From assembly GCA_964655235.1 (NCBI GenBank), contig CAZZLX010000001.1:1842-65841 (forward strand): DNA of 64,000 nucleotides. Direction: 5' to 3'. Of this stretch, positions 1 to 64,000 are shown piece by piece. The number at the start of each line of letters is the position of its first letter. The stretch's first letter is position 1. The notes beneath the pieces were generated by a model, which was not told where the DNA came from, ran no database searches, and was given only the letters and a program-made list of their open reading frames with translations. This DNA comes from an uncultured Rhizobium sp. Its GTDB lineage: Bacteria; Pseudomonadota; Alphaproteobacteria; SHVZ01. The position numbers and the translations under genes are program-made.

Positions 1-763
1 CGCCGAAGCCCTGTTCGCACCAGATCAGGAGCCGTAGGCCGGTCTTGATCTCGCCGTCCCAGAAGGGAAACGCCCAATGAGTGCGGGTCCGCTGCATCTC
101 GGTAAGTTCGAAGCGCCGCTGGTAGAGTTCGAAGCCGCGGCGAAGATCGCCGGCGGCCAGGCGACAGGTGGAAAGAGCGAATGCCGCCTCCGCGTTGGAC
201 GGATCGATCGACAGCGCGCGGCCATAGGATCGCTCGGCTTCGCTTCTCAGGCCCAGGGCATTGACGGCCAAGCCCTCGTTCACGCGGGCGGCGACGAGGG
301 CGGGTTCCAGGCAGATCGCGCCGCGGGCCACACGGATGCCGGCCTCCGGCAGCTCGGTGCGATTGAGCGCTTGCGCCAAGTTCGCCATGACGCGCGCCGC
401 GCCGCGGTCCACGGCGAGCGCCCGCCGCTGCCAGGCGATCGCATCCTCCAGCAGGTTTCGTTGCGCCATCGCTTCGCTGGCGTTGGCGAGCACCGGCAGA
501 GTCGACGGAAGAAGGATGACGGCACGGCGAAGAGCCTTGAGAGCACCGGCGGTGTCGTCCGCGACGAGGCGTGCAGTCCCGAGTTCGTAATGGAGATGGC
601 CGTCCGCTTCGATGGCGGCGGCGCGGCCATGGCATGCGGCGGCGCGGTGGATGTCGTGGCGGCGGTGGAGAAAGCCGAGCTGCCGCAGGTGTGCCGGATC
701 GCCGGGTGCCTGCGCGATCTGGCGCCGGACGGATGCGATCACACCGGCTGCCGGATCTTCCAT
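1..763 (-). CDS. TPR-repeat protein with C-terminal GT9-like (heptosyltransferase-type) domain, 3'-truncated by the window edge
   Basis: Minus-strand ATG at 763 (cat at 761-763) hand-translates MEDPAAGVIASVRRQ. The same frame continues to the left edge with no stop, which is why it is absent from the ORF track. TPR-like EAERSYGRALSIDPSNAEAA precedes the hallmark ...RTHWAFPFWDGEIKTGLRLLIWCEQGFGD. GGAG lies 3 nt upstream of the ATG. The 491-aa plus-strand ORF 77..1552 is its antisense shadow. Confidence 0.75.
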   Translation of the reverse strand, partial: MEDPAAGVIASVRRQIAQAPGDPAHLRQLGFLHRRHDIHRAAACHGRAAAIEADGHLHYELGTARLVADDTAGALKALRRAVILLPSTLPVLANASEAMAQRNLLEDAIAWQRRALAVDRGAARVMANLAQALNRTELPEAGIRVARGAICLEPALVAARVNEGLAVNALGLRSEAERSYGRALSIDPSNAEAAFALSTCRLAAGDLRRGFELYQRRFELTEMQRTRTHWAFPFWDGEIKTGLRLLIWCEQGFG

Positions 764-811
764 CGTCTCCAGTCGACTATGGTCGGGCCGGGTTCGAGCG
801 ACGTCCCGGCG

Positions 812-1267
812 TTACGAAGTCCCGGCTGCCTTCTGGGCTTCTTCCCGCTGGCGGACAGCATACAGGACATTGAAGTCGAGCGGCTCCAGCCAGACCGGGG
901 GCAGGCCGGCGCCAACGACCGCCTGAGTCAGGATCGCGGCGGCGTGCGGATAGATGTGACGAGGCGCCTCGACGTTGAGGAACGTACGCGCGATGTCGGG
1001 ATCGAGATTGGTGATGCGGTAGATGACGGCATAAGTGAGTTCGACGATGAAGGCCTGCTGACCGTCGATGCTGCCGGTGGCGCCCAGGAACAGCTCGGAT
1101 TCCTGCAATCCTTCGCCAAGGTCGTTGACGGTGACATGCGCCCGCAGTTCGACGCCCATGGGCCGGATGTCGCGGCGGGCGAGCTTGCCTGTCCGCATGT
1201 TCTCGAACGAAAGATCCTTCAGGTACTGGTTGACGAGCTGAAGGGCGGGCGTGGTCGTTTCGGTCAT
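812..1267 (-). CDS. secB: Protein-export chaperone SecB
   Basis: 151 aa. MTETTTPALQLVNQYLKDLSFENMRTGKLA... is a canonical SecB N-terminus with the conserved acidic C-terminal region; typical length. Confidence 0.93.
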   Translation of the reverse strand: MTETTTPALQLVNQYLKDLSFENMRTGKLARRDIRPMGVELRAHVTVNDLGEGLQESELFLGATGSIDGQQAFIVELTYAVIYRITNLDPDIARTFLNVEAPRHIYPHAAAILTQAVVGAGLPPVWLEPLDFNVLYAVRQREEAQKAAGTS

Positions 1268-1294
1268 GTCGCTGTCCTGGCTTCGGCTGACGGA

Positions 1295-1541
1295 TCAGCT
1301 CTTGTTCTTACAGAAATCGGTAAGGACGCCGATGAGACTGGCGGCCGTGCTGTGGTCCAGGAAGACCGAGCACTGAAAGTTAGGCAGTTCGTCACCCGGC
1401 TGCTTGGATCCGAATACCATCTGGATGAGGTTGTCCGAATTGAACAGGGTGCAGTGGTTGGCGAGATAGGTCGGCACCTTCGCCTTCAAGGCTGCGGTGC
1501 CTTCGGGCGGCATGTTCGGGATGTTCGGTTGATCGGTCATC
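1295..1541 (-). CDS. Hypothetical small protein (81 aa from the internal ATG; ORF extends to 1594)
   Basis: ORF 1295..1594. The internal start MTDQPNIPNMPPEG at 1541 is preceded by AGGTGA 5 nt upstream and avoids overlap with the upstream gene. No recognisable family. Confidence 0.5.
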
Positions 1542-1571
1542 GGTTCACCTGAAGTTCGAAGGGCCGCGCCG

Positions 1572-1910
1572 CTACGGGCGACGAGCGAGGACATCTCGGA
1601 TCGAAGCGACCAGGCCGTCCGCGACCTCGTAGCTCAGATCGATCGAGCATCTGGGATTGGGTTTGCCGTCCCGATGGGGCGTACCGACGAAAATCAGCCG
1701 CATATGCTGCTCGCCGCCGAGCACGATGACGTTCTCGCCGACGAATACCGGCATGTACTGCTTCAGGAGATCCTGGATCTCCTGGGGCAGCTGCCGCGAC
1801 TCGACATTTCCGCTCACGCCTAACTCCTTCGAGATAGCTCGAAGCAAGTGCCAATCGGCACTACGTATCCGAGGACGTTTGCATTTAGGGGCTGGCGGTT
1901 TCGATCTCAA
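1572..1910 (-). CDS. Hypothetical protein, start uncertain (TTG at 1910, or internal ATG/GTG)
   Basis: 112-aa ORF in the same minus-strand string as the AKR gene and secB, with typical GC3-rich codon usage. No recognisable motif. Confidence 0.4.
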   Translation of the reverse strand: MRSKPPAPKCKRPRIRSADWHLLRAISKELGVSGNVESRQLPQEIQDLLKQYMPVFVGENVIVLGGEQHMRLIFVGTPHRDGKPNPRCSIDLSYEVADGLVASIRDVLARRP

Positions 1911-1953
1911 GCCAAATCGCAGCGAAATCTGGGCGGAAAGCCGCGATACGACC

Positions 1954-2883
1954 TCATTTCGTCGATCTGGGCGGCCACCTTCTGGGATCGATCAGTGCTG
2001 GATCGGGTTCGGGCGGCCGGAAAGGCGGAAGTTCGCCTGTCGTGCCGACGGCATCGACGACCTCTCGGAGCTGCGGCACGGCTGCCACGCCCACGATCGC
2101 GCACTCGACGGCTGGACACGCGAGAACGAGCCCAAGACAAGCGGCGATCGGCGAGATGCGGCCGGAGTGCCAGGCGGACCAGGCCAATAGCGCGGGATCG
2201 CGCCGCGCGAAGGCCGGCAGTTCGTCGGGTGCGGCGACGAGAAGTCCCTGAAGGAAGACCGATCGAGCGTGGAGGACCAAGCCGTTGCGTTCCAGAAGCC
2301 CGAGAATGGCATCGTCAAGAAAGCGTCGATCCAAGGGATTGATCGGGGCCTGCACGACGTCGAACACCTTTTCGTCGAAGACCGCGTCGAGCTCCGGCGG
2401 ATCGTAGATGGAAACGCCCAGGCGGGTGACGGCACCCTCGCTCTTGAGCGCCGTCAGAGCGGCGACCAGCTCGGCGACATCCGGCCGGGAGAGGTCGGAC
2501 ACCCGATGCAGCAGAAGGAGATCGATGTGCTCACGACGTAACCGTTCGACCGACCGCGCGACGCTTTCGTGCACGGCGCGGCCTGCCTGACCGACGGGAA
2601 CGTCCGCGAGGGGCCCGATCTTGGTTGCGATGCGGAACGATGGATGACGTCCAAGCTGCTCGCCCAGCCTCGACTCCGCATCGCCGTATGCAGGTGCCGT
2701 GTCGATCCAGGCAACGCCGGCCTCGTCAGCCAAATCAAGCATCGCCGCGAGCGCGTCGGCGTCCGGTGGCGGATGGCGATTGGTCGCGCCGTAGGGCAGG
2801 CCGACCTGTGCGGTTCCGAGCGCGAGCCGGGCGATCGCGGGTCGGCTGTCGAAACGCTGGACGCCGGTCGTGCTATCGATCAT
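1954..2883 (-). CDS. Aldo/keto reductase family oxidoreductase
   Basis: LGTAQVGLPYG..., IDTAPAYGDAE..., IATKIG and LLLHRVSD are AKR signatures. ATG at 2883 (MIDSTTG) is preferred over the ORF-track start at 2928. Divergent from pseB. Confidence 0.8.
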   Translation of the reverse strand: MIDSTTGVQRFDSRPAIARLALGTAQVGLPYGATNRHPPPDADALAAMLDLADEAGVAWIDTAPAYGDAESRLGEQLGRHPSFRIATKIGPLADVPVGQAGRAVHESVARSVERLRREHIDLLLLHRVSDLSRPDVAELVAALTALKSEGAVTRLGVSIYDPPELDAVFDEKVFDVVQAPINPLDRRFLDDAILGLLERNGLVLHARSVFLQGLLVAAPDELPAFARRDPALLAWSAWHSGRISPIAACLGLVLACPAVECAIVGVAAVPQLREVVDAVGTTGELPPFRPPEPDPALIDPRRWPPRSTK

Positions 2884-2915
2884 ATGGTACTTTTCTATCT
2901 CCCGACCGTGCCGAA

Positions 2916-3941
2916 ATGAACAGGCCAAAACACGTCGCCAACATGAGTTTCTTCCAGGACAAGAGCATCCTGGTCACTGGGGGGACCGGGTCGTTCGGTC
3001 GCCGCTTCGTCGAGCGTCTGCTGGCTGCCGGCAAGCCGCGGCGCCTCATCGTATTCAGTCGCGACGAGCTCAAGCAGCATGAGATGCGCGAGAGCATGCT
3101 GGGCGGCAGGACCGATCCGATGCGCTACTTCCTGGGCGACATCAGGGATTGCGACCGGCTTCGTCGGGCATTCCACGGCGTGGACATCGTCGTGCATGCG
3201 GCGGCCCTCAAGCAGGTACCGGCGTGCGAATACAACCCGATCGAGGCTGTCCTCACAAACGTCATGGGCGCGCGCAACGTCGTCGAGGCGGCGATCGACC
3301 AGGGCGTCGAGCGGGTGATTGCTCTGTCGACCGACAAGGCAGTCAATCCGATCAACATCTATGGCGCGACGAAGCTTTGCATGGAAAAGCTGATCGTCCA
3401 GGCCAATGTGTATTCGGGCCGGGGCCAAAAGCCGTTCTTCGCCTGCTCGCGCTACGGAAACGTGATCGGCAGCCGAGGCTCGGTGGTGCCGCTGTTCAAG
3501 GCACAGCGCTCCAGCGGTCGCGTCACCGTCACCGATCGGCGCATGACCCGCTTTTGGCTGACGCTCGACGAAGGCGTCGATTTCGTCTTCGAGTGCATTG
3601 CCCGCATGAAGGGTGGTGAGGTTTTCGTTCCGAAGATTCCCAGCATGCGGATTACCGATCTGGCGGGTGCGGTTGCTCCGGGTTGTGAGATCGACGTCGT
3701 CGGGGTTCGACCAGGCGAGAAGCTGCACGAGGTGCTGCTGTCGGAGGACGAGGCGCGACATGCCCGGGACGTCGGCAACGCATATGTGATCCTGCCGGAC
3801 GGCGAGGATCTGCAGATTCCGGACGATCAGATCCAAGGCGCGACGTTGCCGGAAGGATTTCGCTACAGCAGCGACTCCAACGACAGCTGGTTCAGCGCGA
3901 AGGACTTAGAGGCGATCCTTCAAGAATCCGCCAGCAGCTAG
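2916..3941 (+). CDS. pseB: UDP-GlcNAc 4,6-dehydratase (PseB/FlmA; CapD-like short-chain dehydratase)
   Basis: ILVTGGTGSFG Rossmann motif, YGATKLCMEKL (YxxxK), ~340 aa and ACSRYGNVIGSRGSV match PseB/FlmA. ATG at 2916, or alternatively 2943. The ORF-track start at 2625 is an upstream extension. Confidence 0.88.
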   Translation: MNRPKHVANMSFFQDKSILVTGGTGSFGRRFVERLLAAGKPRRLIVFSRDELKQHEMRESMLGGRTDPMRYFLGDIRDCDRLRRAFHGVDIVVHAAALKQVPACEYNPIEAVLTNVMGARNVVEAAIDQGVERVIALSTDKAVNPINIYGATKLCMEKLIVQANVYSGRGQKPFFACSRYGNVIGSRGSVVPLFKAQRSSGRVTVTDRRMTRFWLTLDEGVDFVFECIARMKGGEVFVPKIPSMRITDLAGAVAPGCEIDVVGVRPGEKLHEVLLSEDEARHARDVGNAYVILPDGEDLQIPDDQIQGATLPEGFRYSSDSNDSWFSAKDLEAILQESASS

Positions 3942-3960
3942 GGCGGTTGGACGTACGAGC

Positions 3961-6258
3961 GTGGTGCAGGCGCTTTTCACGTCCGAACTGGAATCCGCTG
4001 CTCGAGCGCATGATGCCGGAAAGCTGGCAGAAGCGTTGCGCGGCTTCCGTCGCGCCGCTGTGCTGGATCCGGCGAGCCTGCCGGTCATCGGTTCGATCGG
4101 GCTGGTTCTTCTCGATGCGAACTCGAATGAGGCCGGCAGGTGGTGCGGCACCGCCGTGCACCTGGACCCTTACAATATAGCCGCCTTGCACAACCTCGCC
4201 CTGGCATCCAGGCGGGCGGATCCAGGGCGGACACTTCGTCGGCTTCTGGCGCTCGCACCGTCGTACGAGGAGGGCGGCAGGCTGCTTGCAGCCGCCGACG
4301 TGTCGCGCGGAAACCTCCAGACGGGCGACACGAGGCTGAGGCGCGTCTTGGGCGCTGCGCCGCTGTCGGTCGCCGTACTCGTGGACGCCGCGGAAAGCGC
4401 GCGGCGTCTCGGGCGTCAGGGCCGGTCGGATGCGGCGCTTCGGGCCGCGCTGGCACTTGCGCCGACGAATGTCGGCGTTCTTAACGCCGGTGGCGTTCAG
4501 GCCCAGAGGAAGACTGATGGCGACAGGGCCATCCTCCTCTATCGACGCGGCCTCGCGGTGAACGATCGCCATCCGGCTCTGTGGAGCAATGTCGGGATGG
4601 CCTTCATGCGCCGGGGGCTCGTCGGCCTGGCGGCAGGCGGCTTTCGACGGTCGATCGCGCTCAATCCGCCCGGCGCCGATGCGATGGCCGGTCTCGCTTT
4701 CGCCGAGGGCGTCAAGCGGCAGGAAGAGAGGTCCTTGTCCTTGTGCCGGCGTTCCATGGTGCTGGAGCCGGCCGCCGCTGCGGCGCGTGCTCTCTACGCA
4801 TCCATCGAGCGGACGCGCGGGCGACTTTCCGAGGCGGCGCTGCACTGCCGGCTGGCCTTGGTGTCCCAGCCCGACGATGCCACGACGCACATGGTGCTGG
4901 GCGCGGCCTATCAGGAGATGCGAAAGCTCGAAGCGGCAATGACGGCTTTCGGGCGAGCGCTTGCGGGACAGGCAGGCTTCGTCGATGCGGAACGGAATCT
5001 GCTCTACGCGCTCCTTCATCTCCCGGGCGTTTCGGAAGAACGTGTGTTCCGATCGACGGTGCTGTTCGCGACGCGGCATCAGCCCGCGGAAGACGCCGTT
5101 CTGCCGAAACCAGCCAACGATGCCGACGGCGAACGACGTCTCCGCGTCGGCTACGTCTCGTCCGATTTTCGTGAGCATCCCAATCGCTGGTTCATGAATG
5201 CGCTGTTCGAGCACCGGGATCGGGAATCCATCTCGGTCGTCTGCTACAGCGCGAGTTACCAGAAGGATCGCGAAACCGAGTGGATCAGGTCGAAGGTCGA
5301 TGGCTGGCGCGAGGTCGTCGAAATGAGCGACGTCGAGATCGCCAAGGCGATGCGGGAGGACCAGATCGACATCGCTGTTTTCATCGGCGGCCGGTTCGAT
5401 GGAAATCGTCCCCTCGTCGCGGCCTATCGCGCGGCGCCCGTTCAGATCTCCTATCTGGATGGAGGAACCAGCGGCGTCCGCCACATGGACTACTGGATTA
5501 CCGACGGAACGTTGCATCCGGAGGGCGGGACCAAGGAGATCTTCAGCGAGGAGCTGTTTCGACTCCCGGTCTTCTACTCCTTCACGCGGCCGATGCCGAA
5601 CGTTCCCGTGGTCGTGCCGCCGGCCTTGCGGGAAGGGCGGATCACCTTCGGATCTTTCACGCAGCCAGCGAGGATCACGGACGAGGTCATTTCCGTCTGG
5701 TCCGAGATCCTTAATGCGGTACCCGGCAGCCGCGTGCTGCTGAAGTCGCGGAACCGCTACGGCGATCAAGCCAACCGGAATCTTCTGGAAATGGCCTTCG
5801 CCGACCGGGGCATCTCGGGGGATCGCTTGCTGCTAGGGACGACGACGGACAGTCATTCGGCGCATCTGGCGCAGTACGGACGGATGGATATCGCGCTCGA
5901 CACCTTCCCGTTCAACGCGGCGACGACCAACTTCGAGGCGCTCTGGATGGGCGTTCCGATCGTGACCTTGCCGGGCACAAGGTTCGTCGCGAGGATGGGG
6001 GCTGCCATCCTGACGTCCGCCGGCCATCCGGAGCTGGTCGCGACCGACCGCCGCCACTATATCGACATCGCCGTCGGGCTTGCGCGCGACGTCGGCCGAC
6101 TGGCCGATCTCAGGTCCGGGCTTCGCGAACGGCTCAGAGCGTCGCCCTTGTGCGACGGTCCGGCATACGCCAGGAACATGGAGGCGGCTTACCGGTCGAT
6201 GTGGCGGCGATGGTGCCAGCAGCAAGCTGTTGAAGCGCTTCGACAGTCGCGGCCATAA
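3961..6258 (+). CDS. TPR-repeat protein with C-terminal GT41-like (O-GlcNAc transferase family) domain; FlmG/OGT-like
   Basis: 765 aa. The N-terminal half is TPR-like. The C-terminal half has ITFGSFTQPARIT..., RMDIALDTFPFNAATTNFEALWMGVPIVTLPGTRFVARMGAAIL, which matches the human OGT C-lobe motif (…[28 protein letters not shown]…). It lies 20 bp downstream of pseB. Confidence 0.88.
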   Translation: MVQALFTSELESAARAHDAGKLAEALRGFRRAAVLDPASLPVIGSIGLVLLDANSNEAGRWCGTAVHLDPYNIAALHNLALASRRADPGRTLRRLLALAPSYEEGGRLLAAADVSRGNLQTGDTRLRRVLGAAPLSVAVLVDAAESARRLGRQGRSDAALRAALALAPTNVGVLNAGGVQAQRKTDGDRAILLYRRGLAVNDRHPALWSNVGMAFMRRGLVGLAAGGFRRSIALNPPGADAMAGLAFAEGVKRQEERSLSLCRRSMVLEPAAAAARALYASIERTRGRLSEAALHCRLALVSQPDDATTHMVLGAAYQEMRKLEAAMTAFGRALAGQAGFVDAERNLLYALLHLPGVSEERVFRSTVLFATRHQPAEDAVLPKPANDADGERRLRVGYVSSDFREHPNRWFMNALFEHRDRESISVVCYSASYQKDRETEWIRSKVDGWREVVEMSDVEIAKAMREDQIDIAVFIGGRFDGNRPLVAAYRAAPVQISYLDGGTSGVRHMDYWITDGTLHPEGGTKEIFSEELFRLPVFYSFTRPMPNVPVVVPPALREGRITFGSFTQPARITDEVISVWSEILNAVPGSRVLLKSRNRYGDQANRNLLEMAFADRGISGDRLLLGTTTDSHSAHLAQYGRMDIALDTFPFNAATTNFEALWMGVPIVTLPGTRFVARMGAAILTSAGHPELVATDRRHYIDIAVGLARDVGRLADLRSGLRERLRASPLCDGPAYARNMEAAYRSMWRRWCQQQAVEALRQSRP

Positions 6259-6286
6259 TCGTCCGCAACCTGGACTTAAGGAATCG

Positions 6287-8161
6287 ATGGGCGCGGAACA
6301 GCACAAGGAGGGGCGCGAAGGCGCGGCGACCGACGCGGTGGTGCGTGCCGTAGCGCTGGCGGCGACGCTGAGGGATCGCGATCCGTCGTGCCTGATCCCC
6401 GCGCTGGTCGCAACCGTCAAGGACATCTCGACGCGGCTTGCGCGCGAAGAACAACTCTCTCCCGCAGCGCTCGAGCCGATCCTCACCGACGCGGCAAAAC
6501 GCGACAAGGACGACATCGTCGCGGTCCTGTCGGGACTCATCGCCGTGCAGCTGATCGATCGACAGCAGGCGTCGGACGAACCCGCGGATGGCGGCAAGCG
6601 CCTTTCGCCGGATCTCGTGCTCGGCATTACCAAGCGGATCGCCGCCGAGACGATAGGTGAGGATTCCTACCTCCAGCAGCTCGGCCGATGGCTGGCGGCA
6701 GGCGCACGGGCGTGGTCGTCCGAGTTCTATCCGCTCGAGGTGCGGAACCTGATGGAGCGCGTTCTGCGGCTCGTCGCGGTCCACGGTGCCGAAGCCGTCA
6801 TGGGCAGCGTCAGCCTCCTGTCCGCACCGTTCCGGAACGACGAGGATCTCGAGGCTCTGCTCGGCCAGGGACGACGCCGGCAAATGGCCGAGGCCCGCGA
6901 CAATGTCGCCGATGATGCGCTGGTCGTCCTGTCGTCGGCGCACTTCCAGAGCCTCCGGGAGGCTCTCTACAAGAACAACTTCCGGAAGGTCGAAGGATCG
7001 CCTTGGCCGACCGCGCCGCTGGAGCGCAGCAACGCCAAGAGCTACGCGCAGCTGCGGCCGGCCGCGATGGATCTCGGCTCGCTCATGGCGCCCAAGACGA
7101 TCGAAGCTTGGGCGACCACGATGTGGCGACAGCAGAGCGAGCTCTCCGACCTCGACGCGGATGCACTGGATGCGCTTTGTGCCATCTATCTCAGCCAGGC
7201 GCGCGGCCCCGACGACACGGCTGTCGCCGACGTCGACGAGATCCTCGCCATGCGCGGCCTGAAGCCGAAGCGGGCCGGCAGCGGCCGTCGCGGCGGCTAC
7301 GAGCCCGAGCAGCGCGCAGACATGCTGAAGGCGCTCTCGCACATCCAGAATGTCTGGATCAATGTCGCCGAGGTCATGGTGTACGAGAAGGAGACGAACG
7401 GCCAGAAGCCGCGCGCGCCTGTCGCCAAGACCCTTCAGAGCCGTCCCTTCATCATCACCGACCGCATGGGGCAGATCCGGCTCGACGGATACATAGAGGT
7501 GGAGCGCTTCATCTTCCGGCCCGGGAAGGCCTTCGCAGCGTTCCTCTTCGGAACCGGCCAGGAGACCGGCCTGCTGTTCAAGAAGGCCCTGCAGTACGAC
7601 CCGTTCCGTCGGAAATGGGAAAAGCGCATCACGCGCTACATGAGCTGGCACTGGCGAGCCGCCAGCCTGTCGGGCGAGTTCAACCAGACCTATTCCGTCC
7701 GCACGCTCCTCGACGCCGTCGGCGAAAGCGTCAATGAGCGCTACCCGTCGAAAACCCGCGCCCGGCTCGAGCAGGCGTTGGACCAGCTCGCGATCGACAA
7801 GGTTCTGGTGAGCTGGCGCTATGTCGACTGGCGCGAGGACGAGACGTCGTCGCGTGGCTGGACGGAGAAGTGGCTGGACGCGGGGATAGCGATCGAAGCG
7901 CCGCAGGTGATACGCGACTACTATCTGCGCACGCGTGGCCAGAAGCAGTCGCACGCCATCGAGCGCGGTATGCGTGGAGACCCGGCGGATCTGGCGGAGA
8001 GGCTGAAGCGGCTTCGGAAGACGCTGGGCTTGTCCCAGCAGGAAGCGGCCGCCCGCCTCGGCATTCAGCAAGGGCATGTGAGCAAGCTCGAACGTGGGAA
8101 AGCGACTCCTTCACCTCAGCTTCGGGAAGTCATCGAGACGTGGCTGTCCGAGGTGGCGTAG
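6287..8161 (+). CDS. Large protein of unknown function with C-terminal XRE-family helix-turn-helix
   Basis: ATG at 6287 (MGAEQHKEG) follows the previous stop at 6258. The ORF-track start at 6080 overlaps the upstream gene. The C-terminus LRKTLGLSQQEAAARLGIQQGHVSKLERGKATPS is a Cro/C1-type HTH. The ~560-aa N-terminal region has no family recognisable by eye. Confidence 0.75.
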   Translation: MGAEQHKEGREGAATDAVVRAVALAATLRDRDPSCLIPALVATVKDISTRLAREEQLSPAALEPILTDAAKRDKDDIVAVLSGLIAVQLIDRQQASDEPADGGKRLSPDLVLGITKRIAAETIGEDSYLQQLGRWLAAGARAWSSEFYPLEVRNLMERVLRLVAVHGAEAVMGSVSLLSAPFRNDEDLEALLGQGRRRQMAEARDNVADDALVVLSSAHFQSLREALYKNNFRKVEGSPWPTAPLERSNAKSYAQLRPAAMDLGSLMAPKTIEAWATTMWRQQSELSDLDADALDALCAIYLSQARGPDDTAVADVDEILAMRGLKPKRAGSGRRGGYEPEQRADMLKALSHIQNVWINVAEVMVYEKETNGQKPRAPVAKTLQSRPFIITDRMGQIRLDGYIEVERFIFRPGKAFAAFLFGTGQETGLLFKKALQYDPFRRKWEKRITRYMSWHWRAASLSGEFNQTYSVRTLLDAVGESVNERYPSKTRARLEQALDQLAIDKVLVSWRYVDWREDETSSRGWTEKWLDAGIAIEAPQVIRDYYLRTRGQKQSHAIERGMRGDPADLAERLKRLRKTLGLSQQEAAARLGIQQGHVSKLERGKATPSPQLREVIETWLSEVA

Positions 8162-8173
8162 GCACCCACCGCC

Positions 8174-9007
8174 ATGACCGTCGTCATCCCCGGCACGACG
8201 ATCTGCTGCGTCGACTGCAGCGCCTACGACCTCGCCGCGAGAGCCCTTGCGGTCAGCATGGCGCAATGCCGGTTCGAGCACGCGATCCTGTTCACCGATC
8301 GGCCGATGGATGTTGTCGGCGTAGAAGTGCGTCTCATCCCGGCGATCGCCAGCACTGCGGACTATTCGCAGTTCCTGCTGAAGGAGCTGCGCCATCACAT
8401 CACCACCGAGTTCGTGCTCGTCACGCAGTGGGACGGCTACGTGATCGACGGGCGCGAGTGGCGTCCGGATTTCCAGACCTATGACTACATCGGCGCGCGC
8501 TGGCCGCATGTGCCCGGCATCGAGGTCGGCAACGGGGGATTCTCGCTGCGGTCGCGCCGGCTGCTCGAGGCGTGCGGGGACGAGCGCTTCGTCGTGAGCC
8601 ACCCGGAAGACGCGGCCATATGCGTCAGCAACCGGCGTTTCCTCGAGAGGGAGAAAGGCATTCGTTTCGCCCCCCCTGAGCTTGCCGAGCGGTTCTCGTT
8701 CGAGCGCACCAGGGATGGCTGGCCGCATTTCGGCTTCCACGGGCTCTTCAATCTTCCGTTCGTGATGGCGGATGAGGAACTGCCGGGGTTCGTCGCCGCG
8801 ATGCCCGCACGCATCGCCTGGATGGGCGAGCTCTTCGAAGCTCTGCTCGCCTACATGGCGACCGGACGGGTGCGAGAGGCGCGGACGATCTGGCACTGGA
8901 TGACGCGGCATCGCCCGGAAGCGGAGATGGTGAGCTTCATGAGGCAGCACGTCCGGCCGCTCGACGCCTGCGAGAATATCATCGCAGCACTTACTGCCGC
9001 CGGATAG
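8174..9007 (+). CDS. Conserved hypothetical protein, possibly a glycosylation-associated DUF
   Basis: 277 aa, 13 bp after the upstream stop, same operon. Cys-rich N-terminus (TICCVDCSAY). No catalytic motif recognised. Confidence 0.6.
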   Translation: MTVVIPGTTICCVDCSAYDLAARALAVSMAQCRFEHAILFTDRPMDVVGVEVRLIPAIASTADYSQFLLKELRHHITTEFVLVTQWDGYVIDGREWRPDFQTYDYIGARWPHVPGIEVGNGGFSLRSRRLLEACGDERFVVSHPEDAAICVSNRRFLEREKGIRFAPPELAERFSFERTRDGWPHFGFHGLFNLPFVMADEELPGFVAAMPARIAWMGELFEALLAYMATGRVREARTIWHWMTRHRPEAEMVSFMRQHVRPLDACENIIAALTAAG

Positions 9008-10844
9008 GAAAGCTCGCGTCGAGCATCTCGATCACCTTAACGATGACGGCCGACCAATCACCAGGCGAGGGCTGACGGAAGAGCCGGACGCTCGGATACC
9101 AGGGGCTGTCCGTTCGATCGCGAAGCCAGCGCCAGTCCGGCGGCTCGTGCAGCAGCACCCATGTCGGCCGTCCGAGAGCGCCGGAGAGATGCGCGATCGC
9201 CGTATCCGAGGTGATCACCAGGTCGAGCTTCGATATCAGCGCCGCGGTGTCGGACATGTCGGAGACCAGGGGCATCGGGTCAGCCATGCCGTCCGGAAGC
9301 GGTTCCTCCTCCCTGCGATCGAGGACGAGGGAAAGGAGATGGGGGCCCGCGATCCGCAGCAGCGGCGATACGGCGGCATAGCCGGGAGAGCGGTGCCGAT
9401 CCATGCGGAAGCGCGGATTGCCCCGCCAGCAGATGCCGATGCGTGGCTGCGGAAGATCATCGATCTGCAAAGCCCAGGCCGCGACGGCGGTCGGGTCGGG
9501 AGCGAGATAAGAGGCGGCAACGGGAAGCGCGGCCAGGGTCGGTGCGAAGATGGCGCCGAGTTCCATCAAGCCGCAGGACAGGTCGACGGTACCAGGGTCG
9601 CTGCCGATGTCGATCACGCGCGAGACTCCGGGCATTCGGCCGATCAGGCCGTGGAGCGTGTGGGCGCATTCGACGATCACCGTGCTCACACGCTTCGCGG
9701 CTGACGGGATGAAACGCGCGAACTGGATGGTGTCCCCGAGAGCCTGTTCCGGCTCGGCGCGAAGCACCAGGCGAGCAGCGCGGTCGACACGTCCGTCCCA
9801 GGCGCGCGCGCCTGGCGTCGGCCGGAAGTGGCGGTGACTGACGCAGCGCCATCGGGCCGAGAATCCTCTCCAACCTGCCGCGCAGTCGCCGTCCAGAAGC
9901 GTGATCATCGAAAGATTGAGCGTGGCTTCCGGAAAATCCCGAGCGACGGCCTGCACACGGCGAAAGCGAACGGACGCGCCGCTCGTGTCACCGACTTCGA
10001 TGCGCCGGTTCCCCGAAAGAAGAAGGGAGTGAGCGAACGCCGGCTCCGCCGCCAGCGCGCGTCGCAGTCCTCGATCGGTGCTTGGAAAGTCGCCCGCAGC
10101 CGACGCCACGAGCGCGAGGTTGTGCCAGGCGGACGCCATCTCCGGCACGATCGTGCCTGCGCGTCGGAAGGCGCAGTCGGCGTCCCGAGAACTCTGGCCG
10201 CGATGGGCTTGGAGGCCCAGGACCAGCCAGCTACCGGCATCCGCCGGAAGCAGGAGCAGCGCTTGGCAGGCATGTCGTTTTGCCGCGTCGATCTCATCGC
10301 GCGCCAGGAGAGCCTCGGCCAGGGCACGCAATGTCGATCCGTCGTCGTCCGCCAAGGCCAAGGACCGATAGAGAGGCCCAGTGCCGTCGCCTCCGAGCGA
10401 CGACAAGGCGAAACCCAGATCCCGCCACCGCGCCGACGCGCCTGGATCGAGCGCCGTCGCGCGCCGAAGTGCGCGAACGGCGGCGAGAGGATTCGCGATG
10501 CGCTGCGCCACGGAGGCGATGTCGTTCCAGGTATCCGGCGAGTCGGGTCGGGCAGCGGCCGCCCGCTCCAGCATCCCCAGGCCGACCGCCGGGCCCTCTC
10601 CGAGATGCGCATAGGCGGCGAGGCGCCAAGCATCGGCATGGGCGGGCAGCTCGATAAGGATCAGCCGGGACTTCGATCGTGTAGCGCGGAGATCGCCGCG
10701 GGCATAGGCGTCGACGGCCTCGGCGAGAAGCGCGCCGGGCGTCGCCGGGTCATTGTCCCTAGACAATGCTTGTCCTAAACTCCTGCGTCTTGGGCCAGCG
10801 ATATAGCGGCCAGAAGGCCGGCGACGCAAGGCGACGGCGCCCAT
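8991..10844 (-). CDS. TPR-repeat protein with C-terminal GT9-like domain
   Basis: The true start is the internal ATG at 10844 (MGAVALRRRPSG...). The 325 aa upstream of it in the 942-aa ORF are Ser/Thr/Arg-rich antisense of gspE. The C-terminus has RIGICWRGNPRF...SPGYAAV...LVITSDTAIAHLSGALGRPTWVLL...DWRWL...SPWYPSVRLFRQ, which is RfaF/WaaC-like. Confidence 0.85.
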   Translation of the reverse strand: MGAVALRRRPSGRYIAGPRRRSLGQALSRDNDPATPGALLAEAVDAYARGDLRATRSKSRLILIELPAHADAWRLAAYAHLGEGPAVGLGMLERAAAARPDSPDTWNDIASVAQRIANPLAAVRALRRATALDPGASARWRDLGFALSSLGGDGTGPLYRSLALADDDGSTLRALAEALLARDEIDAAKRHACQALLLLPADAGSWLVLGLQAHRGQSSRDADCAFRRAGTIVPEMASAWHNLALVASAAGDFPSTDRGLRRALAAEPAFAHSLLLSGNRRIEVGDTSGASVRFRRVQAVARDFPEATLNLSMITLLDGDCAAGWRGFSARWRCVSHRHFRPTPGARAWDGRVDRAARLVLRAEPEQALGDTIQFARFIPSAAKRVSTVIVECAHTLHGLIGRMPGVSRVIDIGSDPGTVDLSCGLMELGAIFAPTLAALPVAASYLAPDPTAVAAWALQIDDLPQPRIGICWRGNPRFRMDRHRSPGYAAVSPLLRIAGPHLLSLVLDRREEEPLPDGMADPMPLVSDMSDTAALISKLDLVITSDTAIAHLSGALGRPTWVLLHEPPDWRWLRDRTDSPWYPSVRLFRQPSPGDWSAVIVKVIEMLDASFPIRRQ

Positions 10845-10887
10845 TCCGTGTGCGACAGGACATGACGATTCCGAGGATGCTCCCCGG

Positions 10888-12633
10888 TTGACCCTCACCA
10901 CGTCACAACATGTCGGCTCTGCGCATCCGGCGCCCTCGCTGTCGCCGCGGATTGGCGAGCTGTTGATCGCGAAAGGCGCGATCGGCCAGGAAGACCTCGA
11001 AAAGGCGCTGGCGTTCCAGGCCGAGTACAGCGGTCGGCTCGGCAGCATCCTCGTCCGCATGGGCGCGCTGTCGGAAGCCGAGCTCCTGACCGTGCTCTCG
11101 GCGCAGCTCGGCATTCCGGTGCTCGAACCCGAGGAGGTTCCCAAGGCGACGCAACCGGTCCTCGCCGCGATCGAGCAGGCGAAGCTTCCGCTCGCCTGGT
11201 GGCTGGACCAGGAGGTCGTCGCCTGGGAAGCCGCGGACGGGCCGATCCACGTCATCGCTCGCGATCCGATGGAGGACAGCCTCGTCGAGATCATCGCCGG
11301 CGCCTTCGCCGGCCATGCGATGAGCTGGTTCCTCTGCCGCAACCAGGACGTCGACCACGGGCTCGAGCTGCTTCGCGCGATCAGCAGCGCCAACGAACGG
11401 GTCGGTGCCGACATCTCGCAGCTGCGCGAGATGGCCGATGAGGCCCCGGTCGTCGAGCTCGTCGCCAACACGCTTTCGCAGGCCTTCAACGAAGGCTCGT
11501 CGGACATCCATATCGAGCCGAGCGAGCGCAACTTCCGCATCCGCTTCCGCGTCGACGGCGTGCTACAGACCCGATTCACGCTGCCGCGCGAACGTTTCGA
11601 CGCCGTCGCCTCTCGCGTGAAGCTCATCTCGGGGATCGACATCGCCGAGCGTCGCCTGCCGCAGGACGGACGCATGAGCGCGCGGCTCAGCGGCAAGGAC
11701 GTGGACGTGCGCGTCTCCTCGGTCCCCGGCGTCTGGGGCGAGTCCATCGTGATGCGTCTTCTGCCGAAGGAGCGGAAGGCCTTCTCGCTGGATCGGCTCG
11801 GCATGGAAGCCGACCACATCGCGCTCTATGGCCAGGCGATCCAGGAGCCGCACGGGATCATCCTGGTCACCGGTCCGACCGGCTCGGGCAAGTCGACGAC
11901 GCTCTACGCCAGCCTGGAAGCCATCAACGACGGACAGCAGAAAATCATCACGGTCGAGGATCCGGTCGAATACAACGTCCCCGGGATCTCTCAGATCCAG
12001 GTCCATGCCGACATCGGCTACGACTTCGCGCGCGCGCTCCGCGCCATCCTGCGCCAGGATCCCGATACGATCATGATCGGCGAAATCCGTGACGTGGAGA
12101 CCGCGGCCATCGCGGTGCAATCGGCGCTGACCGGCCATCTGGTGTTCTCGACGCTTCACACCAACGATGCGCTCGGTGCGTTTACCCGCCTGATCGACAT
12201 GGGCGTCGAACCCTTCCTCGTCGCGACCTCCGTCCGCCTGGTGATGGCGCAACGCCTGGTTCGCAAGCTTTGCTCGGATTGTGCGACGCCCACCGAAGTG
12301 CCGGCGGAGATCATGACGGAGATCGCCGGGATCAGGCAGGCTCATCCGTCTCTTTTCACCAAGTCCGCGAACTTCCGTCATCCCAAAGGCTGCAGGGCCT
12401 GCCAGGGGATCGGATACAGGGGCCGGATCGCCGTCTACGAGATGGCGGTCGTGGAATCTGAGCTCCACGATGCCGTGCTGCGCCATGCGACGTCCCGCGA
12501 GCTCAAGCAGATCGCCGAGCGTGGCGGGCATCGCACCCTGCGCGAGGACGGTTTCATCAAGGTCTGGCGAGGCGAGACCAGCGTCGAGGAAGTGGCCCGC
12601 GTGACCGGTCTCGGCGAAACATCCGATGAGTAG
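10888..12633 (+). CDS. gspE: Type II secretion ATPase GspE
   Basis: N-terminal GspE_N-like domain (LGELLIAKGAIGQEDLEKALAFQAEYSGRLGSILVRMGALSEAELL). Walker A is GPTGSGKSTTLYA; Asp box and Walker B are present; the tetracysteine C-terminus is CSDC...CRAC. The start is TTG at 10888 per the ORF track and has not been verified. Confidence 0.9.
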   Translation: MTLTTSQHVGSAHPAPSLSPRIGELLIAKGAIGQEDLEKALAFQAEYSGRLGSILVRMGALSEAELLTVLSAQLGIPVLEPEEVPKATQPVLAAIEQAKLPLAWWLDQEVVAWEAADGPIHVIARDPMEDSLVEIIAGAFAGHAMSWFLCRNQDVDHGLELLRAISSANERVGADISQLREMADEAPVVELVANTLSQAFNEGSSDIHIEPSERNFRIRFRVDGVLQTRFTLPRERFDAVASRVKLISGIDIAERRLPQDGRMSARLSGKDVDVRVSSVPGVWGESIVMRLLPKERKAFSLDRLGMEADHIALYGQAIQEPHGIILVTGPTGSGKSTTLYASLEAINDGQQKIITVEDPVEYNVPGISQIQVHADIGYDFARALRAILRQDPDTIMIGEIRDVETAAIAVQSALTGHLVFSTLHTNDALGAFTRLIDMGVEPFLVATSVRLVMAQRLVRKLCSDCATPTEVPAEIMTEIAGIRQAHPSLFTKSANFRHPKGCRACQGIGYRGRIAVYEMAVVESELHDAVLRHATSRELKQIAERGGHRTLREDGFIKVWRGETSVEEVARVTGLGETSDE

Positions 12634-13834
12634 CTTCCGTTACGAGGCGATCAGCAGCGACGGCAGCCAGCTCGACGGAACGATCGCCGCGACCGACGAA
12701 CGCGAAGCGCATCGCGAGCTGAAGCGGCGAGGGCTTACCGCGCTTTCGATCGAGCGTACCGGCGAGGTGCGCGGGAAAACGAAGGGCCGGCGAGGCGGCC
12801 GCGTCACGCAGCGCGATTTGATCACCATCGTCGCCGAATTCGCCACCCTGCTGCAGGCGGGTCTTCCGATTGCGGATGCACTGGCGGCACTTGCCGATGC
12901 GGCGAGCAAGCCGATGCTCGCCGACGGGCTCACGGAGATCTCCCGGCGGCTCAAGCGGGGCGATCGCGTGCCCGCGGCGATCCGCGCCGGACTTCCCGGG
13001 CTTCCGGAATACGCCTATCTGCTGATCGAGGCGGGCGACCGCACCGGTCAACTCGCCCAGGCGCTCAAGGATACCGCCAAGCAGCTCGACTACGACGAGC
13101 GTGTGCGCCAGGACCTGCGCCAGGCTTTGACCTATCCGCTCTTCCTGGTGGCCGCCGGCGTCGCCGCCGTCATCTTCATCCTGACGGTCGTCGTGCCGCG
13201 CTTCAGCACCATGTTCGGCGCGCGCTTCAACGAGCTGCCGCTGCTTTCCCAGATCGTGATGTCGGCAGGCCTGTTCGCCAAAGACAATTGGCAGTGGCTG
13301 CTGATCGCGGCCGCCGTCGTGGCGGTCGGCGGCGCCATCCTCCTGCGTCGTCCGGAGGTCAGGATGGCGATCGCGGAAGCAGGGCTCCGCATCCCGGTGA
13401 TCGGTCCTTGGCTGCTCAACATCGAGACGGCGCGATGGGCGAACGTTCTGGCGACGCTGCTCGCCAATCGCGTCGCGCTGATGGATGCGCTCGATCTTGC
13501 CGGCAAGAGCGTCGGCGTACGCTCCCTGGCCGAGCGCTTGGACCAGGTGAAGCGAGTCGTTCGCGGAGGTGCCGCGCTGTCGCGGGCGCTGACCGACTAC
13601 ACGCCGTTCGATGCCGCCGCCATCGGTCTCGTGCGGGTCGGTGAGAAGGCCGGCAACATGCCCCAGATGCTGGGATCCCTCGGCGCCATGCTCGACGAGC
13701 AGAGCCGTGCCCGGATGAAGCGGGTCTTGGCATTGATCGAGCCGGTAGCGATATTGATGATCGGTGGCATCATCGGTGTCTTCGTGACCGCCATCATTCT
13801 CGCCATAACCAGCGTGAACACGTTGCCCCTATGA
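12626..13834 (+). CDS. gspF: Type II secretion inner-membrane platform protein GspF
   Basis: 402 aa with three TM segments and two GspF repeats. The ATG overlaps the gspE stop. Confidence 0.88.
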   Translation: MSSFRYEAISSDGSQLDGTIAATDEREAHRELKRRGLTALSIERTGEVRGKTKGRRGGRVTQRDLITIVAEFATLLQAGLPIADALAALADAASKPMLADGLTEISRRLKRGDRVPAAIRAGLPGLPEYAYLLIEAGDRTGQLAQALKDTAKQLDYDERVRQDLRQALTYPLFLVAAGVAAVIFILTVVVPRFSTMFGARFNELPLLSQIVMSAGLFAKDNWQWLLIAAAVVAVGGAILLRRPEVRMAIAEAGLRIPVIGPWLLNIETARWANVLATLLANRVALMDALDLAGKSVGVRSLAERLDQVKRVVRGGAALSRALTDYTPFDAAAIGLVRVGEKAGNMPQMLGSLGAMLDEQSRARMKRVLALIEPVAILMIGGIIGVFVTAIILAITSVNTLPL

Positions 13835-14295
13835 TCCAGTCCCCTCGTCCGATCCGGCTTCGCCGCGCCCTGCAGCACGGCTTCACGCTGCTCGAGATTC
13901 TCGTCGTCCTGGTCATCATCGGCCTGCTGGCCGGCCTGGTCGGTCCGCGTCTGCTGTCGCAGGTCGACCGCGGCAAGAACACGACCGCGGAAGCACAGAT
14001 CAAGATGCTGAAGAGCTCGCTGGAGACGATGCGCCTCGACCTCGGTCGTTTCCCCACGACCGAAGAGGGACTAGAATTTCTGGTGACCGCGCCCGCGGAT
14101 CCGGCGCTCCGCGCCAGGTGGGTCGGTCCATATCTGGACGGCAAGATCCCGCTCGATCCATGGGGAAACCCTTATCAGTATTCGGTGCCAGGTCGTGACG
14201 GACAGCCCTTCGCGCTCTACAGCTATGGCGGTGAAGGCAGGCCCGGCCCCGGTGGCGTGGTCGCCGGTATTGGATACCTGCCGCCGGCGAGATGA
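13831..14295 (+). CDS. gspG: Major pseudopilin GspG
   Basis: Prepilin motif G|FTLLEILVVLVIIGLLAG and T2SS-G signature DPWGNPYQY. ATGA overlap with the gspF stop. Confidence 0.9.
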   Translation: MIQSPRPIRLRRALQHGFTLLEILVVLVIIGLLAGLVGPRLLSQVDRGKNTTAEAQIKMLKSSLETMRLDLGRFPTTEEGLEFLVTAPADPALRARWVGPYLDGKIPLDPWGNPYQYSVPGRDGQPFALYSYGGEGRPGPGGVVAGIGYLPPAR

Positions 14296-14734
14296 CTCCG
14301 GCGGCTTCACGCTGCTGGAGATCCTGCTCGTCGTCGCGTTCGTCGGGCTGATGGTCGGCATCGCCGGACCGCGGCTGTCGACGATCTACGACCGTATGAT
14401 GTTCGCGTACCGCGAAACCGACCTGCTTCGGCAGATCAACGATCTCGGCGTCACCGCGCTCACGCGCGGCGCCGACATGCGCCTGTCGACGCAGCCGCCG
14501 ATGCCGCCCGCGAGCACGCGGCCCAACCGGCAGGCGCCCGCACCGCTCCGCTCGGCCGAGGAGGCGAAGCTCGCCCTTCCCGCCGGCTGGCAGTTGGTCG
14601 CCGAGCCGCCGATCGAGTATCGCCTGGACGGGTTCTGCAAGGGCGGACGGATCTCGATCATCGCCGGGGACCGCAAGTCGGATTGGCGGCTCGACGCGCC
14701 TCACTGCTTCGCGCAACCGACGGCCGCGCAATGA
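14270..14734 (+). CDS. gspH: Minor pseudopilin GspH-like (start uncertain; ORF extends to 14195)
   Basis: Contains GG|FTLLEILLVVAFVGLMVG. TTG at 14270 would give a 12-aa leader. Position and size fit GspH. Confidence 0.7.
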   Translation: MDTCRRRDDSGGFTLLEILLVVAFVGLMVGIAGPRLSTIYDRMMFAYRETDLLRQINDLGVTALTRGADMRLSTQPPMPPASTRPNRQAPAPLRSAEEAKLALPAGWQLVAEPPIEYRLDGFCKGGRISIIAGDRKSDWRLDAPHCFAQPTAAQ

Positions 14735-15174
14735 GCGCCGTGCGCAGGCAAAGCGGCTTCACCCTGCTCGAGGCTCTCGTGGCGCTCGTGCTGATCACGA
14801 TAACCCTGATCCCTCTCTACGAGTGGATCGGGCGTTCCCTGGGCGCAGCCGCCAAGATGGCCGACACCACGAAGCAGGCCGAAGCGCAGCTCGCGGCCCT
14901 GGCCGTCATCTCGCGCCTCAATCCGCTGGAGGAGGCGAGCGGGACCAGCGACGCCGGTCCGTATCGCGTGCGCTGGCAGGCGACCGCGAAGGTCGAGCCG
15001 GTCGACAATGTCGCCTATCCGCGCGGCATCGGCCTTTACCAGGTCGCCCTCTACGACGTTCGCGCCCAGGTCCTCAAGGACGGGGGCGTTTGGTTCGAGT
15101 TTCATGTCGATCAGATAGGGTATCGCCGTGTCCGCAACCCGATGGTCTTCCAGGCGCCGCCGCCCCAGCGCTAG
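14731..15174 (+). CDS. gspI: Minor pseudopilin GspI-like
   Basis: MSAVRRQSG|FTLLEALVALVLITITL. ATG at 14731 overlaps the gspH stop (ATGA). 147 aa. Confidence 0.8.
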   Translation: MSAVRRQSGFTLLEALVALVLITITLIPLYEWIGRSLGAAAKMADTTKQAEAQLAALAVISRLNPLEEASGTSDAGPYRVRWQATAKVEPVDNVAYPRGIGLYQVALYDVRAQVLKDGGVWFEFHVDQIGYRRVRNPMVFQAPPPQR

Positions 15175-15784
15175 GCGGCGGGCTGGCGGCTTCACCATCA
15201 TCGAGGCGCTCGTCGTCCTCATGATCGTCGGCTTCGCCGCGTCGATCCTGACGGACTCCCTGTCGCGGGTCTTCGATCTCCGGACGCGGCTCGCGGCCTA
15301 TCTCGATGCGGCTGCGTCCAGCCGCATGACGTTGAGCTGGCTTCGGCGCAGCGTCGCGGGCCTGATGCCGGACTTCGTCGACGGTTCGATCCGCTTCCGC
15401 GGTACCGCGGCTGAGTTCTCGGGCATTACGCTCTCGGCTCCCGGCGCAGATCCCGGCGTGCCGCAGCGTGTCGCGTGGCGCCTCGCCCCCGATGCCGCGA
15501 CCAAGGGTGTGCGCCTGGAGACGCAGGTCGCGGACGGCCCGTGGGTCGGCGTCGCCGCATGGCCGGAAAAGGCCGGCCGACTGAGCTACGACGGAGGCGA
15601 CGGTCAGTGGGTCGAGGAGTGGCCACCGACCTTCGCGACGCCGACGACGCCTCAGATCCCACGATACATCCGCATCGTGATCGGAGCCGGCGCCGACGCC
15701 TGGAGCACGACTCTCGCGTCGAACGGACCCCGCGAGGCGAGGGAGCGGACGGGCGACATCGCGCGCTCGGTGATCGGGCAATGA
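15128..15784 (+). CDS. gspJ: Minor pseudopilin GspJ-like
   Basis: Prepilin-like RRRAGG|FTIIEALVVLMIVG. The GTG start gives an unusually long Arg-rich leader. 218 aa. Confidence 0.75.
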   Translation: MSATRWSSRRRRPSARRRAGGFTIIEALVVLMIVGFAASILTDSLSRVFDLRTRLAAYLDAAASSRMTLSWLRRSVAGLMPDFVDGSIRFRGTAAEFSGITLSAPGADPGVPQRVAWRLAPDAATKGVRLETQVADGPWVGVAAWPEKAGRLSYDGGDGQWVEEWPPTFATPTTPQIPRYIRIVIGAGADAWSTTLASNGPREARERTGDIARSVIGQ

Positions 15785-16842
15785 GGCGCGGGACGCAGCA
15801 CGGGTTCATTCTGGTCCTGACGCTCGGGATGATCGCGGCGTTCGCCTTCGGCGCGTCGATCCTGGGCGAATGGGCCACCCGATCTCTGCGCGATGCCAGG
15901 GCTGCGCGCGAGCAGGCGTCGACCGAGCGGGCGATGATGTCCGCGAGGTCGAACCTCGTTTTCCAGCTGATGACCAACTTCCTCAGCCCCCGCGGACTGG
16001 AGCTGCCGGATTCCTTCGCGGGCGGCATGGAGATGCGGACCCAGGGGGCTGCCGACCCGCTCGGTGCCGCGACTCAGGGCTCGCGCCTGCTTCGCCTCGA
16101 CGGCCGCACCTACGTCTACGACGACGACATCATCGTCTCCGTCCAGGACGCGCGCGGCCTGTTGAACCTGAACGTCGTGCAGGAGATCGAGCTTTCCCGG
16201 CTGCTGACCCGCTTCGGGGTTCCGTTCGAAGTCCATCAGAGCCTGATCAACCGCCTCGCCGACTTCCGGGAGCCGGGCGATCTGGCGCGTCTCGGCGGCG
16301 CGAAGCGCCCGCAGTATCTCGAGGCCGGGCGCCCGCCGCCGCCGGGCCAGCCGCTGCAGACCCCCTGGCAGGCAGCGGCCATCCTTGGATGGGACGAGTA
16401 CCCGCAGCTCTGGCGCAATCCCGGCCTGCCGACCTACACCTCGGCAGGGATCGTCGTCGGCCTCAACGTGAACACTGCGCCGCTGGCGCTCCTCTCGGCG
16501 CTCTACGACATTCCGGAAGACCAGCTGCCGCGGCTGGAACAGGCACGGCAGTCGGTCATCCTGCACTCGGCGAACGACCTCGCGGCCTATGGCGCACGAT
16601 CGCCGCAAGGCGATCCGCTGCGCTTCATTTCGTTCCCGTCGGACACTTTCGTCGTGACCTTTTACGGGCGTCGCTTCGCTCGAAGAACCGTTATGTCTCT
16701 TGCGCTTACACCGAACGGGCTCAACCAGCCCTGGCGTATTGACTACGCTCTCGAAATGCCGTTCGGTACCGCCGATGGCCAGCGAATTCAAAGCACTGTG
16801 GCGCGATTTCCGGCCGTCATCGCCGATACTTCTCCACGTTGA
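15781..16842 (+). CDS. gspK: Minor pseudopilin GspK-like
   Basis: ATG at 15781 overlaps the gspJ stop (ATGA). MRRGTQHGFILVLTLGMIAAF is GspK-type (no conserved Glu5). 353 aa. Confidence 0.75.
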   Translation: MRRGTQHGFILVLTLGMIAAFAFGASILGEWATRSLRDARAAREQASTERAMMSARSNLVFQLMTNFLSPRGLELPDSFAGGMEMRTQGAADPLGAATQGSRLLRLDGRTYVYDDDIIVSVQDARGLLNLNVVQEIELSRLLTRFGVPFEVHQSLINRLADFREPGDLARLGGAKRPQYLEAGRPPPPGQPLQTPWQAAAILGWDEYPQLWRNPGLPTYTSAGIVVGLNVNTAPLALLSALYDIPEDQLPRLEQARQSVILHSANDLAAYGARSPQGDPLRFISFPSDTFVVTFYGRRFARRTVMSLALTPNGLNQPWRIDYALEMPFGTADGQRIQSTVARFPAVIADTSPR

Positions 16843-17839
16843 CAGGATCGAGAGTCCGCCGAAGCCGGGCCGCCAGGTCGCCGTCAGCCGGGCGCTGACG
16901 CCTTATCGGCGCCTGTCGCTCCCGAGCGGGATTCCGCCGGACAAGCGGCTGAATGCGCTGAGGTTGCAGGCGCTCGAGTGGGCGCCCTATGCACGCCCCG
17001 GAATGATGTTCGACCTTTCGGACGACGGAGCCGGGGTCTGGACCTGGGACAGCGATCGCGTGGAGAAGGTCGCGCGCGACAACGGACTCGATCCGGTCTC
17101 GCTCCGCTTCGTGCCCGAGACGGCGCTGCACCGGCCCATGGCTGAGGGACTGCGACTCGTCTCCTGTCTCGATGGGTTCGAGGGCCAAGTCTGGCGCGAC
17201 AAGCGCCTCATGGCGAGCCGCTGGTGGCCGTCGATACCGCCGGGCGAGGATTGGGTGCGGTTCCAGCGGGCCGCCGGGCTCGATCCCCATGCCGTATCGC
17301 CGGACCTCGCCGCGCCTGTGGCCGAGGAATGGCTTCGCAGCCCCTGGCCCCGCCGCGGCTTCGCTTGGTCCTTCAAAGGCATTCCAACAGGCCAGCTGGC
17401 TGCCGCCGCTGCCATGGTTTTCCTGGCGATCACCGCCTATCAGATCGGGGAAGTGGCCCATCTCGGCCGTGCGGTCGCCTCGCTGGCCCGGGCCAACGCG
17501 GCTCTCGCCGCGACCGCGAGGCCTCTCGAGACGGCACGTGCGCAGACCCTTGATGCGAACGCTCGCGCGCAGGCGATCTTCGCGCTCGAGAATCGCGACA
17601 ATCAGCTGACGCTGATGGCCCGTGTCGCCGAGCAGCTGCCGACCAACGGGACCCAGCTCACCAGCTGGACCTACCAGGACGGCGATCTCACGATCACGAT
17701 GGCGAGCGCGGCGCAGCCAATCGACAGCTCCTTCGTCATCCGCAAGCTTGAGGGGATTCCGAACTTCTCCGTGTCCCAGGTCGACCCGTCGGCCGACGGC
17801 AAGAGCCTGCTCGTCCGCATCAAGGTGCGGCCTAAATGA
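16775..17839 (+). CDS. gspL: GspL-like cytoplasmic-membrane T2SS component
   Basis: 354 aa with a single central TM (LAAAAAMVFLAITAYQIG) and a GspL-like domain organisation. Position is between gspK and gspM. Confidence 0.7.
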   Translation: MASEFKALWRDFRPSSPILLHVDRIESPPKPGRQVAVSRALTPYRRLSLPSGIPPDKRLNALRLQALEWAPYARPGMMFDLSDDGAGVWTWDSDRVEKVARDNGLDPVSLRFVPETALHRPMAEGLRLVSCLDGFEGQVWRDKRLMASRWWPSIPPGEDWVRFQRAAGLDPHAVSPDLAAPVAEEWLRSPWPRRGFAWSFKGIPTGQLAAAAAMVFLAITAYQIGEVAHLGRAVASLARANAALAATARPLETARAQTLDANARAQAIFALENRDNQLTLMARVAEQLPTNGTQLTSWTYQDGDLTITMASAAQPIDSSFVIRKLEGIPNFSVSQVDPSADGKSLLVRIKVRPK

Positions 17840-18435
17840 ACATTCTTTCGTCGCTGCAGGGCCTGGCCGCACGCTCCGGCGTCGGCACGGAGATCAAGGG
17901 CAATCGCCTCGTCAGGCTTGGCCTCCTCGCCGCGGCGGTGATCCTGTGGGCCAACGTGACTCTGCTTCTGTTCGACAAGACCCGCGAGCTCGAGGCGCGG
18001 ATCATGACGCTTGCCGAGGAACAGCGCCGCTTCGAGGCGATCGCCAAGGATCCGCAATGGCCGCAGCGTCAGGCGGCGTCGGAAGCCTTGGCCGAACGCG
18101 CGCTGCAGCGTCTTTGGCCGGCCGAGTCCGAGGCGATCGCCAGGGCCGACTTCCAGGAGTGGGTTCTGAAGACGGCGCGCGAGAGCGGACTTGGCCGTCC
18201 GACCGTGCGCGTCGAGCGTTCGGTCGTGACCAAGGGGCCTCCCGGCGCCGATCCGATCGCCGCCCAGCTTTCTGCCGATTTCACGCCGGAGGGACTCACC
18301 GAGTTCCTGAAAAGAATATCGACCGGCCCTCGGATTACCGTGGTGACGTCGCTTCGTGTACAGAAGACACCGGTGCCGCGGATCGATGCGGTCATCACGG
18401 CCTTTACGCGGTCGGCACCTGGAGCGACGTCCTAA
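17836..18435 (+). CDS. gspM: GspM-like T2SS component
   Basis: 199 aa with an N-terminal TM (LVRLGLLAAAVILWANVTLLLF) and a periplasmic domain. ATGA overlap with gspL. Confidence 0.7.
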   Translation: MNILSSLQGLAARSGVGTEIKGNRLVRLGLLAAAVILWANVTLLLFDKTRELEARIMTLAEEQRRFEAIAKDPQWPQRQAASEALAERALQRLWPAESEAIARADFQEWVLKTARESGLGRPTVRVERSVVTKGPPGADPIAAQLSADFTPEGLTEFLKRISTGPRITVVTSLRVQKTPVPRIDAVITAFTRSAPGATS

Positions 18436-18436
18436 A

Positions 18437-18916
18437 ATGGGCCCCGCCGTCTATCGGCTTCTCGCTTTGGGAGTACTGCTGGTCGCCGCTGCCGGCGTGC
18501 TCGGCTGGGTGCGCGCCGACACGCAGGCGAGACTCGGCGCGGCGAGAGGCGGCGAGCCTCCGGCGGTCACCCCGCCACCGCCGTCGACGGTCGCCGCGGA
18601 CCTTGCCGTCCTGGTGCAGCGACAGCCCTGGGGAGCCTCGGCCGCGCCTGCGCCGGTGGCGACCCAAGGAAGCGCGCAGCCGGAAGCACCGGCCGGCAAC
18701 TGGCGGGTCACCGGGATCATGAGCAGCGGAAACGATCGCTATGTGATCCTCATGGTGCAGCCGCAGCCCAACGCTCGCCACATTCTGCGCTATCTTCCCG
18801 TCGGTGAGCGTCTGCCGGACGGTCGGACGATCGAGCGTATCACCGGGGACACTATCCATCTGCGACGGGGAGACCAGGTCAGTGTCTTACGCCTCTATTC
18901 GCCGGGGCAGGGATGA
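18437..18916 (+). CDS. Small GspC/PilP-like secretin-interacting protein (HR domain only, no PDZ)
   Basis: 159 aa with an N-terminal TM and a Pro-rich linker. The C-terminus WRVTGIMSSGNDRYVILMVQPQ...YLPVGERLPDGRTIERITGDTIHLRRGDQVSVLRL resembles the GspC HR / PilP beta-sandwich. Lies immediately upstream of the secretin. Confidence 0.65.
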   Translation: MGPAVYRLLALGVLLVAAAGVLGWVRADTQARLGAARGGEPPAVTPPPPSTVAADLAVLVQRQPWGASAAPAPVATQGSAQPEAPAGNWRVTGIMSSGNDRYVILMVQPQPNARHILRYLPVGERLPDGRTIERITGDTIHLRRGDQVSVLRLYSPGQG

Positions 18917-21051
18917 CGCCTAGCGCCTCCCGATCCGTCATCCGTCGCCGGGCACGCTTTCTCGTCTTGATCGCCGGGATGGTGATCGGTCTCGCCGGCT
19001 GCAGCGCCCTGCGCGTCGGCTCGATCCCGCCGGTGCGTCTTCCCAATGCCCAGGCTCCGGCACCGGCCGACGCCGTCGAGCCGGCCGCGAAAGAGGCGCC
19101 CTGGACGACGAAGGTGACGCCTGGCCGCTCCGCGTCCACCGTCGAGCGGATCTCCGCGACGGCGCCGACCGTCATCGCGCCGGGCGGCCCCGCGGCCGAG
19201 ATCAGTGTCGAGAACATGCCGATCCCGGCATTCATCAATACGGTCTTTGGCGAGACGCTGAGGCTCGCCTTCGACATCGACGCACGCGTCGCGCAGCGCA
19301 ACGACCTGGTCACGCTTCGCACGGGCGGGCCGAAGTCGCCGGCGGAAGTTCTTTCGATCGTGCGCCAGATCCTCGCCGCCTACGGCATCGAGGTCGTCCA
19401 GGCCGACAAGCTGTATCGGATCGTGCCGAGCGAGGCGCTGCTGTCGCAGACGCCGCGCCTTCTCCGTTCGCGCGCGCAGGCCGAAGTCCCGGCCGACCTG
19501 CGTCCGGTCTTCCAGTACGTCGAGGTCAAGAACGTCAAGATGCCGGAGCTGAGAGGTTGGCTCAACGAAGCGTACGGCCAGAAGCTCCGTATCATCCAGC
19601 TCAACGAGTTCAACGCGATGCTGGTGATGGGCCTGCCCGAGGACGTGCGCGCCGGCCTCGAGGCCATCCGCCTGCTGGATCAGCCGAGGCTCGCGGGGCG
19701 CCGCAGCGTGCGCATCGAGCCCGTCTACTGGGCCGTCGATCGCCTGGCACTCAAGATCGCCGAGGTGATGAAGATCGAGGGCTACAACACGGCGATCGGA
19801 TCCGTGCCGGCATCGGCGATCAACATGCTGCCGATCGAGCAGACCAACGCCCTGCTGGTCTTCGCCACCGACCAGACGCTTCTCGACCACGTGATCGGCT
19901 GGGCAAGGGATCTCGATCAGCCGAGCCAGGCCGATCCGCTGAAGCGCCTCTTCTTCTATCAGGTCCGCAACACCAACGCCGAGACCGTGGCGCAGGTGGT
20001 GTCCCAAGTCATCGAAGGCATGCTCCCGGCCAGCGCCGGCGGTGCCGTCGGCGGCACCGGTGCGAGCGGGGCGGCCGCCCCCGCCCCTGCCCCGACCGCG
20101 GCGACCTCGGGCGTCGGATCGGTCGCCGCACCGCCGGCCGGCACCCAGCGCACCATCATCGCGACCAAGCGACTGGTCGTGGATCTCGCGCGGAATGCCA
20201 TCATCTTCCAGGGCACCGCAGAAGAGTATGCGCAGGTCCGTCAACTTCTCGAGACGCTCGACCAGCCTACCCGGGAAGCGCTCATCGAAGTGACCGTGGC
20301 GGAAGTCACTCTCGACAACACGACGCAGCTCGGCGTCGAGTGGGCCCTCGACCTCGCCGGCCTCGGCGGCAACCAGGTGAAGTTCGGCACCCTCGGCGGC
20401 CTCGGCATCGGCACCAAGGGCCTCAACTTCTCGATCCTCAACTCTGCCGGCGAAACCCGGGCGCTGATCAACGCCCTGGCGAGCAGCAACCGCGCGACCA
20501 TTCTCTCGAGCCCGAGGCTCGTCGCGCGGAGCGGCGGCGAGGCACGGATCCAGGTTGGCAGCGAAGTGCCCCTGCTGACCAGCCAGACAACCAGCAATCA
20601 GCAGGTCGGCGGCAACACCGGCATCCTCCAGACCATCCAGTACCGGAACACCGGCGTCCTGCTGACGGTGAAGCCGATCATCCACGGCTCGCGACGCGTC
20701 GACCTCGACGTCAGCCAGGAGGTCAGCGAAGCGACGACCAACAAGACGTCGGACCTCAACACGCCGGTGATCTCGAGCCGCAAGGTGAATACCCAGCTCT
20801 CGCTCGGCGACGGAGCGACGGTGATCATCGGCGGCCTGCTTCGCGAAACCGCGAGCACCGGCAACTCGGGCATCCCGGGATTGCGGGACCTCCCCGGCGT
20901 CGGCCAGCTCTTCCGCACCAACAACGATGCGAGCGGCCGGACCGAGCTGATCATGCTGATCACGCCCTACGTGATCACCTCCGACGACGAGGCGCGGACC
21001 ATCACGGAAACCTTCCGCCGTCAGCTCGGAGACTGGGTGACTCTCGACTGA
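18913..21051 (+). CDS. gspD: Secretin GspD, predicted lipoprotein (liposecretin)
   Basis: C-terminal secretin domain GLLRETASTGNSGIPGLRDLPGVGQLFRTNNDASGRTELIMLITPYVITSDD. The N-terminus VLIAGMVIGLAGC has a lipobox L-A-G-C. ATGA overlap with the preceding gene. Confidence 0.9.
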   Translation: MTPSASRSVIRRRARFLVLIAGMVIGLAGCSALRVGSIPPVRLPNAQAPAPADAVEPAAKEAPWTTKVTPGRSASTVERISATAPTVIAPGGPAAEISVENMPIPAFINTVFGETLRLAFDIDARVAQRNDLVTLRTGGPKSPAEVLSIVRQILAAYGIEVVQADKLYRIVPSEALLSQTPRLLRSRAQAEVPADLRPVFQYVEVKNVKMPELRGWLNEAYGQKLRIIQLNEFNAMLVMGLPEDVRAGLEAIRLLDQPRLAGRRSVRIEPVYWAVDRLALKIAEVMKIEGYNTAIGSVPASAINMLPIEQTNALLVFATDQTLLDHVIGWARDLDQPSQADPLKRLFFYQVRNTNAETVAQVVSQVIEGMLPASAGGAVGGTGASGAAAPAPAPTAATSGVGSVAAPPAGTQRTIIATKRLVVDLARNAIIFQGTAEEYAQVRQLLETLDQPTREALIEVTVAEVTLDNTTQLGVEWALDLAGLGGNQVKFGTLGGLGIGTKGLNFSILNSAGETRALINALASSNRATILSSPRLVARSGGEARIQVGSEVPLLTSQTTSNQQVGGNTGILQTIQYRNTGVLLTVKPIIHGSRRVDLDVSQEVSEATTNKTSDLNTPVISSRKVNTQLSLGDGATVIIGGLLRETASTGNSGIPGLRDLPGVGQLFRTNNDASGRTELIMLITPYVITSDDEARTITETFRRQLGDWVTLD

Positions 21052-21131
21052 GCGGGACGGCGCCAAGCTTCGACGAACGGTCGCTGCGCCGGTCCATCGC
21101 CGAGACGCCGTCGTCCCCTCCGCTGCTGAAC

Positions 21132-22361
21132 ATGCTCGGCGCGGCACACGGTGTCCGAGGCGACTCTGGTTCCGCCGCGACATGGTTCCGACGTCTGCTG
21201 GACACGGATGTCGGATCAGTCGACGGCATGGTGAACCTGGGCTTCGCCTGCCTGCACGAGCGTCGATGGGCGGAAGCCCTCAGATGGCTGCGGCGGTCGA
21301 TCGCGCTCGTCCCGAGCCATCCTCTCGTTCACTACAATCGCGGCGTCGCGGCACTGCATCTCGGTCGCTTCCCCGAGACGGTGCGGGCCTCCGCCCGGAC
21401 GCGGGTCATCGACCCGTCTCATCGCGACGCGCCGTACAACGAAGCGCTGGCCCGTCTCGCGCTCGGGGATTGGCGCAAAGGCTTCGCTCTTTACGAAAGC
21501 CGCTGGGACGCGCCGAGCTTCCCGATCCGCTGGCGGCCGCCCCCCGGCCGGCGATGGGACGGCCGACCGGCGCCAGGCAAGACCCTGTTGCTGCTTGCCG
21601 AGCAGGGACACGGAGACTCCATCCAGTTCATCAGGTACGCGGCGATGGCGGCTCCGCTCGTCGGACGAGTCGTCGTCGCGGGCCCCCCTCCGCTGCTGCG
21701 ACTCCTGGCGACGGCGCGAGGTGTCGAGCGGGCCGGCGATGCCACGAACGTGCCGACCGACATCGATCTGCACCTGCCGCTGCTGAGCCTCCCCCTGGCA
21801 TTCGGAACCGAGCCCGACACCGTGCCCGCCGATATCCCCTACTTCGATATTCAGGGCGCGCGGATCGGCGGGATCGCCGGCTCGATGCTGTCGACGGACC
21901 AACCGAAGGTCGGCCTCTGCTGGCGGGGCAATCCGGCGTTCTCCGACGACTTCAGCCGTTCGCCCGGCATTTCTGTCATGAAGTCCGTCCTGGTCGTACC
22001 GGGAGTTCAGTTCGTCAGCCTGGTGAAGGAGAAGCGAGCCGGGGAGACTGATGGACTCGGCCTCCTCGATCCCATGGACCAGATGCAGGATTTCTTCGAC
22101 ACGGCGACGCTGATCCGATCTCTCGATCTGGTCATCACCAGCGACACCGCCGTCGCGCATCTTGCAGGTGCGCTGGGACGCCCGGCATGGGTGCTTCTTT
22201 CCGCTGCCGCCGACTGGCGATGGCTGACGAAGGGGGCCGGGTCGCGATGGTATCCGACCATGACGCTGTTCCGCCAATCGGCACTCGGGCGATGGGACGA
22301 GGTCGGAGACCGTGTCGGATCGGCGCTGGCGGCCTGGCGGCACAAGTGGTCGCCCGCATGA
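21132..22361 (+). CDS. Short-TPR protein with C-terminal GT9-like domain
   Basis: True start is the ATG at 21132 (MLGAAHGV). The 934-aa ORF 19557..22361 is an artefact that runs through gspD in another frame. Motifs: LLLLAEQGHGDSIQFIRYA, KVGLCWRGNPAF, LVITSDTAVAHLAGALGRPAWVLL, RWYPTMTLFRQ. Confidence 0.82.
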   Translation: MLGAAHGVRGDSGSAATWFRRLLDTDVGSVDGMVNLGFACLHERRWAEALRWLRRSIALVPSHPLVHYNRGVAALHLGRFPETVRASARTRVIDPSHRDAPYNEALARLALGDWRKGFALYESRWDAPSFPIRWRPPPGRRWDGRPAPGKTLLLLAEQGHGDSIQFIRYAAMAAPLVGRVVVAGPPPLLRLLATARGVERAGDATNVPTDIDLHLPLLSLPLAFGTEPDTVPADIPYFDIQGARIGGIAGSMLSTDQPKVGLCWRGNPAFSDDFSRSPGISVMKSVLVVPGVQFVSLVKEKRAGETDGLGLLDPMDQMQDFFDTATLIRSLDLVITSDTAVAHLAGALGRPAWVLLSAAADWRWLTKGAGSRWYPTMTLFRQSALGRWDEVGDRVGSALAAWRHKWSPA

Positions 22362-24112
22362 CGTCCCCTTCAACCCGGGGCGACGACTGGTCCGACCTGG
22401 CGCGCCGGCGTCTCGGCCAAGGCGACGGCCGCGGTGCCATCACCTGCTTCCGAAAAGCCCTCGCCTTACAGCCCGGCGACGCGCATGCACTGAACGACTT
22501 CGGGATCGCCATGAAGCAGGCCGGGAATCCGACGGGAAGCGCACGATCCTATCTGCGGTCCCATGCCGTCGATCCGAACGACGCTGCACCGCTCAACAAT
22601 CTTGCGAACGTTTTGGCGATGAGCGGCGACCGCGCTGCTGCTTGCCGCATCCTCCGCGACACTCTTCGCCGCTTTCCATGGTTTGCCGAAGGACACCAGA
22701 ACCTCGGCGATCACCTCCGGCATCTCAAGCAGCTGGACGAAGCCGCGACGGCGATCAGAACGGCGCTCGTGCTCAAGCCGGACCTCGTGGCGTCACACGT
22801 CACGGCCGGAGCGACGGCTCTCACGCTCGGCGACATTCCGCCGGCCATCTCTGCCTTTCGCCGGGTTCTGGCCCTGGCTCCCTCGGCCGCTGCCCATTCC
22901 GATCTTCTTCTCACGCTCACCTATGACGGCACGATCAGCGGCGACGCGCTGTTCAACGAGCACGTGCGTTGGGCAAGACGATACGCTCCGGAAGAGGCGA
23001 GCTCACCGCCTCCCCGGATCGTTGGGGACTTTTCGCAAAGGAAGCTGAGGGTCGGGTACCTGTCGGCCGATCTGCGCGACCATCCGGTGGCCAGAAACCT
23101 GATCGGGCTCATCGAGGGGCACGACCGCGACCGGTTTTCCGTCACAATCTACCCGGAGTTGACGGCGCAGGACGCGGTTACGGAGCGCTTTCGATCCTTG
23201 GCCGACCGCTGGCACCCCACCCAGGGACTCTCCGATGCGGCGCTGGCCGGCATGGTTCTCCGGGACCAGATCGACGTTCTGGTCTTCGTCGCTCCCCATA
23301 CAGGTGCAAATCGCGTGACCGTTGCAGCATACGGAGCGGCGCCGGTCCAGGCCGCGCTCTTCGGCGTCACGACCACAGGCATTCCGAGAATTGACGCCTG
23401 GCTTACCGACGACGTCCTGCATCCCGGTGATACCCGGGAGCGGTTCGTCGAAGAGCTTGTCCGCATCCCCAATCTCTATATCTACGAGCCACCGCCCGCG
23501 GCGCTTCCGCCGCCTCGCGCCGGCGACACCGTCGTCTTCGCGTCGTTCAACAATCCGGCGAAGCACGCGCCCGAGGTTTATCGCCTGTGGGCGGGGATAC
23601 TTCGTGCAACGAAGAACACCGCGCTAAGGCTCAAGTATCGCGGCGTCTACCAGACCCCGAGCCTTCGGCGCCGGATCGGCGATATCTTCGCCTCACACGG
23701 CGTCGATCCTGGCCGACTTCAGTTCGTCGCAGAGATGGAGTCGAGGAACGATCATCTCGCGAACCTGGCGGAAGTCGACATCGCGCTCGATCCGTTCCCC
23801 TTCAATGGCTGCAACACCACGCTCGAAGCGCTCTGGATGGGCATCCCGGTCGTCACACGAGCCGGCGATCGTTTCCTCTCGCGCATGGGTGCCAGCTTCC
23901 TTAGCCGTATCGGCTTGCCGGAACTGATCGCCGCCGATGACGAAGGGTACGTAGCCGCGGCCGTCGCCCTTGCCGCGGACACGGCGAGGCGAACGGAATT
24001 GCGCCTCGGGTTGCGCGAACGGATGTCGAAGTCTTTGCTGTGCGATCCGATGGCCTATGCTCGCTCGATCGAGGCAGCCTATGTCGCGCTCTGCCACGAC
24101 AAGAGCCGCTAA
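22358..24112 (+). CDS. TPR-repeat protein with C-terminal GT41-like domain
   Basis: ATG at 22358 overlaps the upstream stop (ATGA). Motifs: LRVGYLSADLRDHPV, VVFASFNNPAKH, VDIALDPFPFNGCNTTLEALWMGIPVVTRAGDRFLSRMGASFLSRIGLPELIA. Confidence 0.85.
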   Translation: MTSPSTRGDDWSDLARRRLGQGDGRGAITCFRKALALQPGDAHALNDFGIAMKQAGNPTGSARSYLRSHAVDPNDAAPLNNLANVLAMSGDRAAACRILRDTLRRFPWFAEGHQNLGDHLRHLKQLDEAATAIRTALVLKPDLVASHVTAGATALTLGDIPPAISAFRRVLALAPSAAAHSDLLLTLTYDGTISGDALFNEHVRWARRYAPEEASSPPPRIVGDFSQRKLRVGYLSADLRDHPVARNLIGLIEGHDRDRFSVTIYPELTAQDAVTERFRSLADRWHPTQGLSDAALAGMVLRDQIDVLVFVAPHTGANRVTVAAYGAAPVQAALFGVTTTGIPRIDAWLTDDVLHPGDTRERFVEELVRIPNLYIYEPPPAALPPPRAGDTVVFASFNNPAKHAPEVYRLWAGILRATKNTALRLKYRGVYQTPSLRRRIGDIFASHGVDPGRLQFVAEMESRNDHLANLAEVDIALDPFPFNGCNTTLEALWMGIPVVTRAGDRFLSRMGASFLSRIGLPELIAADDEGYVAAAVALAADTARRTELRLGLRERMSKSLLCDPMAYARSIEAAYVALCHDKSR

Positions 24113-24120
24113 GGAGCGGC

Positions 24121-25881
24121 CTAAAGCCGGCCGTCGACCATCGCCTCGAACGCGTCCTCGAGCTCGCGCGTATATCCCGCGACATCGCAGAGCTGCGATC
24201 TGAGCAGCATGGCCGGCAGGTCGCGTCGCATTCGTTCCAGCGCGTCGAGATCGCTCGCCAGCGCAACCGCCGTCTCGACGAACCGATCGGCCGAGGCGGC
24301 AACCAGGTGTCCGAGACCGGCTCGTGAAAGCAGGGAGTCTCCGAGCCTGCCCATGATCATCGGGGATCGCAGATTGACCACCGGCACGCCCATCGCCAAG
24401 GTCTCGACCGTGGTCCGGCCGCCGGAGAACGGGACCGGGTCGAGCGCGATGTCGGCTCGTGCGAGCGCGCTCAGATGGGCATGATTGTCCGGCACCGATC
24501 CCATGATGTCGATCCGGCGGGGCTCGATGCCCGCTCGCGTTGCCAAATCGAGATAGCGGGTCGTGACCTTTGCATCCTCGAGAGCCCGCGCCTTCAGAAG
24601 CAGCCGCGATGTCGGGAGCGCCGCCAGCACCCTCGACCAGAGCGCCAGGGTGCCCGGGGTTATCTTGGAAAGATTGTTGAACGATCCGAACGTGACGTAG
24701 CCTTTGGCGCGCGCCGGAAGGGGAGTGCCTCCGGGCGCGCCGGCGGGAGGCCGCATCGGGACATAGCCATGCGCGAGCCGGACGAGCTTCTCCACGTTCC
24801 ATCTTTCAGTGGCCCCAGGCGGATCGAGCCACCGGTCGGTGACACGGAAGTCGAAGGCCTTCATCCCCGTCGTCGACACATGATTCATGAGCGCGACCTG
24901 GACCGGCGCGATGCGGGGAGCGAAGACCAGGCGCTGCACCGTCAGGTATCCGGTCAGGCAGACCGCGATATCGAGGTCGAGCCCTCTCAGACGCTCCACC
25001 TTTGCCGCCAGATCCAGGCCGGCGACATCCACCCATCGGTCCGCGCATGTCTGGAGCTCGTCCGTGCGTCGATCCTGACGGCCGCCGTCGCCGATGAGCA
25101 CGATCTCGAACCGGCGCCGGTCGTGGCTCTCCAGAACCGGCGGGAAATAGTCGTCCAGAGCGGAGCGGGCGAAGAACTCGAAGGAGTGATAGCCGATCCG
25201 AAGCCGCCCACGCCTGATCGGCCGGGGCATCGGCACAGGAGGAAAGGCCGCCTCCAGAATGCGCCCCGAGGTCCGGGCGGCCTGGTACAGCGCCTCGTCG
25301 TCCGTGGTCTCGGCGAAGCAGAGAGTGAACTGACGGTTGCCATGCGCGATGATGCTGTTCGGCGAGAGCGCCATTGCTCGTGCATAAGCGCCCAGCGCCT
25401 CAGGGATCCGCCCCGCCGCCTGCAGCGCGTTGCCGATCGTGGTCCAGGTCTCGTCCCGTCCAGGCTCGAGAGCCGCTGCCTGGCGTCCCGCGCCCAGCGC
25501 CTGCACCGACCGGAGGTCGGCGCGGAGAATGTCCGCTCGGGTCGAGAGCGCCCGGGCCTTGCCGGGATCGAGGTCGAGCGCTGCTGCGCTCGAGGCCAAG
25601 GCCTCTTCATGGCGACCCTGGGCAAGCAGCGCCGAGGCCAGATTGACCCTGACATCGACCAGATCGGCCCCTGTCGTCAGGAGGCCCCCACGCCGAAGCC
25701 AGCGCTCGGCCTCGCCATGCCGGCCGAGCTGGAATAATGCCAGGCTCAGGAGATGAATAACCCGCCCGTCTGCGGGGCTCCTGCACGCCATCCGGCGGCA
25801 GCCGACCTCCACCGCCAAGAATGCTCCGCGCTGGTAAGCTACGAAAAAGTCTTGGAAATTCGAATCCGAGCCCGCGGTCAT
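24121..25881 (-). CDS. TPR-repeat protein with C-terminal GT41-like domain
   Basis: 586 aa, convergent with the previous gene. Motifs: LRIGYHSFEFF, YVTFGSFNNLSKIT, ADIALDPVPFSGGRTTVETLAMGVPVVNL. Confidence 0.85.
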   Translation of the reverse strand: MTAGSDSNFQDFFVAYQRGAFLAVEVGCRRMACRSPADGRVIHLLSLALFQLGRHGEAERWLRRGGLLTTGADLVDVRVNLASALLAQGRHEEALASSAAALDLDPGKARALSTRADILRADLRSVQALGAGRQAAALEPGRDETWTTIGNALQAAGRIPEALGAYARAMALSPNSIIAHGNRQFTLCFAETTDDEALYQAARTSGRILEAAFPPVPMPRPIRRGRLRIGYHSFEFFARSALDDYFPPVLESHDRRRFEIVLIGDGGRQDRRTDELQTCADRWVDVAGLDLAAKVERLRGLDLDIAVCLTGYLTVQRLVFAPRIAPVQVALMNHVSTTGMKAFDFRVTDRWLDPPGATERWNVEKLVRLAHGYVPMRPPAGAPGGTPLPARAKGYVTFGSFNNLSKITPGTLALWSRVLAALPTSRLLLKARALEDAKVTTRYLDLATRAGIEPRRIDIMGSVPDNHAHLSALARADIALDPVPFSGGRTTVETLAMGVPVVNLRSPMIMGRLGDSLLSRAGLGHLVAASADRFVETAVALASDLDALERMRRDLPAMLLRSQLCDVAGYTRELEDAFEAMVDGRL

Positions 25882-26014
25882 GTAGCAACATTAACGGCTC
25901 GCGACGCCCCTAGGGCGTTTGGAGCCCAATGACCCCGACTACATTCCTTAGGCATATTCGACTCCCCGCGGTTTCGCCTTGCTAAGCCGGAGGAGGAAAG
26001 GCCACTAGGCATCA

Positions 26015-27610
26015 ATGTCCCCGCCGAGGCCGCCGCTCACGGTCATCCCGCTCGCTCCGGGCCAGTCCAAGCCATCCTTGGCCATGCTCAAGCGCGCGGC
26101 CGCGCAATTTCCCGCCGGGCTTGCGACGCTTCATGACCTCGCTGCGCTGGCGCTGATCACCGAACAGATCGTCGCGTCGATTCTATGGGTGGTGCGGGCG
26201 CGGGCGGTGCATCCCGCGGATCCAGGCCTCCGGCGGCTTCACGCGCTCGGTCTCCTGCGCCTGGCCGATGTCAGGCATCATGGCCGATGGCAGGGGCCGC
26301 GGCCCTGGCGTCGTGCGGACGGCAAGGGCGATGCTGAACTCCTCGCGGCGCTGGACCTGCTTGTCGCCCTTGCCGAGGAAAGACCCGACGATCCCGGACT
26401 CCATTTGAGCCTGGGCGGCGCATATCAAGCGCTCGGCCATCTGCGGGATGCCGCGAAAGCCTATCGCCGGGCCGTTGCGCTTGCTCCGGCCTATCTCGAA
26501 GCGCTGAACAATCTCGGCACCATTCATGCCGACGCGCTGGACCGTGCTTCGAGCGAAGCCTGGCTGCTCCGAAGCCTGGCGACGTCGCCGGACTATGCCG
26601 AGGGCTGGAATAATCTCGCTTCGACCCGTCTCCATGACGGACGAGCGGGCGCCGCCGCAAAGGCGGCGCGGCAAGCGCTCGAGCTCCACCCGGGCTGGGC
26701 GGAGCCGCGTTGGAATCTGGCGCTCGCACAGCTTGCGATCGGCGACCTCGCTCAAGGCTTCGCCGGCTACGAGTCCCGCTTCGGGCTTGCCGAGGCCGGC
26801 ATCGCACCGACGATCCTGCGTCGCTGGGCGGGTCCGGCGCTGCCGCCCGGGCCGACCGTCGCGGTCAGGGCGGAGCAGGGCTACGGCGACATGCTTCAAT
26901 TCGTCCGCTATGTCCCGCTCCTCAGGGACCGCGGCCTCGCGCCCATTCTCGAATGCCATGCCGCGCTCGTTCCGCTGATGTCCTCAGTCCGCGGCCTCGA
27001 ACGCGTCCTGCCGATCGGCGACCCGTTTCCCGAAGGCGCCGCGCAGGTCGCGCTCCTGAGCCTTCCTTATTTGATGGGGACGCGGCTGGAGACGATTCCG
27101 GCGGAGGTTCCCTATCTGGCGGCACCGGTCGAGCGACGGACGCGGTGGAAGGAACGCCTGGCCTCGCTCCCCCGCCCGCTCGTCGGCCTCAACTGGCAGG
27201 GCAACCCCGCCTTCCGGCGCGACCGCGAGCGCTCTCCCGGCTTCGCTCCCATCCGGCCCCTCCTCGATCTCCAGCCCTTCGTCGGCCTCGTCCGCGATCC
27301 GGGACCGCACGACAACCACCCGAACCTCACCCATCTCGGACCGGACTTCGCCGACTTCGCCGATACCGCCGCCTGCCTCGAGCAGCTCGACCTCGTCATC
27401 ACCTCGGATACCGCCCTCGCCCATCTCTCAGGCGCCCTCGCCAAACCCACCTGGCTCCTTCTCCACCACGCACCCGACTGGCGCTGGCTCGAACACCGAG
27501 CCGACAGCCCCTGGTATCCCACCTTCCGCCTCTTCCGCCAAACCAAGCCCGGCGACTGGACCACCGTCTTCCAACAAGTCGCAGCCCAATTCCGAGGCTT
27601 TGCCACGTGA
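26015..27610 (+). CDS. TPR-repeat protein with C-terminal GT9-like domain
   Basis: 531 aa. Motifs: VRAEQGYGDMLQFVRYVPLL, LVGLNWQGNPAFRRDRERSPGF, LVITSDTALAHLSGALAKPTWLLL, SPWYPTFRLFRQ. Confidence 0.85.
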   Translation: MSPPRPPLTVIPLAPGQSKPSLAMLKRAAAQFPAGLATLHDLAALALITEQIVASILWVVRARAVHPADPGLRRLHALGLLRLADVRHHGRWQGPRPWRRADGKGDAELLAALDLLVALAEERPDDPGLHLSLGGAYQALGHLRDAAKAYRRAVALAPAYLEALNNLGTIHADALDRASSEAWLLRSLATSPDYAEGWNNLASTRLHDGRAGAAAKAARQALELHPGWAEPRWNLALAQLAIGDLAQGFAGYESRFGLAEAGIAPTILRRWAGPALPPGPTVAVRAEQGYGDMLQFVRYVPLLRDRGLAPILECHAALVPLMSSVRGLERVLPIGDPFPEGAAQVALLSLPYLMGTRLETIPAEVPYLAAPVERRTRWKERLASLPRPLVGLNWQGNPAFRRDRERSPGFAPIRPLLDLQPFVGLVRDPGPHDNHPNLTHLGPDFADFADTAACLEQLDLVITSDTALAHLSGALAKPTWLLLHHAPDWRWLEHRADSPWYPTFRLFRQTKPGDWTTVFQQVAAQFRGFAT

Positions 27611-29319
27611 CCGGCCCAGCTCTCCAAGCCCTCAATGCCGGAGATACCAAATCCGCAGCCAGACTCCTAAGACAGCACATCTCTCATGAGCCTGTTGATC
27701 CGAACGCCTGGCTCCCGCTTGCCGCGTGCCATCTTTCGGACCTCCCCGATCGCGCCCTGCTCCTGGTCGAGCGCACGCTCGCGATCGCACCCGCCTCTGC
27801 TTCCGCGCGACAGAACGCGATCGCGTTGCTTCGCCCGACGCGCAACCTCAAGCGGCTCCTTCATCACCTGGACCGTTCGATCGCCGTCCAGGATACGAGC
27901 GATCTTCGCCTCCTCCGCGCGGAGATGCTCGCCGCCGACGGACGCCCTCAGGAGGCGCAGCGCGACTACCGAACCGTGCTCGAACGCGAGCCCGGCCATT
28001 TCGCGGCCAACGTCAATCTTGCCGGCATCCTCAACAACGACGGCAGGTCGAGAGAGGCGGAGATCCTCGTACGTCGCGCGCTTGCGCTTGCGCCCGACGC
28101 CGCGCCCGGCTGGCACAACCTCACCTACGCGTGGCTGCAGCGCGGCAAGACCGCGGCTACCTTGCTCGCGGCGCGCGTGGCGGCGACTCTCGATCCCCTC
28201 TCACCCGTCTCGCAGGTGAACCTCGCCGCGACGACGGAGACCGCCGGCCTGCCCGGCGTGGATTTGGCTCTTCGTCGCGCCGTCGCGCTGACGCCCGACT
28301 TCCCGGCCGCCATGCTGAGCCTCGCACGTTACGCCAGCCGCATGTCGGACTGGCTCAGGCTCGAAGAATGGGCGCGGCGAACGCTTTCGGTCGCGCCCGG
28401 CAGCGCCGATGCCGCCCTCACCTTGGCCCAGGGCTTCCTCGTGCGCGGCGATGCGAGGCACGGATGGCCTTACTGGGAAGCGCGCCTGTCGAGGCCGGGC
28501 TTGATCCGCACCGAACTTTCCGGTCGGCGCTGGAACGGCGAGGTCATCCCCGGAAGCCGGCTGCTTCTCCATTGCGAGCAGGGCTTCGGCGAGACGATCC
28601 AGTTCGTGCGTCTCGTTCCGATCGCGGCACGAAGAACCGGCAGCGTGCTGCTCGAAACCGTGCGCGAGCTGGCGCCGCTTCTGTCACGCTCATTTCCCGA
28701 GATCGAGGTCTTCGTGCGCGGAACGCGCTCGCCTCCACACGACTACCAATGCTCCCTTCCTAGCCTGCCGGCCGCGCTCGACGCGTCGCTCACCGAGGCC
28801 CCCGGGCCGGTCCCTTACCTCACGCCAGATCCCTCGGCCGTGGCTGCATGGCGGCAAAAGCTCAAAGACCTTCCGCGCCCATGGATCGGCTTCTGCTGGC
28901 GCGGCAATCCGCAGTTCGTGGATGACCGCCGGCGGTCGCCCGGGCTCGCGGCGTTGAGGGAGACCGCGAACAGTGCCGCGTCTCTGATCTCGCTGACCAA
29001 GATTCCGACGGACGAGGATCGCGCCTCGATGGGCGCCATCAAGGACCTCTCGACGGAGCTCGCGACCTTCGACGATACCGCCGCCCTGATCGCCGCTCTC
29101 GATCTGGTCATCACGTCGGATACGGCAATTGCCCATCTCTCCGGGGGTCTCGGCCAGAAGACCTGGGTGATGCTCGCTCATGCCGCGGATTGGCGCTGGC
29201 TGATGGAACGCGACGACGCGCCCTGGTATCCGACGGCGACGCTGTTCCGCCAAGCCCGTCCGGGCGATTGGTCCACCGTCGATCATGCCCTCGCGGAGCG
29301 GCTCCGCGATCTGGCGTGA
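27607..29319 (+). CDS. TPR-repeat protein with C-terminal GT9-like domain
   Basis: GTG at 27607 overlaps the upstream stop (GTGA). The 869-aa ORF-track extension is an artefact. Motifs: LLLHCEQGFGETIQFVRLVP, WIGFCWRGNPQF, LVITSDTAIAHLSGGLGQKTWVML, APWYPTATLFRQ. Confidence 0.85.
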   Translation: MTGPALQALNAGDTKSAARLLRQHISHEPVDPNAWLPLAACHLSDLPDRALLLVERTLAIAPASASARQNAIALLRPTRNLKRLLHHLDRSIAVQDTSDLRLLRAEMLAADGRPQEAQRDYRTVLEREPGHFAANVNLAGILNNDGRSREAEILVRRALALAPDAAPGWHNLTYAWLQRGKTAATLLAARVAATLDPLSPVSQVNLAATTETAGLPGVDLALRRAVALTPDFPAAMLSLARYASRMSDWLRLEEWARRTLSVAPGSADAALTLAQGFLVRGDARHGWPYWEARLSRPGLIRTELSGRRWNGEVIPGSRLLLHCEQGFGETIQFVRLVPIAARRTGSVLLETVRELAPLLSRSFPEIEVFVRGTRSPPHDYQCSLPSLPAALDASLTEAPGPVPYLTPDPSAVAAWRQKLKDLPRPWIGFCWRGNPQFVDDRRRSPGLAALRETANSAASLISLTKIPTDEDRASMGAIKDLSTELATFDDTAALIAALDLVITSDTAIAHLSGGLGQKTWVMLAHAADWRWLMERDDAPWYPTATLFRQARPGDWSTVDHALAERLRDLA

Positions 29320-29322
29320 TCA

Positions 29323-30807
29323 TCAAAGCAGTGCCTCGAGCTCCATGAGGCCCCGCTCGCCAAGGATGATGTCCGAATACTGAAGCGCATACGGCGATAC
29401 GGCCCGTCCCGTCACTCGCCGGTACTGTGCGCCGTTCATCGCCGCGATGACTGAAAAGAAACTGCGGTGCGATCCTTCTGCATCGATTTCGACCACCCGG
29501 GCACCCGGTGAGACGAAGGCGAGGTTGGCAAGTGCCGCCCCGTGCACGGAAACGATCAGCTCGGCCGCCGCAAACAGAGCCGCCTGACGAGTCACCGGCA
29601 TGCCTTCCGTGGTCACGACCGCGACGCCGCGACGCCGCAGGACGTCGACGACCTCCCGCTCGTCATGCAGAAGCCGGTGCTTCGCCTCGCGGCGTGAAAC
29701 GTAGATCCGCTTCGGCGCGTCAGGTGCCGTCCCGTCGGACAGGAACTGCTTTCTCAGCCAGACCAGCGCGGCCGGATGTACGAGGCTCGATTTCGTCAGT
29801 AGCGAGGGAACGGTCAGGTCGTCCACTTCGATCCGATCATCGGGAACGAGCTTCAGCAGCCGGTCTTCCCCGAGGCGAAGATGGCGCAGGCTGTCGATCT
29901 GGAACGGCGCGAGATCGGCGTTCACGATCAATGGGCGGTCGACCTCCGGGTCGAAGAGCGCCAAGCGTGGCAGATGGTCGATGATCCAGTGGTAGTAGTT
30001 CCGCGCCCCGCCGAGCAGCGCCGCCCGTGCGACGCGGCGCGCCTTACCCTTGCGCACGAGCGCATAACGGGGACCGATCACGGCGATGGAGCGAACCAGT
30101 TGCAGAGGATCGGCCGGATCGGGCACCTGCCCGTCGATGAGGATCTGGGTCGGTGTCGGCATGACCATGAAGTCGCCGGTGACGACGGCGTGCTTCATGG
30201 AAAGGAAGTAGGGAGAGATCGACAGTTCGCCGTCGTCGAGGATCAGCCGCGCCGGCTCGATCCGGCATGCGACGGTGGGCGGCCGAGCCAGTTCCCGTAT
30301 TTCGAACGCCGTGGACCTGCCACTGATCGTTTCGGCGCGTTGAGCCGCGACCAGCGCTCTGCCGGCGAATGCAAGAGCAAGGAGGCCGGCCGACATCCGC
30401 ATCCAGGCCGCGGCTTCGGCCGGTTCCAGCGCGATACCGCGGCGAAGGGCCTTTTCGGCGCCGCCGGCACGCTCGAGCGTGAACCAATGTTCGGCGACGT
30501 CGGGTTCGATCGAGGCCGCCCGGCTGATGAACCGGCCCGCCTGCTCTTGGTCGGGAAGCGCCAGATCGCGCCAGGTCTTGGCGCGACCGGGCACGAGAGC
30601 CAGCGCCTGTCGCAACCATCGGCAAGCAAGGCCGCGGTGGTTGCGCTGATATGCGATCAGACCGAGAAGGTCGTAGAGACCGTCGTGGGAAGGGTTTTCA
30701 CTCAGGAGGCGGAGATAGATATGCTCCGCCTGGCCGAGACGCCCGGATCGATGGAACTCCGCTGCCTCGGCGAGGGATCGGTTGAACCCTCGCTCTTCCG
30801 ACGGCAC
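29323..30807 (-). CDS. TPR-repeat protein with C-terminal GT61/DUF563-like glycosyltransferase domain
   Basis: 494 aa. N-terminal TPRs (GRLGQAEHIYLRLLSENPSHDGLYDLLGLIAYQ). The C-terminus has GGARNYYHWIIDHLPRL and ...VSVHGAALANLAF, typical of the DUF563/GT61 (EOGT-related) family. Confidence 0.7.
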   Translation of the reverse strand: MPSEERGFNRSLAEAAEFHRSGRLGQAEHIYLRLLSENPSHDGLYDLLGLIAYQRNHRGLACRWLRQALALVPGRAKTWRDLALPDQEQAGRFISRAASIEPDVAEHWFTLERAGGAEKALRRGIALEPAEAAAWMRMSAGLLALAFAGRALVAAQRAETISGRSTAFEIRELARPPTVACRIEPARLILDDGELSISPYFLSMKHAVVTGDFMVMPTPTQILIDGQVPDPADPLQLVRSIAVIGPRYALVRKGKARRVARAALLGGARNYYHWIIDHLPRLALFDPEVDRPLIVNADLAPFQIDSLRHLRLGEDRLLKLVPDDRIEVDDLTVPSLLTKSSLVHPAALVWLRKQFLSDGTAPDAPKRIYVSRREAKHRLLHDEREVVDVLRRRGVAVVTTEGMPVTRQAALFAAAELIVSVHGAALANLAFVSPGARVVEIDAEGSHRSFFSVIAAMNGAQYRRVTGRAVSPYALQYSDIILGERGLMELEALL

Positions 30808-30837
30808 CGGCGCCCCATCGCCTGGAGGTGAGACGCG

Positions 30838-31113
30838 TCAGGTGATGTCGCTGATGTCGACTGGACCGTGACGGAACACGATCCACTTCTTAGTGTCCGG
30901 GCGGAACTCGATGCCGTAGGCGGTCTTCAGGAAGATGCGCAGCGGAGGCACGCCGCCGCCCTCGCGCTGGGTGCGGTCGGCGTCGAGCATCGGAGTCTTG
31001 GAGAAGACGTTGGCCCAGGCCTTCGGCGGATCGCCGTCCTTGTAGCCTTCCTCGTCGTTATTGACCACGTCGCAGAGCTGCCAGGCAGCCTCGACATCGT
31101 CCCAAGCCGTCAT
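30838..31113 (-). CDS. Small conserved hypothetical protein (91 aa)
   Basis: ATG at 31113 is preceded by GGAGGA. MTAWDDVEAAWQLCDVVNNDEEGYKDGD... Upstream of and co-oriented with the TPR-GT61 gene. Confidence 0.55.
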   Translation of the reverse strand: MTAWDDVEAAWQLCDVVNNDEEGYKDGDPPKAWANVFSKTPMLDADRTQREGGGVPPLRIFLKTAYGIEFRPDTKKWIVFRHGPVDISDIT

Positions 31114-31232
31114 CGTCTTCCTCCAATTACGGGTCTGCGACCCGCGTAGAATGGCCGGGTTGCGGCCGGCGGTCCAGCTAATGCACAAATCACCCGCAGT
31201 CCGTCAATAGTTTGCCGTGACAGAGGGTTGGC

Positions 31233-33182
31233 TTGGGGGCTATGGCAATGACCATGCCCGAAACTGAATCGGTGGCAGCCTCCTCCGTCCGCATGTCCGA
31301 GGATGCGAGCGCTCGCCCGATCGGGAGTGAAACAGCCGATCGTCTGGCGAGGGAACCGGCGGACGCCGAATTGCACGTGGCGTTGGCCCAGGACGCGCTG
31401 CGGGAGGGCCGGCGCGATCTTGCGGGGACCCGTATCCGGCGCGCGCTCGCGATCGTTCCGGTCGCCGCCCCGCTTCACGCAAATCTCGCCATCCTCAGCG
31501 ACGGTCCCCGCGCGCGCCGCGCGATCAGGCGTGCCCTCGCCCTCGCGCCGGACGTCTTCCCGTTCCACGCGAACCTTTCCGCGATGCCCGCCTTCTCCGC
31601 CGGGCAACGTGTTCGTCACGGATGGCGAGCTATGGCACTGCAGGCTGGCGACCCCGGAGCCATCCTCAATCTCGCGCTTGCACTGGGCGAGGCCAACCGC
31701 GCCAACGAAGCGGCGGCCTTACTGGCGCCGGCCGTGCGTGCAACCCCCCTCTCCGTCGACCTTCACTTCACCCTTGGAGGGGTTCTCGCTGATCTCGGCG
31801 AGACCGGCGGAGCCTGGCATCAGCTCCGCTGCGCTGCCGCGCTGGCGCCGGCAGACGCGGGCGTGTGGTTGCGCATGGCCAGGATCGCCTCGTCAGCGGC
31901 CGCCCCTCTGGCAGCAAGCGACATCGTCTCGCGCGCAACGAGCATCGACCCTCGAACGCCTGCCGCCTGGAGCGCGCGCCTGATGGTATCGCTCTACGAT
32001 CATCGGACGACTCCGCTGCAGGAGCGCGGCTACGCGCGTTCGCGCCGCCAGGCCGAGCAACGACCGATCCGCCGCCGGCCGAGGCCTTCTCATTGCGCAG
32101 ACAGGATCCGCCTCGCCTATGTTTCGGCCGATTTCTGGAAGCATCCTGTCGCCTACAATATCGCGCCCGCGATCGAGGCTCACGACCGGCGGAGATTCCA
32201 GATCACGTGCTATGCCGACATGGGTCGGCGTGACGACATGACCGATCGCCTCGCGCGCTCCGCTGATCGCTGGGTGGATATCACCGGCCACGACGACGAG
32301 ACGCTCGCCCATCGGATCCGTGCGGACGGGATCGACGTGCTGGTCGTCCTCGCGGGCAATACCGCCCGTAACCGCCTCGGCATCGCCTCCCTCCGTCCGG
32401 CCCCGGTACAGCTTTCCATGCTCGACGTCGCGAGCAGCGGGTCGCCCGAGATCGATGGGATCGTCGTCGATCCGATGCTGTGCCCGCCCTCGGACCAGGC
32501 AGCCCTCGCCGAGCGGCCTCTCAACGTTTCGTGCCTCTTCTGCTTCACAAAGCCGGAGGGCCTGCTCCCGACCATGCGACGCGCGGAGGGCGACGGCATC
32601 GTGTTCGGATCGTTCAGCAACCCGGCCAAGATCGGGCCTGCCACGGTCGCTCTCTGGGCACCGCTGCTGCACGACCTTCCGGGTGCTCGGCTGCTCTTGA
32701 AGTACAAGAATCTTTACGATGATCGCAGCGTGCAGGCGCGTATCCGCGGAGAGTTCGCCGCGCACGGCGTGGACACGGCGGCGCTCGACTTCTCGACGCG
32801 GGTCGACAGCCGTGAGACACACCTCGACGCTTACCGCGACATCGACATCGCGCTCGATCCGATCCCCTTCAATGGCTGCACCACGACGTTCGAGGCTCTC
32901 TGGATGGGCGTTCCCGTCTTGAGCAGGACAGCCGGGCGCATGATGGGGCGGATGGGAGCGTCGATACTTTCCGCTGCTGGTCTGCCTGATCTGGTTTTCG
33001 AGGACGACACCGCCTTTCACGAGAAGGGGCGCGTCCTAGCCATCGCGGGCGAGCGGCGACGCCAGCTCCGGCAAGAGCTACGACCGAAACTGCTCGCGTC
33101 CCGCCTCACGGATGGACGCCCACTTGCCCGCGAGCTCGAGGCCGTCTTCGAGGAAGCGCACCGCGCCTTCGCCCAGGCATGA
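31233..33182 (+). CDS. TPR-repeat protein with C-terminal GT41-like domain
   Basis: 649 aa. Motifs: IRLAYVSADFWKHPV, IVFGSFSNPAKIGP, IDIALDPIPFNGCTTTFEALWMGVPVLSRTAGRMMGRMGASIL. The start may be a downstream in-frame ATG. Confidence 0.85.
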   Translation: MGAMAMTMPETESVAASSVRMSEDASARPIGSETADRLAREPADAELHVALAQDALREGRRDLAGTRIRRALAIVPVAAPLHANLAILSDGPRARRAIRRALALAPDVFPFHANLSAMPAFSAGQRVRHGWRAMALQAGDPGAILNLALALGEANRANEAAALLAPAVRATPLSVDLHFTLGGVLADLGETGGAWHQLRCAAALAPADAGVWLRMARIASSAAAPLAASDIVSRATSIDPRTPAAWSARLMVSLYDHRTTPLQERGYARSRRQAEQRPIRRRPRPSHCADRIRLAYVSADFWKHPVAYNIAPAIEAHDRRRFQITCYADMGRRDDMTDRLARSADRWVDITGHDDETLAHRIRADGIDVLVVLAGNTARNRLGIASLRPAPVQLSMLDVASSGSPEIDGIVVDPMLCPPSDQAALAERPLNVSCLFCFTKPEGLLPTMRRAEGDGIVFGSFSNPAKIGPATVALWAPLLHDLPGARLLLKYKNLYDDRSVQARIRGEFAAHGVDTAALDFSTRVDSRETHLDAYRDIDIALDPIPFNGCTTTFEALWMGVPVLSRTAGRMMGRMGASILSAAGLPDLVFEDDTAFHEKGRVLAIAGERRRQLRQELRPKLLASRLTDGRPLARELEAVFEEAHRAFAQA

Positions 33183-34948
33183 CGACTTCCGGCACGAAAC
33201 TCCGACAGGCACTCGCTTCTTCGCCGAGCGACGCCTCGGCGTGGCACGAACTCGGCGCGGCTTTCATTCGCGCTTCGAATGCAGTGATGGCCGTGACCGC
33301 GTTCTCGCGCCAAGCGATCCTCGCCCCGATGGACGCGATCGCGCGCGTCAATGTCGCGAACGCCTTGAAGCGCCTGTCGCGCGACGACGAGGCAGCGCGA
33401 TGGCTGCGACGTGCGCAGGCATTGGCCGGCTCCGTCGCTCCCGCGAGCGAAAGCTTGGCCAACACCGCCTGGAGACGCGGTCAGACACAGGAGGCGCGGA
33501 CGCGCTATGGGCGCGCCTTGACGACGAGCCCGTCGGATTGGCGCTCGCGGCTGGGGGCCTGCGTCGCCGAATTGCCGGTCCTCTATGAAACCGAAGCGGA
33601 GATCGAGAGCGCGCGGCGCGCCTATTCGAATGCTCTTGGCCGGCTCGAGGCATGGTCCGAGGTCGCCGAGACCGAGGAACTCGCGCGATTTGCCGACGCC
33701 GTCGGATCGGTCCAGCCATTCTTCCTCGCCTACCAGGCCCGCGACGACCGCGAGCTCCAGGCGCGCTATGGGCGGCTGTTGTGCCGGGCCTTGGCGGCGC
33801 GTCATCCGGACCTGGCCCGCGCGCCGGCGAGACGCGAAAGAAGCGACAAGGAGCGCCTGCGTATCGGCTTGGTGTCCGGATACTTCAGGCGCCACTCGGT
33901 ATGGAAGATGGCCTTGGCAGGCTGGGTAGAGGCGCTCGACCGGTCCCGCTTCGAAGTCTTCGGCTACCACACGAGCGCAATCGCCGACGACGTGACGGCA
34001 CGGGCCGCCGCACGCCTCGACCGGTTCCTCGCCGGACCGCTCGATCGCAAGGTGCTGGCGCAACGCATCCGGGACGACCGCCTCGACTTTCTCTTCTATC
34101 CCGAGATCGGCATGGATCCGATCGCCGCCTGGCTCGCGGCACTCAAGCTGGCGCCCGTGCAGGCGATGTCCTGGGGTCACCCGACCACGTCGGGATATCC
34201 GACGATGGACCTCTTCTTCTCGAGCGACCTTATGGAGCCAGCGGACGGCGCCACGCGCTACGTCGAGCAGCTCGTGCGGCTTCCCGGTCTCGGATGTCTC
34301 TACACGCCGAGCCCGGTTTCGCCGGCTCCCATCTCGCGGCAGGACGCCGGTATCGGCACCGATGACGTCGTCTACCTCTGCGCCCAGTCTCTTTATAAGT
34401 ATCTGCCCCAGGATGACGAACTCCTGGCTCGCATTGCCGACGCCGTACCGCGTAGCCGGTTCGTCTTCTTCTCCGGCCCGATGCCGACAGTCACCCGGAC
34501 CTTCGTCAATCGCCTGTCCCGGCGTTTCGCCGCCGTGGGCCACGACCCAGGCTCTCGCATCCTCATGCTGCCGACCCTGACCGAGGAGGGCTTCCTCGGC
34601 GTCGCCAGACATGCCGACGTGCTCCTGGATTCGATCGGCTGGTCGGGCTTCAACTCGACGATCGAGGTGATCGGACACGGCGTGCCCGTCGTCACGCTGC
34701 CGGGCGACAGCATGCGAAGCCGACACACCTCCGCGACACTGACGAAGATGGGCCTGGACGACATGGTCGCATCAACCCGCGACGACTACGTCCGGCGAGC
34801 GGTCCGCCTCGGGCTCGACGAATCCCTTCGTCGGACCGACGGAAGCCGGATCGCGCGCACGCTCGACCGGTTGTTCGGTGATGCGGCTCCCATACGGGCG
34901 GTGGAAGCAGCGGTCCTCGCAGCCTGCGCGGCGGAGCTCCGGCGATGA
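33179..34948 (+). CDS. TPR-repeat protein with C-terminal GT41-like domain (divergent subfamily)
   Basis: ATGA overlap with the upstream gene. Motifs: LRIGLVSGYFRRHSV, APVQAMSWGHPTTSGYPTMDLFFSSDLMEP, ADVLLDSIGWSGFNSTIEVIGHGVPVVTLPGDSMRSRHTSATL. Confidence 0.82.
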   Translation: MTTSGTKLRQALASSPSDASAWHELGAAFIRASNAVMAVTAFSRQAILAPMDAIARVNVANALKRLSRDDEAARWLRRAQALAGSVAPASESLANTAWRRGQTQEARTRYGRALTTSPSDWRSRLGACVAELPVLYETEAEIESARRAYSNALGRLEAWSEVAETEELARFADAVGSVQPFFLAYQARDDRELQARYGRLLCRALAARHPDLARAPARRERSDKERLRIGLVSGYFRRHSVWKMALAGWVEALDRSRFEVFGYHTSAIADDVTARAAARLDRFLAGPLDRKVLAQRIRDDRLDFLFYPEIGMDPIAAWLAALKLAPVQAMSWGHPTTSGYPTMDLFFSSDLMEPADGATRYVEQLVRLPGLGCLYTPSPVSPAPISRQDAGIGTDDVVYLCAQSLYKYLPQDDELLARIADAVPRSRFVFFSGPMPTVTRTFVNRLSRRFAAVGHDPGSRILMLPTLTEEGFLGVARHADVLLDSIGWSGFNSTIEVIGHGVPVVTLPGDSMRSRHTSATLTKMGLDDMVASTRDDYVRRAVRLGLDESLRRTDGSRIARTLDRLFGDAAPIRAVEAAVLAACAAELRR

Positions 34949-36696
34949 CGCCCGCACTTCACGCGATGAAGGCGCTCATCGATGCCGGGCTGGATCATCA
35001 TCGACACGGCCGCGCATCCGAGGCGGCCGAACTGTATCGGCAGGCGATCGCGGCGGGAGCCGGTGCGCCGGCGCGAGATCTTCTCGGCGTCGTGCTCACC
35101 GAGCAGGCTCGAGCGGCGGAAGCGGAGGTAGAGTTTCGCCGGGCCCTGATCCACGAGCCTTCGCTCGCCAGCGCCCATGGTCACCGCGGCAACGCCCTCG
35201 CCGCACGAGGTCGCTGGCCGGAGAGCGTCGGCAGCTACCGTCGTGCCCTCTCGATCAGCGGTCCCGACCCCCTCTGGCTGCGCAATCTCGGCGGCGCGCT
35301 GATGAAAGCGGGCGATGTCGTCGGCGCTTTTGCCGTCTTTGCGGCCGCGAATGCCCGACGGCCCGGCGAGAGCGCGACGCTGAACGACCTCGGTCGTGCC
35401 TCCGTCGAACTCGGCCGCATCGACATGGCCGGATGTTTCTTTCGTCAGGCGGTTGCATCGGATCCCAGTCATCCCGAAGCGGCCCTCAACCTGGCGCTAG
35501 CCGAGCTCAGTCGTGGTGATGGCGCGGCGACGCGCTGCCACGCGCTGAGAGCAGGAGCCTTGTCGACGGCCTCGCCGGACGTCATCAACGCCTTGGGAGC
35601 CGCCGATCTCGCCGAGGACCGTCCCGATGCCGCCGTGTCCCGGCTCCGCGAAGCCGTGAGGCGACGACCGGACTTCGCTGAAGCGCACTACAACCTCGGA
35701 CTTGCCGACTTCGACCGCCTCCGGCTCTCCGAGGCCAAGGTCCATCTCCGGCGCGCGCTCGACCTGAAGCCAAGCTATGCCGAGGCCCGATGGAACCTCG
35801 CGCTTGCACAGCTGCTCGAGGGAAACTTCGCCGACGGCTGGCGCGGCTACGAAGCGCGCTGGCGCATGCGTCGGTTTCCCACGCGGCCTCGCAATTGGCC
35901 GGTTCCCGAATGGGCGGGCGAGGATCTGGCTGGCCGGCGAATCCTTCTTCATGCGGAGCAGGGTCTTGGCGACACGCTGCAGTTCATCCGGTACGCGCCC
36001 CTGGTGGCCGCGCGCGGCGGGCGCGTAATCCTCGAGTGCCAACGGCCGCTTCGTCGCCTCCTGGCCCTCATGCCGTCGATCGAGGAGGTCTGCGTACAGG
36101 GCGATGCCCTGCCTGCATTCGACCGGCACGCGCCGCTGATGTCGTTGCCGCGCATCTTTCAGACAACTCTCGCGACAATTCCACAGGACGTGCCCTATCT
36201 GCCGACAAGCAAACCGGCATTCCATCGCCCGAAACATCCCGTCATCGGAGTCGTGTGGGGCGGAAGCGCGCTACATCCGCGCGACCGGGCCCGCTCCATC
36301 TCGCCCGAAACGGCCCGAGCCCTGGTGCGCCGGCTGATGGAAGCCGGCATCGGCGAGGTCGTCAGTCTCCAGTTCGGGCCGCGGGCCGCCGAGCTAGACG
36401 ACCTTATTACCTGTCCTGTCGGCAATAAGGACTTTCTGGATACCGCACGAGTCCTAGAGGACATCTCAGTCGTCGTCGGCGTGGATACTTCGGCACTTCA
36501 CCTGGCCGGCGGCCTCGGGCGCCCGGGTCTCGTCCTTCTCAACCATATTCCGGACTTCCGGTGGCTTCTCGGACGCCTGGACTCTCCCTGGTATCCTACC
36601 CATCGGCTGCTCCGGCAACCGAGTCCCGGGGATTGGGCGTCTGTTCTCGAGGCCGTTCCCGCCATAACTGCGGAAATCCTGGAGTCACGCACCTGA
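34945..36696 (+). CDS. TPR-repeat protein with C-terminal GT9-like domain
   Basis: ATGA overlap. Motifs: ILLHAEQGLGDTLQFIRYAPL, VIGVVWGGSALHPRDRARS, VVGVDTSALHLAGGLGRPGLVLL, SPWYPTHRLLRQ. Confidence 0.85.
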   Translation: MTPALHAMKALIDAGLDHHRHGRASEAAELYRQAIAAGAGAPARDLLGVVLTEQARAAEAEVEFRRALIHEPSLASAHGHRGNALAARGRWPESVGSYRRALSISGPDPLWLRNLGGALMKAGDVVGAFAVFAAANARRPGESATLNDLGRASVELGRIDMAGCFFRQAVASDPSHPEAALNLALAELSRGDGAATRCHALRAGALSTASPDVINALGAADLAEDRPDAAVSRLREAVRRRPDFAEAHYNLGLADFDRLRLSEAKVHLRRALDLKPSYAEARWNLALAQLLEGNFADGWRGYEARWRMRRFPTRPRNWPVPEWAGEDLAGRRILLHAEQGLGDTLQFIRYAPLVAARGGRVILECQRPLRRLLALMPSIEEVCVQGDALPAFDRHAPLMSLPRIFQTTLATIPQDVPYLPTSKPAFHRPKHPVIGVVWGGSALHPRDRARSISPETARALVRRLMEAGIGEVVSLQFGPRAAELDDLITCPVGNKDFLDTARVLEDISVVVGVDTSALHLAGGLGRPGLVLLNHIPDFRWLLGRLDSPWYPTHRLLRQPSPGDWASVLEAVPAITAEILESRT

Positions 36697-37028
36697 AACT
36701 GCCTGTTGCCAGCGGCACACACCCCTTCTGATTTTTCACGATGTCGACGAAAACAACGGCCGCCCTGTCCTTCCAGAGTGAAAGATTACCCCGACAATAC
36801 TTTCTCTTGCCGAAACAAGACAATTAACCGGCCTTGTTCGCAGTACACACGTCTCCCCGTCGCAACCAATGAGATTCTGGCGCGACTAAACGGGAAATGG
36901 GGGCAAAGGACGCGGGAAATGCGACCGGCATGCCCATCGTCCGAAGTTATTCCTTATAGCCGTTCCGGACCCGTCGGAGACGATGCCCGCCCCCCTGCTA
37001 AACCCGCGAAAATGCTGGTCCCGCCCCG

Positions 37029-37058
37029 TTGACAACGGCCAAAAGCCAGCCGTATAAA
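37029..37058 (+). promoter_or_regulatory. Near-consensus sigma70-type promoter (TTGACA-N18-TATAAA) for the Thr/Ser-rich secreted protein gene
   Basis: TTGACA at 37029-34, an 18-nt spacer, TATAAA at 37053-58. It closes a 420-bp comparatively AT-rich intergenic region. GGAG lies 11 nt before the ATG at 37123. Confidence 0.55.
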
Positions 37059-37122
37059 CCGTGAGCCGCGGGCCTTGGACCCGAAAACGGCATGTCGTCA
37101 ACGTAACTGGAGCTGGAAAAAA

Positions 37123-38484
37123 ATGTTTGAGACTCAGAGCTCTCGCAAGAGGCTGCTGCTGGCGACGACGGGTCTGGGAACCGTCATGACGACCATGTCG
37201 TTCCTGGGTGTCATGTCGCCTGCTTCCGCGTCGTCGCTCGTTGTGAGCGCTGCGAACACCTTCGCTCGTCAGCTGACTTCGACCGGCAACGCGACCCTGA
37301 GTGGCACCACCATTCAGCTAATCACCACGGCCGCGACGCTCACGACCGGTAACTTCATCACCTTCGGTCTGCCTTCGGGCATGACCTTCGCCGCCAACCC
37401 GACCGTCGGGTTCTCGGCTGGTGTCAACCTGGCGCTGACCCTCTCGACGGGCGGCTCGGGTGCTGCCTCGGCCGTCTACCAGGTGACCACCGCGAGCTCC
37501 GGTTCGACCGCGGTCTCGCTGACGGGCATCCAGGTCTCGGGCCTGCAGACCTACGTCTCGACGAACTCGACGGCGAACACCTTCAACATCTCTGCCACCC
37601 TGACTGCTGATACCGCCACTCAGCAGGGCAGCGCGGCTTCGACCATCGTCGCCAACATCACGGACGCGGCCTCCGCGACCCAGGCTGCTGGTGCGGCTCA
37701 GACCATCGACGTCTCGTCGGGCGGCAACCGCTTCATCTCGGGTACGGGCACGGCTCTGTTCGCCCCGCTCGGCACGGTCGCCTTCGCCAACGCCGCTATC
37801 GCCCCGAACGACGTCAGCGGCGGCAGCGCCGTCTCGATGAGCGCTCAGGGTGGTGCGATCACCGTCAGCGGCTCGCTGACCGGTATCTCGACCGTCTACG
37901 CGATCGCCACTGCTGTTGCCACGACCTGCGCCACCGCGGCTCCGTCGGGTGCGTTCACCGCGACCCCCGGCTCGACCTCGGCGACGCTCACCGGGCTCAG
38001 CGTGTCGACGTTCCAGGTCTGCGCGATCGCCAACGGCTCGAGCGTGCTGAGCAACGGCTCGATCACTGTTCGCGGCGTCGTCACGACCAGCAACAACGGC
38101 ACGATCACCGGCACGACGACCTCCAACGCCGTCGGTTACAGCGGCACGGTGCGCACGTCGAACTACTTCGTCGGTGTCACGGGCGGCTACAGCTCGTTCG
38201 CCTACGCGGTGAACGGCGGCACCTCGGCGTCGACCGCCCTGGTCAGCGTCCGCCGCTCGGACGGCGCGACCGCGGTCGGCTCGCTCAGCAGCCTCGCTGC
38301 TGGCGCCTCGGCTCTGTTCGGCGCGTCGGACATCAACACCGCGGTCGGCAGCACCTTCCTGGGTGATGCGTCGTCCCGCGCTCAGGTCACCTTCCTGTTC
38401 GGTTCGAGCAGCGTGAAGCTGACCGGCCTGCTGCTGAACCCGGCGGGCGTTGTCACCAACATGGGCGCGGTCTTCAGCGACTAA
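37123..38484 (+). CDS. Secreted Thr/Ser/Ala/Gly-rich repetitive protein (candidate surface/S-layer-like glycoprotein)
   Basis: Start at MFETQSSRKR (ATG 37123). The ORF-track start at 37075 is a 5' extension. Sec signal peptide with an AxA site (…MSPASA|SS). The mature protein is ~45% Thr+Ser+Ala+Gly, with few charged residues and no Cys pair. Seven N-x-S/T sequons and many S/T clusters. Strong promoter and terminator. Confidence 0.8.
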   Translation: MFETQSSRKRLLLATTGLGTVMTTMSFLGVMSPASASSLVVSAANTFARQLTSTGNATLSGTTIQLITTAATLTTGNFITFGLPSGMTFAANPTVGFSAGVNLALTLSTGGSGAASAVYQVTTASSGSTAVSLTGIQVSGLQTYVSTNSTANTFNISATLTADTATQQGSAASTIVANITDAASATQAAGAAQTIDVSSGGNRFISGTGTALFAPLGTVAFANAAIAPNDVSGGSAVSMSAQGGAITVSGSLTGISTVYAIATAVATTCATAAPSGAFTATPGSTSATLTGLSVSTFQVCAIANGSSVLSNGSITVRGVVTTSNNGTITGTTTSNAVGYSGTVRTSNYFVGVTGGYSSFAYAVNGGTSASTALVSVRRSDGATAVGSLSSLAAGASALFGASDINTAVGSTFLGDASSRAQVTFLFGSSSVKLTGLLLNPAGVVTNMGAVFSD

Positions 38485-38508
38485 GCCACAAGAACTACGC
38501 TTCAACTC

Positions 38509-38538
38509 AAAGGGCCCCGAAAGGGGCCCTTTTCTTTT
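38509..38538 (+). terminator. Rho-independent terminator
   Basis: Stem GGGCCCC (38512-38518), loop GAAA, perfect complement GGGGCCC (38523-38529), then T-tract TTTTCTTTT (38530-38538). Confidence 0.85.
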
Positions 38539-38617
38539 GCAGCTCGACGGTCGGAGGTACGCTTCCGTCCGGACTCGCTTCAGGACCTCCGCCATCGATC
38601 CCGACGTTGCACGAGCC

Positions 38618-39994
38618 GTGGAGCTGGATGTCGCCGGCCGGCGCACCGAGGCGACGGCCCTGGCGCGCGCTGTCCTGCAGCGCACGCCCTCCTCGGTCGA
38701 GGCGCGGTGCGTGCTGGCGACGATCGCCCTTCGTGATGGGTCTGCTTCCACCGCCGGAGCCCTGCTACGGCAGGCCTGCGTGCTCGAGCCCAGCTATCCT
38801 CAGGTTCACTACTACCTCGCCCTGTGGCGTCCGGATCGTGGCGACATCCCGGGCATGGAGTCGTCCCTTGCCCGGGCCCGCCAACTGCTCGGCACGGGAT
38901 CCAGAATGGCGACGAGTCTCGAGGCCTTCGCCGGCGCGTGGAGATGGCTCTCCGACCGCAGGGTCCCGTCTATGCCCCTGCGGTCAACTTCCCGTTCATC
39001 CGAGCCCGGAAGCACGCGCTGGCTGTTCGTCTGGCGCGATCTGGAGGAGTTCCTTGACCACTTCGACCAGGCACAGGTCGGAGGTCGGAGCACGTTCCGC
39101 CTGCCCAAGCGGGACCAGGGACCATCCTCGGACCCATCGGAGCAGCTGCTACGCTATTGCAAGGACGTCGATCCGGAGATCGTGGTCTTCCTGCCGGGAA
39201 CGGCCCAGCATCGAAATCCGACGCTCGGCGTCTTTCGGCAGCTGCGTGCCCAAGGGATCCCGACCGTCCTGTTCGTCGCCGATCTACGAAAGGCGCTTTG
39301 GCAAGGAGTCGCAAATCGCGTTGCCGATGCCTTCGACCTCGTGCTGCCGATCGACGGCTGCAGTCTCGAGAGCCTGCCCTCGCTCCGTCACCTGGGCCGA
39401 CGCTTCTTTCGCGGCTGGTCGCCGATATCCCCAGGAAACGTTCCGCCTTTCGCCACCCGGCGGTCTTGCGTGAACCTTGTAGGCAGCCTGTGGGGCGAGC
39501 GCGTTCACGGCGTCCAGGCGCTGAGAAATGCCGGGATCGAGGTGATCACCCGTCCGTCCGCGATCGAGGCGCATCGGGATCCGAATTTGCCGGCCCACAA
39601 GACTCTTTCGACGGCGACCTATCTAGACTCGCTCAGGCAGGCTCAGCTGACGGTCAACTACAGCGCCTGCAGCACGGGAGACGGGCACCAGCTCAAAGGC
39701 CGGGTCCTGGAAGCGGCGGCGTGCGGCTCGATGCTTCTCGAGTCGGCCAACGACGTCACCTGCGACTTCTTCGAAGAGGGACGCGAATACGTCTCTTTCG
39801 ACGGAGCGGCCGATCTCGTCGAGAAGGTCCGGTATTTTCTCGCTCATCCCGAACGCGCCGCGGAAATCGCCGCGAACGCGACATCGCGGTTCCTCAGGGA
39901 CTACACCGCAACGACGTTCTGGACTCGCGTCCTCGCCGCCGCTCGCGAGAACAATGCCTCGATCGAGTCCGCTAGGCGACGTCTCCACCCCTGA
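38618..39994 (+). CDS. TPR-repeat protein with C-terminal CgeB-like (GT1-type) glycosyltransferase domain
   Basis: GTG at 38618 (VELDVAGRR...) is preferred. The ORF-track start at 38450 runs through the terminator. The C-terminus GRVLEAAACGSMLLESANDVTCDFFEEGREYVSFDGAADLVEKVRYFLAHPERAAEIAANATSRF matches the CgeB/Glyco_trans_1_2 C-terminal pattern. Confidence 0.7.
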   Translation: MELDVAGRRTEATALARAVLQRTPSSVEARCVLATIALRDGSASTAGALLRQACVLEPSYPQVHYYLALWRPDRGDIPGMESSLARARQLLGTGSRMATSLEAFAGAWRWLSDRRVPSMPLRSTSRSSEPGSTRWLFVWRDLEEFLDHFDQAQVGGRSTFRLPKRDQGPSSDPSEQLLRYCKDVDPEIVVFLPGTAQHRNPTLGVFRQLRAQGIPTVLFVADLRKALWQGVANRVADAFDLVLPIDGCSLESLPSLRHLGRRFFRGWSPISPGNVPPFATRRSCVNLVGSLWGERVHGVQALRNAGIEVITRPSAIEAHRDPNLPAHKTLSTATYLDSLRQAQLTVNYSACSTGDGHQLKGRVLEAAACGSMLLESANDVTCDFFEEGREYVSFDGAADLVEKVRYFLAHPERAAEIAANATSRFLRDYTATTFWTRVLAAARENNASIESARRRLHP

Positions 39995-42023
39995 CGCTCC
40001 GGAGTGCCTTGACGAGGTTGTGGGCGTAGAGATTTGCGTTGCAGAGGGGTGAGTTGATCACCTGGCTGCGGAGGTTGGCTCGGAGGGTTGCGAGTGCGGG
40101 GAGATCTCGCGCCAGCGCATCGGCCCTCTCGACGTAGCCCTGGTGGTCGGGCGCCACCAGATGATCGAGCCCCACCAGCGGCAGGAAGCCCGCTCCCATC
40201 CGCGCGATGAAGCGCTCGCCCGCCAGCGTCACCACCGGAACCCCCATCCACAGAGCCTGGAACGTCGCGTTGCACCCGACGAACGGAAACGGATCCAAGG
40301 CAATGTCGACCTGATGGTAGATCGACAGATGCGCCGTCCCCTCCGTCGAGCCGGCCTCGAACTCGATCCGGTCCCCGCTCACCCCAAACCCTGAGAACGA
40401 CGACCGGATATGGGCGCGAAGCGTCGGGTCTTCGTAGAAATGCAGATACTTGAGAAGAAGCCGAGATCCCGGAACGGCCCGCATCACTGATGCCCAGGTC
40501 GACAACGTCGAGGGCGACAGCTTCGCCGGGTTGTTGAAGCACCCGAACGTCACCCGGCCCGAGCTCAGAGCCGGAAGCGCCGATACCAGAGGCTCCTCCG
40601 GCGGGCGGCGGAACACGTACCAGCACGGCAGCCGCAACAGCCTCTCGCTGAACTTCTCCTCCGTCCCCAATGGCGTCGTCGCCTCGTCGCCTACCCAGTA
40701 GTCCATCTCCGCCAGACCCGTCGTCGTCAAATCGAACAGAGACGCCTGGACCGGCGCCGCCCTCGACGCAAACACACGAAGACGACCACCAGCCGTGTGA
40801 CCCGCAACCGATACCAGAACGTCGATCCCGTCCTCGCGAACCGCAGAAACAACCTCCTCGTCGCTCAGATCCGCAATCACACGCCACCCATCCGCCAGAG
40901 ACGCAAATCGAGCACTCATCTCGTCCGGACGAGCGACATTCGCATACAGAAAAACCTCGACACCCCCCCGATCCATCCCCTCAACAATCGAAAGCAACGT
41001 CTCCCCTACCGCATGCCGGCGGAGATCGGCCGAGACAATGCCCAGCCGCAGCTGCCGTCCATCAGGCAAGTCCGGCCGCCTCGGCATCGGCAATCGGAGG
41101 GCCTGATCGTGACGACCGGCGACAGCCCTGAACAGCTCCTCGGCCGTGGTCGAGTCCCGGTACAGCAGCGACATCACGCGATTGCTGGCGAAAGCCGCAT
41201 TCGACGGCGCGAGCATGACAGCGCGACCACCCCACGCAGCGGCCTCATCCGGGAAAGCCAGCGTTGACGACGCCACGCCGAGGTTGCTCACGGCGTCCGC
41301 ATCGGTCGGCTCCAGCACGACGGCCCGCCGCAAAGCAGTCCGTGCGTCCCCGAGCCGTCCTGCACGATGGAAGGCGCGGCCAAGATTGTTCTGGAGGCCG
41401 GCGAGAACCGGATCGAGTTCCGCCGCCTTCTCGAGTGTGGCGATGCGGTCCCGGCCACGATCCGAAAGCTCGTATGCGTTCGCCAAATTGACCAGGATCC
41501 GCGCCGATCCGCGATCCATCTGCGACGCCCGGACCAGCGCAGCGATCGAGGCACTGATCGCCTTCTCGCCGAGGAGAAGGATTCCGAGGTTCGATTGCAC
41601 CGCGGCGCTTCCGGGCTCTAGGCAGGCATGCCTTTGCGCGAAGCGCAGAAGATCCCTGACCGAGAGCACGGTCCGGCACCGCCCGATCAGGTTGCCGTAG
41701 GCCGAGGCGAAAAGAGGATCGCAGGCGATGGCACGGCGATAGATCCCGACGGCCGAAGAAAGATCGGCCGGTGCGACAGCTTCGCCCATGTTGCCGTGAA
41801 ACAACGCAACGGCAGGATCGACCGCCAGCGCGATGCGCAGGAAGCGCAGAGCGAGGTCGCTTCGTCCGCGCTGAAGCTCCCCCACACCTCGAAAATGCCA
41901 TGCCCAGGAATGCAGGGGGATCTGTGCGAGGATCTGCTCGTAGAGTCCGAGGGCCTCCGGCACCCGACCGGCCTGATGAAGCTGAAGCGCGTTCTGGAAC
42001 TGGGCGGCAGGATCGTTCGGCAT
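39972..42023 (-). CDS. TPR-repeat protein with C-terminal GT41-like domain (paralog A; catalytic domain identical to paralog B)
   Basis: 683 aa. Motifs: LRLGIVSADLRRHAVGE, VTFGCFNNPAKLSP, VDIALDPFPFVGCNATFQALWMGVPVVTLAGERFIARMGAGFL. Residues ~338-674 are encoded by the 1012-bp repeat. Confidence 0.85.
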   Translation of the reverse strand: MPNDPAAQFQNALQLHQAGRVPEALGLYEQILAQIPLHSWAWHFRGVGELQRGRSDLALRFLRIALAVDPAVALFHGNMGEAVAPADLSSAVGIYRRAIACDPLFASAYGNLIGRCRTVLSVRDLLRFAQRHACLEPGSAAVQSNLGILLLGEKAISASIAALVRASQMDRGSARILVNLANAYELSDRGRDRIATLEKAAELDPVLAGLQNNLGRAFHRAGRLGDARTALRRAVVLEPTDADAVSNLGVASSTLAFPDEAAAWGGRAVMLAPSNAAFASNRVMSLLYRDSTTAEELFRAVAGRHDQALRLPMPRRPDLPDGRQLRLGIVSADLRRHAVGETLLSIVEGMDRGGVEVFLYANVARPDEMSARFASLADGWRVIADLSDEEVVSAVREDGIDVLVSVAGHTAGGRLRVFASRAAPVQASLFDLTTTGLAEMDYWVGDEATTPLGTEEKFSERLLRLPCWYVFRRPPEEPLVSALPALSSGRVTFGCFNNPAKLSPSTLSTWASVMRAVPGSRLLLKYLHFYEDPTLRAHIRSSFSGFGVSGDRIEFEAGSTEGTAHLSIYHQVDIALDPFPFVGCNATFQALWMGVPVVTLAGERFIARMGAGFLPLVGLDHLVAPDHQGYVERADALARDLPALATLRANLRSQVINSPLCNANLYAHNLVKALRSVRGGDVA
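40000..41011. repeat. Perfect 1012-bp direct repeat, copy 1 (copy 2 at 42074..43085; period 2074 bp)
   Basis: Six spot-checked stretches (about 340 bp in total, at 40001-40050, 40021-40080, 40081-40140, 40441-40500, 40861-40920 and 40921-41011) match the second copy base for base. The ORF-track translations from both copies are identical (40143..40394 = 42217..42468, 40450..40701 = 42524..42775). The boundaries were found by inspection: 39999 c vs 42073 a, and 41012 c vs 43086 g. Confidence 0.9.
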
Positions 42024-42027
42024 TCGC

Positions 42028-44097
42028 TCAGGCCCGAGCCGGCTGTCCAGGGTGTTCCTGCATCGCGACCCGACGGAGTGCCTTGACGAGGTTGTGGGCG
42101 TAGAGATTTGCGTTGCAGAGGGGTGAGTTGATCACCTGGCTGCGGAGGTTGGCTCGGAGGGTTGCGAGTGCGGGGAGATCTCGCGCCAGCGCATCGGCCC
42201 TCTCGACGTAGCCCTGGTGGTCGGGCGCCACCAGATGATCGAGCCCCACCAGCGGCAGGAAGCCCGCTCCCATCCGCGCGATGAAGCGCTCGCCCGCCAG
42301 CGTCACCACCGGAACCCCCATCCACAGAGCCTGGAACGTCGCGTTGCACCCGACGAACGGAAACGGATCCAAGGCAATGTCGACCTGATGGTAGATCGAC
42401 AGATGCGCCGTCCCCTCCGTCGAGCCGGCCTCGAACTCGATCCGGTCCCCGCTCACCCCAAACCCTGAGAACGACGACCGGATATGGGCGCGAAGCGTCG
42501 GGTCTTCGTAGAAATGCAGATACTTGAGAAGAAGCCGAGATCCCGGAACGGCCCGCATCACTGATGCCCAGGTCGACAACGTCGAGGGCGACAGCTTCGC
42601 CGGGTTGTTGAAGCACCCGAACGTCACCCGGCCCGAGCTCAGAGCCGGAAGCGCCGATACCAGAGGCTCCTCCGGCGGGCGGCGGAACACGTACCAGCAC
42701 GGCAGCCGCAACAGCCTCTCGCTGAACTTCTCCTCCGTCCCCAATGGCGTCGTCGCCTCGTCGCCTACCCAGTAGTCCATCTCCGCCAGACCCGTCGTCG
42801 TCAAATCGAACAGAGACGCCTGGACCGGCGCCGCCCTCGACGCAAACACACGAAGACGACCACCAGCCGTGTGACCCGCAACCGATACCAGAACGTCGAT
42901 CCCGTCCTCGCGAACCGCAGAAACAACCTCCTCGTCGCTCAGATCCGCAATCACACGCCACCCATCCGCCAGAGACGCAAATCGAGCACTCATCTCGTCC
43001 GGACGAGCGACATTCGCATACAGAAAAACCTCGACACCCCCCCGATCCATCCCCTCAACAATCGAAAGCAACGTCTCCCCTACCGGGTGGCTGCAGAGGT
43101 CCGCCGATACAAACCCAATTCTGAATTTCCCCCTGGATCCGTTCGCAAGCGTACGCGACGGAGCGGGCGCATTCCGGATCATGCTGCCACTCGATGTCGC
43201 ACGCATCAGCTCGGATGCGCTCGTCGAGTCCGCATAGAGTAGCGTCATCACGTAGTTGCCGCGAAAAGCCGCATTCGTCGGCGCGACCGCCAAGGCCCGC
43301 CGAACGAACGCTTTGGCGCCCTCCGCGTCGCCCAAGGCGAGAGCGATATTTCCCAGATTGTTGAGGGCTTCCGCCTCGTCGGAATGCAGCGCCAAGGCGC
43401 GCCTGAGAGAGCGCCGCCCTTCGCCGATGCGTCCCGCGCGCTGATAGGCGCGACCCAGATTGTTGTGACTGCTCGCCGCGTGCGGGCTGAGCCGAGCCGC
43501 CTTCTCGAGAACCACTGTCGCCCGATCGGCCTCGCCTCCGACCACCAGGGCGCGGCCGAGATTGGCGAGGATCTCGGCCGCATCCGGCGAGAGCGATACC
43601 CCCCGCATCAACGCCTTCTCCCCGTGAGGAAGGTCACCCCGATCGCAAAGCAGCAATCCGAGATTTGACTGGGCGGCCGGATTGTTAGGCTCGACGGCGA
43701 CGTGACGGCGCGAAAATCGGAGCAGCGTTCCGGCACTCTCGATCGCGCGGCATCGAGCGACCAGGTTCCCGTATGCCGACCCGAACATGACGTCGCAGCT
43801 GATCGCACGACGATAGAGGCGTGCCGCAGATCCAAGGTCCGCGCCCGCCAGGGCTTCGCCCAGGTTACCGTGGAACACCGCGACGGACGGGTCGATCGCA
43901 AGCGCAACGTGAAGGCACCGAAGCGCGTCGCTCGACCGCCCTCGCTGCAGCTCGATCAGGCCCAGATAGTGCCATGCCCAGGAATGGAGCGGGACGCCCG
44001 ACAGCACGTCGCGGTAGCGCCTCTCGGCCTCGTCAACCCGGCCGACCTGATGCAGACCTAGGCCTTCCTGGAATATCCCGTTCCAATCACCTGCCAT
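42028..44097 (-). CDS. TPR-repeat protein with C-terminal GT41-like domain (paralog B)
   Basis: 689 aa. The N-terminal TPR region is distinct. From ...VGETLLSIVEG onward it is identical to paralog A until the final ~10 residues. Confidence 0.85.
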   Translation of the reverse strand: MAGDWNGIFQEGLGLHQVGRVDEAERRYRDVLSGVPLHSWAWHYLGLIELQRGRSSDALRCLHVALAIDPSVAVFHGNLGEALAGADLGSAARLYRRAISCDVMFGSAYGNLVARCRAIESAGTLLRFSRRHVAVEPNNPAAQSNLGLLLCDRGDLPHGEKALMRGVSLSPDAAEILANLGRALVVGGEADRATVVLEKAARLSPHAASSHNNLGRAYQRAGRIGEGRRSLRRALALHSDEAEALNNLGNIALALGDAEGAKAFVRRALAVAPTNAAFRGNYVMTLLYADSTSASELMRATSSGSMIRNAPAPSRTLANGSRGKFRIGFVSADLCSHPVGETLLSIVEGMDRGGVEVFLYANVARPDEMSARFASLADGWRVIADLSDEEVVSAVREDGIDVLVSVAGHTAGGRLRVFASRAAPVQASLFDLTTTGLAEMDYWVGDEATTPLGTEEKFSERLLRLPCWYVFRRPPEEPLVSALPALSSGRVTFGCFNNPAKLSPSTLSTWASVMRAVPGSRLLLKYLHFYEDPTLRAHIRSSFSGFGVSGDRIEFEAGSTEGTAHLSIYHQVDIALDPFPFVGCNATFQALWMGVPVVTLAGERFIARMGAGFLPLVGLDHLVAPDHQGYVERADALARDLPALATLRANLRSQVINSPLCNANLYAHNLVKALRRVAMQEHPGQPARA
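42074..43085. repeat. Perfect 1012-bp direct repeat, copy 2
   Basis: See copy 1. Confidence 0.9.
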
Positions 44098-44398
44098 CGG
44101 ACTCGCTCTGGAACGCTCGCTTCGCCTTTCGCCTGACCCGACGCCAGGGCTCCTCGCTGACGGGAGCGCTGCTTGATCGATAAAACCTTAATACAATCAA
44201 CGCGCTATATCGATCGATCAAACTCGAGCCGACCGGACTTCCTAACGCGGTATCAAGTGCCCATATACAGGCCAGCGTCCTCGTGGACACGCTCCACGGG
44301 CAAGGGCGCCGCAAGCGCTTCTCCCAAACGTTGACGAATTTCGCCGGGAGGATGTCGACGACGTCCTCCCGGACCTTTCGTCCGACCTCTACGGAAAA

Positions 44399-44776
44399 TC
44401 AGCGGCAGCGCTTGAAGGTAGGCGTCGGGGCTCCGTCGCGCATCCCGTCCTTTATGACCGAGCCGTTCGGGCCCTGTTGCCAGGGTCGAATGGTCGCACC
44501 CACGATCTTCCAGACGGTGGGGCCGCCACCATCGTTGAAGTCCAGCGTGAAGAACTCCGGCGACTCCTCCGTCAAGGTCGGGGAGCCGAAGTCGGCCGCC
44601 ACGCCCTTGTTGACCGTATAGGCGATCAGCTTGCCGCTCGGGTTCAGGCGATAGCCGATCTTGAAGTCTCCTCCGCAGTCCCCCGCCCACTCGCCGACCA
44701 CGAGAGGCTGCCGCGACTGAGCGCCCGCGCCGGAGGCGACAAGCAAAAGCGCGATCACGAAAAGGGCCCTCAGCAT
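44399..44776 (-). CDS. Small secreted protein of unknown function (signal peptide)
   Basis: Internal ATG at 44776 gives MLRALFVIALLLVASGAGA|QS. 125 aa with two Cys. The ORF-track start at 44848 adds an Arg-rich extension. Confidence 0.6.
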   Translation of the reverse strand: MLRALFVIALLLVASGAGAQSRQPLVVGEWAGDCGGDFKIGYRLNPSGKLIAYTVNKGVAADFGSPTLTEESPEFFTLDFNDGGGPTVWKIVGATIRPWQQGPNGSVIKDGMRDGAPTPTFKRCR

Positions 44777-44967
44777 GAAGTCGCTCCTCGCATTGTCGGC
44801 TCCGCGCCGACGGATCCAGCGCCACAGATCTATCATCAACCGGTGCAAGAGATCGAGCCGCTTGGCCCTGCAACCGAGCGTTACGAGGCAATGGCCGAGC
44901 CCTGAAGGGGTGGTCGCCCCGACCTCGATCTCCTATAGATTGGTCGTTCAACACCACCGGACACTCG

Positions 44968-46596
44968 ATGAAGACGAAAAGGAACCGGGATCTGCAGCGG
45001 GCGCGCAACGCGCCCGTTGCCGGCAATCTTTTTGCCGAGGCCAGCCGCGCGTACACCGCTGGCGATCTCGACGCCGCCGAGCGTCACGCGAGCCAGCTCC
45101 TACGCGCCCAGCCAAGAAATGCCGATGCACTCAATCTCATCGGCGTCATCGCCGCCGCCCGAAGCGACATGCCTCGCGCGGCGAAATTTCTCGGCCAGGC
45201 GGCCGAGCTCATGCCTCGATCCGCCTCGATCCGAGGCAATCTCGCCCTCGCGCTGAAGATGCTCGGCCGCTGGCATGACGCGATCGCGCAGGCACGCGAG
45301 GGAGTCCGGCTCGAGCCCGGCAACTCGATCATCTGGAACACGCTTTGCGCCGCGCAATACGAGGTCGGGGACCATGCCGGCGCCTTGGTCAGCGGCCGCA
45401 CGGCGATCGCCCTAGGCCCGACCATGGCCGAGGCCTGGAACAACTTCGGTAACGTTCTCGTCGAGTTCGGCCACGCGCGGACGGAAAGCGCCTTTCGCAT
45501 GGCCCTCGCGCTCAATCCCTTCCTGGTTCAGGCATGGTCGGGGCTCGGCAGCGCCGCGCTCAGGCAGAAGCGCCACGAAGCGGCTCAAGCGGCCTTCGAG
45601 CGAGCCCTCACCATCCGCTGGCCCAGCCGATGGTGGCCTGGAAATCGCCCGGCCTCCGTCCTCCCGCCGCCGCAGAGTCTCACCAACACCGTCAAGCTGC
45701 GCCACGACATCGAGCAGTTCGAAGCAGGCCGCCGGTCGGGGATCTATGGAGCGGAGTTCGATCCGATCATTTCGGCCTATCGCCGTGCACTCGATCGATT
45801 TGTCGGGCGATATGGCGCGTCGGCGAATGGCGCCCTTCATCCCGAGGACGTCGCTGCCATCGGCGATGTCTACGGACGCATCGTCAACTGGACCCCTCCG
45901 GCCAAGATCGCCGGTGGAGCCGTGGCGGCCGATTGGGATCGCGCTGACGTCGCACGACGCTACGCGGTGCCCCCCGGTATCTGCTGGGTCGACGGCTTCC
46001 TGACGGCGGAGGCCCTCTCCTCTCTCCGCAAGTTCTGCCTCGACTCGACCATCTGGAACGACATCAGTCACAATTACCAGGCGGCGCCGGTCGCTCGCGG
46101 ATATCTCGGGGCCTACGCCGCCGACGGCTTCTTCGCCCCGCTGCTCTTCCAGATCGCCGAGGAGCTGGCCGCGGCGCTTCCCGGGATCTTCGGTGGACAC
46201 CCTCTTCGCCAGATCTGGGCGTACAAGTACGAGAAGAAGCTCGAGGGCATCGGAATCCATGGCGACGACGCCGCGGTCAACGTCAACTTCTGGATCACGC
46301 CGGACAGCGCCAACCTGGACCCGGACTCCGGTGGCCTGATCGTCTATCCGGTGGAGGCGCCGGCTGATTGGGACTTCGCCGCGATCAATACCGAGCCGGA
46401 GACGATGCATCGCTTCGTCGAGGCGGCCGGGGAGCCTCCGGTCAATGTTCCGTACCGGCAGAACCGCGCCGTCATCTTCAACTCCGACCTCTTCCATGCG
46501 ACGGCGCCTCTCCGATTCCGTCCTGGATACGAAAACCGCCGCATCAACGTGACGATGCTGTTCGGCCAGCGACAGCCACGATCACGTTCAGCATGA
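44968..46596 (+). CDS. TPR-repeat protein with C-terminal 2OG-Fe(II) oxygenase-like (cupin) domain; candidate protein hydroxylase
   Basis: 542 aa. N-terminal TPRs. The C-terminus has IGIHGDDAAVNVNFWITPD (HxD) and a distal VIFNSDLFHAT (His). The architecture resembles Asp/Asn beta-hydroxylase. Confidence 0.7.
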   Translation: MKTKRNRDLQRARNAPVAGNLFAEASRAYTAGDLDAAERHASQLLRAQPRNADALNLIGVIAAARSDMPRAAKFLGQAAELMPRSASIRGNLALALKMLGRWHDAIAQAREGVRLEPGNSIIWNTLCAAQYEVGDHAGALVSGRTAIALGPTMAEAWNNFGNVLVEFGHARTESAFRMALALNPFLVQAWSGLGSAALRQKRHEAAQAAFERALTIRWPSRWWPGNRPASVLPPPQSLTNTVKLRHDIEQFEAGRRSGIYGAEFDPIISAYRRALDRFVGRYGASANGALHPEDVAAIGDVYGRIVNWTPPAKIAGGAVAADWDRADVARRYAVPPGICWVDGFLTAEALSSLRKFCLDSTIWNDISHNYQAAPVARGYLGAYAADGFFAPLLFQIAEELAAALPGIFGGHPLRQIWAYKYEKKLEGIGIHGDDAAVNVNFWITPDSANLDPDSGGLIVYPVEAPADWDFAAINTEPETMHRFVEAAGEPPVNVPYRQNRAVIFNSDLFHATAPLRFRPGYENRRINVTMLFGQRQPRSRSA

Positions 46597-48152
46597 CGGA
46601 AGTGCCGCCGTTGGCACACCCGTCGACCGACATCGCGGAAGCGCGCCGCACGCTTCTAGCCGAAGCCACCCGATCGACGGCCGCTTCTCGCCGGGCCTAT
46701 CGAGCCCTCCTCGCCCTCGTGCCGGGGGACGCCCACACGCTCATGTCCCTCGGCACACTCGCGGCCCAGGCGAGAGATGCCGAGGACCTGGCACTTCTTC
46801 GGCGCGTGCCTCACCTCGATCCGGAAGGCGCCGACGGGTATGCCAACTATGGAAGCGCTCTTCTCTCTAGGCGGGATCCCGCTTCGGCGCAGCCGGCGCT
46901 CCGCCGGGCTCTCGCCTTGCAGCCCGACCATGTCACCGCCTGGTATAACGAAGGCCTTTCCCGTCAGCAGGCCGGAGAGATCCGGGATGCGTCGACGGCC
47001 TACCGGCGCGCCGTCGCCGCCAGTCCATGCCACATCGAGGCGCGCCGAAATCTCGCCGTCTGCCTTCATTCCCTGAAGAAGATCGACGAGGCCCTGCATC
47101 TCCTGCAGGACCTCGTGAGGGAAACCCCCGATCGGGCCGACATACGCGAGAACATCGCCTTCATCCTCCTCGACATCGGACGGACCGACGACGCCTTCGA
47201 GGAGCTGGCGCGCGCCGCCGAGACCCGATACGGGCTCGGCTCGGCAGCTTCCGGCTCAGATCCGGCGCTCAGCCAGGTCACACCCGTCCGGCTCAAGCAC
47301 GATCGCGAGCAGCTCGATCATCTGCTCGCCCAAGGTCGTGGCGACGCTGCGCTCCGGCAGCTTCGCGACACCTACGCGGGCTTGCTGGAACAGGTGCCTC
47401 ACACCGCGCACGCGGTCCAGGCGCTCGCGCTCTCGCGGGAACAGTCCCGTGTCCTGGCGCCCTGGTACGGCCGTCGCTACGCGAGACGAGAGGCTTTGGC
47501 GGTTCCCGGCAGCGCGCTCAATCCCGCGCTCGATCTTCACGACGTCGAACGGCGCTATCTCGACTCCAGACCGGAAATCACCGTCATCGACGGTCTGCTT
47601 TCCGACGCATCGCTGCTCGCGCTCCGCCGGTTCTGCCTGGAGAACAGCTTCTGGATCCGAAGCTACGGCGGCGGCTATCTCGGATCATTCATGGAGGACG
47701 GTTTCGTCTGCCCGCTGATCGCGCAGATTGCCGGTGAGCTCAGGGCCGGCATGAGCCGGGTCGTCGGGCCGCATCCATTGAAGAAGGTCTGGGGCTTCAA
47801 GTACGACAGCCGCCTTTCTGGCATCAATCTGCATGCGGACTTCGCCGCTGTGAACGTCAATTTCTGGATCATGCCCGACAGTGCAAATCGCGATCCGTCC
47901 TCGGGTGGCCTGATCATCTGGGACAAGCCGGCGCCACTGTCCTGGGGGTTCGAGGAGTACAACCGCTCGCCTGAGCTTGCCCGGCGCTATCTCGATGGCG
48001 AAGGGGCGAAGGCCATCACCGTGCCCTATCGCGCCAACCGGGCGGTCATCTTCAACTCGAACCTGTTCCACGAGACCGATCGCATCGACTTCAAGGACGG
48101 CTACGAGAACCGGCGCGTCAACATCACGCTTCTCTACGGATCGCGATCATGA
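46593..48152 (+). CDS. TPR-repeat protein with C-terminal 2OG-Fe(II) oxygenase-like domain (paralog)
   Basis: ATG at 46593 overlaps the upstream stop (ATGA). Motifs: INLHADFAAVNVNFWIMPD, VIFNSNLFHET. ~45% identical to the preceding gene over the C-terminal domain. Confidence 0.7.
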   Translation: MTEVPPLAHPSTDIAEARRTLLAEATRSTAASRRAYRALLALVPGDAHTLMSLGTLAAQARDAEDLALLRRVPHLDPEGADGYANYGSALLSRRDPASAQPALRRALALQPDHVTAWYNEGLSRQQAGEIRDASTAYRRAVAASPCHIEARRNLAVCLHSLKKIDEALHLLQDLVRETPDRADIRENIAFILLDIGRTDDAFEELARAAETRYGLGSAASGSDPALSQVTPVRLKHDREQLDHLLAQGRGDAALRQLRDTYAGLLEQVPHTAHAVQALALSREQSRVLAPWYGRRYARREALAVPGSALNPALDLHDVERRYLDSRPEITVIDGLLSDASLLALRRFCLENSFWIRSYGGGYLGSFMEDGFVCPLIAQIAGELRAGMSRVVGPHPLKKVWGFKYDSRLSGINLHADFAAVNVNFWIMPDSANRDPSSGGLIIWDKPAPLSWGFEEYNRSPELARRYLDGEGAKAITVPYRANRAVIFNSNLFHETDRIDFKDGYENRRVNITLLYGSRS

Positions 48153-49853
48153 CGGCATCGCGTCGCGAACTGCATTCTCGATGCTGGCGGCCATGGCGCG
48201 GCCGTCGCATAGAGGCGATGCGCGCATGCGGTCGCGCAGGCTGCCTCTGAGGGCGGCCCGGCCCACATCGTCGGCGGCGAGTGCGACGGCCTTCGCGACG
48301 TAATCGTCCTCGTCGGTCGCGGACAGCTCTGGAAGTCCCAGAACACTGACGAACGCGTGGCTGTAGCGTCCGAGGACGCGGTCCCCCGCCAACGTAATCA
48401 CCGGCACGCCCATCCACATCGCTTCCAGCGTGGTGATCACGCCCCCATACGGCGTAGGGTCGAGCGCGATATCGATATCGGCATAGCTCGCCATGTGCGC
48501 GCCGATATCGGGCGTCGGCAGCCGGAGCTCGACGACGTCGGGCGCGACGCCGGCCCTGGAAAAGAGCGATCTCACCCGCGCCTGGGCTTCCGCCCCGAAG
48601 CCCCCTGCCTTCAGGACCAGGCGCGATCCCGGCACGGCGTTCAGGATCCTTGCCCAGAGACGTATTGTCCGCCCCGAAAGCTTGGCCAGCTGGTTGAAGC
48701 TGCCGAACACCACCCCCCGCGACGGCGCTGCAACCGCGTTCGGCAGATCAGCCAGGGGATCATAGACATAGGCCAGCGGCAGGCGCTCGACCCTCTCGAT
48801 GAACCAATCCTCGGCCCCTTGCGGGATGATCCAGCGATCGCCCAGAACCAGATCCACGGCATCCAGGCCCAGGCTTCCCATCGGCATCCAGTTCACCTGG
48901 AGCCTCCCCGGACGCCTCGCCAGAGCCAGCACCCGCGAGCCCGGCGGATAGCCGAGACTATCGATGACCACATCGATGTCGTCGTCGACGATGGCTGCTG
49001 CGACGGCCTCGTCGGAAAGCCCGGAAACGTCGCGGAACCCGGTCGAGGCGGCACGGAATCTCGCCGTGATCTGATCCTGACGATCCGCCGGAACGTCGGA
49101 ATAGCAGAACGCCTCGATCCGGGCGCGATCATGACCTTCGATCGTCGGCAGCAGTGTAAAGGCAGTGGTGTGGAGAGCGAAACTGCGGCCGGCGAGATAG
49201 CCGATGCGAAGGCGGCGCCCCGTTCCGCTGCGCTTTCGCGATGAGGCTCCGCACGCCGGCAGGGATCGCGCGAAGCGTTCATCGAACTCACGCGCCAACG
49301 CCAGGGACGTTGCCGGTCCAGCCTCTTCCAGCAGGAAGGATGCGCAGATCCGGGCTGCTTGCAGGCGGGGGGTCCGGGGAAGCCGATCCCCCGCGCCGAG
49401 CTTTGCCGCCGCCGGTGCGTCGCCGATCGCCAGGAGTTTGCTGATCGCCAAAAGCGCGATTTCCTCGGATGCCGGCTCCACGGCCAGCGCCCGCCGCGCC
49501 CAGTCGCTCCTTGTTTCGAAAAGGCCGGCGAGCGCCGCCATGCAGGCAGGATCGTCAGGTGCAAGGGCGAGAAGCCGCCGCAGGGGTCGTTGCGTGAGCT
49601 CGCGGCGACCGCCCTGCGTCATCGTCGCCACCAAGGCCCGAAGCGCAGGAATGTCGGCCGGCGCCAGAGCCAAGGTTCGCCTCAGCATCACCTCCGCAAG
49701 CGATGCGTCGGCTTGCCACCAAGTCGCCGCGAGCAGCTGCCAGGACCAGGGGATCGAAGGCTCTCTGACGATGGCGGCCCGTAACGATCGACGCGCCCCG
49801 TCTGTCTTACCTAAAGACAGATGAGCCAGGATGCTCGCTACGATGTCGCTCAT
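48147..49853 (-). CDS. TPR-repeat protein with C-terminal GT41-like domain
   Basis: 568 aa. Motifs: LRIGYLAGRSFALHT, VVFGSFNQLAKLSG, IDIALDPTPYGGVITTLEAMWMGVPVITLAGDRVLGRYSHAFV. Confidence 0.85.
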   Translation of the reverse strand: MSDIVASILAHLSLGKTDGARRSLRAAIVREPSIPWSWQLLAATWWQADASLAEVMLRRTLALAPADIPALRALVATMTQGGRRELTQRPLRRLLALAPDDPACMAALAGLFETRSDWARRALAVEPASEEIALLAISKLLAIGDAPAAAKLGAGDRLPRTPRLQAARICASFLLEEAGPATSLALAREFDERFARSLPACGASSRKRSGTGRRLRIGYLAGRSFALHTTAFTLLPTIEGHDRARIEAFCYSDVPADRQDQITARFRAASTGFRDVSGLSDEAVAAAIVDDDIDVVIDSLGYPPGSRVLALARRPGRLQVNWMPMGSLGLDAVDLVLGDRWIIPQGAEDWFIERVERLPLAYVYDPLADLPNAVAAPSRGVVFGSFNQLAKLSGRTIRLWARILNAVPGSRLVLKAGGFGAEAQARVRSLFSRAGVAPDVVELRLPTPDIGAHMASYADIDIALDPTPYGGVITTLEAMWMGVPVITLAGDRVLGRYSHAFVSVLGLPELSATDEDDYVAKAVALAADDVGRAALRGSLRDRMRASPLCDGRAMAASIENAVRDAMPS

Positions 49854-50109
49854 AAGCGTTCAGACACCAGGGGCCGGAACCGCCCTACGCGCTTCTCTCT
49901 GCTCGAGTCTCTCACCTCATCAAGCGCGGCATTGTTGTTCCGCAATATCCATGGTCGAAGCCGAATTGGGACGGGGTTTAAAGAACCACCTTTCGGCGAG
50001 TTGAGCGATTGAATCCTCTTACCAATAGCGTTTGAATATGCTGACATTTTTTTGCGTCTACGGGAATGCACCTTGACGCTTGTCCCCGCGCCTAAGGGTA
50101 AAACGAAGA

Positions 50110-50721
50110 ATGTTTGCTCTCTCTCCCGGTGCCACTATTTCGACGGATACGCAAGCATCGGGGCCGGTATCTCTAGGAGACGGGGTTGAAATTTTAGCCG
50201 GAGTCCGATTTGGCAAATTCACCCTTGTAAACGCTTGGTCAACAGTCAATGCAGCTGATATCGGGAACTACGTTTCTATCGGTGAATATGTTCGCATTAA
50301 TGTCTTCAATACGCATCCGATCAACTGGCTAAGCACGCATCCTTTTCAAGTCAATGACGCTCACTTCTCAGAGATTCCGGGCTATCGAGACGTTCACCGA
50401 ATTGCTCGAGCCTGGCATCCCGGAACACTTCACATCGGCCACGATGTCTGGATCGGCAGCCACGCCAAGTTACTGAACGCAGTAACCATCGGAACCGGCG
50501 CCGTTGTTGGCGCTGCCGCCGTTGTCGCAGACGACCTTCCGCCGTTCGCTATCGTTGGCGGGGTCCCGGCCAAGGTAATTCGTTACAGGTTCGAACAGCC
50601 AACGATCGCCCGCCTTCTTGCGTCCCGGTGGTGGGATCTTGACCCATGGGACCTAAGTGGTGTGCCGTTCAATGACATCAATCTCGCCCTCGATGAGATA
50701 GAACGAAGGAAAGGCGCATGA
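50110..50721 (+). CDS. Xenobiotic acetyltransferase family (Vat/CatB-type hexapeptide-repeat O-acetyltransferase) in a low-GC island
   Basis: MFALSPG start (ATG 50110). Motifs: HPINWLSTHPF, IGHDVWIGSHAKLL, PPFAIVGGVPAKVIRYRF, SRWWDLDPWDL, matching the VatD/SatA/CatB pattern. GC is about 52% against about 68% for its neighbours; the upstream 250 bp are also AT-rich. Confidence 0.8.
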   Translation: MFALSPGATISTDTQASGPVSLGDGVEILAGVRFGKFTLVNAWSTVNAADIGNYVSIGEYVRINVFNTHPINWLSTHPFQVNDAHFSEIPGYRDVHRIARAWHPGTLHIGHDVWIGSHAKLLNAVTIGTGAVVGAAAVVADDLPPFAIVGGVPAKVIRYRFEQPTIARLLASRWWDLDPWDLSGVPFNDINLALDEIERRKGA

Positions 50722-50766
50722 GGGCACAACCAAGCTTGCCGCGCCTCTGAAGAGCACCACCGAGAT

Positions 50767-52503
50767 TTAGCGCTCTCCGATGATGTTACGAATGGCGGTC
50801 TCGATGGCCGATGCCATCGCGCGACCGTCACCGAGAAGCGATCGTTTCATGCGCGAGCGAAGGTCGCTGCGCAGCGTCTCCCGCCGCAACTCGTCGGCAG
50901 CTAGCGCCTGGGCAGCTGCGACGTAACCATCCTCGTCGGCGACCCCAAGCTCCGGCATCCCGAGGGTATTTACGAACGCATAGCCATAGCGTCCCAGGAT
51001 TCGATCGCCCGCCAAGGTAACCACCGGGACTCCCATCCACATGGCCTCCAGCGACGTAATAACGCCACCATAAGGCGTCGGATCGAGAGCGATGTCGATA
51101 TCGGCATAGCTCGCCAAGTGCTGTTCGAACCCCGCTATCGGAAAGCGAAGCTCGACACGGTCAGCATTGATGCCTTCGCGCTCGAATTGCGCCAAAAGTC
51201 GTTGTGCGGTCTCTTCCGTCGTTAAACCGATCGCCTTGAGCATCAAGCGGGCATGCGGAACCAAACGCAATATTCGCGCCCAAAGACGGATCGTCCGCGT
51301 CGACAGCTTGGCAAGCTGGTTAAAACTCCCGAACACCACGTCGCGCGCTGGCGACGGCGACGGCTCGGGCATCACCACTAGCGGATCGTACATGATGGAG
51401 AGAGGCAACCGCACGACCCGTTCATCAAACCATCGCTCCGCCCCGACGGGAATTGTCCATCGGTCGCCGAAGACCACGTCGACCATACCCGAGCCAACAC
51501 TTCCCATCGACATCCAGTGGACCTGTAGCCGAGCGGGGCGGCGCGCCAGCGCCAGGAGACGAGATCCCTGCGGATAACCCAGGCTATCGATGACGACGTC
51601 TATCTCGTCGTCGGCGATCGCGGCGGCGAATGCCGAGTCGTCGAGGCTTAAGGTGTGCCTGAACCCAGTGGACGCGGCGAAGAAGCGCTCGGTGATCGAA
51701 TCCTGCCGTGACGGCCGCACATCGGAGTAGCAGAAGACTTCGACAGACTCACGATCATGGTGCTCGATTGTCGGCAGCAGCGTAAATGCAGCCGTGTGGA
51801 GCCGAAAGGAGTCACCCGCGACATAGCCGATGCGAAGCTTGCGCCGCCGACGATGAATGTTTGGAGCCCGACCGATACCCAATGGCCGGGCGAAGTGTTC
51901 GTCGAAGGTCCGAACGAGATCGAGAAACTGCGCAGGGCCGGCATCTTCGAGAAGATAGGCCGTACAGATCCGCGCCGCCTGGAGCCGATGATCAGAACCG
52001 TCCGAGACGGAATCAAGAAGCTTGGCCGCCTCTTGCGCCCGGCCCCGGACGAGGAGCTGGGCGTGACGTTCGAGGATCAGATCCACATTGCCTGGATTCA
52101 GCAAAAGGGCCCGCCGGCACCACGACAGGGCCGCGGCGCCGGGCATGTTCGCCAGGTTGGCGAGCGTGGCCGGTTCGTCCGGCTGCACGGCAGCGGCCAT
52201 CCGCAGCCAGCGTAGCGCGGCGATCGGCCTTCCCGACGACTTGAGCGTCGCCGCCAGGGCATTGAGGGCGGACACGTTCAACGGGTCGAGCGCCAGCACC
52301 CGGCGGAGCCAAATCTCGGCGTTTGCCGCGTCGTGCTGCCAGCGCATCGCCGCGAGAAGGTGGAGCGAGGTCCCGAGCCGCGGCTCGTCCGCGGCCAGGC
52401 GGCGCAGGGCCGCTTCCGCCTGGGCGACGCGCCCTTGAGCAAAATCCGCCCACGCCGACGCCAGCTGCGCCTGCGCTGTCTCGCGTCCGGAAGCCGCCGT
52501 CAT
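50767..52503 (-). CDS. TPR-repeat protein with C-terminal GT41-like domain (paralog of 48147..49853)
   Basis: 578 aa, ~75% identical to the 48147..49853 product. Motifs: LRIGYVAGDSFRLHT, VVFGSFNQLAKLST, IDIALDPTPYGGVITSLEAMWMGVPVVTLAGDRILGRYGYAFV. Confidence 0.85.
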   Translation of the reverse strand: MTAASGRETAQAQLASAWADFAQGRVAQAEAALRRLAADEPRLGTSLHLLAAMRWQHDAANAEIWLRRVLALDPLNVSALNALAATLKSSGRPIAALRWLRMAAAVQPDEPATLANLANMPGAAALSWCRRALLLNPGNVDLILERHAQLLVRGRAQEAAKLLDSVSDGSDHRLQAARICTAYLLEDAGPAQFLDLVRTFDEHFARPLGIGRAPNIHRRRRKLRIGYVAGDSFRLHTAAFTLLPTIEHHDRESVEVFCYSDVRPSRQDSITERFFAASTGFRHTLSLDDSAFAAAIADDEIDVVIDSLGYPQGSRLLALARRPARLQVHWMSMGSVGSGMVDVVFGDRWTIPVGAERWFDERVVRLPLSIMYDPLVVMPEPSPSPARDVVFGSFNQLAKLSTRTIRLWARILRLVPHARLMLKAIGLTTEETAQRLLAQFEREGINADRVELRFPIAGFEQHLASYADIDIALDPTPYGGVITSLEAMWMGVPVVTLAGDRILGRYGYAFVNTLGMPELGVADEDGYVAAAQALAADELRRETLRSDLRSRMKRSLLGDGRAMASAIETAIRNIIGER

Positions 52504-52513
52504 GAGCTGGCGT

Positions 52514-53302
52514 TCAGAATCCGGAGAAGCGGGTCAGCGCCACGGTCGAACCATTCGGCAGGATGATCGATCCCGCCGTCGTGCTCGAGAAGGTCGCCGT
52601 GATCTGCCCGGGGGTCGAGGTCCTGGAGGGTGTGGTGTAGGCGCCTGCCAGCGTCGGGCCGCCGCCATACTCCTCGAGCGTCGCCGTCATCGTCGGCCTG
52701 AGGCCGAAAGGACCGAAGACCAGGCTGCCGGTCGCCGTGTACCAGCGGCTGGTGCCGTCGCTTTCGTACATCATCAGCAGCATGAAGAGCTGGTTGCCCT
52801 GCACCTCGATGAAGTAGCCGCGGCCGGGCTCGTTCGCGTTCCACCACCACCCCGTCTCCGGAGCCCCGGATGGCCGCCCGATCGTCGCGCCGCTGCCGAC
52901 GAATTCGTAGCGCTTCAGCGCGAGCGACTGGGCGCCCGGAAGGATGATGGACGCGTCGGTTGCCGACGTCGTCGTGAACGAGAGGGTCCCGACGGCGATC
53001 GTCGAGGTCGGAGCGCGCGCCGCGCCCGACAGCGTCTGGCCGCCCGCATACTCGTACAGGTCGCCCGAGAACACGCTCGACGAGAACAGCGACCCGACCG
53101 ACGAGTACCAGGGCGAGGTTCCCCCTGAGCGATATCCAAGCACCCCGATCAGCGCCCGGGAGCCGCTGACCTCGACGATGTAGCCCCGTCCGGGCTGGCT
53201 GGTGCTCCACCAGACGCCGGTCGAGATCTGCGCCTGTGCCTGGACGGCCCAGAGCCCGAGAAGCAGGCAAGCCAGGAGCTGGAAGACGCGGTGTTTCATC
53301 AT
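52514..53302 (-). CDS. Secreted protein with two tandem ~120-aa repeats of an unknown domain
   Basis: ATG at 53302/53299 gives MMKHRVFQLLACLLLGLWAVQAQA|Q, a signal peptide. Repeats: TGVWWSTSQPGRGYIVEVSG...GTSPWYSSVGSL and ETGWWWNANEPGRGYFIEVQG...GTSRWYTATGSL, joined by T/S-rich linkers. 11 bp upstream of, and co-oriented with, the GT41 gene. Confidence 0.7.
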   Translation of the reverse strand: MMKHRVFQLLACLLLGLWAVQAQAQISTGVWWSTSQPGRGYIVEVSGSRALIGVLGYRSGGTSPWYSSVGSLFSSSVFSGDLYEYAGGQTLSGAARAPTSTIAVGTLSFTTTSATDASIILPGAQSLALKRYEFVGSGATIGRPSGAPETGWWWNANEPGRGYFIEVQGNQLFMLLMMYESDGTSRWYTATGSLVFGPFGLRPTMTATLEEYGGGPTLAGAYTTPSRTSTPGQITATFSSTTAGSIILPNGSTVALTRFSGF

Positions 53303-53401
53303 GGTGCGATGATATCGCATTTCGCGTGTCCGTTCTTTCGGCGCTTGTTCCCGACTGCCGGCCCTTGGCACACTGGAGGTCCCCCACCCATCGGATTCGC
53401 C

Positions 53402-54559
53402 ATGCGACTGACGTCGCGAGGAACACTCTACTCGATCCTCGAAGGACCGGACCGGACCAGCCTAAGGATCGAGGGCGGGGCGGCGCGCGGAACGGCCATC
53501 GTGGCCATCTCCCGGGACGCCGCCCGGGCGGACGACGACGCGCGGTTGCTGCGTGCCCACAGCATCTTCTGGGAATCGCGGGAGATCTATCGCACCCTTC
53601 TGGATCTTGGCTTTCATGTCGATGTGATCGACCTGGGGGCGCAGCTCCCGGCGGGCGGCGGCCCCTATGCTGTATCCCTGACGCTTCATTTCCAGCTTCT
53701 GATGGTCGAGGCCGCGCTCGCCCCGAACGCGATCCGCATCACCTGGCTGACGGGCTCCCATCCTCGCGTCCAGAACGCACGCGAGATCGCGCGCATCCGT
53801 GCGCTCGAGCAACGGCGGGACTGCGTCTATGAACCAAAGCGTCAGCGCGATCACGTCGATGCCGAGCTCGAAGCTATCGACCGTTCCGATCACTGCGTGC
53901 TCGTCGGCAACGCCGTCACGCTCGACACCTATCCCCGACGCTGGCATCCCAAGATGCGGTTGTTCGACGTGTCGGCGGCCAATGTCGGCTACGTCAAATC
54001 CGACGACATGCTCGCGCCGGCGGAGCGGGAGTTCGTCTGGTTCTCGGCCAGCGGAGCCGTCTTGAAGGGCCTCGATCTTCTTCTCGAACTCTTCTCGAGC
54101 CGCGATCTGCCGACGCTGCATGTCGTCGGCTCGCTCGATGGGGAAGAGGATTTTCGCAACATCTATCATGCGGAACTGAGTGGACACCCCCGCATCCGCT
54201 ATCACGGGTTCCTCCACGGCAACGACCCGGCACTCGCCGAGGTCTTCCGGCGCAGCGTCTCGGTTCTGCATCCCAGCGCCTCCGAAGGGATGGCGGGCTC
54301 AGTCGCGCACTGCCTCAAGGTCGGCCTCTATCCCGTGATCAGCCGGTCCTCCGGCATCGACCTCCCGCCCGGCTGCGGCCGGATACTGGACGGAAGCACG
54401 CTCGAGGAGATCGAAATCGCGGTGACCGATGTGCTGGCCATGCCCGATGCAGAGCTTCGTCGACAGATCTCGGCGCTGCAGTCGATGGCGGAGGAACGTT
54501 TCTCACGACAGGCATATACGCGCCGCCTGCGCGAGGTGCTCGGCGAGTTCCTTTCCTGA
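53402..54559 (+). CDS. Glycosyltransferase, GT4-like (group 1)
   Basis: ATG at 53402 (MRLTSRG). The C-terminus HPSASEGMAGSVAHCLKVGLYPVISRSSGID has an E-x7-E-like motif and a GT-B-like layout. Confidence 0.65.
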   Translation: MRLTSRGTLYSILEGPDRTSLRIEGGAARGTAIVAISRDAARADDDARLLRAHSIFWESREIYRTLLDLGFHVDVIDLGAQLPAGGGPYAVSLTLHFQLLMVEAALAPNAIRITWLTGSHPRVQNAREIARIRALEQRRDCVYEPKRQRDHVDAELEAIDRSDHCVLVGNAVTLDTYPRRWHPKMRLFDVSAANVGYVKSDDMLAPAEREFVWFSASGAVLKGLDLLLELFSSRDLPTLHVVGSLDGEEDFRNIYHAELSGHPRIRYHGFLHGNDPALAEVFRRSVSVLHPSASEGMAGSVAHCLKVGLYPVISRSSGIDLPPGCGRILDGSTLEEIEIAVTDVLAMPDAELRRQISALQSMAEERFSRQAYTRRLREVLGEFLS

Positions 54560-54609
54560 CGGCGGATCGCTTCCACCGCCGATACAGGACTGCTAAGTCT
54601 CAACCGTTC

Positions 54610-55374
54610 ATGACCACCGTCGCGATCATCCAGGCGCGCATGCGCTCGACCCGCCTTCCGGGGAAGGTCCTGGCCGACCTCGGCGGCAAACCGGTGCTCC
54701 AATGGGTCGCCGATGCCGCCCGGGCCATTCCCGGCGTCGACGAGGCGATCGTCGCGACCTCCACCGGTGCGGATGACGATGCCGTCGCGGCCTGGGGAGC
54801 GCGGTCCGCCGTCCGCATCTTCCGGGGCGACGAAGATGACGTTCTCGGACGCTTCGCCGGGGCCGCCCATCTCGGCAAGGCCGATCTGATCGTCAGGGTC
54901 ACTGCCGACTGTCCGCTGCTCGATCCCGTCGAGGCAGGGAAGGTCGTCGCGGCGGTCGCCGGCGGGGACGCGGACTACGCCTGCAACAACGACCCGCCGA
55001 CCTATCCCGACGGGCTCGACTGTGAGGCCTTCACCCGCGCCGCGCTCGATCGGGCCGCGGCCGAAGCGCGCCGGCCCAGCGAACGCGAGCACGTCACTCT
55101 CTTCATCCGCGAGCCCAAGAACGGCTTCCGCCGCATCAACATCCGTTGTCCGCATGGCGATCTCAGCGGCGAGCGATGGACCTTGGATACGCCCGAGGAT
55201 CTCGCCTTGCTCCGCGCCATCGCGCCCAGCCTCAGCGGTACGCGACCGCCGCGGCTGACCGAGGTGCTGGCGGCGATCGACCGGTCCCCGGAGCTCCGAT
55301 GCATCAATGGCGGCATCGTCCGCAACGAAGGGCTGATCAAGTCGCTGGCGCGCGACCGCGCCCAGGGCTTCTGA
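54610..55374 (+). CDS. Nonulosonic-acid cytidylyltransferase, SpsF/FlmC-type (PseF-like)
   Basis: MTTVAIIQARMRSTRLPGKVLADLGGKPVLQWV is the SpsF/FlmC acylneuraminate cytidylyltransferase family N-terminal signature. 254 aa. Confidence 0.8.
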   Translation: MTTVAIIQARMRSTRLPGKVLADLGGKPVLQWVADAARAIPGVDEAIVATSTGADDDAVAAWGARSAVRIFRGDEDDVLGRFAGAAHLGKADLIVRVTADCPLLDPVEAGKVVAAVAGGDADYACNNDPPTYPDGLDCEAFTRAALDRAAAEARRPSEREHVTLFIREPKNGFRRINIRCPHGDLSGERWTLDTPEDLALLRAIAPSLSGTRPPRLTEVLAAIDRSPELRCINGGIVRNEGLIKSLARDRAQGF

Positions 55375-55378
55375 CGCC

Positions 55379-56254
55379 GTGCAGTGCCTTGTTCTCGGCG
55401 CGACCGGCCTCCTTGGGCAAGCCTTCGTGACGACGGGCCTGGCCCGGGGCCACAGGATGACCGCAGCCGCCCGCCGCGGCGCCGCGCTCCCGATCGACGC
55501 GACCGACGACGATGCCCTGGTCCGGGCGATCGACGGGCTTCGTCCCGATGCCGTGATCAACTGCACCAGCTACGGCTCGCTCGAAGCCTGCGCCAAGGAC
55601 CCCGGAGCGGCATACCGGATCAACGCACGTCTCAACGCGCGCCTGGCCGAGCTCTGCCGCGCTGCCGACGCCCTGCTTGTGGCCATCGGGACGGATCACT
55701 ATTTCACCGGCGACGGGGCCGCCAGGCATGACGAGCTTGCCGATATCCGGCTCCTAAACGACTATGCCGTCGGAAAATATGCCGGCGAGCAATTGGCGCT
55801 TACCTGGCGGCGTTGCCTCGCCGTACGGACCAACGTTACCGGCTTTCGCGGATGGGCCGGCCAGCCCACCTTCGTCGAGTGGGCGTGCGAAAGCCTGCGG
55901 GCCGGCGCACCGATCGAGCTCTTCGACGACTATTATTGCTCCACCATCGACTCGGGCAGCCTGGCGCTGGCCGTGATCGAGATGATGGAGCGGGGAGTCA
56001 CTGGGTTGTTCAATGTCGCCTGCCGTGAGGTCGCGTCGAAGCGCCGTTTCGTGCTCGCCCTCGCCGACCGCCTGTCGCTTCCGGGACATCACCTGCGCAC
56101 CGGATCGGTGAGGTCGCTGTCGGTCCCGCGCGCCGAGAGCGCCGGTCTCGACGTCGCCAAGGCCGAGGCCGCCCTCGGCCGGCCGCTCCCGGGCTTCGAC
56201 GCGGTGATCGGCACGCTGGCGAACCAGGCTCGTGCCGCGGCAGGACGCGCATGA
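55379..56254 (+). CDS. RmlD-like NAD(P)-dependent sugar-nucleotide reductase/epimerase
   Basis: GTG start. LVLGATGLLGQAF Rossmann motif, followed by …DATDDDALVRAIDGLRPDAVINCTSY…, as in the RmlD substrate-binding family. 291 aa. Confidence 0.75.
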   Translation: MQCLVLGATGLLGQAFVTTGLARGHRMTAAARRGAALPIDATDDDALVRAIDGLRPDAVINCTSYGSLEACAKDPGAAYRINARLNARLAELCRAADALLVAIGTDHYFTGDGAARHDELADIRLLNDYAVGKYAGEQLALTWRRCLAVRTNVTGFRGWAGQPTFVEWACESLRAGAPIELFDDYYCSTIDSGSLALAVIEMMERGVTGLFNVACREVASKRRFVLALADRLSLPGHHLRTGSVRSLSVPRAESAGLDVAKAEAALGRPLPGFDAVIGTLANQARAAAGRA

Positions 56255-57942
56255 TCATCCTCGGCGTTTCCTTCCTCAGCGACGCCTCCGCCGTCGTTCT
56301 TCGCGACGGACGGCTGGTCGCGGCCATCGCCGAGGAACGTCTCAATCGCGTCAAGCAGTGGAACGGCATCCCGCACGGCGCGATCGCCAAGGTGCTGGCG
56401 ATGGCCGGGATCACGCTCGACCAGGTCGACGTGGTCGCGACCCACGGCGCCGCGCCGTCCGAGCCGCCCTCCGAACCCTATCGCGAGAAGGAGCGTGCGA
56501 TCCGCGCCGCCGGCCTTCCTGCCGATCTGGCGGAAAGCCAGCTCAAGCGGCTGGCCGAGCGCGAAGGGCACGAGCGGCGCGTCCTTGCCGAACGGACGCC
56601 CGGCTATCTGGCCGAGGTGCGGGCGCTCGGCCGGCCGCTCGATGTCCATGGCCACCATGAGTCCCACGCCGCGACCGCCCTGATCGGGCGCGGCGCTGGC
56701 GACGGCTGGATCGTGACGCTGGACGGATGGGGCGAGGACGGCTCCGGCACCGTCTGGAAGACCGATGGCGCCCGCATGGAGCGTGTCGCCTTCTCCAATA
56801 CCTTCGACTCCCTCGGCTATTTCTACGGCGCCGTCACCAAGGCGCTGGGATTCATCCCCCACCGCCACGAGGGCAAGGTGCTCGGCCTCGCGGCCTACTG
56901 CCAGCAGCCGCAGTCGTTCCGCGAGCTTCGCTCGATGATCGACTACGACCCCGGCCGCTTCCGCTTCCTCGGGCGCATGGAGCGAGGCCTCTATGTGCCC
57001 CGCATGGAGAACCCGCTGCTGTCGGCGCTCGTCGCCCGCCTGCCCCGCGAGGACATCGCCGCCGGAACCCAGCAGAGCCTCGAACAGGTCGTCTCCGAGC
57101 TGATTGACGATTTCGGTCCCGGCGCGCACAAGATCATGGTGGCCGGCGGCGTCTTCGCCAATGTGAAGCTCAACCAGCGGATCGCCGAACGGCCGAACGT
57201 CACCGACGTCTACGTCTTTCCCAACATGGGGGACGGTGGCCTCGCGGCAGGGGCCGCCTGGCTCAGCCACCTGCAGCGCGTCGGCACGACGCCCGAGCGG
57301 TTCGAGACGGCGCTGCTCGGCCCGGCGCCGACCGAAGCCGAGGTGCTGCACGAGCTCAAGAGCAGCGGCCTCGCCTACACACGCCCGGCCGACATGGAGG
57401 ATCGCGTCGCCGAGCTGCTGGCATCCAATCATGTCGTGGCGCGCTGCGCCGGCCCGATGGAGTACGGACCCCGCGCGCTCGGCAACCGCAGCATCCTCTA
57501 TCACGGCTCCGATCCGGGCGTGAACGACTGGCTGAACCGCCGGCTCAAGCGCTCCGAGTTCATGCCGTTCGCGCCGGCGACGCTGGCCGAGGCAGCGGCA
57601 GAGCGCTACATCGGCCTGGAGAAGGCGCGCGAGACCGCGAAGTTCATGGCGATCACCTTCGCCTGCACCAAGGTCATGCAGGACGAGGCGCCGGCGGCCG
57701 TCCATGTCGACGGCACGGCACGCCCGCAGGTCGTGGATCCCGTCAGCTACCCGGCCTTCCACAAGATCCTCACCGCCTATCGGCGCAGGACCGGCCGGGC
57801 CTCGGTGATCAACACCAGCTTCAACATGCACGAGGAACCGATCGTCTGCTCGGCCGCGGACGCCATGCGGGCGTTCCGGGCGAGCGACCTCCCCTACCTC
57901 GTCCTCGGCGACTATCTTGTGTCGTCGCCGTCCGCCGCCTGA
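56251..57942 (+). CDS. Carbamoyltransferase (NodU/CmcH family)
   Basis: 563 aa. MIILGVSFLSDASAVVL..., HHESHAATA metal motif, and a C-terminal domain ...FMPFAPATL...SVINTSFNMHEEPIVCS. ATGA overlap with the upstream gene. Confidence 0.85.
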   Translation: MIILGVSFLSDASAVVLRDGRLVAAIAEERLNRVKQWNGIPHGAIAKVLAMAGITLDQVDVVATHGAAPSEPPSEPYREKERAIRAAGLPADLAESQLKRLAEREGHERRVLAERTPGYLAEVRALGRPLDVHGHHESHAATALIGRGAGDGWIVTLDGWGEDGSGTVWKTDGARMERVAFSNTFDSLGYFYGAVTKALGFIPHRHEGKVLGLAAYCQQPQSFRELRSMIDYDPGRFRFLGRMERGLYVPRMENPLLSALVARLPREDIAAGTQQSLEQVVSELIDDFGPGAHKIMVAGGVFANVKLNQRIAERPNVTDVYVFPNMGDGGLAAGAAWLSHLQRVGTTPERFETALLGPAPTEAEVLHELKSSGLAYTRPADMEDRVAELLASNHVVARCAGPMEYGPRALGNRSILYHGSDPGVNDWLNRRLKRSEFMPFAPATLAEAAAERYIGLEKARETAKFMAITFACTKVMQDEAPAAVHVDGTARPQVVDPVSYPAFHKILTAYRRRTGRASVINTSFNMHEEPIVCSAADAMRAFRASDLPYLVLGDYLVSSPSAA

Positions 57943-57952
57943 GACCGAAATC

Positions 57953-59377
57953 ATGAACGACATCGCGCCGCTGCCGAACCACATCCCGCCCCGGACGATC
58001 ACCCGCTTCACGCGATCGGACGCCTATCGCGCCCAGGTCCACGAGGCGATCGCCGGCGGCGCCCACACCTATTCGAAGGGCGACGACCAGTTCCCGATCC
58101 GCTCCCCGGCCGCGATCGCCCGCGGCAAGGGCGGTCGGGTCTGGGATCCCGACGACAACGAGTATGTCGACGTCGCTCTCGGCCTCGGCTCGATCAGCCT
58201 TGGCCATGCGTACGAGCCGGTGCTCGCGGCGGTCCGCGCGCAGCTCGACCTCGGCGTCAACTTCCAGCGGCCGGCGACAGTGGAGCTCGAACTCGCCCAT
58301 GCGCTGAAGGCCGTCATCCCGGGTGCGGAGCGGGTCAAGTTCGCTAAGAACGGCTCGACCGTCACGACGGCCGCGGTGAAGCTGGCGCGCGCGTTCACCG
58401 GCCGCGACCTCGTTGCCTTTCCGTTCAACCACCCGTTCTACAGCTACGACGACTGGTACATCGGCCGGGGCAAGGCCGCCTCCGGCGTCCCCACCGGCAC
58501 GATGGCGATGTCGCTGACCTACGACTCGACCAAGCCGGACACGCTGGCCGCGCTGTTCAAGCAGCATCCCGGCAAGATCGCCGCGGTCATCACCGAGACC
58601 GAGGAACTGTTCCCGACCTCGCCCGAGTACATCCGCGAGGTCGAGCGGCTGGCGCGCAAGGACGGCGCCCTGCTCATCCTCGACGAGATGGTCTCCGGCT
58701 TCCGCTCGAGCTTCCCCGGCGCCTATCCGCGCCTCGGCCTCACGCCCGACCTGGTGACCTGGGGCAAGGGTGCCGGCAACGGCTTCTCCTTCTGCGCGCT
58801 GACCGGGCGGGCCGACGTCATGGACCTCGGCGGCCTGAAGCAGTTGGAGCGGCCCCGCGTCTTCCTTATCTCGACCACCCATGGCGGCGAGGCGCATGCG
58901 CTGGCGGCCGGGCTCGCCGTGCTCGAGGAGTACCGCCGCCACGACGTACTCGGCCATCATCATCGGCTCGTGGCGCGGATGGCGGCGTCGTTCAAGGCGA
59001 CGATCGACCGCTATGGCCTCGGCGATGCGATCCAGGCCTTCGCCTCTCCTTGGCGCATCGTTTTCGTCTGCAAGGATGCCAAGGGCGCGGTGTCGCTCGG
59101 CCACCGCACGCTGCTGATGCAGGAGATGATTGGCCGCGGTGTCCTGTTCCAGGGCCTGTTCCTGCCCTGCTTCGCGCACACCGACGCCGACATGGAGCGG
59201 ATCGAGCAGGCTTTCGACGCGTCCTGCCAGGTCTATAAGCTGGCGCTCGAGCACGGCTACGAGCGCTACCTCGACGGCGAGCCGCTCCGGCCGGTGTTCC
59301 GGCGCTACAACGGCTGTCGCCAATCCTGCCCGACCGAGCCTTGCCCGCACGAGCAGACCTGCCGCACGACGCCGTGA
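57953..59377 (+). CDS. Class-III (HemL/GSA-aminomutase-like) PLP-dependent aminotransferase
   Basis: ATG at 57953 (MNDIAPLP). ...LILDEMVSGFR...TWGKGAGNGF has the PLP-lysine context, and HGGEAHALAAGLAVLE fits the fold. The unusual Cys-rich C-terminal tail is unexplained. Confidence 0.78.
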   Translation: MNDIAPLPNHIPPRTITRFTRSDAYRAQVHEAIAGGAHTYSKGDDQFPIRSPAAIARGKGGRVWDPDDNEYVDVALGLGSISLGHAYEPVLAAVRAQLDLGVNFQRPATVELELAHALKAVIPGAERVKFAKNGSTVTTAAVKLARAFTGRDLVAFPFNHPFYSYDDWYIGRGKAASGVPTGTMAMSLTYDSTKPDTLAALFKQHPGKIAAVITETEELFPTSPEYIREVERLARKDGALLILDEMVSGFRSSFPGAYPRLGLTPDLVTWGKGAGNGFSFCALTGRADVMDLGGLKQLERPRVFLISTTHGGEAHALAAGLAVLEEYRRHDVLGHHHRLVARMAASFKATIDRYGLGDAIQAFASPWRIVFVCKDAKGAVSLGHRTLLMQEMIGRGVLFQGLFLPCFAHTDADMERIEQAFDASCQVYKLALEHGYERYLDGEPLRPVFRRYNGCRQSCPTEPCPHEQTCRTTP

Positions 59378-60408
59378 GGCGCGGCGCGCTCGTCATCCGC
59401 GCGGACGCTGATCCGACCATCGGCATCGGACATGTAGGACGGACGCTTGCCTTGAGCGCCGCCTGGCGCCAGGGCGGCGGGACGGTGCGCTACGTCACGA
59501 CCGCGCCGCTGTCCGCGGGGGCAAGATCCTGGATCGCCTCCGCCGGCATCGAGTTCGAGGTCATCGAGGCCGAGCGCTACTCCGACGAGGATGCGCGGCA
59601 GACGGCAGCGCGGGCCACCGGCGCGACGGTGGTCATGGACGTCTTCGGAACCCCCCGCGCCTATCGCACGGCGCTTCGAAGCCAGGTCGAGCGGCTCGTG
59701 ATCATCGACGATACCGGAGGGCCGGGTCCCTGGTCGGCCGACGTCATCGTCAACCAGAACCACGGCGCCTCGGCCGCGCTCTATCCTCAGCACGATGAAG
59801 GGTCGGCGTTGCTGCTGGGGCCGCGCTTCGCACTGCTCCGTCCGGAGTTCGCCCGAAGACGGGCGTTGAGACACCGCGCCGAAGGCCGAGTCCACCGCAT
59901 CGCGGTCAGCCTCGGCGGGACCGATCCCAAGGACGCGGCATCCCTCGTCCTTTCGGCCTTCGCGGCCCTGCCCGAGTCCGGCTGGCGGGCGATCCTCGTC
60001 GCCGGCGCCGGCAACCCGCGTGCCGCGGCCCTGAAGGCGCGGACCGCAGCCCTCGGCAGGCCGGTCCACGTGATCCGCAGTCCCAGCTCGATGGCGAGGC
60101 TCCTTGCCTGGGCCGATCTCGCGATCCTCGCCGGCGGGGTCACCGTGTGGGAGGCGCTGTCGCTGGGCGTTCCGGTGATCGGCATCGCCGTCGCCGACAA
60201 TCAGGTGCCGGCGGCCGAAGCCCTCTCCCGCGACGGCCTCTGGCATTTTCTCGGCCAGGTCGAGGAGATCGGGGCTGCGCAGGTCTCCGATGCGATCGAG
60301 CGGCTTCGTGCCGACTCCGGGGAGCGCCGACGGCTGTCGGCGGCCGGTCAAGCGCTGGTGGATGGAAGAGGCGCGGAACGGGTCGCCGACGTACTGGCCC
60401 GTCTCTGA
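59374..60408 (+). CDS. pseG: UDP-2,4-diacetamido-2,4,6-trideoxy-beta-L-altropyranose hydrolase (PseG)
   Basis: GTG at 59374 overlaps the upstream stop (GTGA). ALVIRADADPTIGIGHVGRTLAL is the PseG signature, and the C-terminal half is MurG-like (GGVTVWEALSLGVPVIGI). Confidence 0.82.
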   Translation: MRRGALVIRADADPTIGIGHVGRTLALSAAWRQGGGTVRYVTTAPLSAGARSWIASAGIEFEVIEAERYSDEDARQTAARATGATVVMDVFGTPRAYRTALRSQVERLVIIDDTGGPGPWSADVIVNQNHGASAALYPQHDEGSALLLGPRFALLRPEFARRRALRHRAEGRVHRIAVSLGGTDPKDAASLVLSAFAALPESGWRAILVAGAGNPRAAALKARTAALGRPVHVIRSPSSMARLLAWADLAILAGGVTVWEALSLGVPVIGIAVADNQVPAAEALSRDGLWHFLGQVEEIGAAQVSDAIERLRADSGERRRLSAAGQALVDGRGAERVADVLARL

Positions 60409-60480
60409 CGGCCGCCCCTGGCCCCGGGCCGGCAGGATCCCCAAATGACGGCAATGCGCGTATCGGCTAAGAAGGGCCCC

Positions 60481-61551
60481 ATGCCTGCCACGTCGATCAA
60501 CATCGCCGGCCGGGAGATCGGCCCCGGCCACCCGCCCTACGTCGTCGCCGAGATGTCGGGCAACCACAACGGCGACATCAGGCGCGCCTACGCCATCATG
60601 GAAGCGGCGAAGCAGGCCGGCGCCGACGCCGTGAAGCTCCAGACCTACACCGCCGACACCATCACCATCGACCACGACGCGCCCGAGTTCCGCATCACCG
60701 GCGGCCTCTGGGACGGGCGCTCGCTTTACGAGCTCTACGGCGAGGCGCATACGCCCTGGGAATGGCATCGCGACCTTTTCGCCAAGGGCCGCGAGCTCGG
60801 CATCCACGTGTTCAGCGCTCCCTTCGATCCGACCGCGATCGACTTTCTCGAGGAGCTCGGCGCGCCAGCCTACAAGATCGCGTCGTTCGAGATCGTCGAC
60901 CTGCCGCTGATCCGACGCGCCGCGGCGACCAGCAAGCCGATGATCATCTCGACCGGCATGGCGACGATGCCCGAGATCGAGGAGGCGGTCGCCGCCGCAC
61001 GCGATGCCGGCTGCACGGCGCTCACGCTGCTCCACTGCGTGAGTGGCTATCCGACTCCGGCCGAGGAAGCCAACCTCGCCACCATCCCCGACCTCGCCCG
61101 ACGTTTCGACTGCCCGATCGGGCTCTCCGACCACACCCACGGCATCGCGGTCGCGGTTGCCGGCGCGGCGCTCGGCGCGGTGGTGATCGAGAAGCACCTG
61201 ACCCTGGCGCGCGCCGACGGCGGTCCGGACTCCGCCTTCTCGCTCGAGCCGGCCGAGCTCGCGGCGCTGGTCCCGGCCGTACGCACCGCCGCAGCCGCGC
61301 TCGGCAAGGCCGGATATGACCTGAAGCCGAGCGAGCGCGGTAACACCGTGTTCCGCCGCTCGCTCTATGCAGTCGCCGACATCCGCAAGGGCGATGTCTT
61401 CGACGAGCGCAACATCCGCTCGATCCGGCCCGGCTTCGGCATGGCGCCGAAGCACCTGCCCGCCGTGCTCGGCCGTCGCGCCACGCGCGATATCCCGCGC
61501 GGCACGCCGCTCGACAGCGGCATGGTCGACAGCAACCTCGGCCCGGGCTGA
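60481..61551 (+). CDS. pseI: Pseudaminic acid synthase (PseI, NeuB family)
   Basis: ATG at 60481 with AAGAAGGG upstream. The ORF-track start is 60445. Motifs: INIAGREIGPGHPPYVVAEMSGNHNGDIRRA, KLQTY, LSDHTHG, and a C-terminal SAF/antifreeze-like domain. Confidence 0.88.
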   Translation: MPATSINIAGREIGPGHPPYVVAEMSGNHNGDIRRAYAIMEAAKQAGADAVKLQTYTADTITIDHDAPEFRITGGLWDGRSLYELYGEAHTPWEWHRDLFAKGRELGIHVFSAPFDPTAIDFLEELGAPAYKIASFEIVDLPLIRRAAATSKPMIISTGMATMPEIEEAVAAARDAGCTALTLLHCVSGYPTPAEEANLATIPDLARRFDCPIGLSDHTHGIAVAVAGAALGAVVIEKHLTLARADGGPDSAFSLEPAELAALVPAVRTAAAALGKAGYDLKPSERGNTVFRRSLYAVADIRKGDVFDERNIRSIRPGFGMAPKHLPAVLGRRATRDIPRGTPLDSGMVDSNLGPG

Positions 61552-61602
61552 CCTCGCTCAGGAAGCGGCAGCGGCGGATATCAGCGTTCTGTTTCTGGAA
61601 AT

Positions 61603-61635
61603 AAAGGTGAGGCGTCCTTGGTACGCCTCACCTTT
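61603..61635. terminator. Hairpin between convergent pseI and the GT41 gene (possible bidirectional terminator)
   Basis: AAAGGTGAGGCG (61603-61614), a 9-nt loop, then CGCCTCACCTTT (61624-61635). A-rich on the 5' side and T-rich on the 3' side. Confidence 0.55.
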
Positions 61636-61821
61636 AGAACGAATGCATCGCCGGCTTGGAGAGTTCCGGCGTTCGGCCGATGTCGGTGAAGCAGGCATGT
61701 CAGAACGGCTCCCCGACACCCTTTCGTCGGAACGAGCAGCCGACGGGTTCAATCGCTCTGCGGCATTCTTCGCCTTGCTTCGACCGTGCGAATTCGCGGC
61801 GGTACGCGTATACGATCCGCG

Positions 61822-63654
61822 TCAGCAAGCCGCCTCGAGCGTCAGGAGTCCGTTCCATCGTTGGCCGGCGCAGTGCGCCCGCCACATCGTGCGGTAAGCC
61901 GCTTCCACGCTTCTCGCATATCGCAAGGGATCGCAGAGGCGCGACGCGAGCACGCGGCCTCGAAGCGAAGCGCGAAGCGAAGCGCGCCGCGTCGGATCCA
62001 ACGCCAGCGCGGACGCGATCCGCACGTAGTCGTCGGGCGTCGCCGCGATCAGCTCGTCGAGACCGACCTGGCGCAGATGCGCCGCGCCGACCCGGCCGAG
62101 GAACCGCCGACCGGCCAAGGTCACGACGGGCACCCCCATCCACAGAGCCTCGAAGGTCGTCGTCGCCCCGTTGAAGGGAAACGGATCCAGAATGACGTCG
62201 ATCGACGCCAGGTGGTCGAGCTGGTCGTCGCGTTCGCGACGGCCGATGACGAAGTCCAACCGGTCGCCGTCGATCCCATGGCGGGCAAGACAGGCCTTGA
62301 TTGGCGTCCGCCCGTCCTCGTGCGCGAAGTGATCAAAGTATCGAAAGGAAAGACGCGAGCCCGGTACGGCGACAAGCACCCGCGCCCACAGCGCCAGGAC
62401 TTCCTCGCTCAGCTTCGCCGGGTTGTTGGTCGACCCGAAGACCACCGGTCCCCGTTCCCTTGCGGGCGGAGGATCGTGGGGACGCGATGACGGAGCGGTA
62501 TGGAGATAGAAGCTCGGCAGCCGGACCAGCGTCTCGGTGAACAGCTCCGGGCCGTCCGGCGGGTTGAGGTCGGCGTCGGTGAACCAGTAGTCCATCGCCG
62601 CGAGGCCGGTCGAGGTCAGGTCGTGCATCGAGGCCTGGATCGGCGCCGGCCGGTGGCTCGCGACGCCAGGACGGTTGGCGCTGGTATGGCCGGCGGCGGC
62701 GACCAGGATGTCGATCCCGTCGGCGGCGATCAGCGCGGCGACCTCCCTGTCGTCGAGACGCGCGACCTCGCGCCAGCCGTCCCCGAAGGCGGCCCGGAAG
62801 CGGCCCGCCAGGCCATCGGACACCGGCCCCGCGGCATAGCCGTGGATACCGACGACCCGCGGGTCGTGATGCTCGATCAGGCCGATCAGGTTCCACCCGA
62901 CCGGATGGCTCCGAAGATCGGACGAGAGGTAGCCGATCTTGAGGCGCCGGTCGGGATCGGGGTCGCGCGTCCGCGGCGGTGCCGACGACGAGGCGTAGTG
63001 CGCGCTCCATGCACGCACGGTGGCGAAGAGCCGCCGCTCATCGACATCCGGGCGATAGGTTCTGGCGAAGACGAGGTTACTGTGGATGGCTGCGTTCCTT
63101 GCGACAGCCAAGGCGCGCTGCAGGCCCAGGTCGGCGCCCGCGTGATCCAGCGTGGCCTGCTGGATCTGAGCCAGGTTGCTGAGAATGGCGGGTATCTGCG
63201 GGGCAAGTGCCAGACCCTGCCGGCTGGCGCGCATCGCCGCGGCCAGCCGACCATCGCCGCGAAGAGCATTCGCGAGATTGCCGTAAGGGGGAAACCAGGT
63301 CGGGCGAAGGCATATCGCGCGCCGGAACCATCTCTCCGCGGGGGCCGAAGCGCCGAGCTCAAGCTCGGCCACGCCACAGCTGTTGGCGGCTTCGACCTGA
63401 CCGGGCTCGATGGCGAGGGCGCGTCGATACCGCCGGCGCGCGCCGAGGCCGTTCCCGTTTCTATAAGCGCACAGGCCGAGGCCGAGCTCGGCGCGTGGGC
63501 GATCGGCAGCAATCGCCAGCGAACGCGCGAACCAGACCACCGCTTCCGCGATACGACCGTCGTCGTGAAGACCGAAGGCGAGCTGCTCCAGCAGTCCAGG
63601 ACTCCCTGGGGCCTCGATCACCGGAACCATGCGACGGGCCGTTGCTGTCGTCAT
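61822..63654 (-). CDS. TPR-repeat protein with C-terminal GT41-like domain
   Basis: 610 aa. Motifs: LKIGYLSSDLRSHPVG, VVFGSTNNPAKLSE, IDVILDPFPFNGATTTFEALWMGVPVVTLAGRRFLGRVGAAHL. Confidence 0.85.
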   Translation of the reverse strand: MTTATARRMVPVIEAPGSPGLLEQLAFGLHDDGRIAEAVVWFARSLAIAADRPRAELGLGLCAYRNGNGLGARRRYRRALAIEPGQVEAANSCGVAELELGASAPAERWFRRAICLRPTWFPPYGNLANALRGDGRLAAAMRASRQGLALAPQIPAILSNLAQIQQATLDHAGADLGLQRALAVARNAAIHSNLVFARTYRPDVDERRLFATVRAWSAHYASSSAPPRTRDPDPDRRLKIGYLSSDLRSHPVGWNLIGLIEHHDPRVVGIHGYAAGPVSDGLAGRFRAAFGDGWREVARLDDREVAALIAADGIDILVAAAGHTSANRPGVASHRPAPIQASMHDLTSTGLAAMDYWFTDADLNPPDGPELFTETLVRLPSFYLHTAPSSRPHDPPPARERGPVVFGSTNNPAKLSEEVLALWARVLVAVPGSRLSFRYFDHFAHEDGRTPIKACLARHGIDGDRLDFVIGRRERDDQLDHLASIDVILDPFPFNGATTTFEALWMGVPVVTLAGRRFLGRVGAAHLRQVGLDELIAATPDDYVRIASALALDPTRRASLRASLRGRVLASRLCDPLRYARSVEAAYRTMWRAHCAGQRWNGLLTLEAAC

Positions 63655-63725
63655 GGCGACCGACGTGTGGCCTCAGGACCGGCTGGAGCCGTCTCCGCCG
63701 CGAAGACGCGCGAGACGTCTTTGGA

Positions 63726-64000
63726 TCAGCTCTTCGGGGTCCAGCGGGGCGGCGGGCCGAGCGGCGGGGCGGGGATCATGCCCGAGCTCGCGGCAGGGGC
63801 CGGGGCCGGCTGGGACGCCGGCGCGACCTGCGGAGCTGCGGCGACCTGGCCTCCCCCTGCCTGCGCGACCAGACGGTTCAGATCGGCGAGCAGGCCCGGC
63901 ATCATGTTGAGCGGCAGCATCAGGCGCGCCACCTGCAGCTCCTGATTGCCGCTGCCGGCGACCGGTTCGACCTCGACCAGGTCCAGGCGCACGACGTTGT
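63726..64000 (-). CDS. C-terminal part of an unidentified protein (Pro/Ala-rich tail), 5'-truncated by the window edge
   Basis: The frame is open to the window edge. The reported GTG at 63992 is probably internal. No family recognised. Confidence 0.35.
   Translation of the reverse strand, partial: NVVRLDLVEVEPVAGSGNQELQVARLMLPLNMMPGLLADLNRLVAQAGGGQVAAAPQVAPASQPAPAPAASSGMIPAPPLGPPPRWTPKS

Follow-up and report, generated by a model that had tools for sequence, protein, structure and literature searches.

CMP-activated pseudaminic acid (Pse) is made in Campylobacter jejuni and Helicobacter pylori by the PseB/C/H/G/I/F pathway, which leads from UDP-GlcNAc through a 6-deoxy-L-hexose and condensation with phosphoenolpyruvate (PEP) to the CMP-sugar. 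The Flm system of Caulobacter crescentus comprises FlmA/B/H/D, NeuB and FlmC, together with the TPR-glycosyltransferase FlmG, whose TPR and GT-B domains belong to a protein that moves Pse onto flagellins (PMC7591256). The LPS loci of non-serogroup-1 Legionella pneumophila encode a GNAT protein, PseG, a "GSA aminomutase", a cytidylyltransferase and HisF/HisH (PMC3694923).

The window analysed here, a 64-kb stretch of DNA from an uncultured Rhizobium sp., contains a nonulosonate (Pse-type) operon that follows the same logic as the CMP-Pse pathway and includes extra enzymes, a carbamoylated product being the most likely outcome. Its six open reading frames (54610-61551, all on the + strand) are co-directional, tightly packed and of the types originally predicted. 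The window differs from the CMP-Pse pathway in having no PseC (DegT) or PseH (GNAT) within 64 kb and an FlmC/SpsF-type cytidylyltransferase instead of PseF, and it adds an RmlD-like reductase, a carbamoyltransferase and a class-III aminotransferase. The relevant features are:

1954-2883, - strand: aldo-keto reductase (Aldo_ket_red, 1.9e-30), divergent from pseB
2916-3941, + strand: PseB, inverting UDP-GlcNAc 4,6-dehydratase (TIGR03589)
50080-50721, + strand: hexapeptide-repeat (Vat/CatB-like) acetyltransferase (Hexapep domain)
53402-54559, + strand: GT-B (GT4-like) glycosyltransferase, 50 nt 5' of spsF on the same strand
54610-55374, + strand: SpsF/FlmC-type cytidylyltransferase (CTP_transf_3, 1.5e-24)
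55379-56254, + strand: RmlD-like extended SDR (RmlD_sub_bind, 3.9e-30)
56251-57942, + strand: NodU/CmcH/TobZ-type carbamoyltransferase (Carbam_trans_N and Carbam_trans_C)
57953-59377 (alternative start 57917), + strand: class-III (GSAM-like, PRK06209) PLP aminotransferase (Aminotran_3)
59374-60408 (alternative start 59341), + strand: PseG-type UDP-sugar hydrolase (TIGR03590)
60445-61551 (alternative start 60481), + strand: PseI, pseudaminic acid synthase (NeuB family with SAF domain; TIGR03586)
61604-61636, no strand assigned: hairpin between the convergent pseI and TPR-GT41 genes
61822-63654, - strand: TPR and GT41-like protein of FlmG-like architecture (Glyco_transf_41, 1.5e-36, with TPR repeats)

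The GT-B, aldo-keto reductase and hexapeptide-repeat genes did not figure in the original prediction.

Three Pse enzymes score above their curated equivalog cut-offs: PseB (463 bits on TIGR03589, cut-off 408), PseG (169 bits on TIGR03590, cut-off 153; 33% identical to Caulobacter FlmD, with a full-length but weak match to C. jejuni PseG, PDB 3HBM) and PseI (499 bits on TIGR03586, cut-off 340). The cytidylyltransferase, presumably the CMP-nonulosonate synthetase, is 40% identical to Caulobacter FlmC (E 4e-29) and matches PDB 6OEW (4e-25), and scores far below the PseF cut-off of TIGR03584. The PseB gene is a true pseB about 50 kb from the operon, as predicted; its neighbours are the aldo-keto reductase gene and a TPR-GT41 gene, and its usual neighbour, pseC, is absent. 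No predicted protein of the window has a DegT or GNAT domain, and tblastn with Caulobacter FlmB (the PseC homologue) and FlmH (the PseH homologue) in all six frames of the 64 kb gave best E values of only 0.077 and 0.25, in agreement with the earlier failure to recognise PseC or PseH in the window.

Translational coupling, originally predicted throughout, is borne out at four of the five junctions (spsF/RmlD-like, 4-nt gap; RmlD-like/carbamoyltransferase, ATGA overlap; carbamoyltransferase/aminotransferase, 10-nt gap with ATG 57953 as the start; aminotransferase/pseG, GTGA overlap with GTG 59374 as the start), but not at pseG/pseI, where the gap is 36 nt. All operon genes are under purifying selection, with dN/dS of 0.04-0.19 for every gene (0.04 for pseI) against the 85%-identical relative L009. 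A strong hairpin does lie 3' of the operon (perfect stem of 12-14 bp, -24.6 kcal/mol, z = -4.7); it has no T-tract, and the terminator scan made no call there. The GT-B gene, probably the first of the transcription unit, is kept directly 5' of spsF in L009 (87% identity), L016 (60%) and L169 (61%), with dN/dS of 0.14; its product has weak Pfam GT1 matches, and its AlphaFold2 model (pLDDT 95) best fits the folds of the UDP-sugar GT-B enzymes SenB, BshA, PglA and SdgB. At the other end, the TPR-GT41 gene is convergent with pseI and keeps its place in L009 (84%) and L169 (54%). Its product is a candidate user of the CMP-sugar, and the proposal that TPR-glycosyltransferases use the donor is plausible, FlmG-like proteins flanking the operon here as well as in L008-L010 and L169.

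The solved structures nearest to the carbamoyltransferase are the O-carbamoyltransferases GdmN, NovN and TobZ (1e-55 to 1e-61); H135, H139, D158 and D328 of the HxxxH/D/D pattern are invariant, and the protein scores 111 bits against a NodU equivalog cut-off of 1000. In a neighbour-joining tree of 82 homologues, the 21 that have RmlD-like, PseB or nonulosonate neighbours all fall into one monophyletic clade, and such neighbours occur with none of the other 61. This clade spans Alphaproteobacteria (including Pelagibacteraceae), Nitrospinota, Omnitrophota, Thaumarchaeota and Methanosarcinales. In Nitrospinota (L011, L027) it includes a cluster of 11 co-directional genes, PseB-RmlD-like-CarbT-NeuB2-HisH-HisF-WbuX-MT-PseF-PseG-PseI, which has no aminotransferase and whose PseB and PseI likewise exceed the Pse equivalog cut-offs. 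The RmlD-like gene is immediately 5' of the carbamoyltransferase gene in 18 of the 21 loci, and PseG is often interleaved with the pair (L004, L012, L013, L022). The RmlD-like protein (112 bits on rmlD TIGR01214, cut-off 224) is presumed to be a 4-ketoreductase acting on the PseB product; its GxxGxxG, T105 and Y129xxxK133 are invariant in 20 carbamoyltransferase-linked homologues, and it clusters separately from the RmlD-like proteins of PseC-containing loci.

Going by their names, the extra enzymes might belong to antibiotic or polysaccharide tailoring or to haem synthesis and merely be co-located with pseG and pseI, since antibiotics are where the carbamoyltransferase family is most familiar and the aminotransferase carries the annotation HemL-like aminomutase. 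This reading is very improbable: the aminotransferase scores 168 bits on hemL TIGR00713 (cut-off 527), start/stop overlaps and cross-phylum synteny bind the genes to nonulosonate genes, and PKS, NRPS and aminocyclitol scaffold genes are absent from the window.

A sister locus of canonical type is found in the MAG JACOSK010000133.1 (L169), where the order is GT-B, SpsF fused to the aminotransferase, PseC, PseG fused to GNAT, PseI and convergent TPR-GT41; in the window it is GT-B, SpsF, RmlD-like, carbamoyltransferase, aminotransferase, PseG, PseI and convergent TPR-GT41. The two loci resemble each other in GT-B (61%), SpsF (53%), PseI (74%), TPR-GT41 (54%) and the placing of the class-III aminotransferase and PseG, but L169 possesses PseC (51% identical to Caulobacter FlmB) and a GNAT domain and lacks the RmlD-like and carbamoyltransferase genes. 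This pair is the informative unit, and seems to replace PseC and PseH within a conserved frame. None of the 21 clade loci has PseC in its core, and a DegT gene adjoins PseB in 2 of 13 carbamoyltransferase-positive versus 12 of 20 negative loci (Fisher p = 0.015, for two locus sets drawn from different anchors and with phylogeny ignored). Conversely, the window's relatives aside, no carbamoyltransferase was found in about 50 aminotransferase-anchored Pse loci.

The enzymes TobZ, NovN and GdmN do their work late, once the scaffold is complete. By analogy, ordinary Pse5Ac7Ac might be made with pseC and pseH elsewhere and the carbamoyltransferase might decorate Pse or CMP-Pse at a free hydroxyl, O4 or O8 (+43 Da), the RmlD-like protein being unrelated or epimerising. 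The dispersal of pathway genes, with pseB 50 kb from the operon and a similar situation in Caulobacter (PMC7591256), speaks for such decoration. It is nonetheless unlikely: at least some co-occurrence with PseC and PseH would be expected, yet about 50 PseC-type loci lack the carbamoyltransferase and the 21 clade loci lack PseC in their cores; PseC and GNAT are gone in the window exactly where the RmlD-like and carbamoyltransferase genes stand; the 11 Nitrospinota genes include no aminotransferase; and the near-obligate adjacency of the RmlD-like gene is left without explanation. The distance of pseB from the operon also counts against replacement of PseC and PseH, in that pseC and pseH could themselves lie elsewhere in the genome.

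The class-III aminotransferase (492 bits on NF004856, PRK06209, cut-off 486; K272 and D244 invariant) is a separate, widespread accessory partner of SpsF-type cytidylyltransferases: its gene neighbours theirs in over 30 loci, with fusions of the two in P0149, P0182 and L169. The aldo-keto reductase, 41% identical to those encoded between PseC and SpsF/aminotransferase genes in many loci, is a recurrent companion of this module. Membership of the hexapeptide-repeat acetyltransferase in the pathway is uncertain; its Vat, CatB and phn_thr family matches are all under cut-offs, its gene lies in a low-GC stretch missing from L009, and homologues adjoin the carbamoyltransferase in L010 (39%) and L022 (31%).

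If the aminotransferase replaced PseC at C4 and the carbamoyltransferase took over from PseH by N-carbamoylating the resulting amine, a 7-ureido Pse (residue 317.122) would be formed. PseC and PseH are indeed missing, the aminotransferase adjoins an acyl-type transferase in the window, L002 and L009, and PseB occurs with the aminotransferase without DegT in some loci (L123, L133). Some members of the wider superfamily, such as Kae1/TsaD and HypF, move carbamoyl-type groups to N or S. Several observations make this route improbable. The nearest solved homologues are all O-carbamoyltransferases; the known nucleotide-sugar 4-aminotransferases are of DegT type rather than class III; at least seven clade loci have the carbamoyltransferase without a class-III aminotransferase or core DegT (L010, L011, L027, L022, L023, L024, L026); and the conserved RmlD-like reductase would have no role. 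A bona fide, DegT-type PseC moreover occurs in the same cluster as the aminotransferase in most loci (about 25 aminotransferase-anchored loci, and L169), and because the two are usually found together the aminotransferase was rejected as a PseC stand-in. The original claim of a modified nonulosonate is partly supported: the Pse-type operon stands, with carbamoylation as the most likely modification. In six loci GNAT and the carbamoyltransferase occur together, each time with the class-III aminotransferase, which leaves room for an aminotransferase and GNAT route to a 7-acetamido group and so counts against a 7-O-carbamate.

The RmlD-like and carbamoyltransferase pair could instead divert the PseB intermediate to a separate UDP-linked carbamoylated 6-deoxy-L-hexosamine, transferred directly by a UDP-dependent glycosyltransferase, alongside a normal Pse pathway. 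PseB-RmlD-like-CarbT clusters without PseI in the fetched flanks (L004, L005, L014) and the UDP-type GT-B gene directly 5' in the window favour this branch, which is nevertheless doubtful, since in four lineages the pair lies enclosed by spsF and pseG/pseI, with overlapping stop and start codons, PseG is interleaved with it in several loci, L169 has the upstream GT-B yet lacks the pair (so that the GT-B does not depend on its product), and a parallel normal pathway would need the PseC and PseH that the 64-kb window lacks. Because the same three loci lack PseI in their fetched flanks, a point against the preferred reading, the product of the pair may sometimes serve as a UDP-sugar.

The preferred reading, which falls just short of being probable as a whole, comprises PseB, 4-ketoreduction, 4-O-carbamoylation, PseG, PseI and CMP activation, giving a 7-O-carbamoyl, 7-deamino Pse analogue. 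PseB would convert UDP-GlcNAc to UDP-2-acetamido-2,6-dideoxy-beta-L-arabino-hexos-4-ulose, the RmlD-like SDR would reduce the 4-keto group to a hydroxyl, and the TobZ/NovN-like carbamoyltransferase would use carbamoyl phosphate and ATP, via carbamoyl-AMP, to form a 4-O-carbamate isosteric with the normal 4-acetamido group. PseG would then take off UDP, PseI would condense the sugar with PEP to 5-acetamido-7-O-carbamoyl-3,5,9-trideoxy-non-2-ulosonic acid (C12H20N2O9, 336.117 Da), and the FlmC-type cytidylyltransferase would activate this with CMP for the adjacent FlmG-like TPR-glycosyltransferases. The aminotransferase, probably with the pseB-side aldo-keto reductase, would be an accessory module of its own, associated with the cytidylyltransferase, and would most likely exchange another hydroxyl or carbonyl for an amino group once the sugar is a free or CMP-linked nonulosonate. 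The analysis itself shows what the genes are, their catalytic motifs, purifying selection, synteny and clade structure, and the lack of PseC and PseH in the window; we infer the substrate and regiochemistry of the reduction and carbamoylation, the sequence of these two steps, the role of the aminotransferase and the acceptor proteins; family resemblance and gene content suggest the regiochemistry and an O- rather than an N-acceptor.

The +43 Da signature originally proposed applies only to a carbamoyl group atop Pse5Ac7Ac; if the carbamate replaces the 7-acetamido group, the predicted shift is +1.979 Da (residue 318.106 versus 316.127 for Pse5Ac7Ac). No report of a carbamoylated or 7-oxy nonulosonate was found in the literature searched, which means novelty, yet also no precedent. 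The apparent swap points to a nine-carbon sugar with a carbamate group that has not been described before, and the related clusters suggest that such a sugar is widespread among environmental bacteria and archaea.

Compared with the Caulobacter Flm system, the window has homologues of FlmC and FlmD, dispersed genes and FlmG-like TPR and GT-B proteins beside the operon, but it lacks FlmB and FlmH homologues, has about 10 TPR-GT paralogues instead of one, and contains a type II secretion cluster instead of flagellar genes. The Legionella LPS loci share with it the uncharacterised trio of PseG-like protein, class-III aminotransferase and cytidylyltransferase, but the carbamoyltransferase/RmlD-like pair is not reported there and the context is O-antigen rather than protein glycosylation (PMC3694923). 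The window SDR has the RmlD_sub_bind fold, T/Y/K triad and RmlD-like spacing of RmlD and of the UDP-4-keto-6-deoxy-L-hexosamine 4-ketoreductases WbjC/FnlB/CapF and WbvR, and its predicted substrate is likewise an L-configured 4-keto-6-deoxy sugar nucleotide; unlike them, it is under the rmlD equivalog cut-off, does not match the WbcJ-type reductase model, and is coupled to a carbamoyltransferase and PseG/PseI, not to a 2-epimerase. The carbamoyltransferase shares the two-domain Kae1-like and YrdC-like architecture and HxxxH/D/D of TobZ, NovN, GdmN and NodU, which work by the carbamoyl-AMP mechanism, and NovN resembles it further in carbamoylating the hydroxyl of an L-6-deoxysugar, the kind of acceptor proposed here. 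The window enzyme, however, falls into a separate clade whose members go with PseB, RmlD-like and nonulosonate genes, and its predicted acceptor is a nucleotide sugar rather than an antibiotic or Nod factor.

The six ORFs of the pseudaminic acid (Pse) type operon, which encode in order an SpsF/FlmC-type cytidylyltransferase, an RmlD-like reductase, a carbamoyltransferase, a class-III aminotransferase, PseG and PseI, have high third-position GC (0.82-0.91) and are closely spaced (junctions of +4, -4 (ATGA), +10, -4 (GTGA) and +36 nt with the best-supported starts), and dN/dS is 0.04-0.19 across all genes in comparison with the syntenic relative L009 (85% nucleotide identity). The original prediction of a six-gene operon ending in a hairpin is thus confirmed by the ORFs, their Pfam and NCBIfam assignments and purifying selection, and the hairpin is real by folding despite having been missed by a terminator scan, which did not call it because it has no T-tract. 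Three further genes, those of the aldo-keto reductase, the hexapeptide acetyltransferase and the GT-B glycosyltransferase, were absent from that prediction.

Features of the operon and associated sugar genes
1954-2883, - strand, aldo-keto reductase, divergent from pseB
2916-3941, PseB, inverting UDP-GlcNAc 4,6-dehydratase (TIGR03589, 463 bits versus a cut-off of 408)
50080-50721, Vat/CatB-like hexapeptide acetyltransferase in a low-GC segment
53402-54559, + strand, GT-B glycosyltransferase, 50 nt upstream of the operon
54610-61551, + strand, six-gene operon
61604-61636, hairpin between pseI and a convergent TPR-GT41 gene (perfect 12-14 bp stem, -24.6 kcal/mol, z -4.7)

By its score, the pseB product is a true inverting dehydratase, and the PseG and PseI proteins also exceed the thresholds of their families (TIGR03590, 169 bits versus a cut-off of 153; TIGR03586, 499 bits versus a cut-off of 340). 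The cytidylyltransferase is not PseF (TIGR03584, 19 bits versus a cut-off of 206); it is an SpsF-type CTP_transf_3 protein matched at 40% identity by Caulobacter FlmC in a tblastn search, in which Caulobacter FlmD also matched the operon at 33% identity. An analog of the FlmC/SpsF type probably takes over the PseF role in the window. The SpsF protein of Bacillus subtilis is required for the transfer of legionaminic acid, but dispensable for its synthesis (PMC7439481). The GT-B gene upstream is kept in the same position in L009 and in two other loci (L016 and L169); its product had no match in a sequence search of the PDB, and its AlphaFold2 model (pLDDT 95) resembles UDP-sugar GT4-type enzymes by Foldseek.

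As originally predicted, neither a DegT-type PseC nor a GNAT-type PseH was found in the window. There is no DegT domain and no GNAT domain among its about 50 predicted proteins, and tblastn searches of all six frames of the 64 kb with Caulobacter FlmB (PseC) and FlmH (PseH), taken from the supplement of PMC7591256, gave best E values of 0.077 and 0.25, respectively, indicating no homolog of either. The sole acetyltransferase in place of a GNAT protein within the window is the hexapeptide-repeat protein (50080-50721).

Both domains expected of an O-carbamoyltransferase, Carbam_trans_N (Kae1-like; PF02543, 8e-31) and Carbam_trans_C (YrdC-like; PF16861, 1e-53), are present in the carbamoyltransferase (residues 3-558), and among solved structures this protein is closest to the O-carbamoyltransferases GdmN, NovN and TobZ. 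Its metal-binding HxxxH...D...D residues (H135, H139, D158 and D328) do not vary among 27 homologs and align with HHEAHA, LDG and HD of GdmN; they correspond to H114, H118, D137 and D338 of TobZ. The protein falls far below the NodU equivalog (111 bits versus a cut-off of 1000), and O-carbamoylation with carbamoyl phosphate and ATP is a prediction from family membership. The reductase, similarly, is RmlD-like rather than RmlD (TIGR01214, 112 bits versus a cut-off of 224), and the RmlD-like proteins retain the Rossmann GxxGxxG motif and the Thr/Tyr/Lys triad (G7, G10, G13, T105, Y129 and K133 conserved in at least 95% of 20 homologs).

The carbamoyltransferase has hundreds of close homologs (55-65% identity) in distant phyla, and a recurrent context of these is a PseB-like gene, an RmlD-like gene and the carbamoyltransferase. 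In all, 80 carbamoyltransferase loci of species-representative genomes were annotated against a reference set. Identity thresholds proved imperfect for defining orthology, for L045 (50%) and L071 (48%) lack a nonulosonate context whereas Pelagibacteraceae loci at only 40% do, and so the clade was defined by a midpoint-rooted neighbor-joining tree of 82 homologs. All 21 loci with neighboring RmlD-like, PseB-like or PseG/PseI genes fall into one clade of this tree, compared to none of the 61 loci outside it with such neighbors. The clade spans Alphaproteobacteria (including Pelagibacteraceae), Nitrospinota, Omnitrophota, Thermodesulfobacteriota, Thaumarchaeota and Methanosarcinales. Closed sequences represented in it are OZ245780.1 (Methyloligellaceae), CP070780.1 (Omnitrophota) and the 1.6-Mb contig CAYFPL010000001.1. 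An RmlD-like gene lies directly upstream of the carbamoyltransferase in 18 of its 21 loci, PseG is interleaved with this pair in some, and a Nitrospinota member has PseB and PseI above the Pse equivalog cut-offs. The RmlD-like proteins of the clade group apart from those of PseC-containing loci; there is no obvious identity separation, and no specificity signature, between PseI of carbamoyltransferase loci and PseI of PseC loci.

Several clade loci have additional genes. A second NeuB homolog (31-35% identical to PseI of the window, with NeuB as its best-scoring model, although the cut-off is not reached) is found directly downstream of the carbamoyltransferase in L011/L027, L012/L015, L017 and L019; a bona fide PseI is encoded at another place in the cluster. 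In the Rhodospirillaceae locus L010 (11644-14372, - strand), a Maf-like putative flagellin nonulosonate transferase (DUF115-type motif, assigned by eye) and a homolog (39% identity) of the hexapeptide acetyltransferase of the window adjoin the carbamoyltransferase; the predicted sugar of this organism may be put onto flagellin.

None of the clade loci has a DegT gene in its core. Adjacent to PseB, DegT is found in 2 of 13 loci with the carbamoyltransferase versus 12 of 20 without it (p = 0.015, uncorrected for phylogeny), and in both exceptions it is distant from the carbamoyltransferase, about 7 kb away. In L011 and L027, PseB and PseI are the two ends of a run of 11 co-directional genes that includes no aminotransferase. 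The most telling case for an exchange of enzymes is L169, located via the upstream glycosyltransferase, which has a frame identical to that of the window: GT-B (61% identical), SpsF (53%) fused to the class-III aminotransferase, PseC (51% identical to FlmB), a PseG-GNAT fusion, PseI (74%) and a convergent TPR-GT41 gene (54%). The RmlD-like and carbamoyltransferase genes of the window occupy the positions of PseC and the GNAT domain in L169.

Comparison of these two frames leads to a model of reduction and O-carbamoylation instead of amination and N-acetylation, in which the RmlD-like protein would reduce, and the carbamoyltransferase would carbamoylate, the C4 position of the hexose, which becomes C7 of the nonulosonate. 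An O-carbamate and an acetamido group are isosteric, which could be why ordinary-looking PseG and PseI are retained. The specific chemistry of this pathway, with a 7-O-carbamoyl product, is put forward with middling confidence. The calculated residue masses are 316.127 for Pse5Ac7Ac, 318.106 for the 7-O-carbamoyl analog, 317.122 for a 7-ureido analog and 359.133 for Pse5Ac7Ac with an added carbamoyl group. As whole molecules, the model gives monoisotopic masses of 336.117 for the free 7-O-carbamoyl sugar and 641.158 for its CMP form ([M-H]- 640.151), compared to 639.179 for CMP-Pse5Ac7Ac, 335.133 for the free 7-ureido sugar and 377.143 for carbamoylated Pse5Ac7Ac. The +43 Da signature proposed originally fits only this carbamoylated Pse5Ac7Ac, and mass spectrometry surveys for it would miss the sugar predicted here, which differs from Pse5Ac7Ac by only +1.98 Da.

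The aminotransferase (Aminotran_3, with an invariant PLP-binding lysine, K272) is narrowly above the cut-off for PRK06209 (NF004856, 492 bits versus 486), a family of which the name "aminomutase" is provisional. A function as HemL or in haem synthesis was rejected, as the protein is far below the hemL cut-off (TIGR00713, 168 bits versus 527) and its neighbors are in every case genes for sugar biosynthesis and never for haem. Among 80 loci anchored on this gene, the typical order is PseB, DegT, aldo-keto reductase, (NeuB-like), SpsF, aminotransferase, (GNAT), PseG and PseI; the carbamoyltransferase is found only in relatives of the window, and P0149, P0182 and L169 have the aminotransferase as a fusion with an SpsF-type domain. 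That it substitutes for PseC would account for the lack of DegT in the window; this idea was down-weighted because a true PseC is alongside in most loci, including L169. Its adjacency or fusion to SpsF-type proteins and its presence in DegT-containing loci argue that it is an accessory of SpsF/FlmC-type clusters, not a PseC replacement. Within the clade, GNAT genes are present in 6 of 10 loci with the aminotransferase versus 0 of 6 without it, which hints at a module for amination and N-acylation that acts together with the aldo-keto reductase. The same trio of PseG, aminotransferase and cytidylyltransferase is found in the lipopolysaccharide loci of Legionella pneumophila serogroups 6 and 12 (PMC3694923). 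A literature search on the aminotransferase in nonulosonate clusters yielded nothing relevant beyond annotation tables, and a paper on acinetaminic acid, whose genes were considered as a possible analog of the aminotransferase/reductase module, states no functions for these genes.

Many Pse-type loci (L092, L097, L118, L120, L123, L124, L135, L144, L155 and L157; also L006) contain a four-gene module of aldo-keto reductase, a divergent second NeuB-like synthase (with 20-30% identity to PseI, and reaching neither the NeuB nor the PseI cut-off), an SpsF protein of a second subfamily (sharing about 27% identity with SpsF of the window) and the class-III aminotransferase, which suggests a second, uncharacterized ulosonic acid branch. 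The window does not have the NeuB-like gene of this module.

Within 64 kb, the putative protein O-glycosyltransferases of the window have undergone an expansion that is unusually large; its TPR + GT41-like paralogs are 27-74% identical to each other, and four TPR-only proteins are encoded in addition.

TPR-glycosyltransferases, secretion genes and putative secreted proteins
3961-6258, TPR + GT41-like
22187-24112, TPR + GT41-like
24121-25881, TPR + GT41-like
31233-33182, TPR + GT41-like
33179-34948, TPR + GT41-like
39972-42023, TPR + GT41-like
42028-44097, TPR + GT41-like
48147-49853, TPR + GT41-like
50767-52503, TPR + GT41-like
61822-63654, TPR + GT41-like
29323-30807, TPR-GT61
38450-39994, TPR-Glyco_trans_1_2
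10888-21051, type II secretion cluster (GspE, F, G, minor pseudopilins, K-like, secretin GspD) amid glycosyltransferase genes
37075-38484, + strand, ORF of about 440 aa with a signal-peptide-like N-terminus, 56% Thr, Ala, Ser and Gly
52514-53371, - strand, secreted 285-aa protein, directly upstream of the GT-B gene and divergent from it

Because the type II secretion cluster is present and flagellar genes are absent from the window, the targets of glycosylation may be secreted or surface proteins, not flagellins. A candidate for heavy O-glycosylation, as a secreted or surface protein, is the product of 37075-38484, for which neither Pfam nor NCBIfam has a matching family. The protein encoded by 52514-53371 has two internal repeats (WW..EPGRGYxxEVxG ... 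GTSxWY) and S/T-rich stretches, matches no known family, and is kept in L009 at 87% identity.

The segment 48147-50767, containing a second copy of the neighboring TPR-GT (59% identical to 50767-52503) and the Vat/CatB-like acetyltransferase, is missing from the otherwise syntenic L009 and has 58% GC, compared to about 67% in the rest of the window, and has the look of a duplication or insertion of recent date. A 693-aa protein (6080-8161, + strand), whose only domain is a C-terminal HTH_3 (Xre-type) domain and which may be a local regulator, is encoded between a TPR-GT gene and the secretion cluster and is followed by a DUF5672 protein (8174-9007, + strand). Three long ORFs of the GC3-based gene map (77-1552, + strand; 9828-10778, + strand; 21216-22373, - strand) have Arg/Gly-rich, low-complexity-looking translations without a family match. 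These ORFs are unlikely to be real genes, and the intervals may be partly non-coding or mis-framed.

Nonulosonic acids such as sialic, pseudaminic and legionaminic acids occur on flagella, capsules, S-layers and lipopolysaccharides, and govern motility, phage recognition and immune evasion. Every natural bacterial 9-deoxy (3,5,7,9-tetradeoxy) nonulosonate yet described is of the 5,7-diamino type (PMC5595891), and no carbamoylated nonulosonic, pseudaminic or legionaminic acid or 7-oxy nonulosonate was reported in the open literature searched. A joint reading of the evidence, offered tentatively and with the balance of probability somewhat against it, is that a new class of nonulosonic acids goes with the RmlD-like/carbamoyltransferase clade, namely analogs of Pse, 7-O-carbamoyl and 7-deamino, in which the O-carbamate mimics an N-acetyl group, made by abundant environmental lineages (SAR11/Pelagibacteraceae, Nitrospinota, Omnitrophota, Thaumarchaeota and Methanosarcinales) and used in this alphaproteobacterium by an expanded FlmG-like family that glycosylates secreted, non-flagellar proteins. 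If so, the 7-O-carbamoyl sugar would break the 5,7-diamino rule and add a new chemical class, and the carbamate pathway would account for Pse clusters that seem "incomplete" in a large number of metagenome-assembled genomes. A second widespread module, separated here as a distinct problem, is the class-III aminotransferase linked to cytidylyltransferases of the SpsF/FlmC type; both modules are present in globally abundant marine and groundwater lineages.

Compared to the CMP-Pse5Ac7Ac pathway, the window encodes proteins that qualify as PseB, PseG and PseI, but none that qualifies as PseC, PseH or PseF; over these 64 kb, the operon would appear to work like the CMP-Pse pathway yet stand outside those three families. 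On the side of transfer, the about ten paralogs have an FlmG-like arrangement of an N-terminal TPR region and a C-terminal GT-B domain, and are candidates for enzymes that would put the CMP-nonulosonate onto a protein acceptor.
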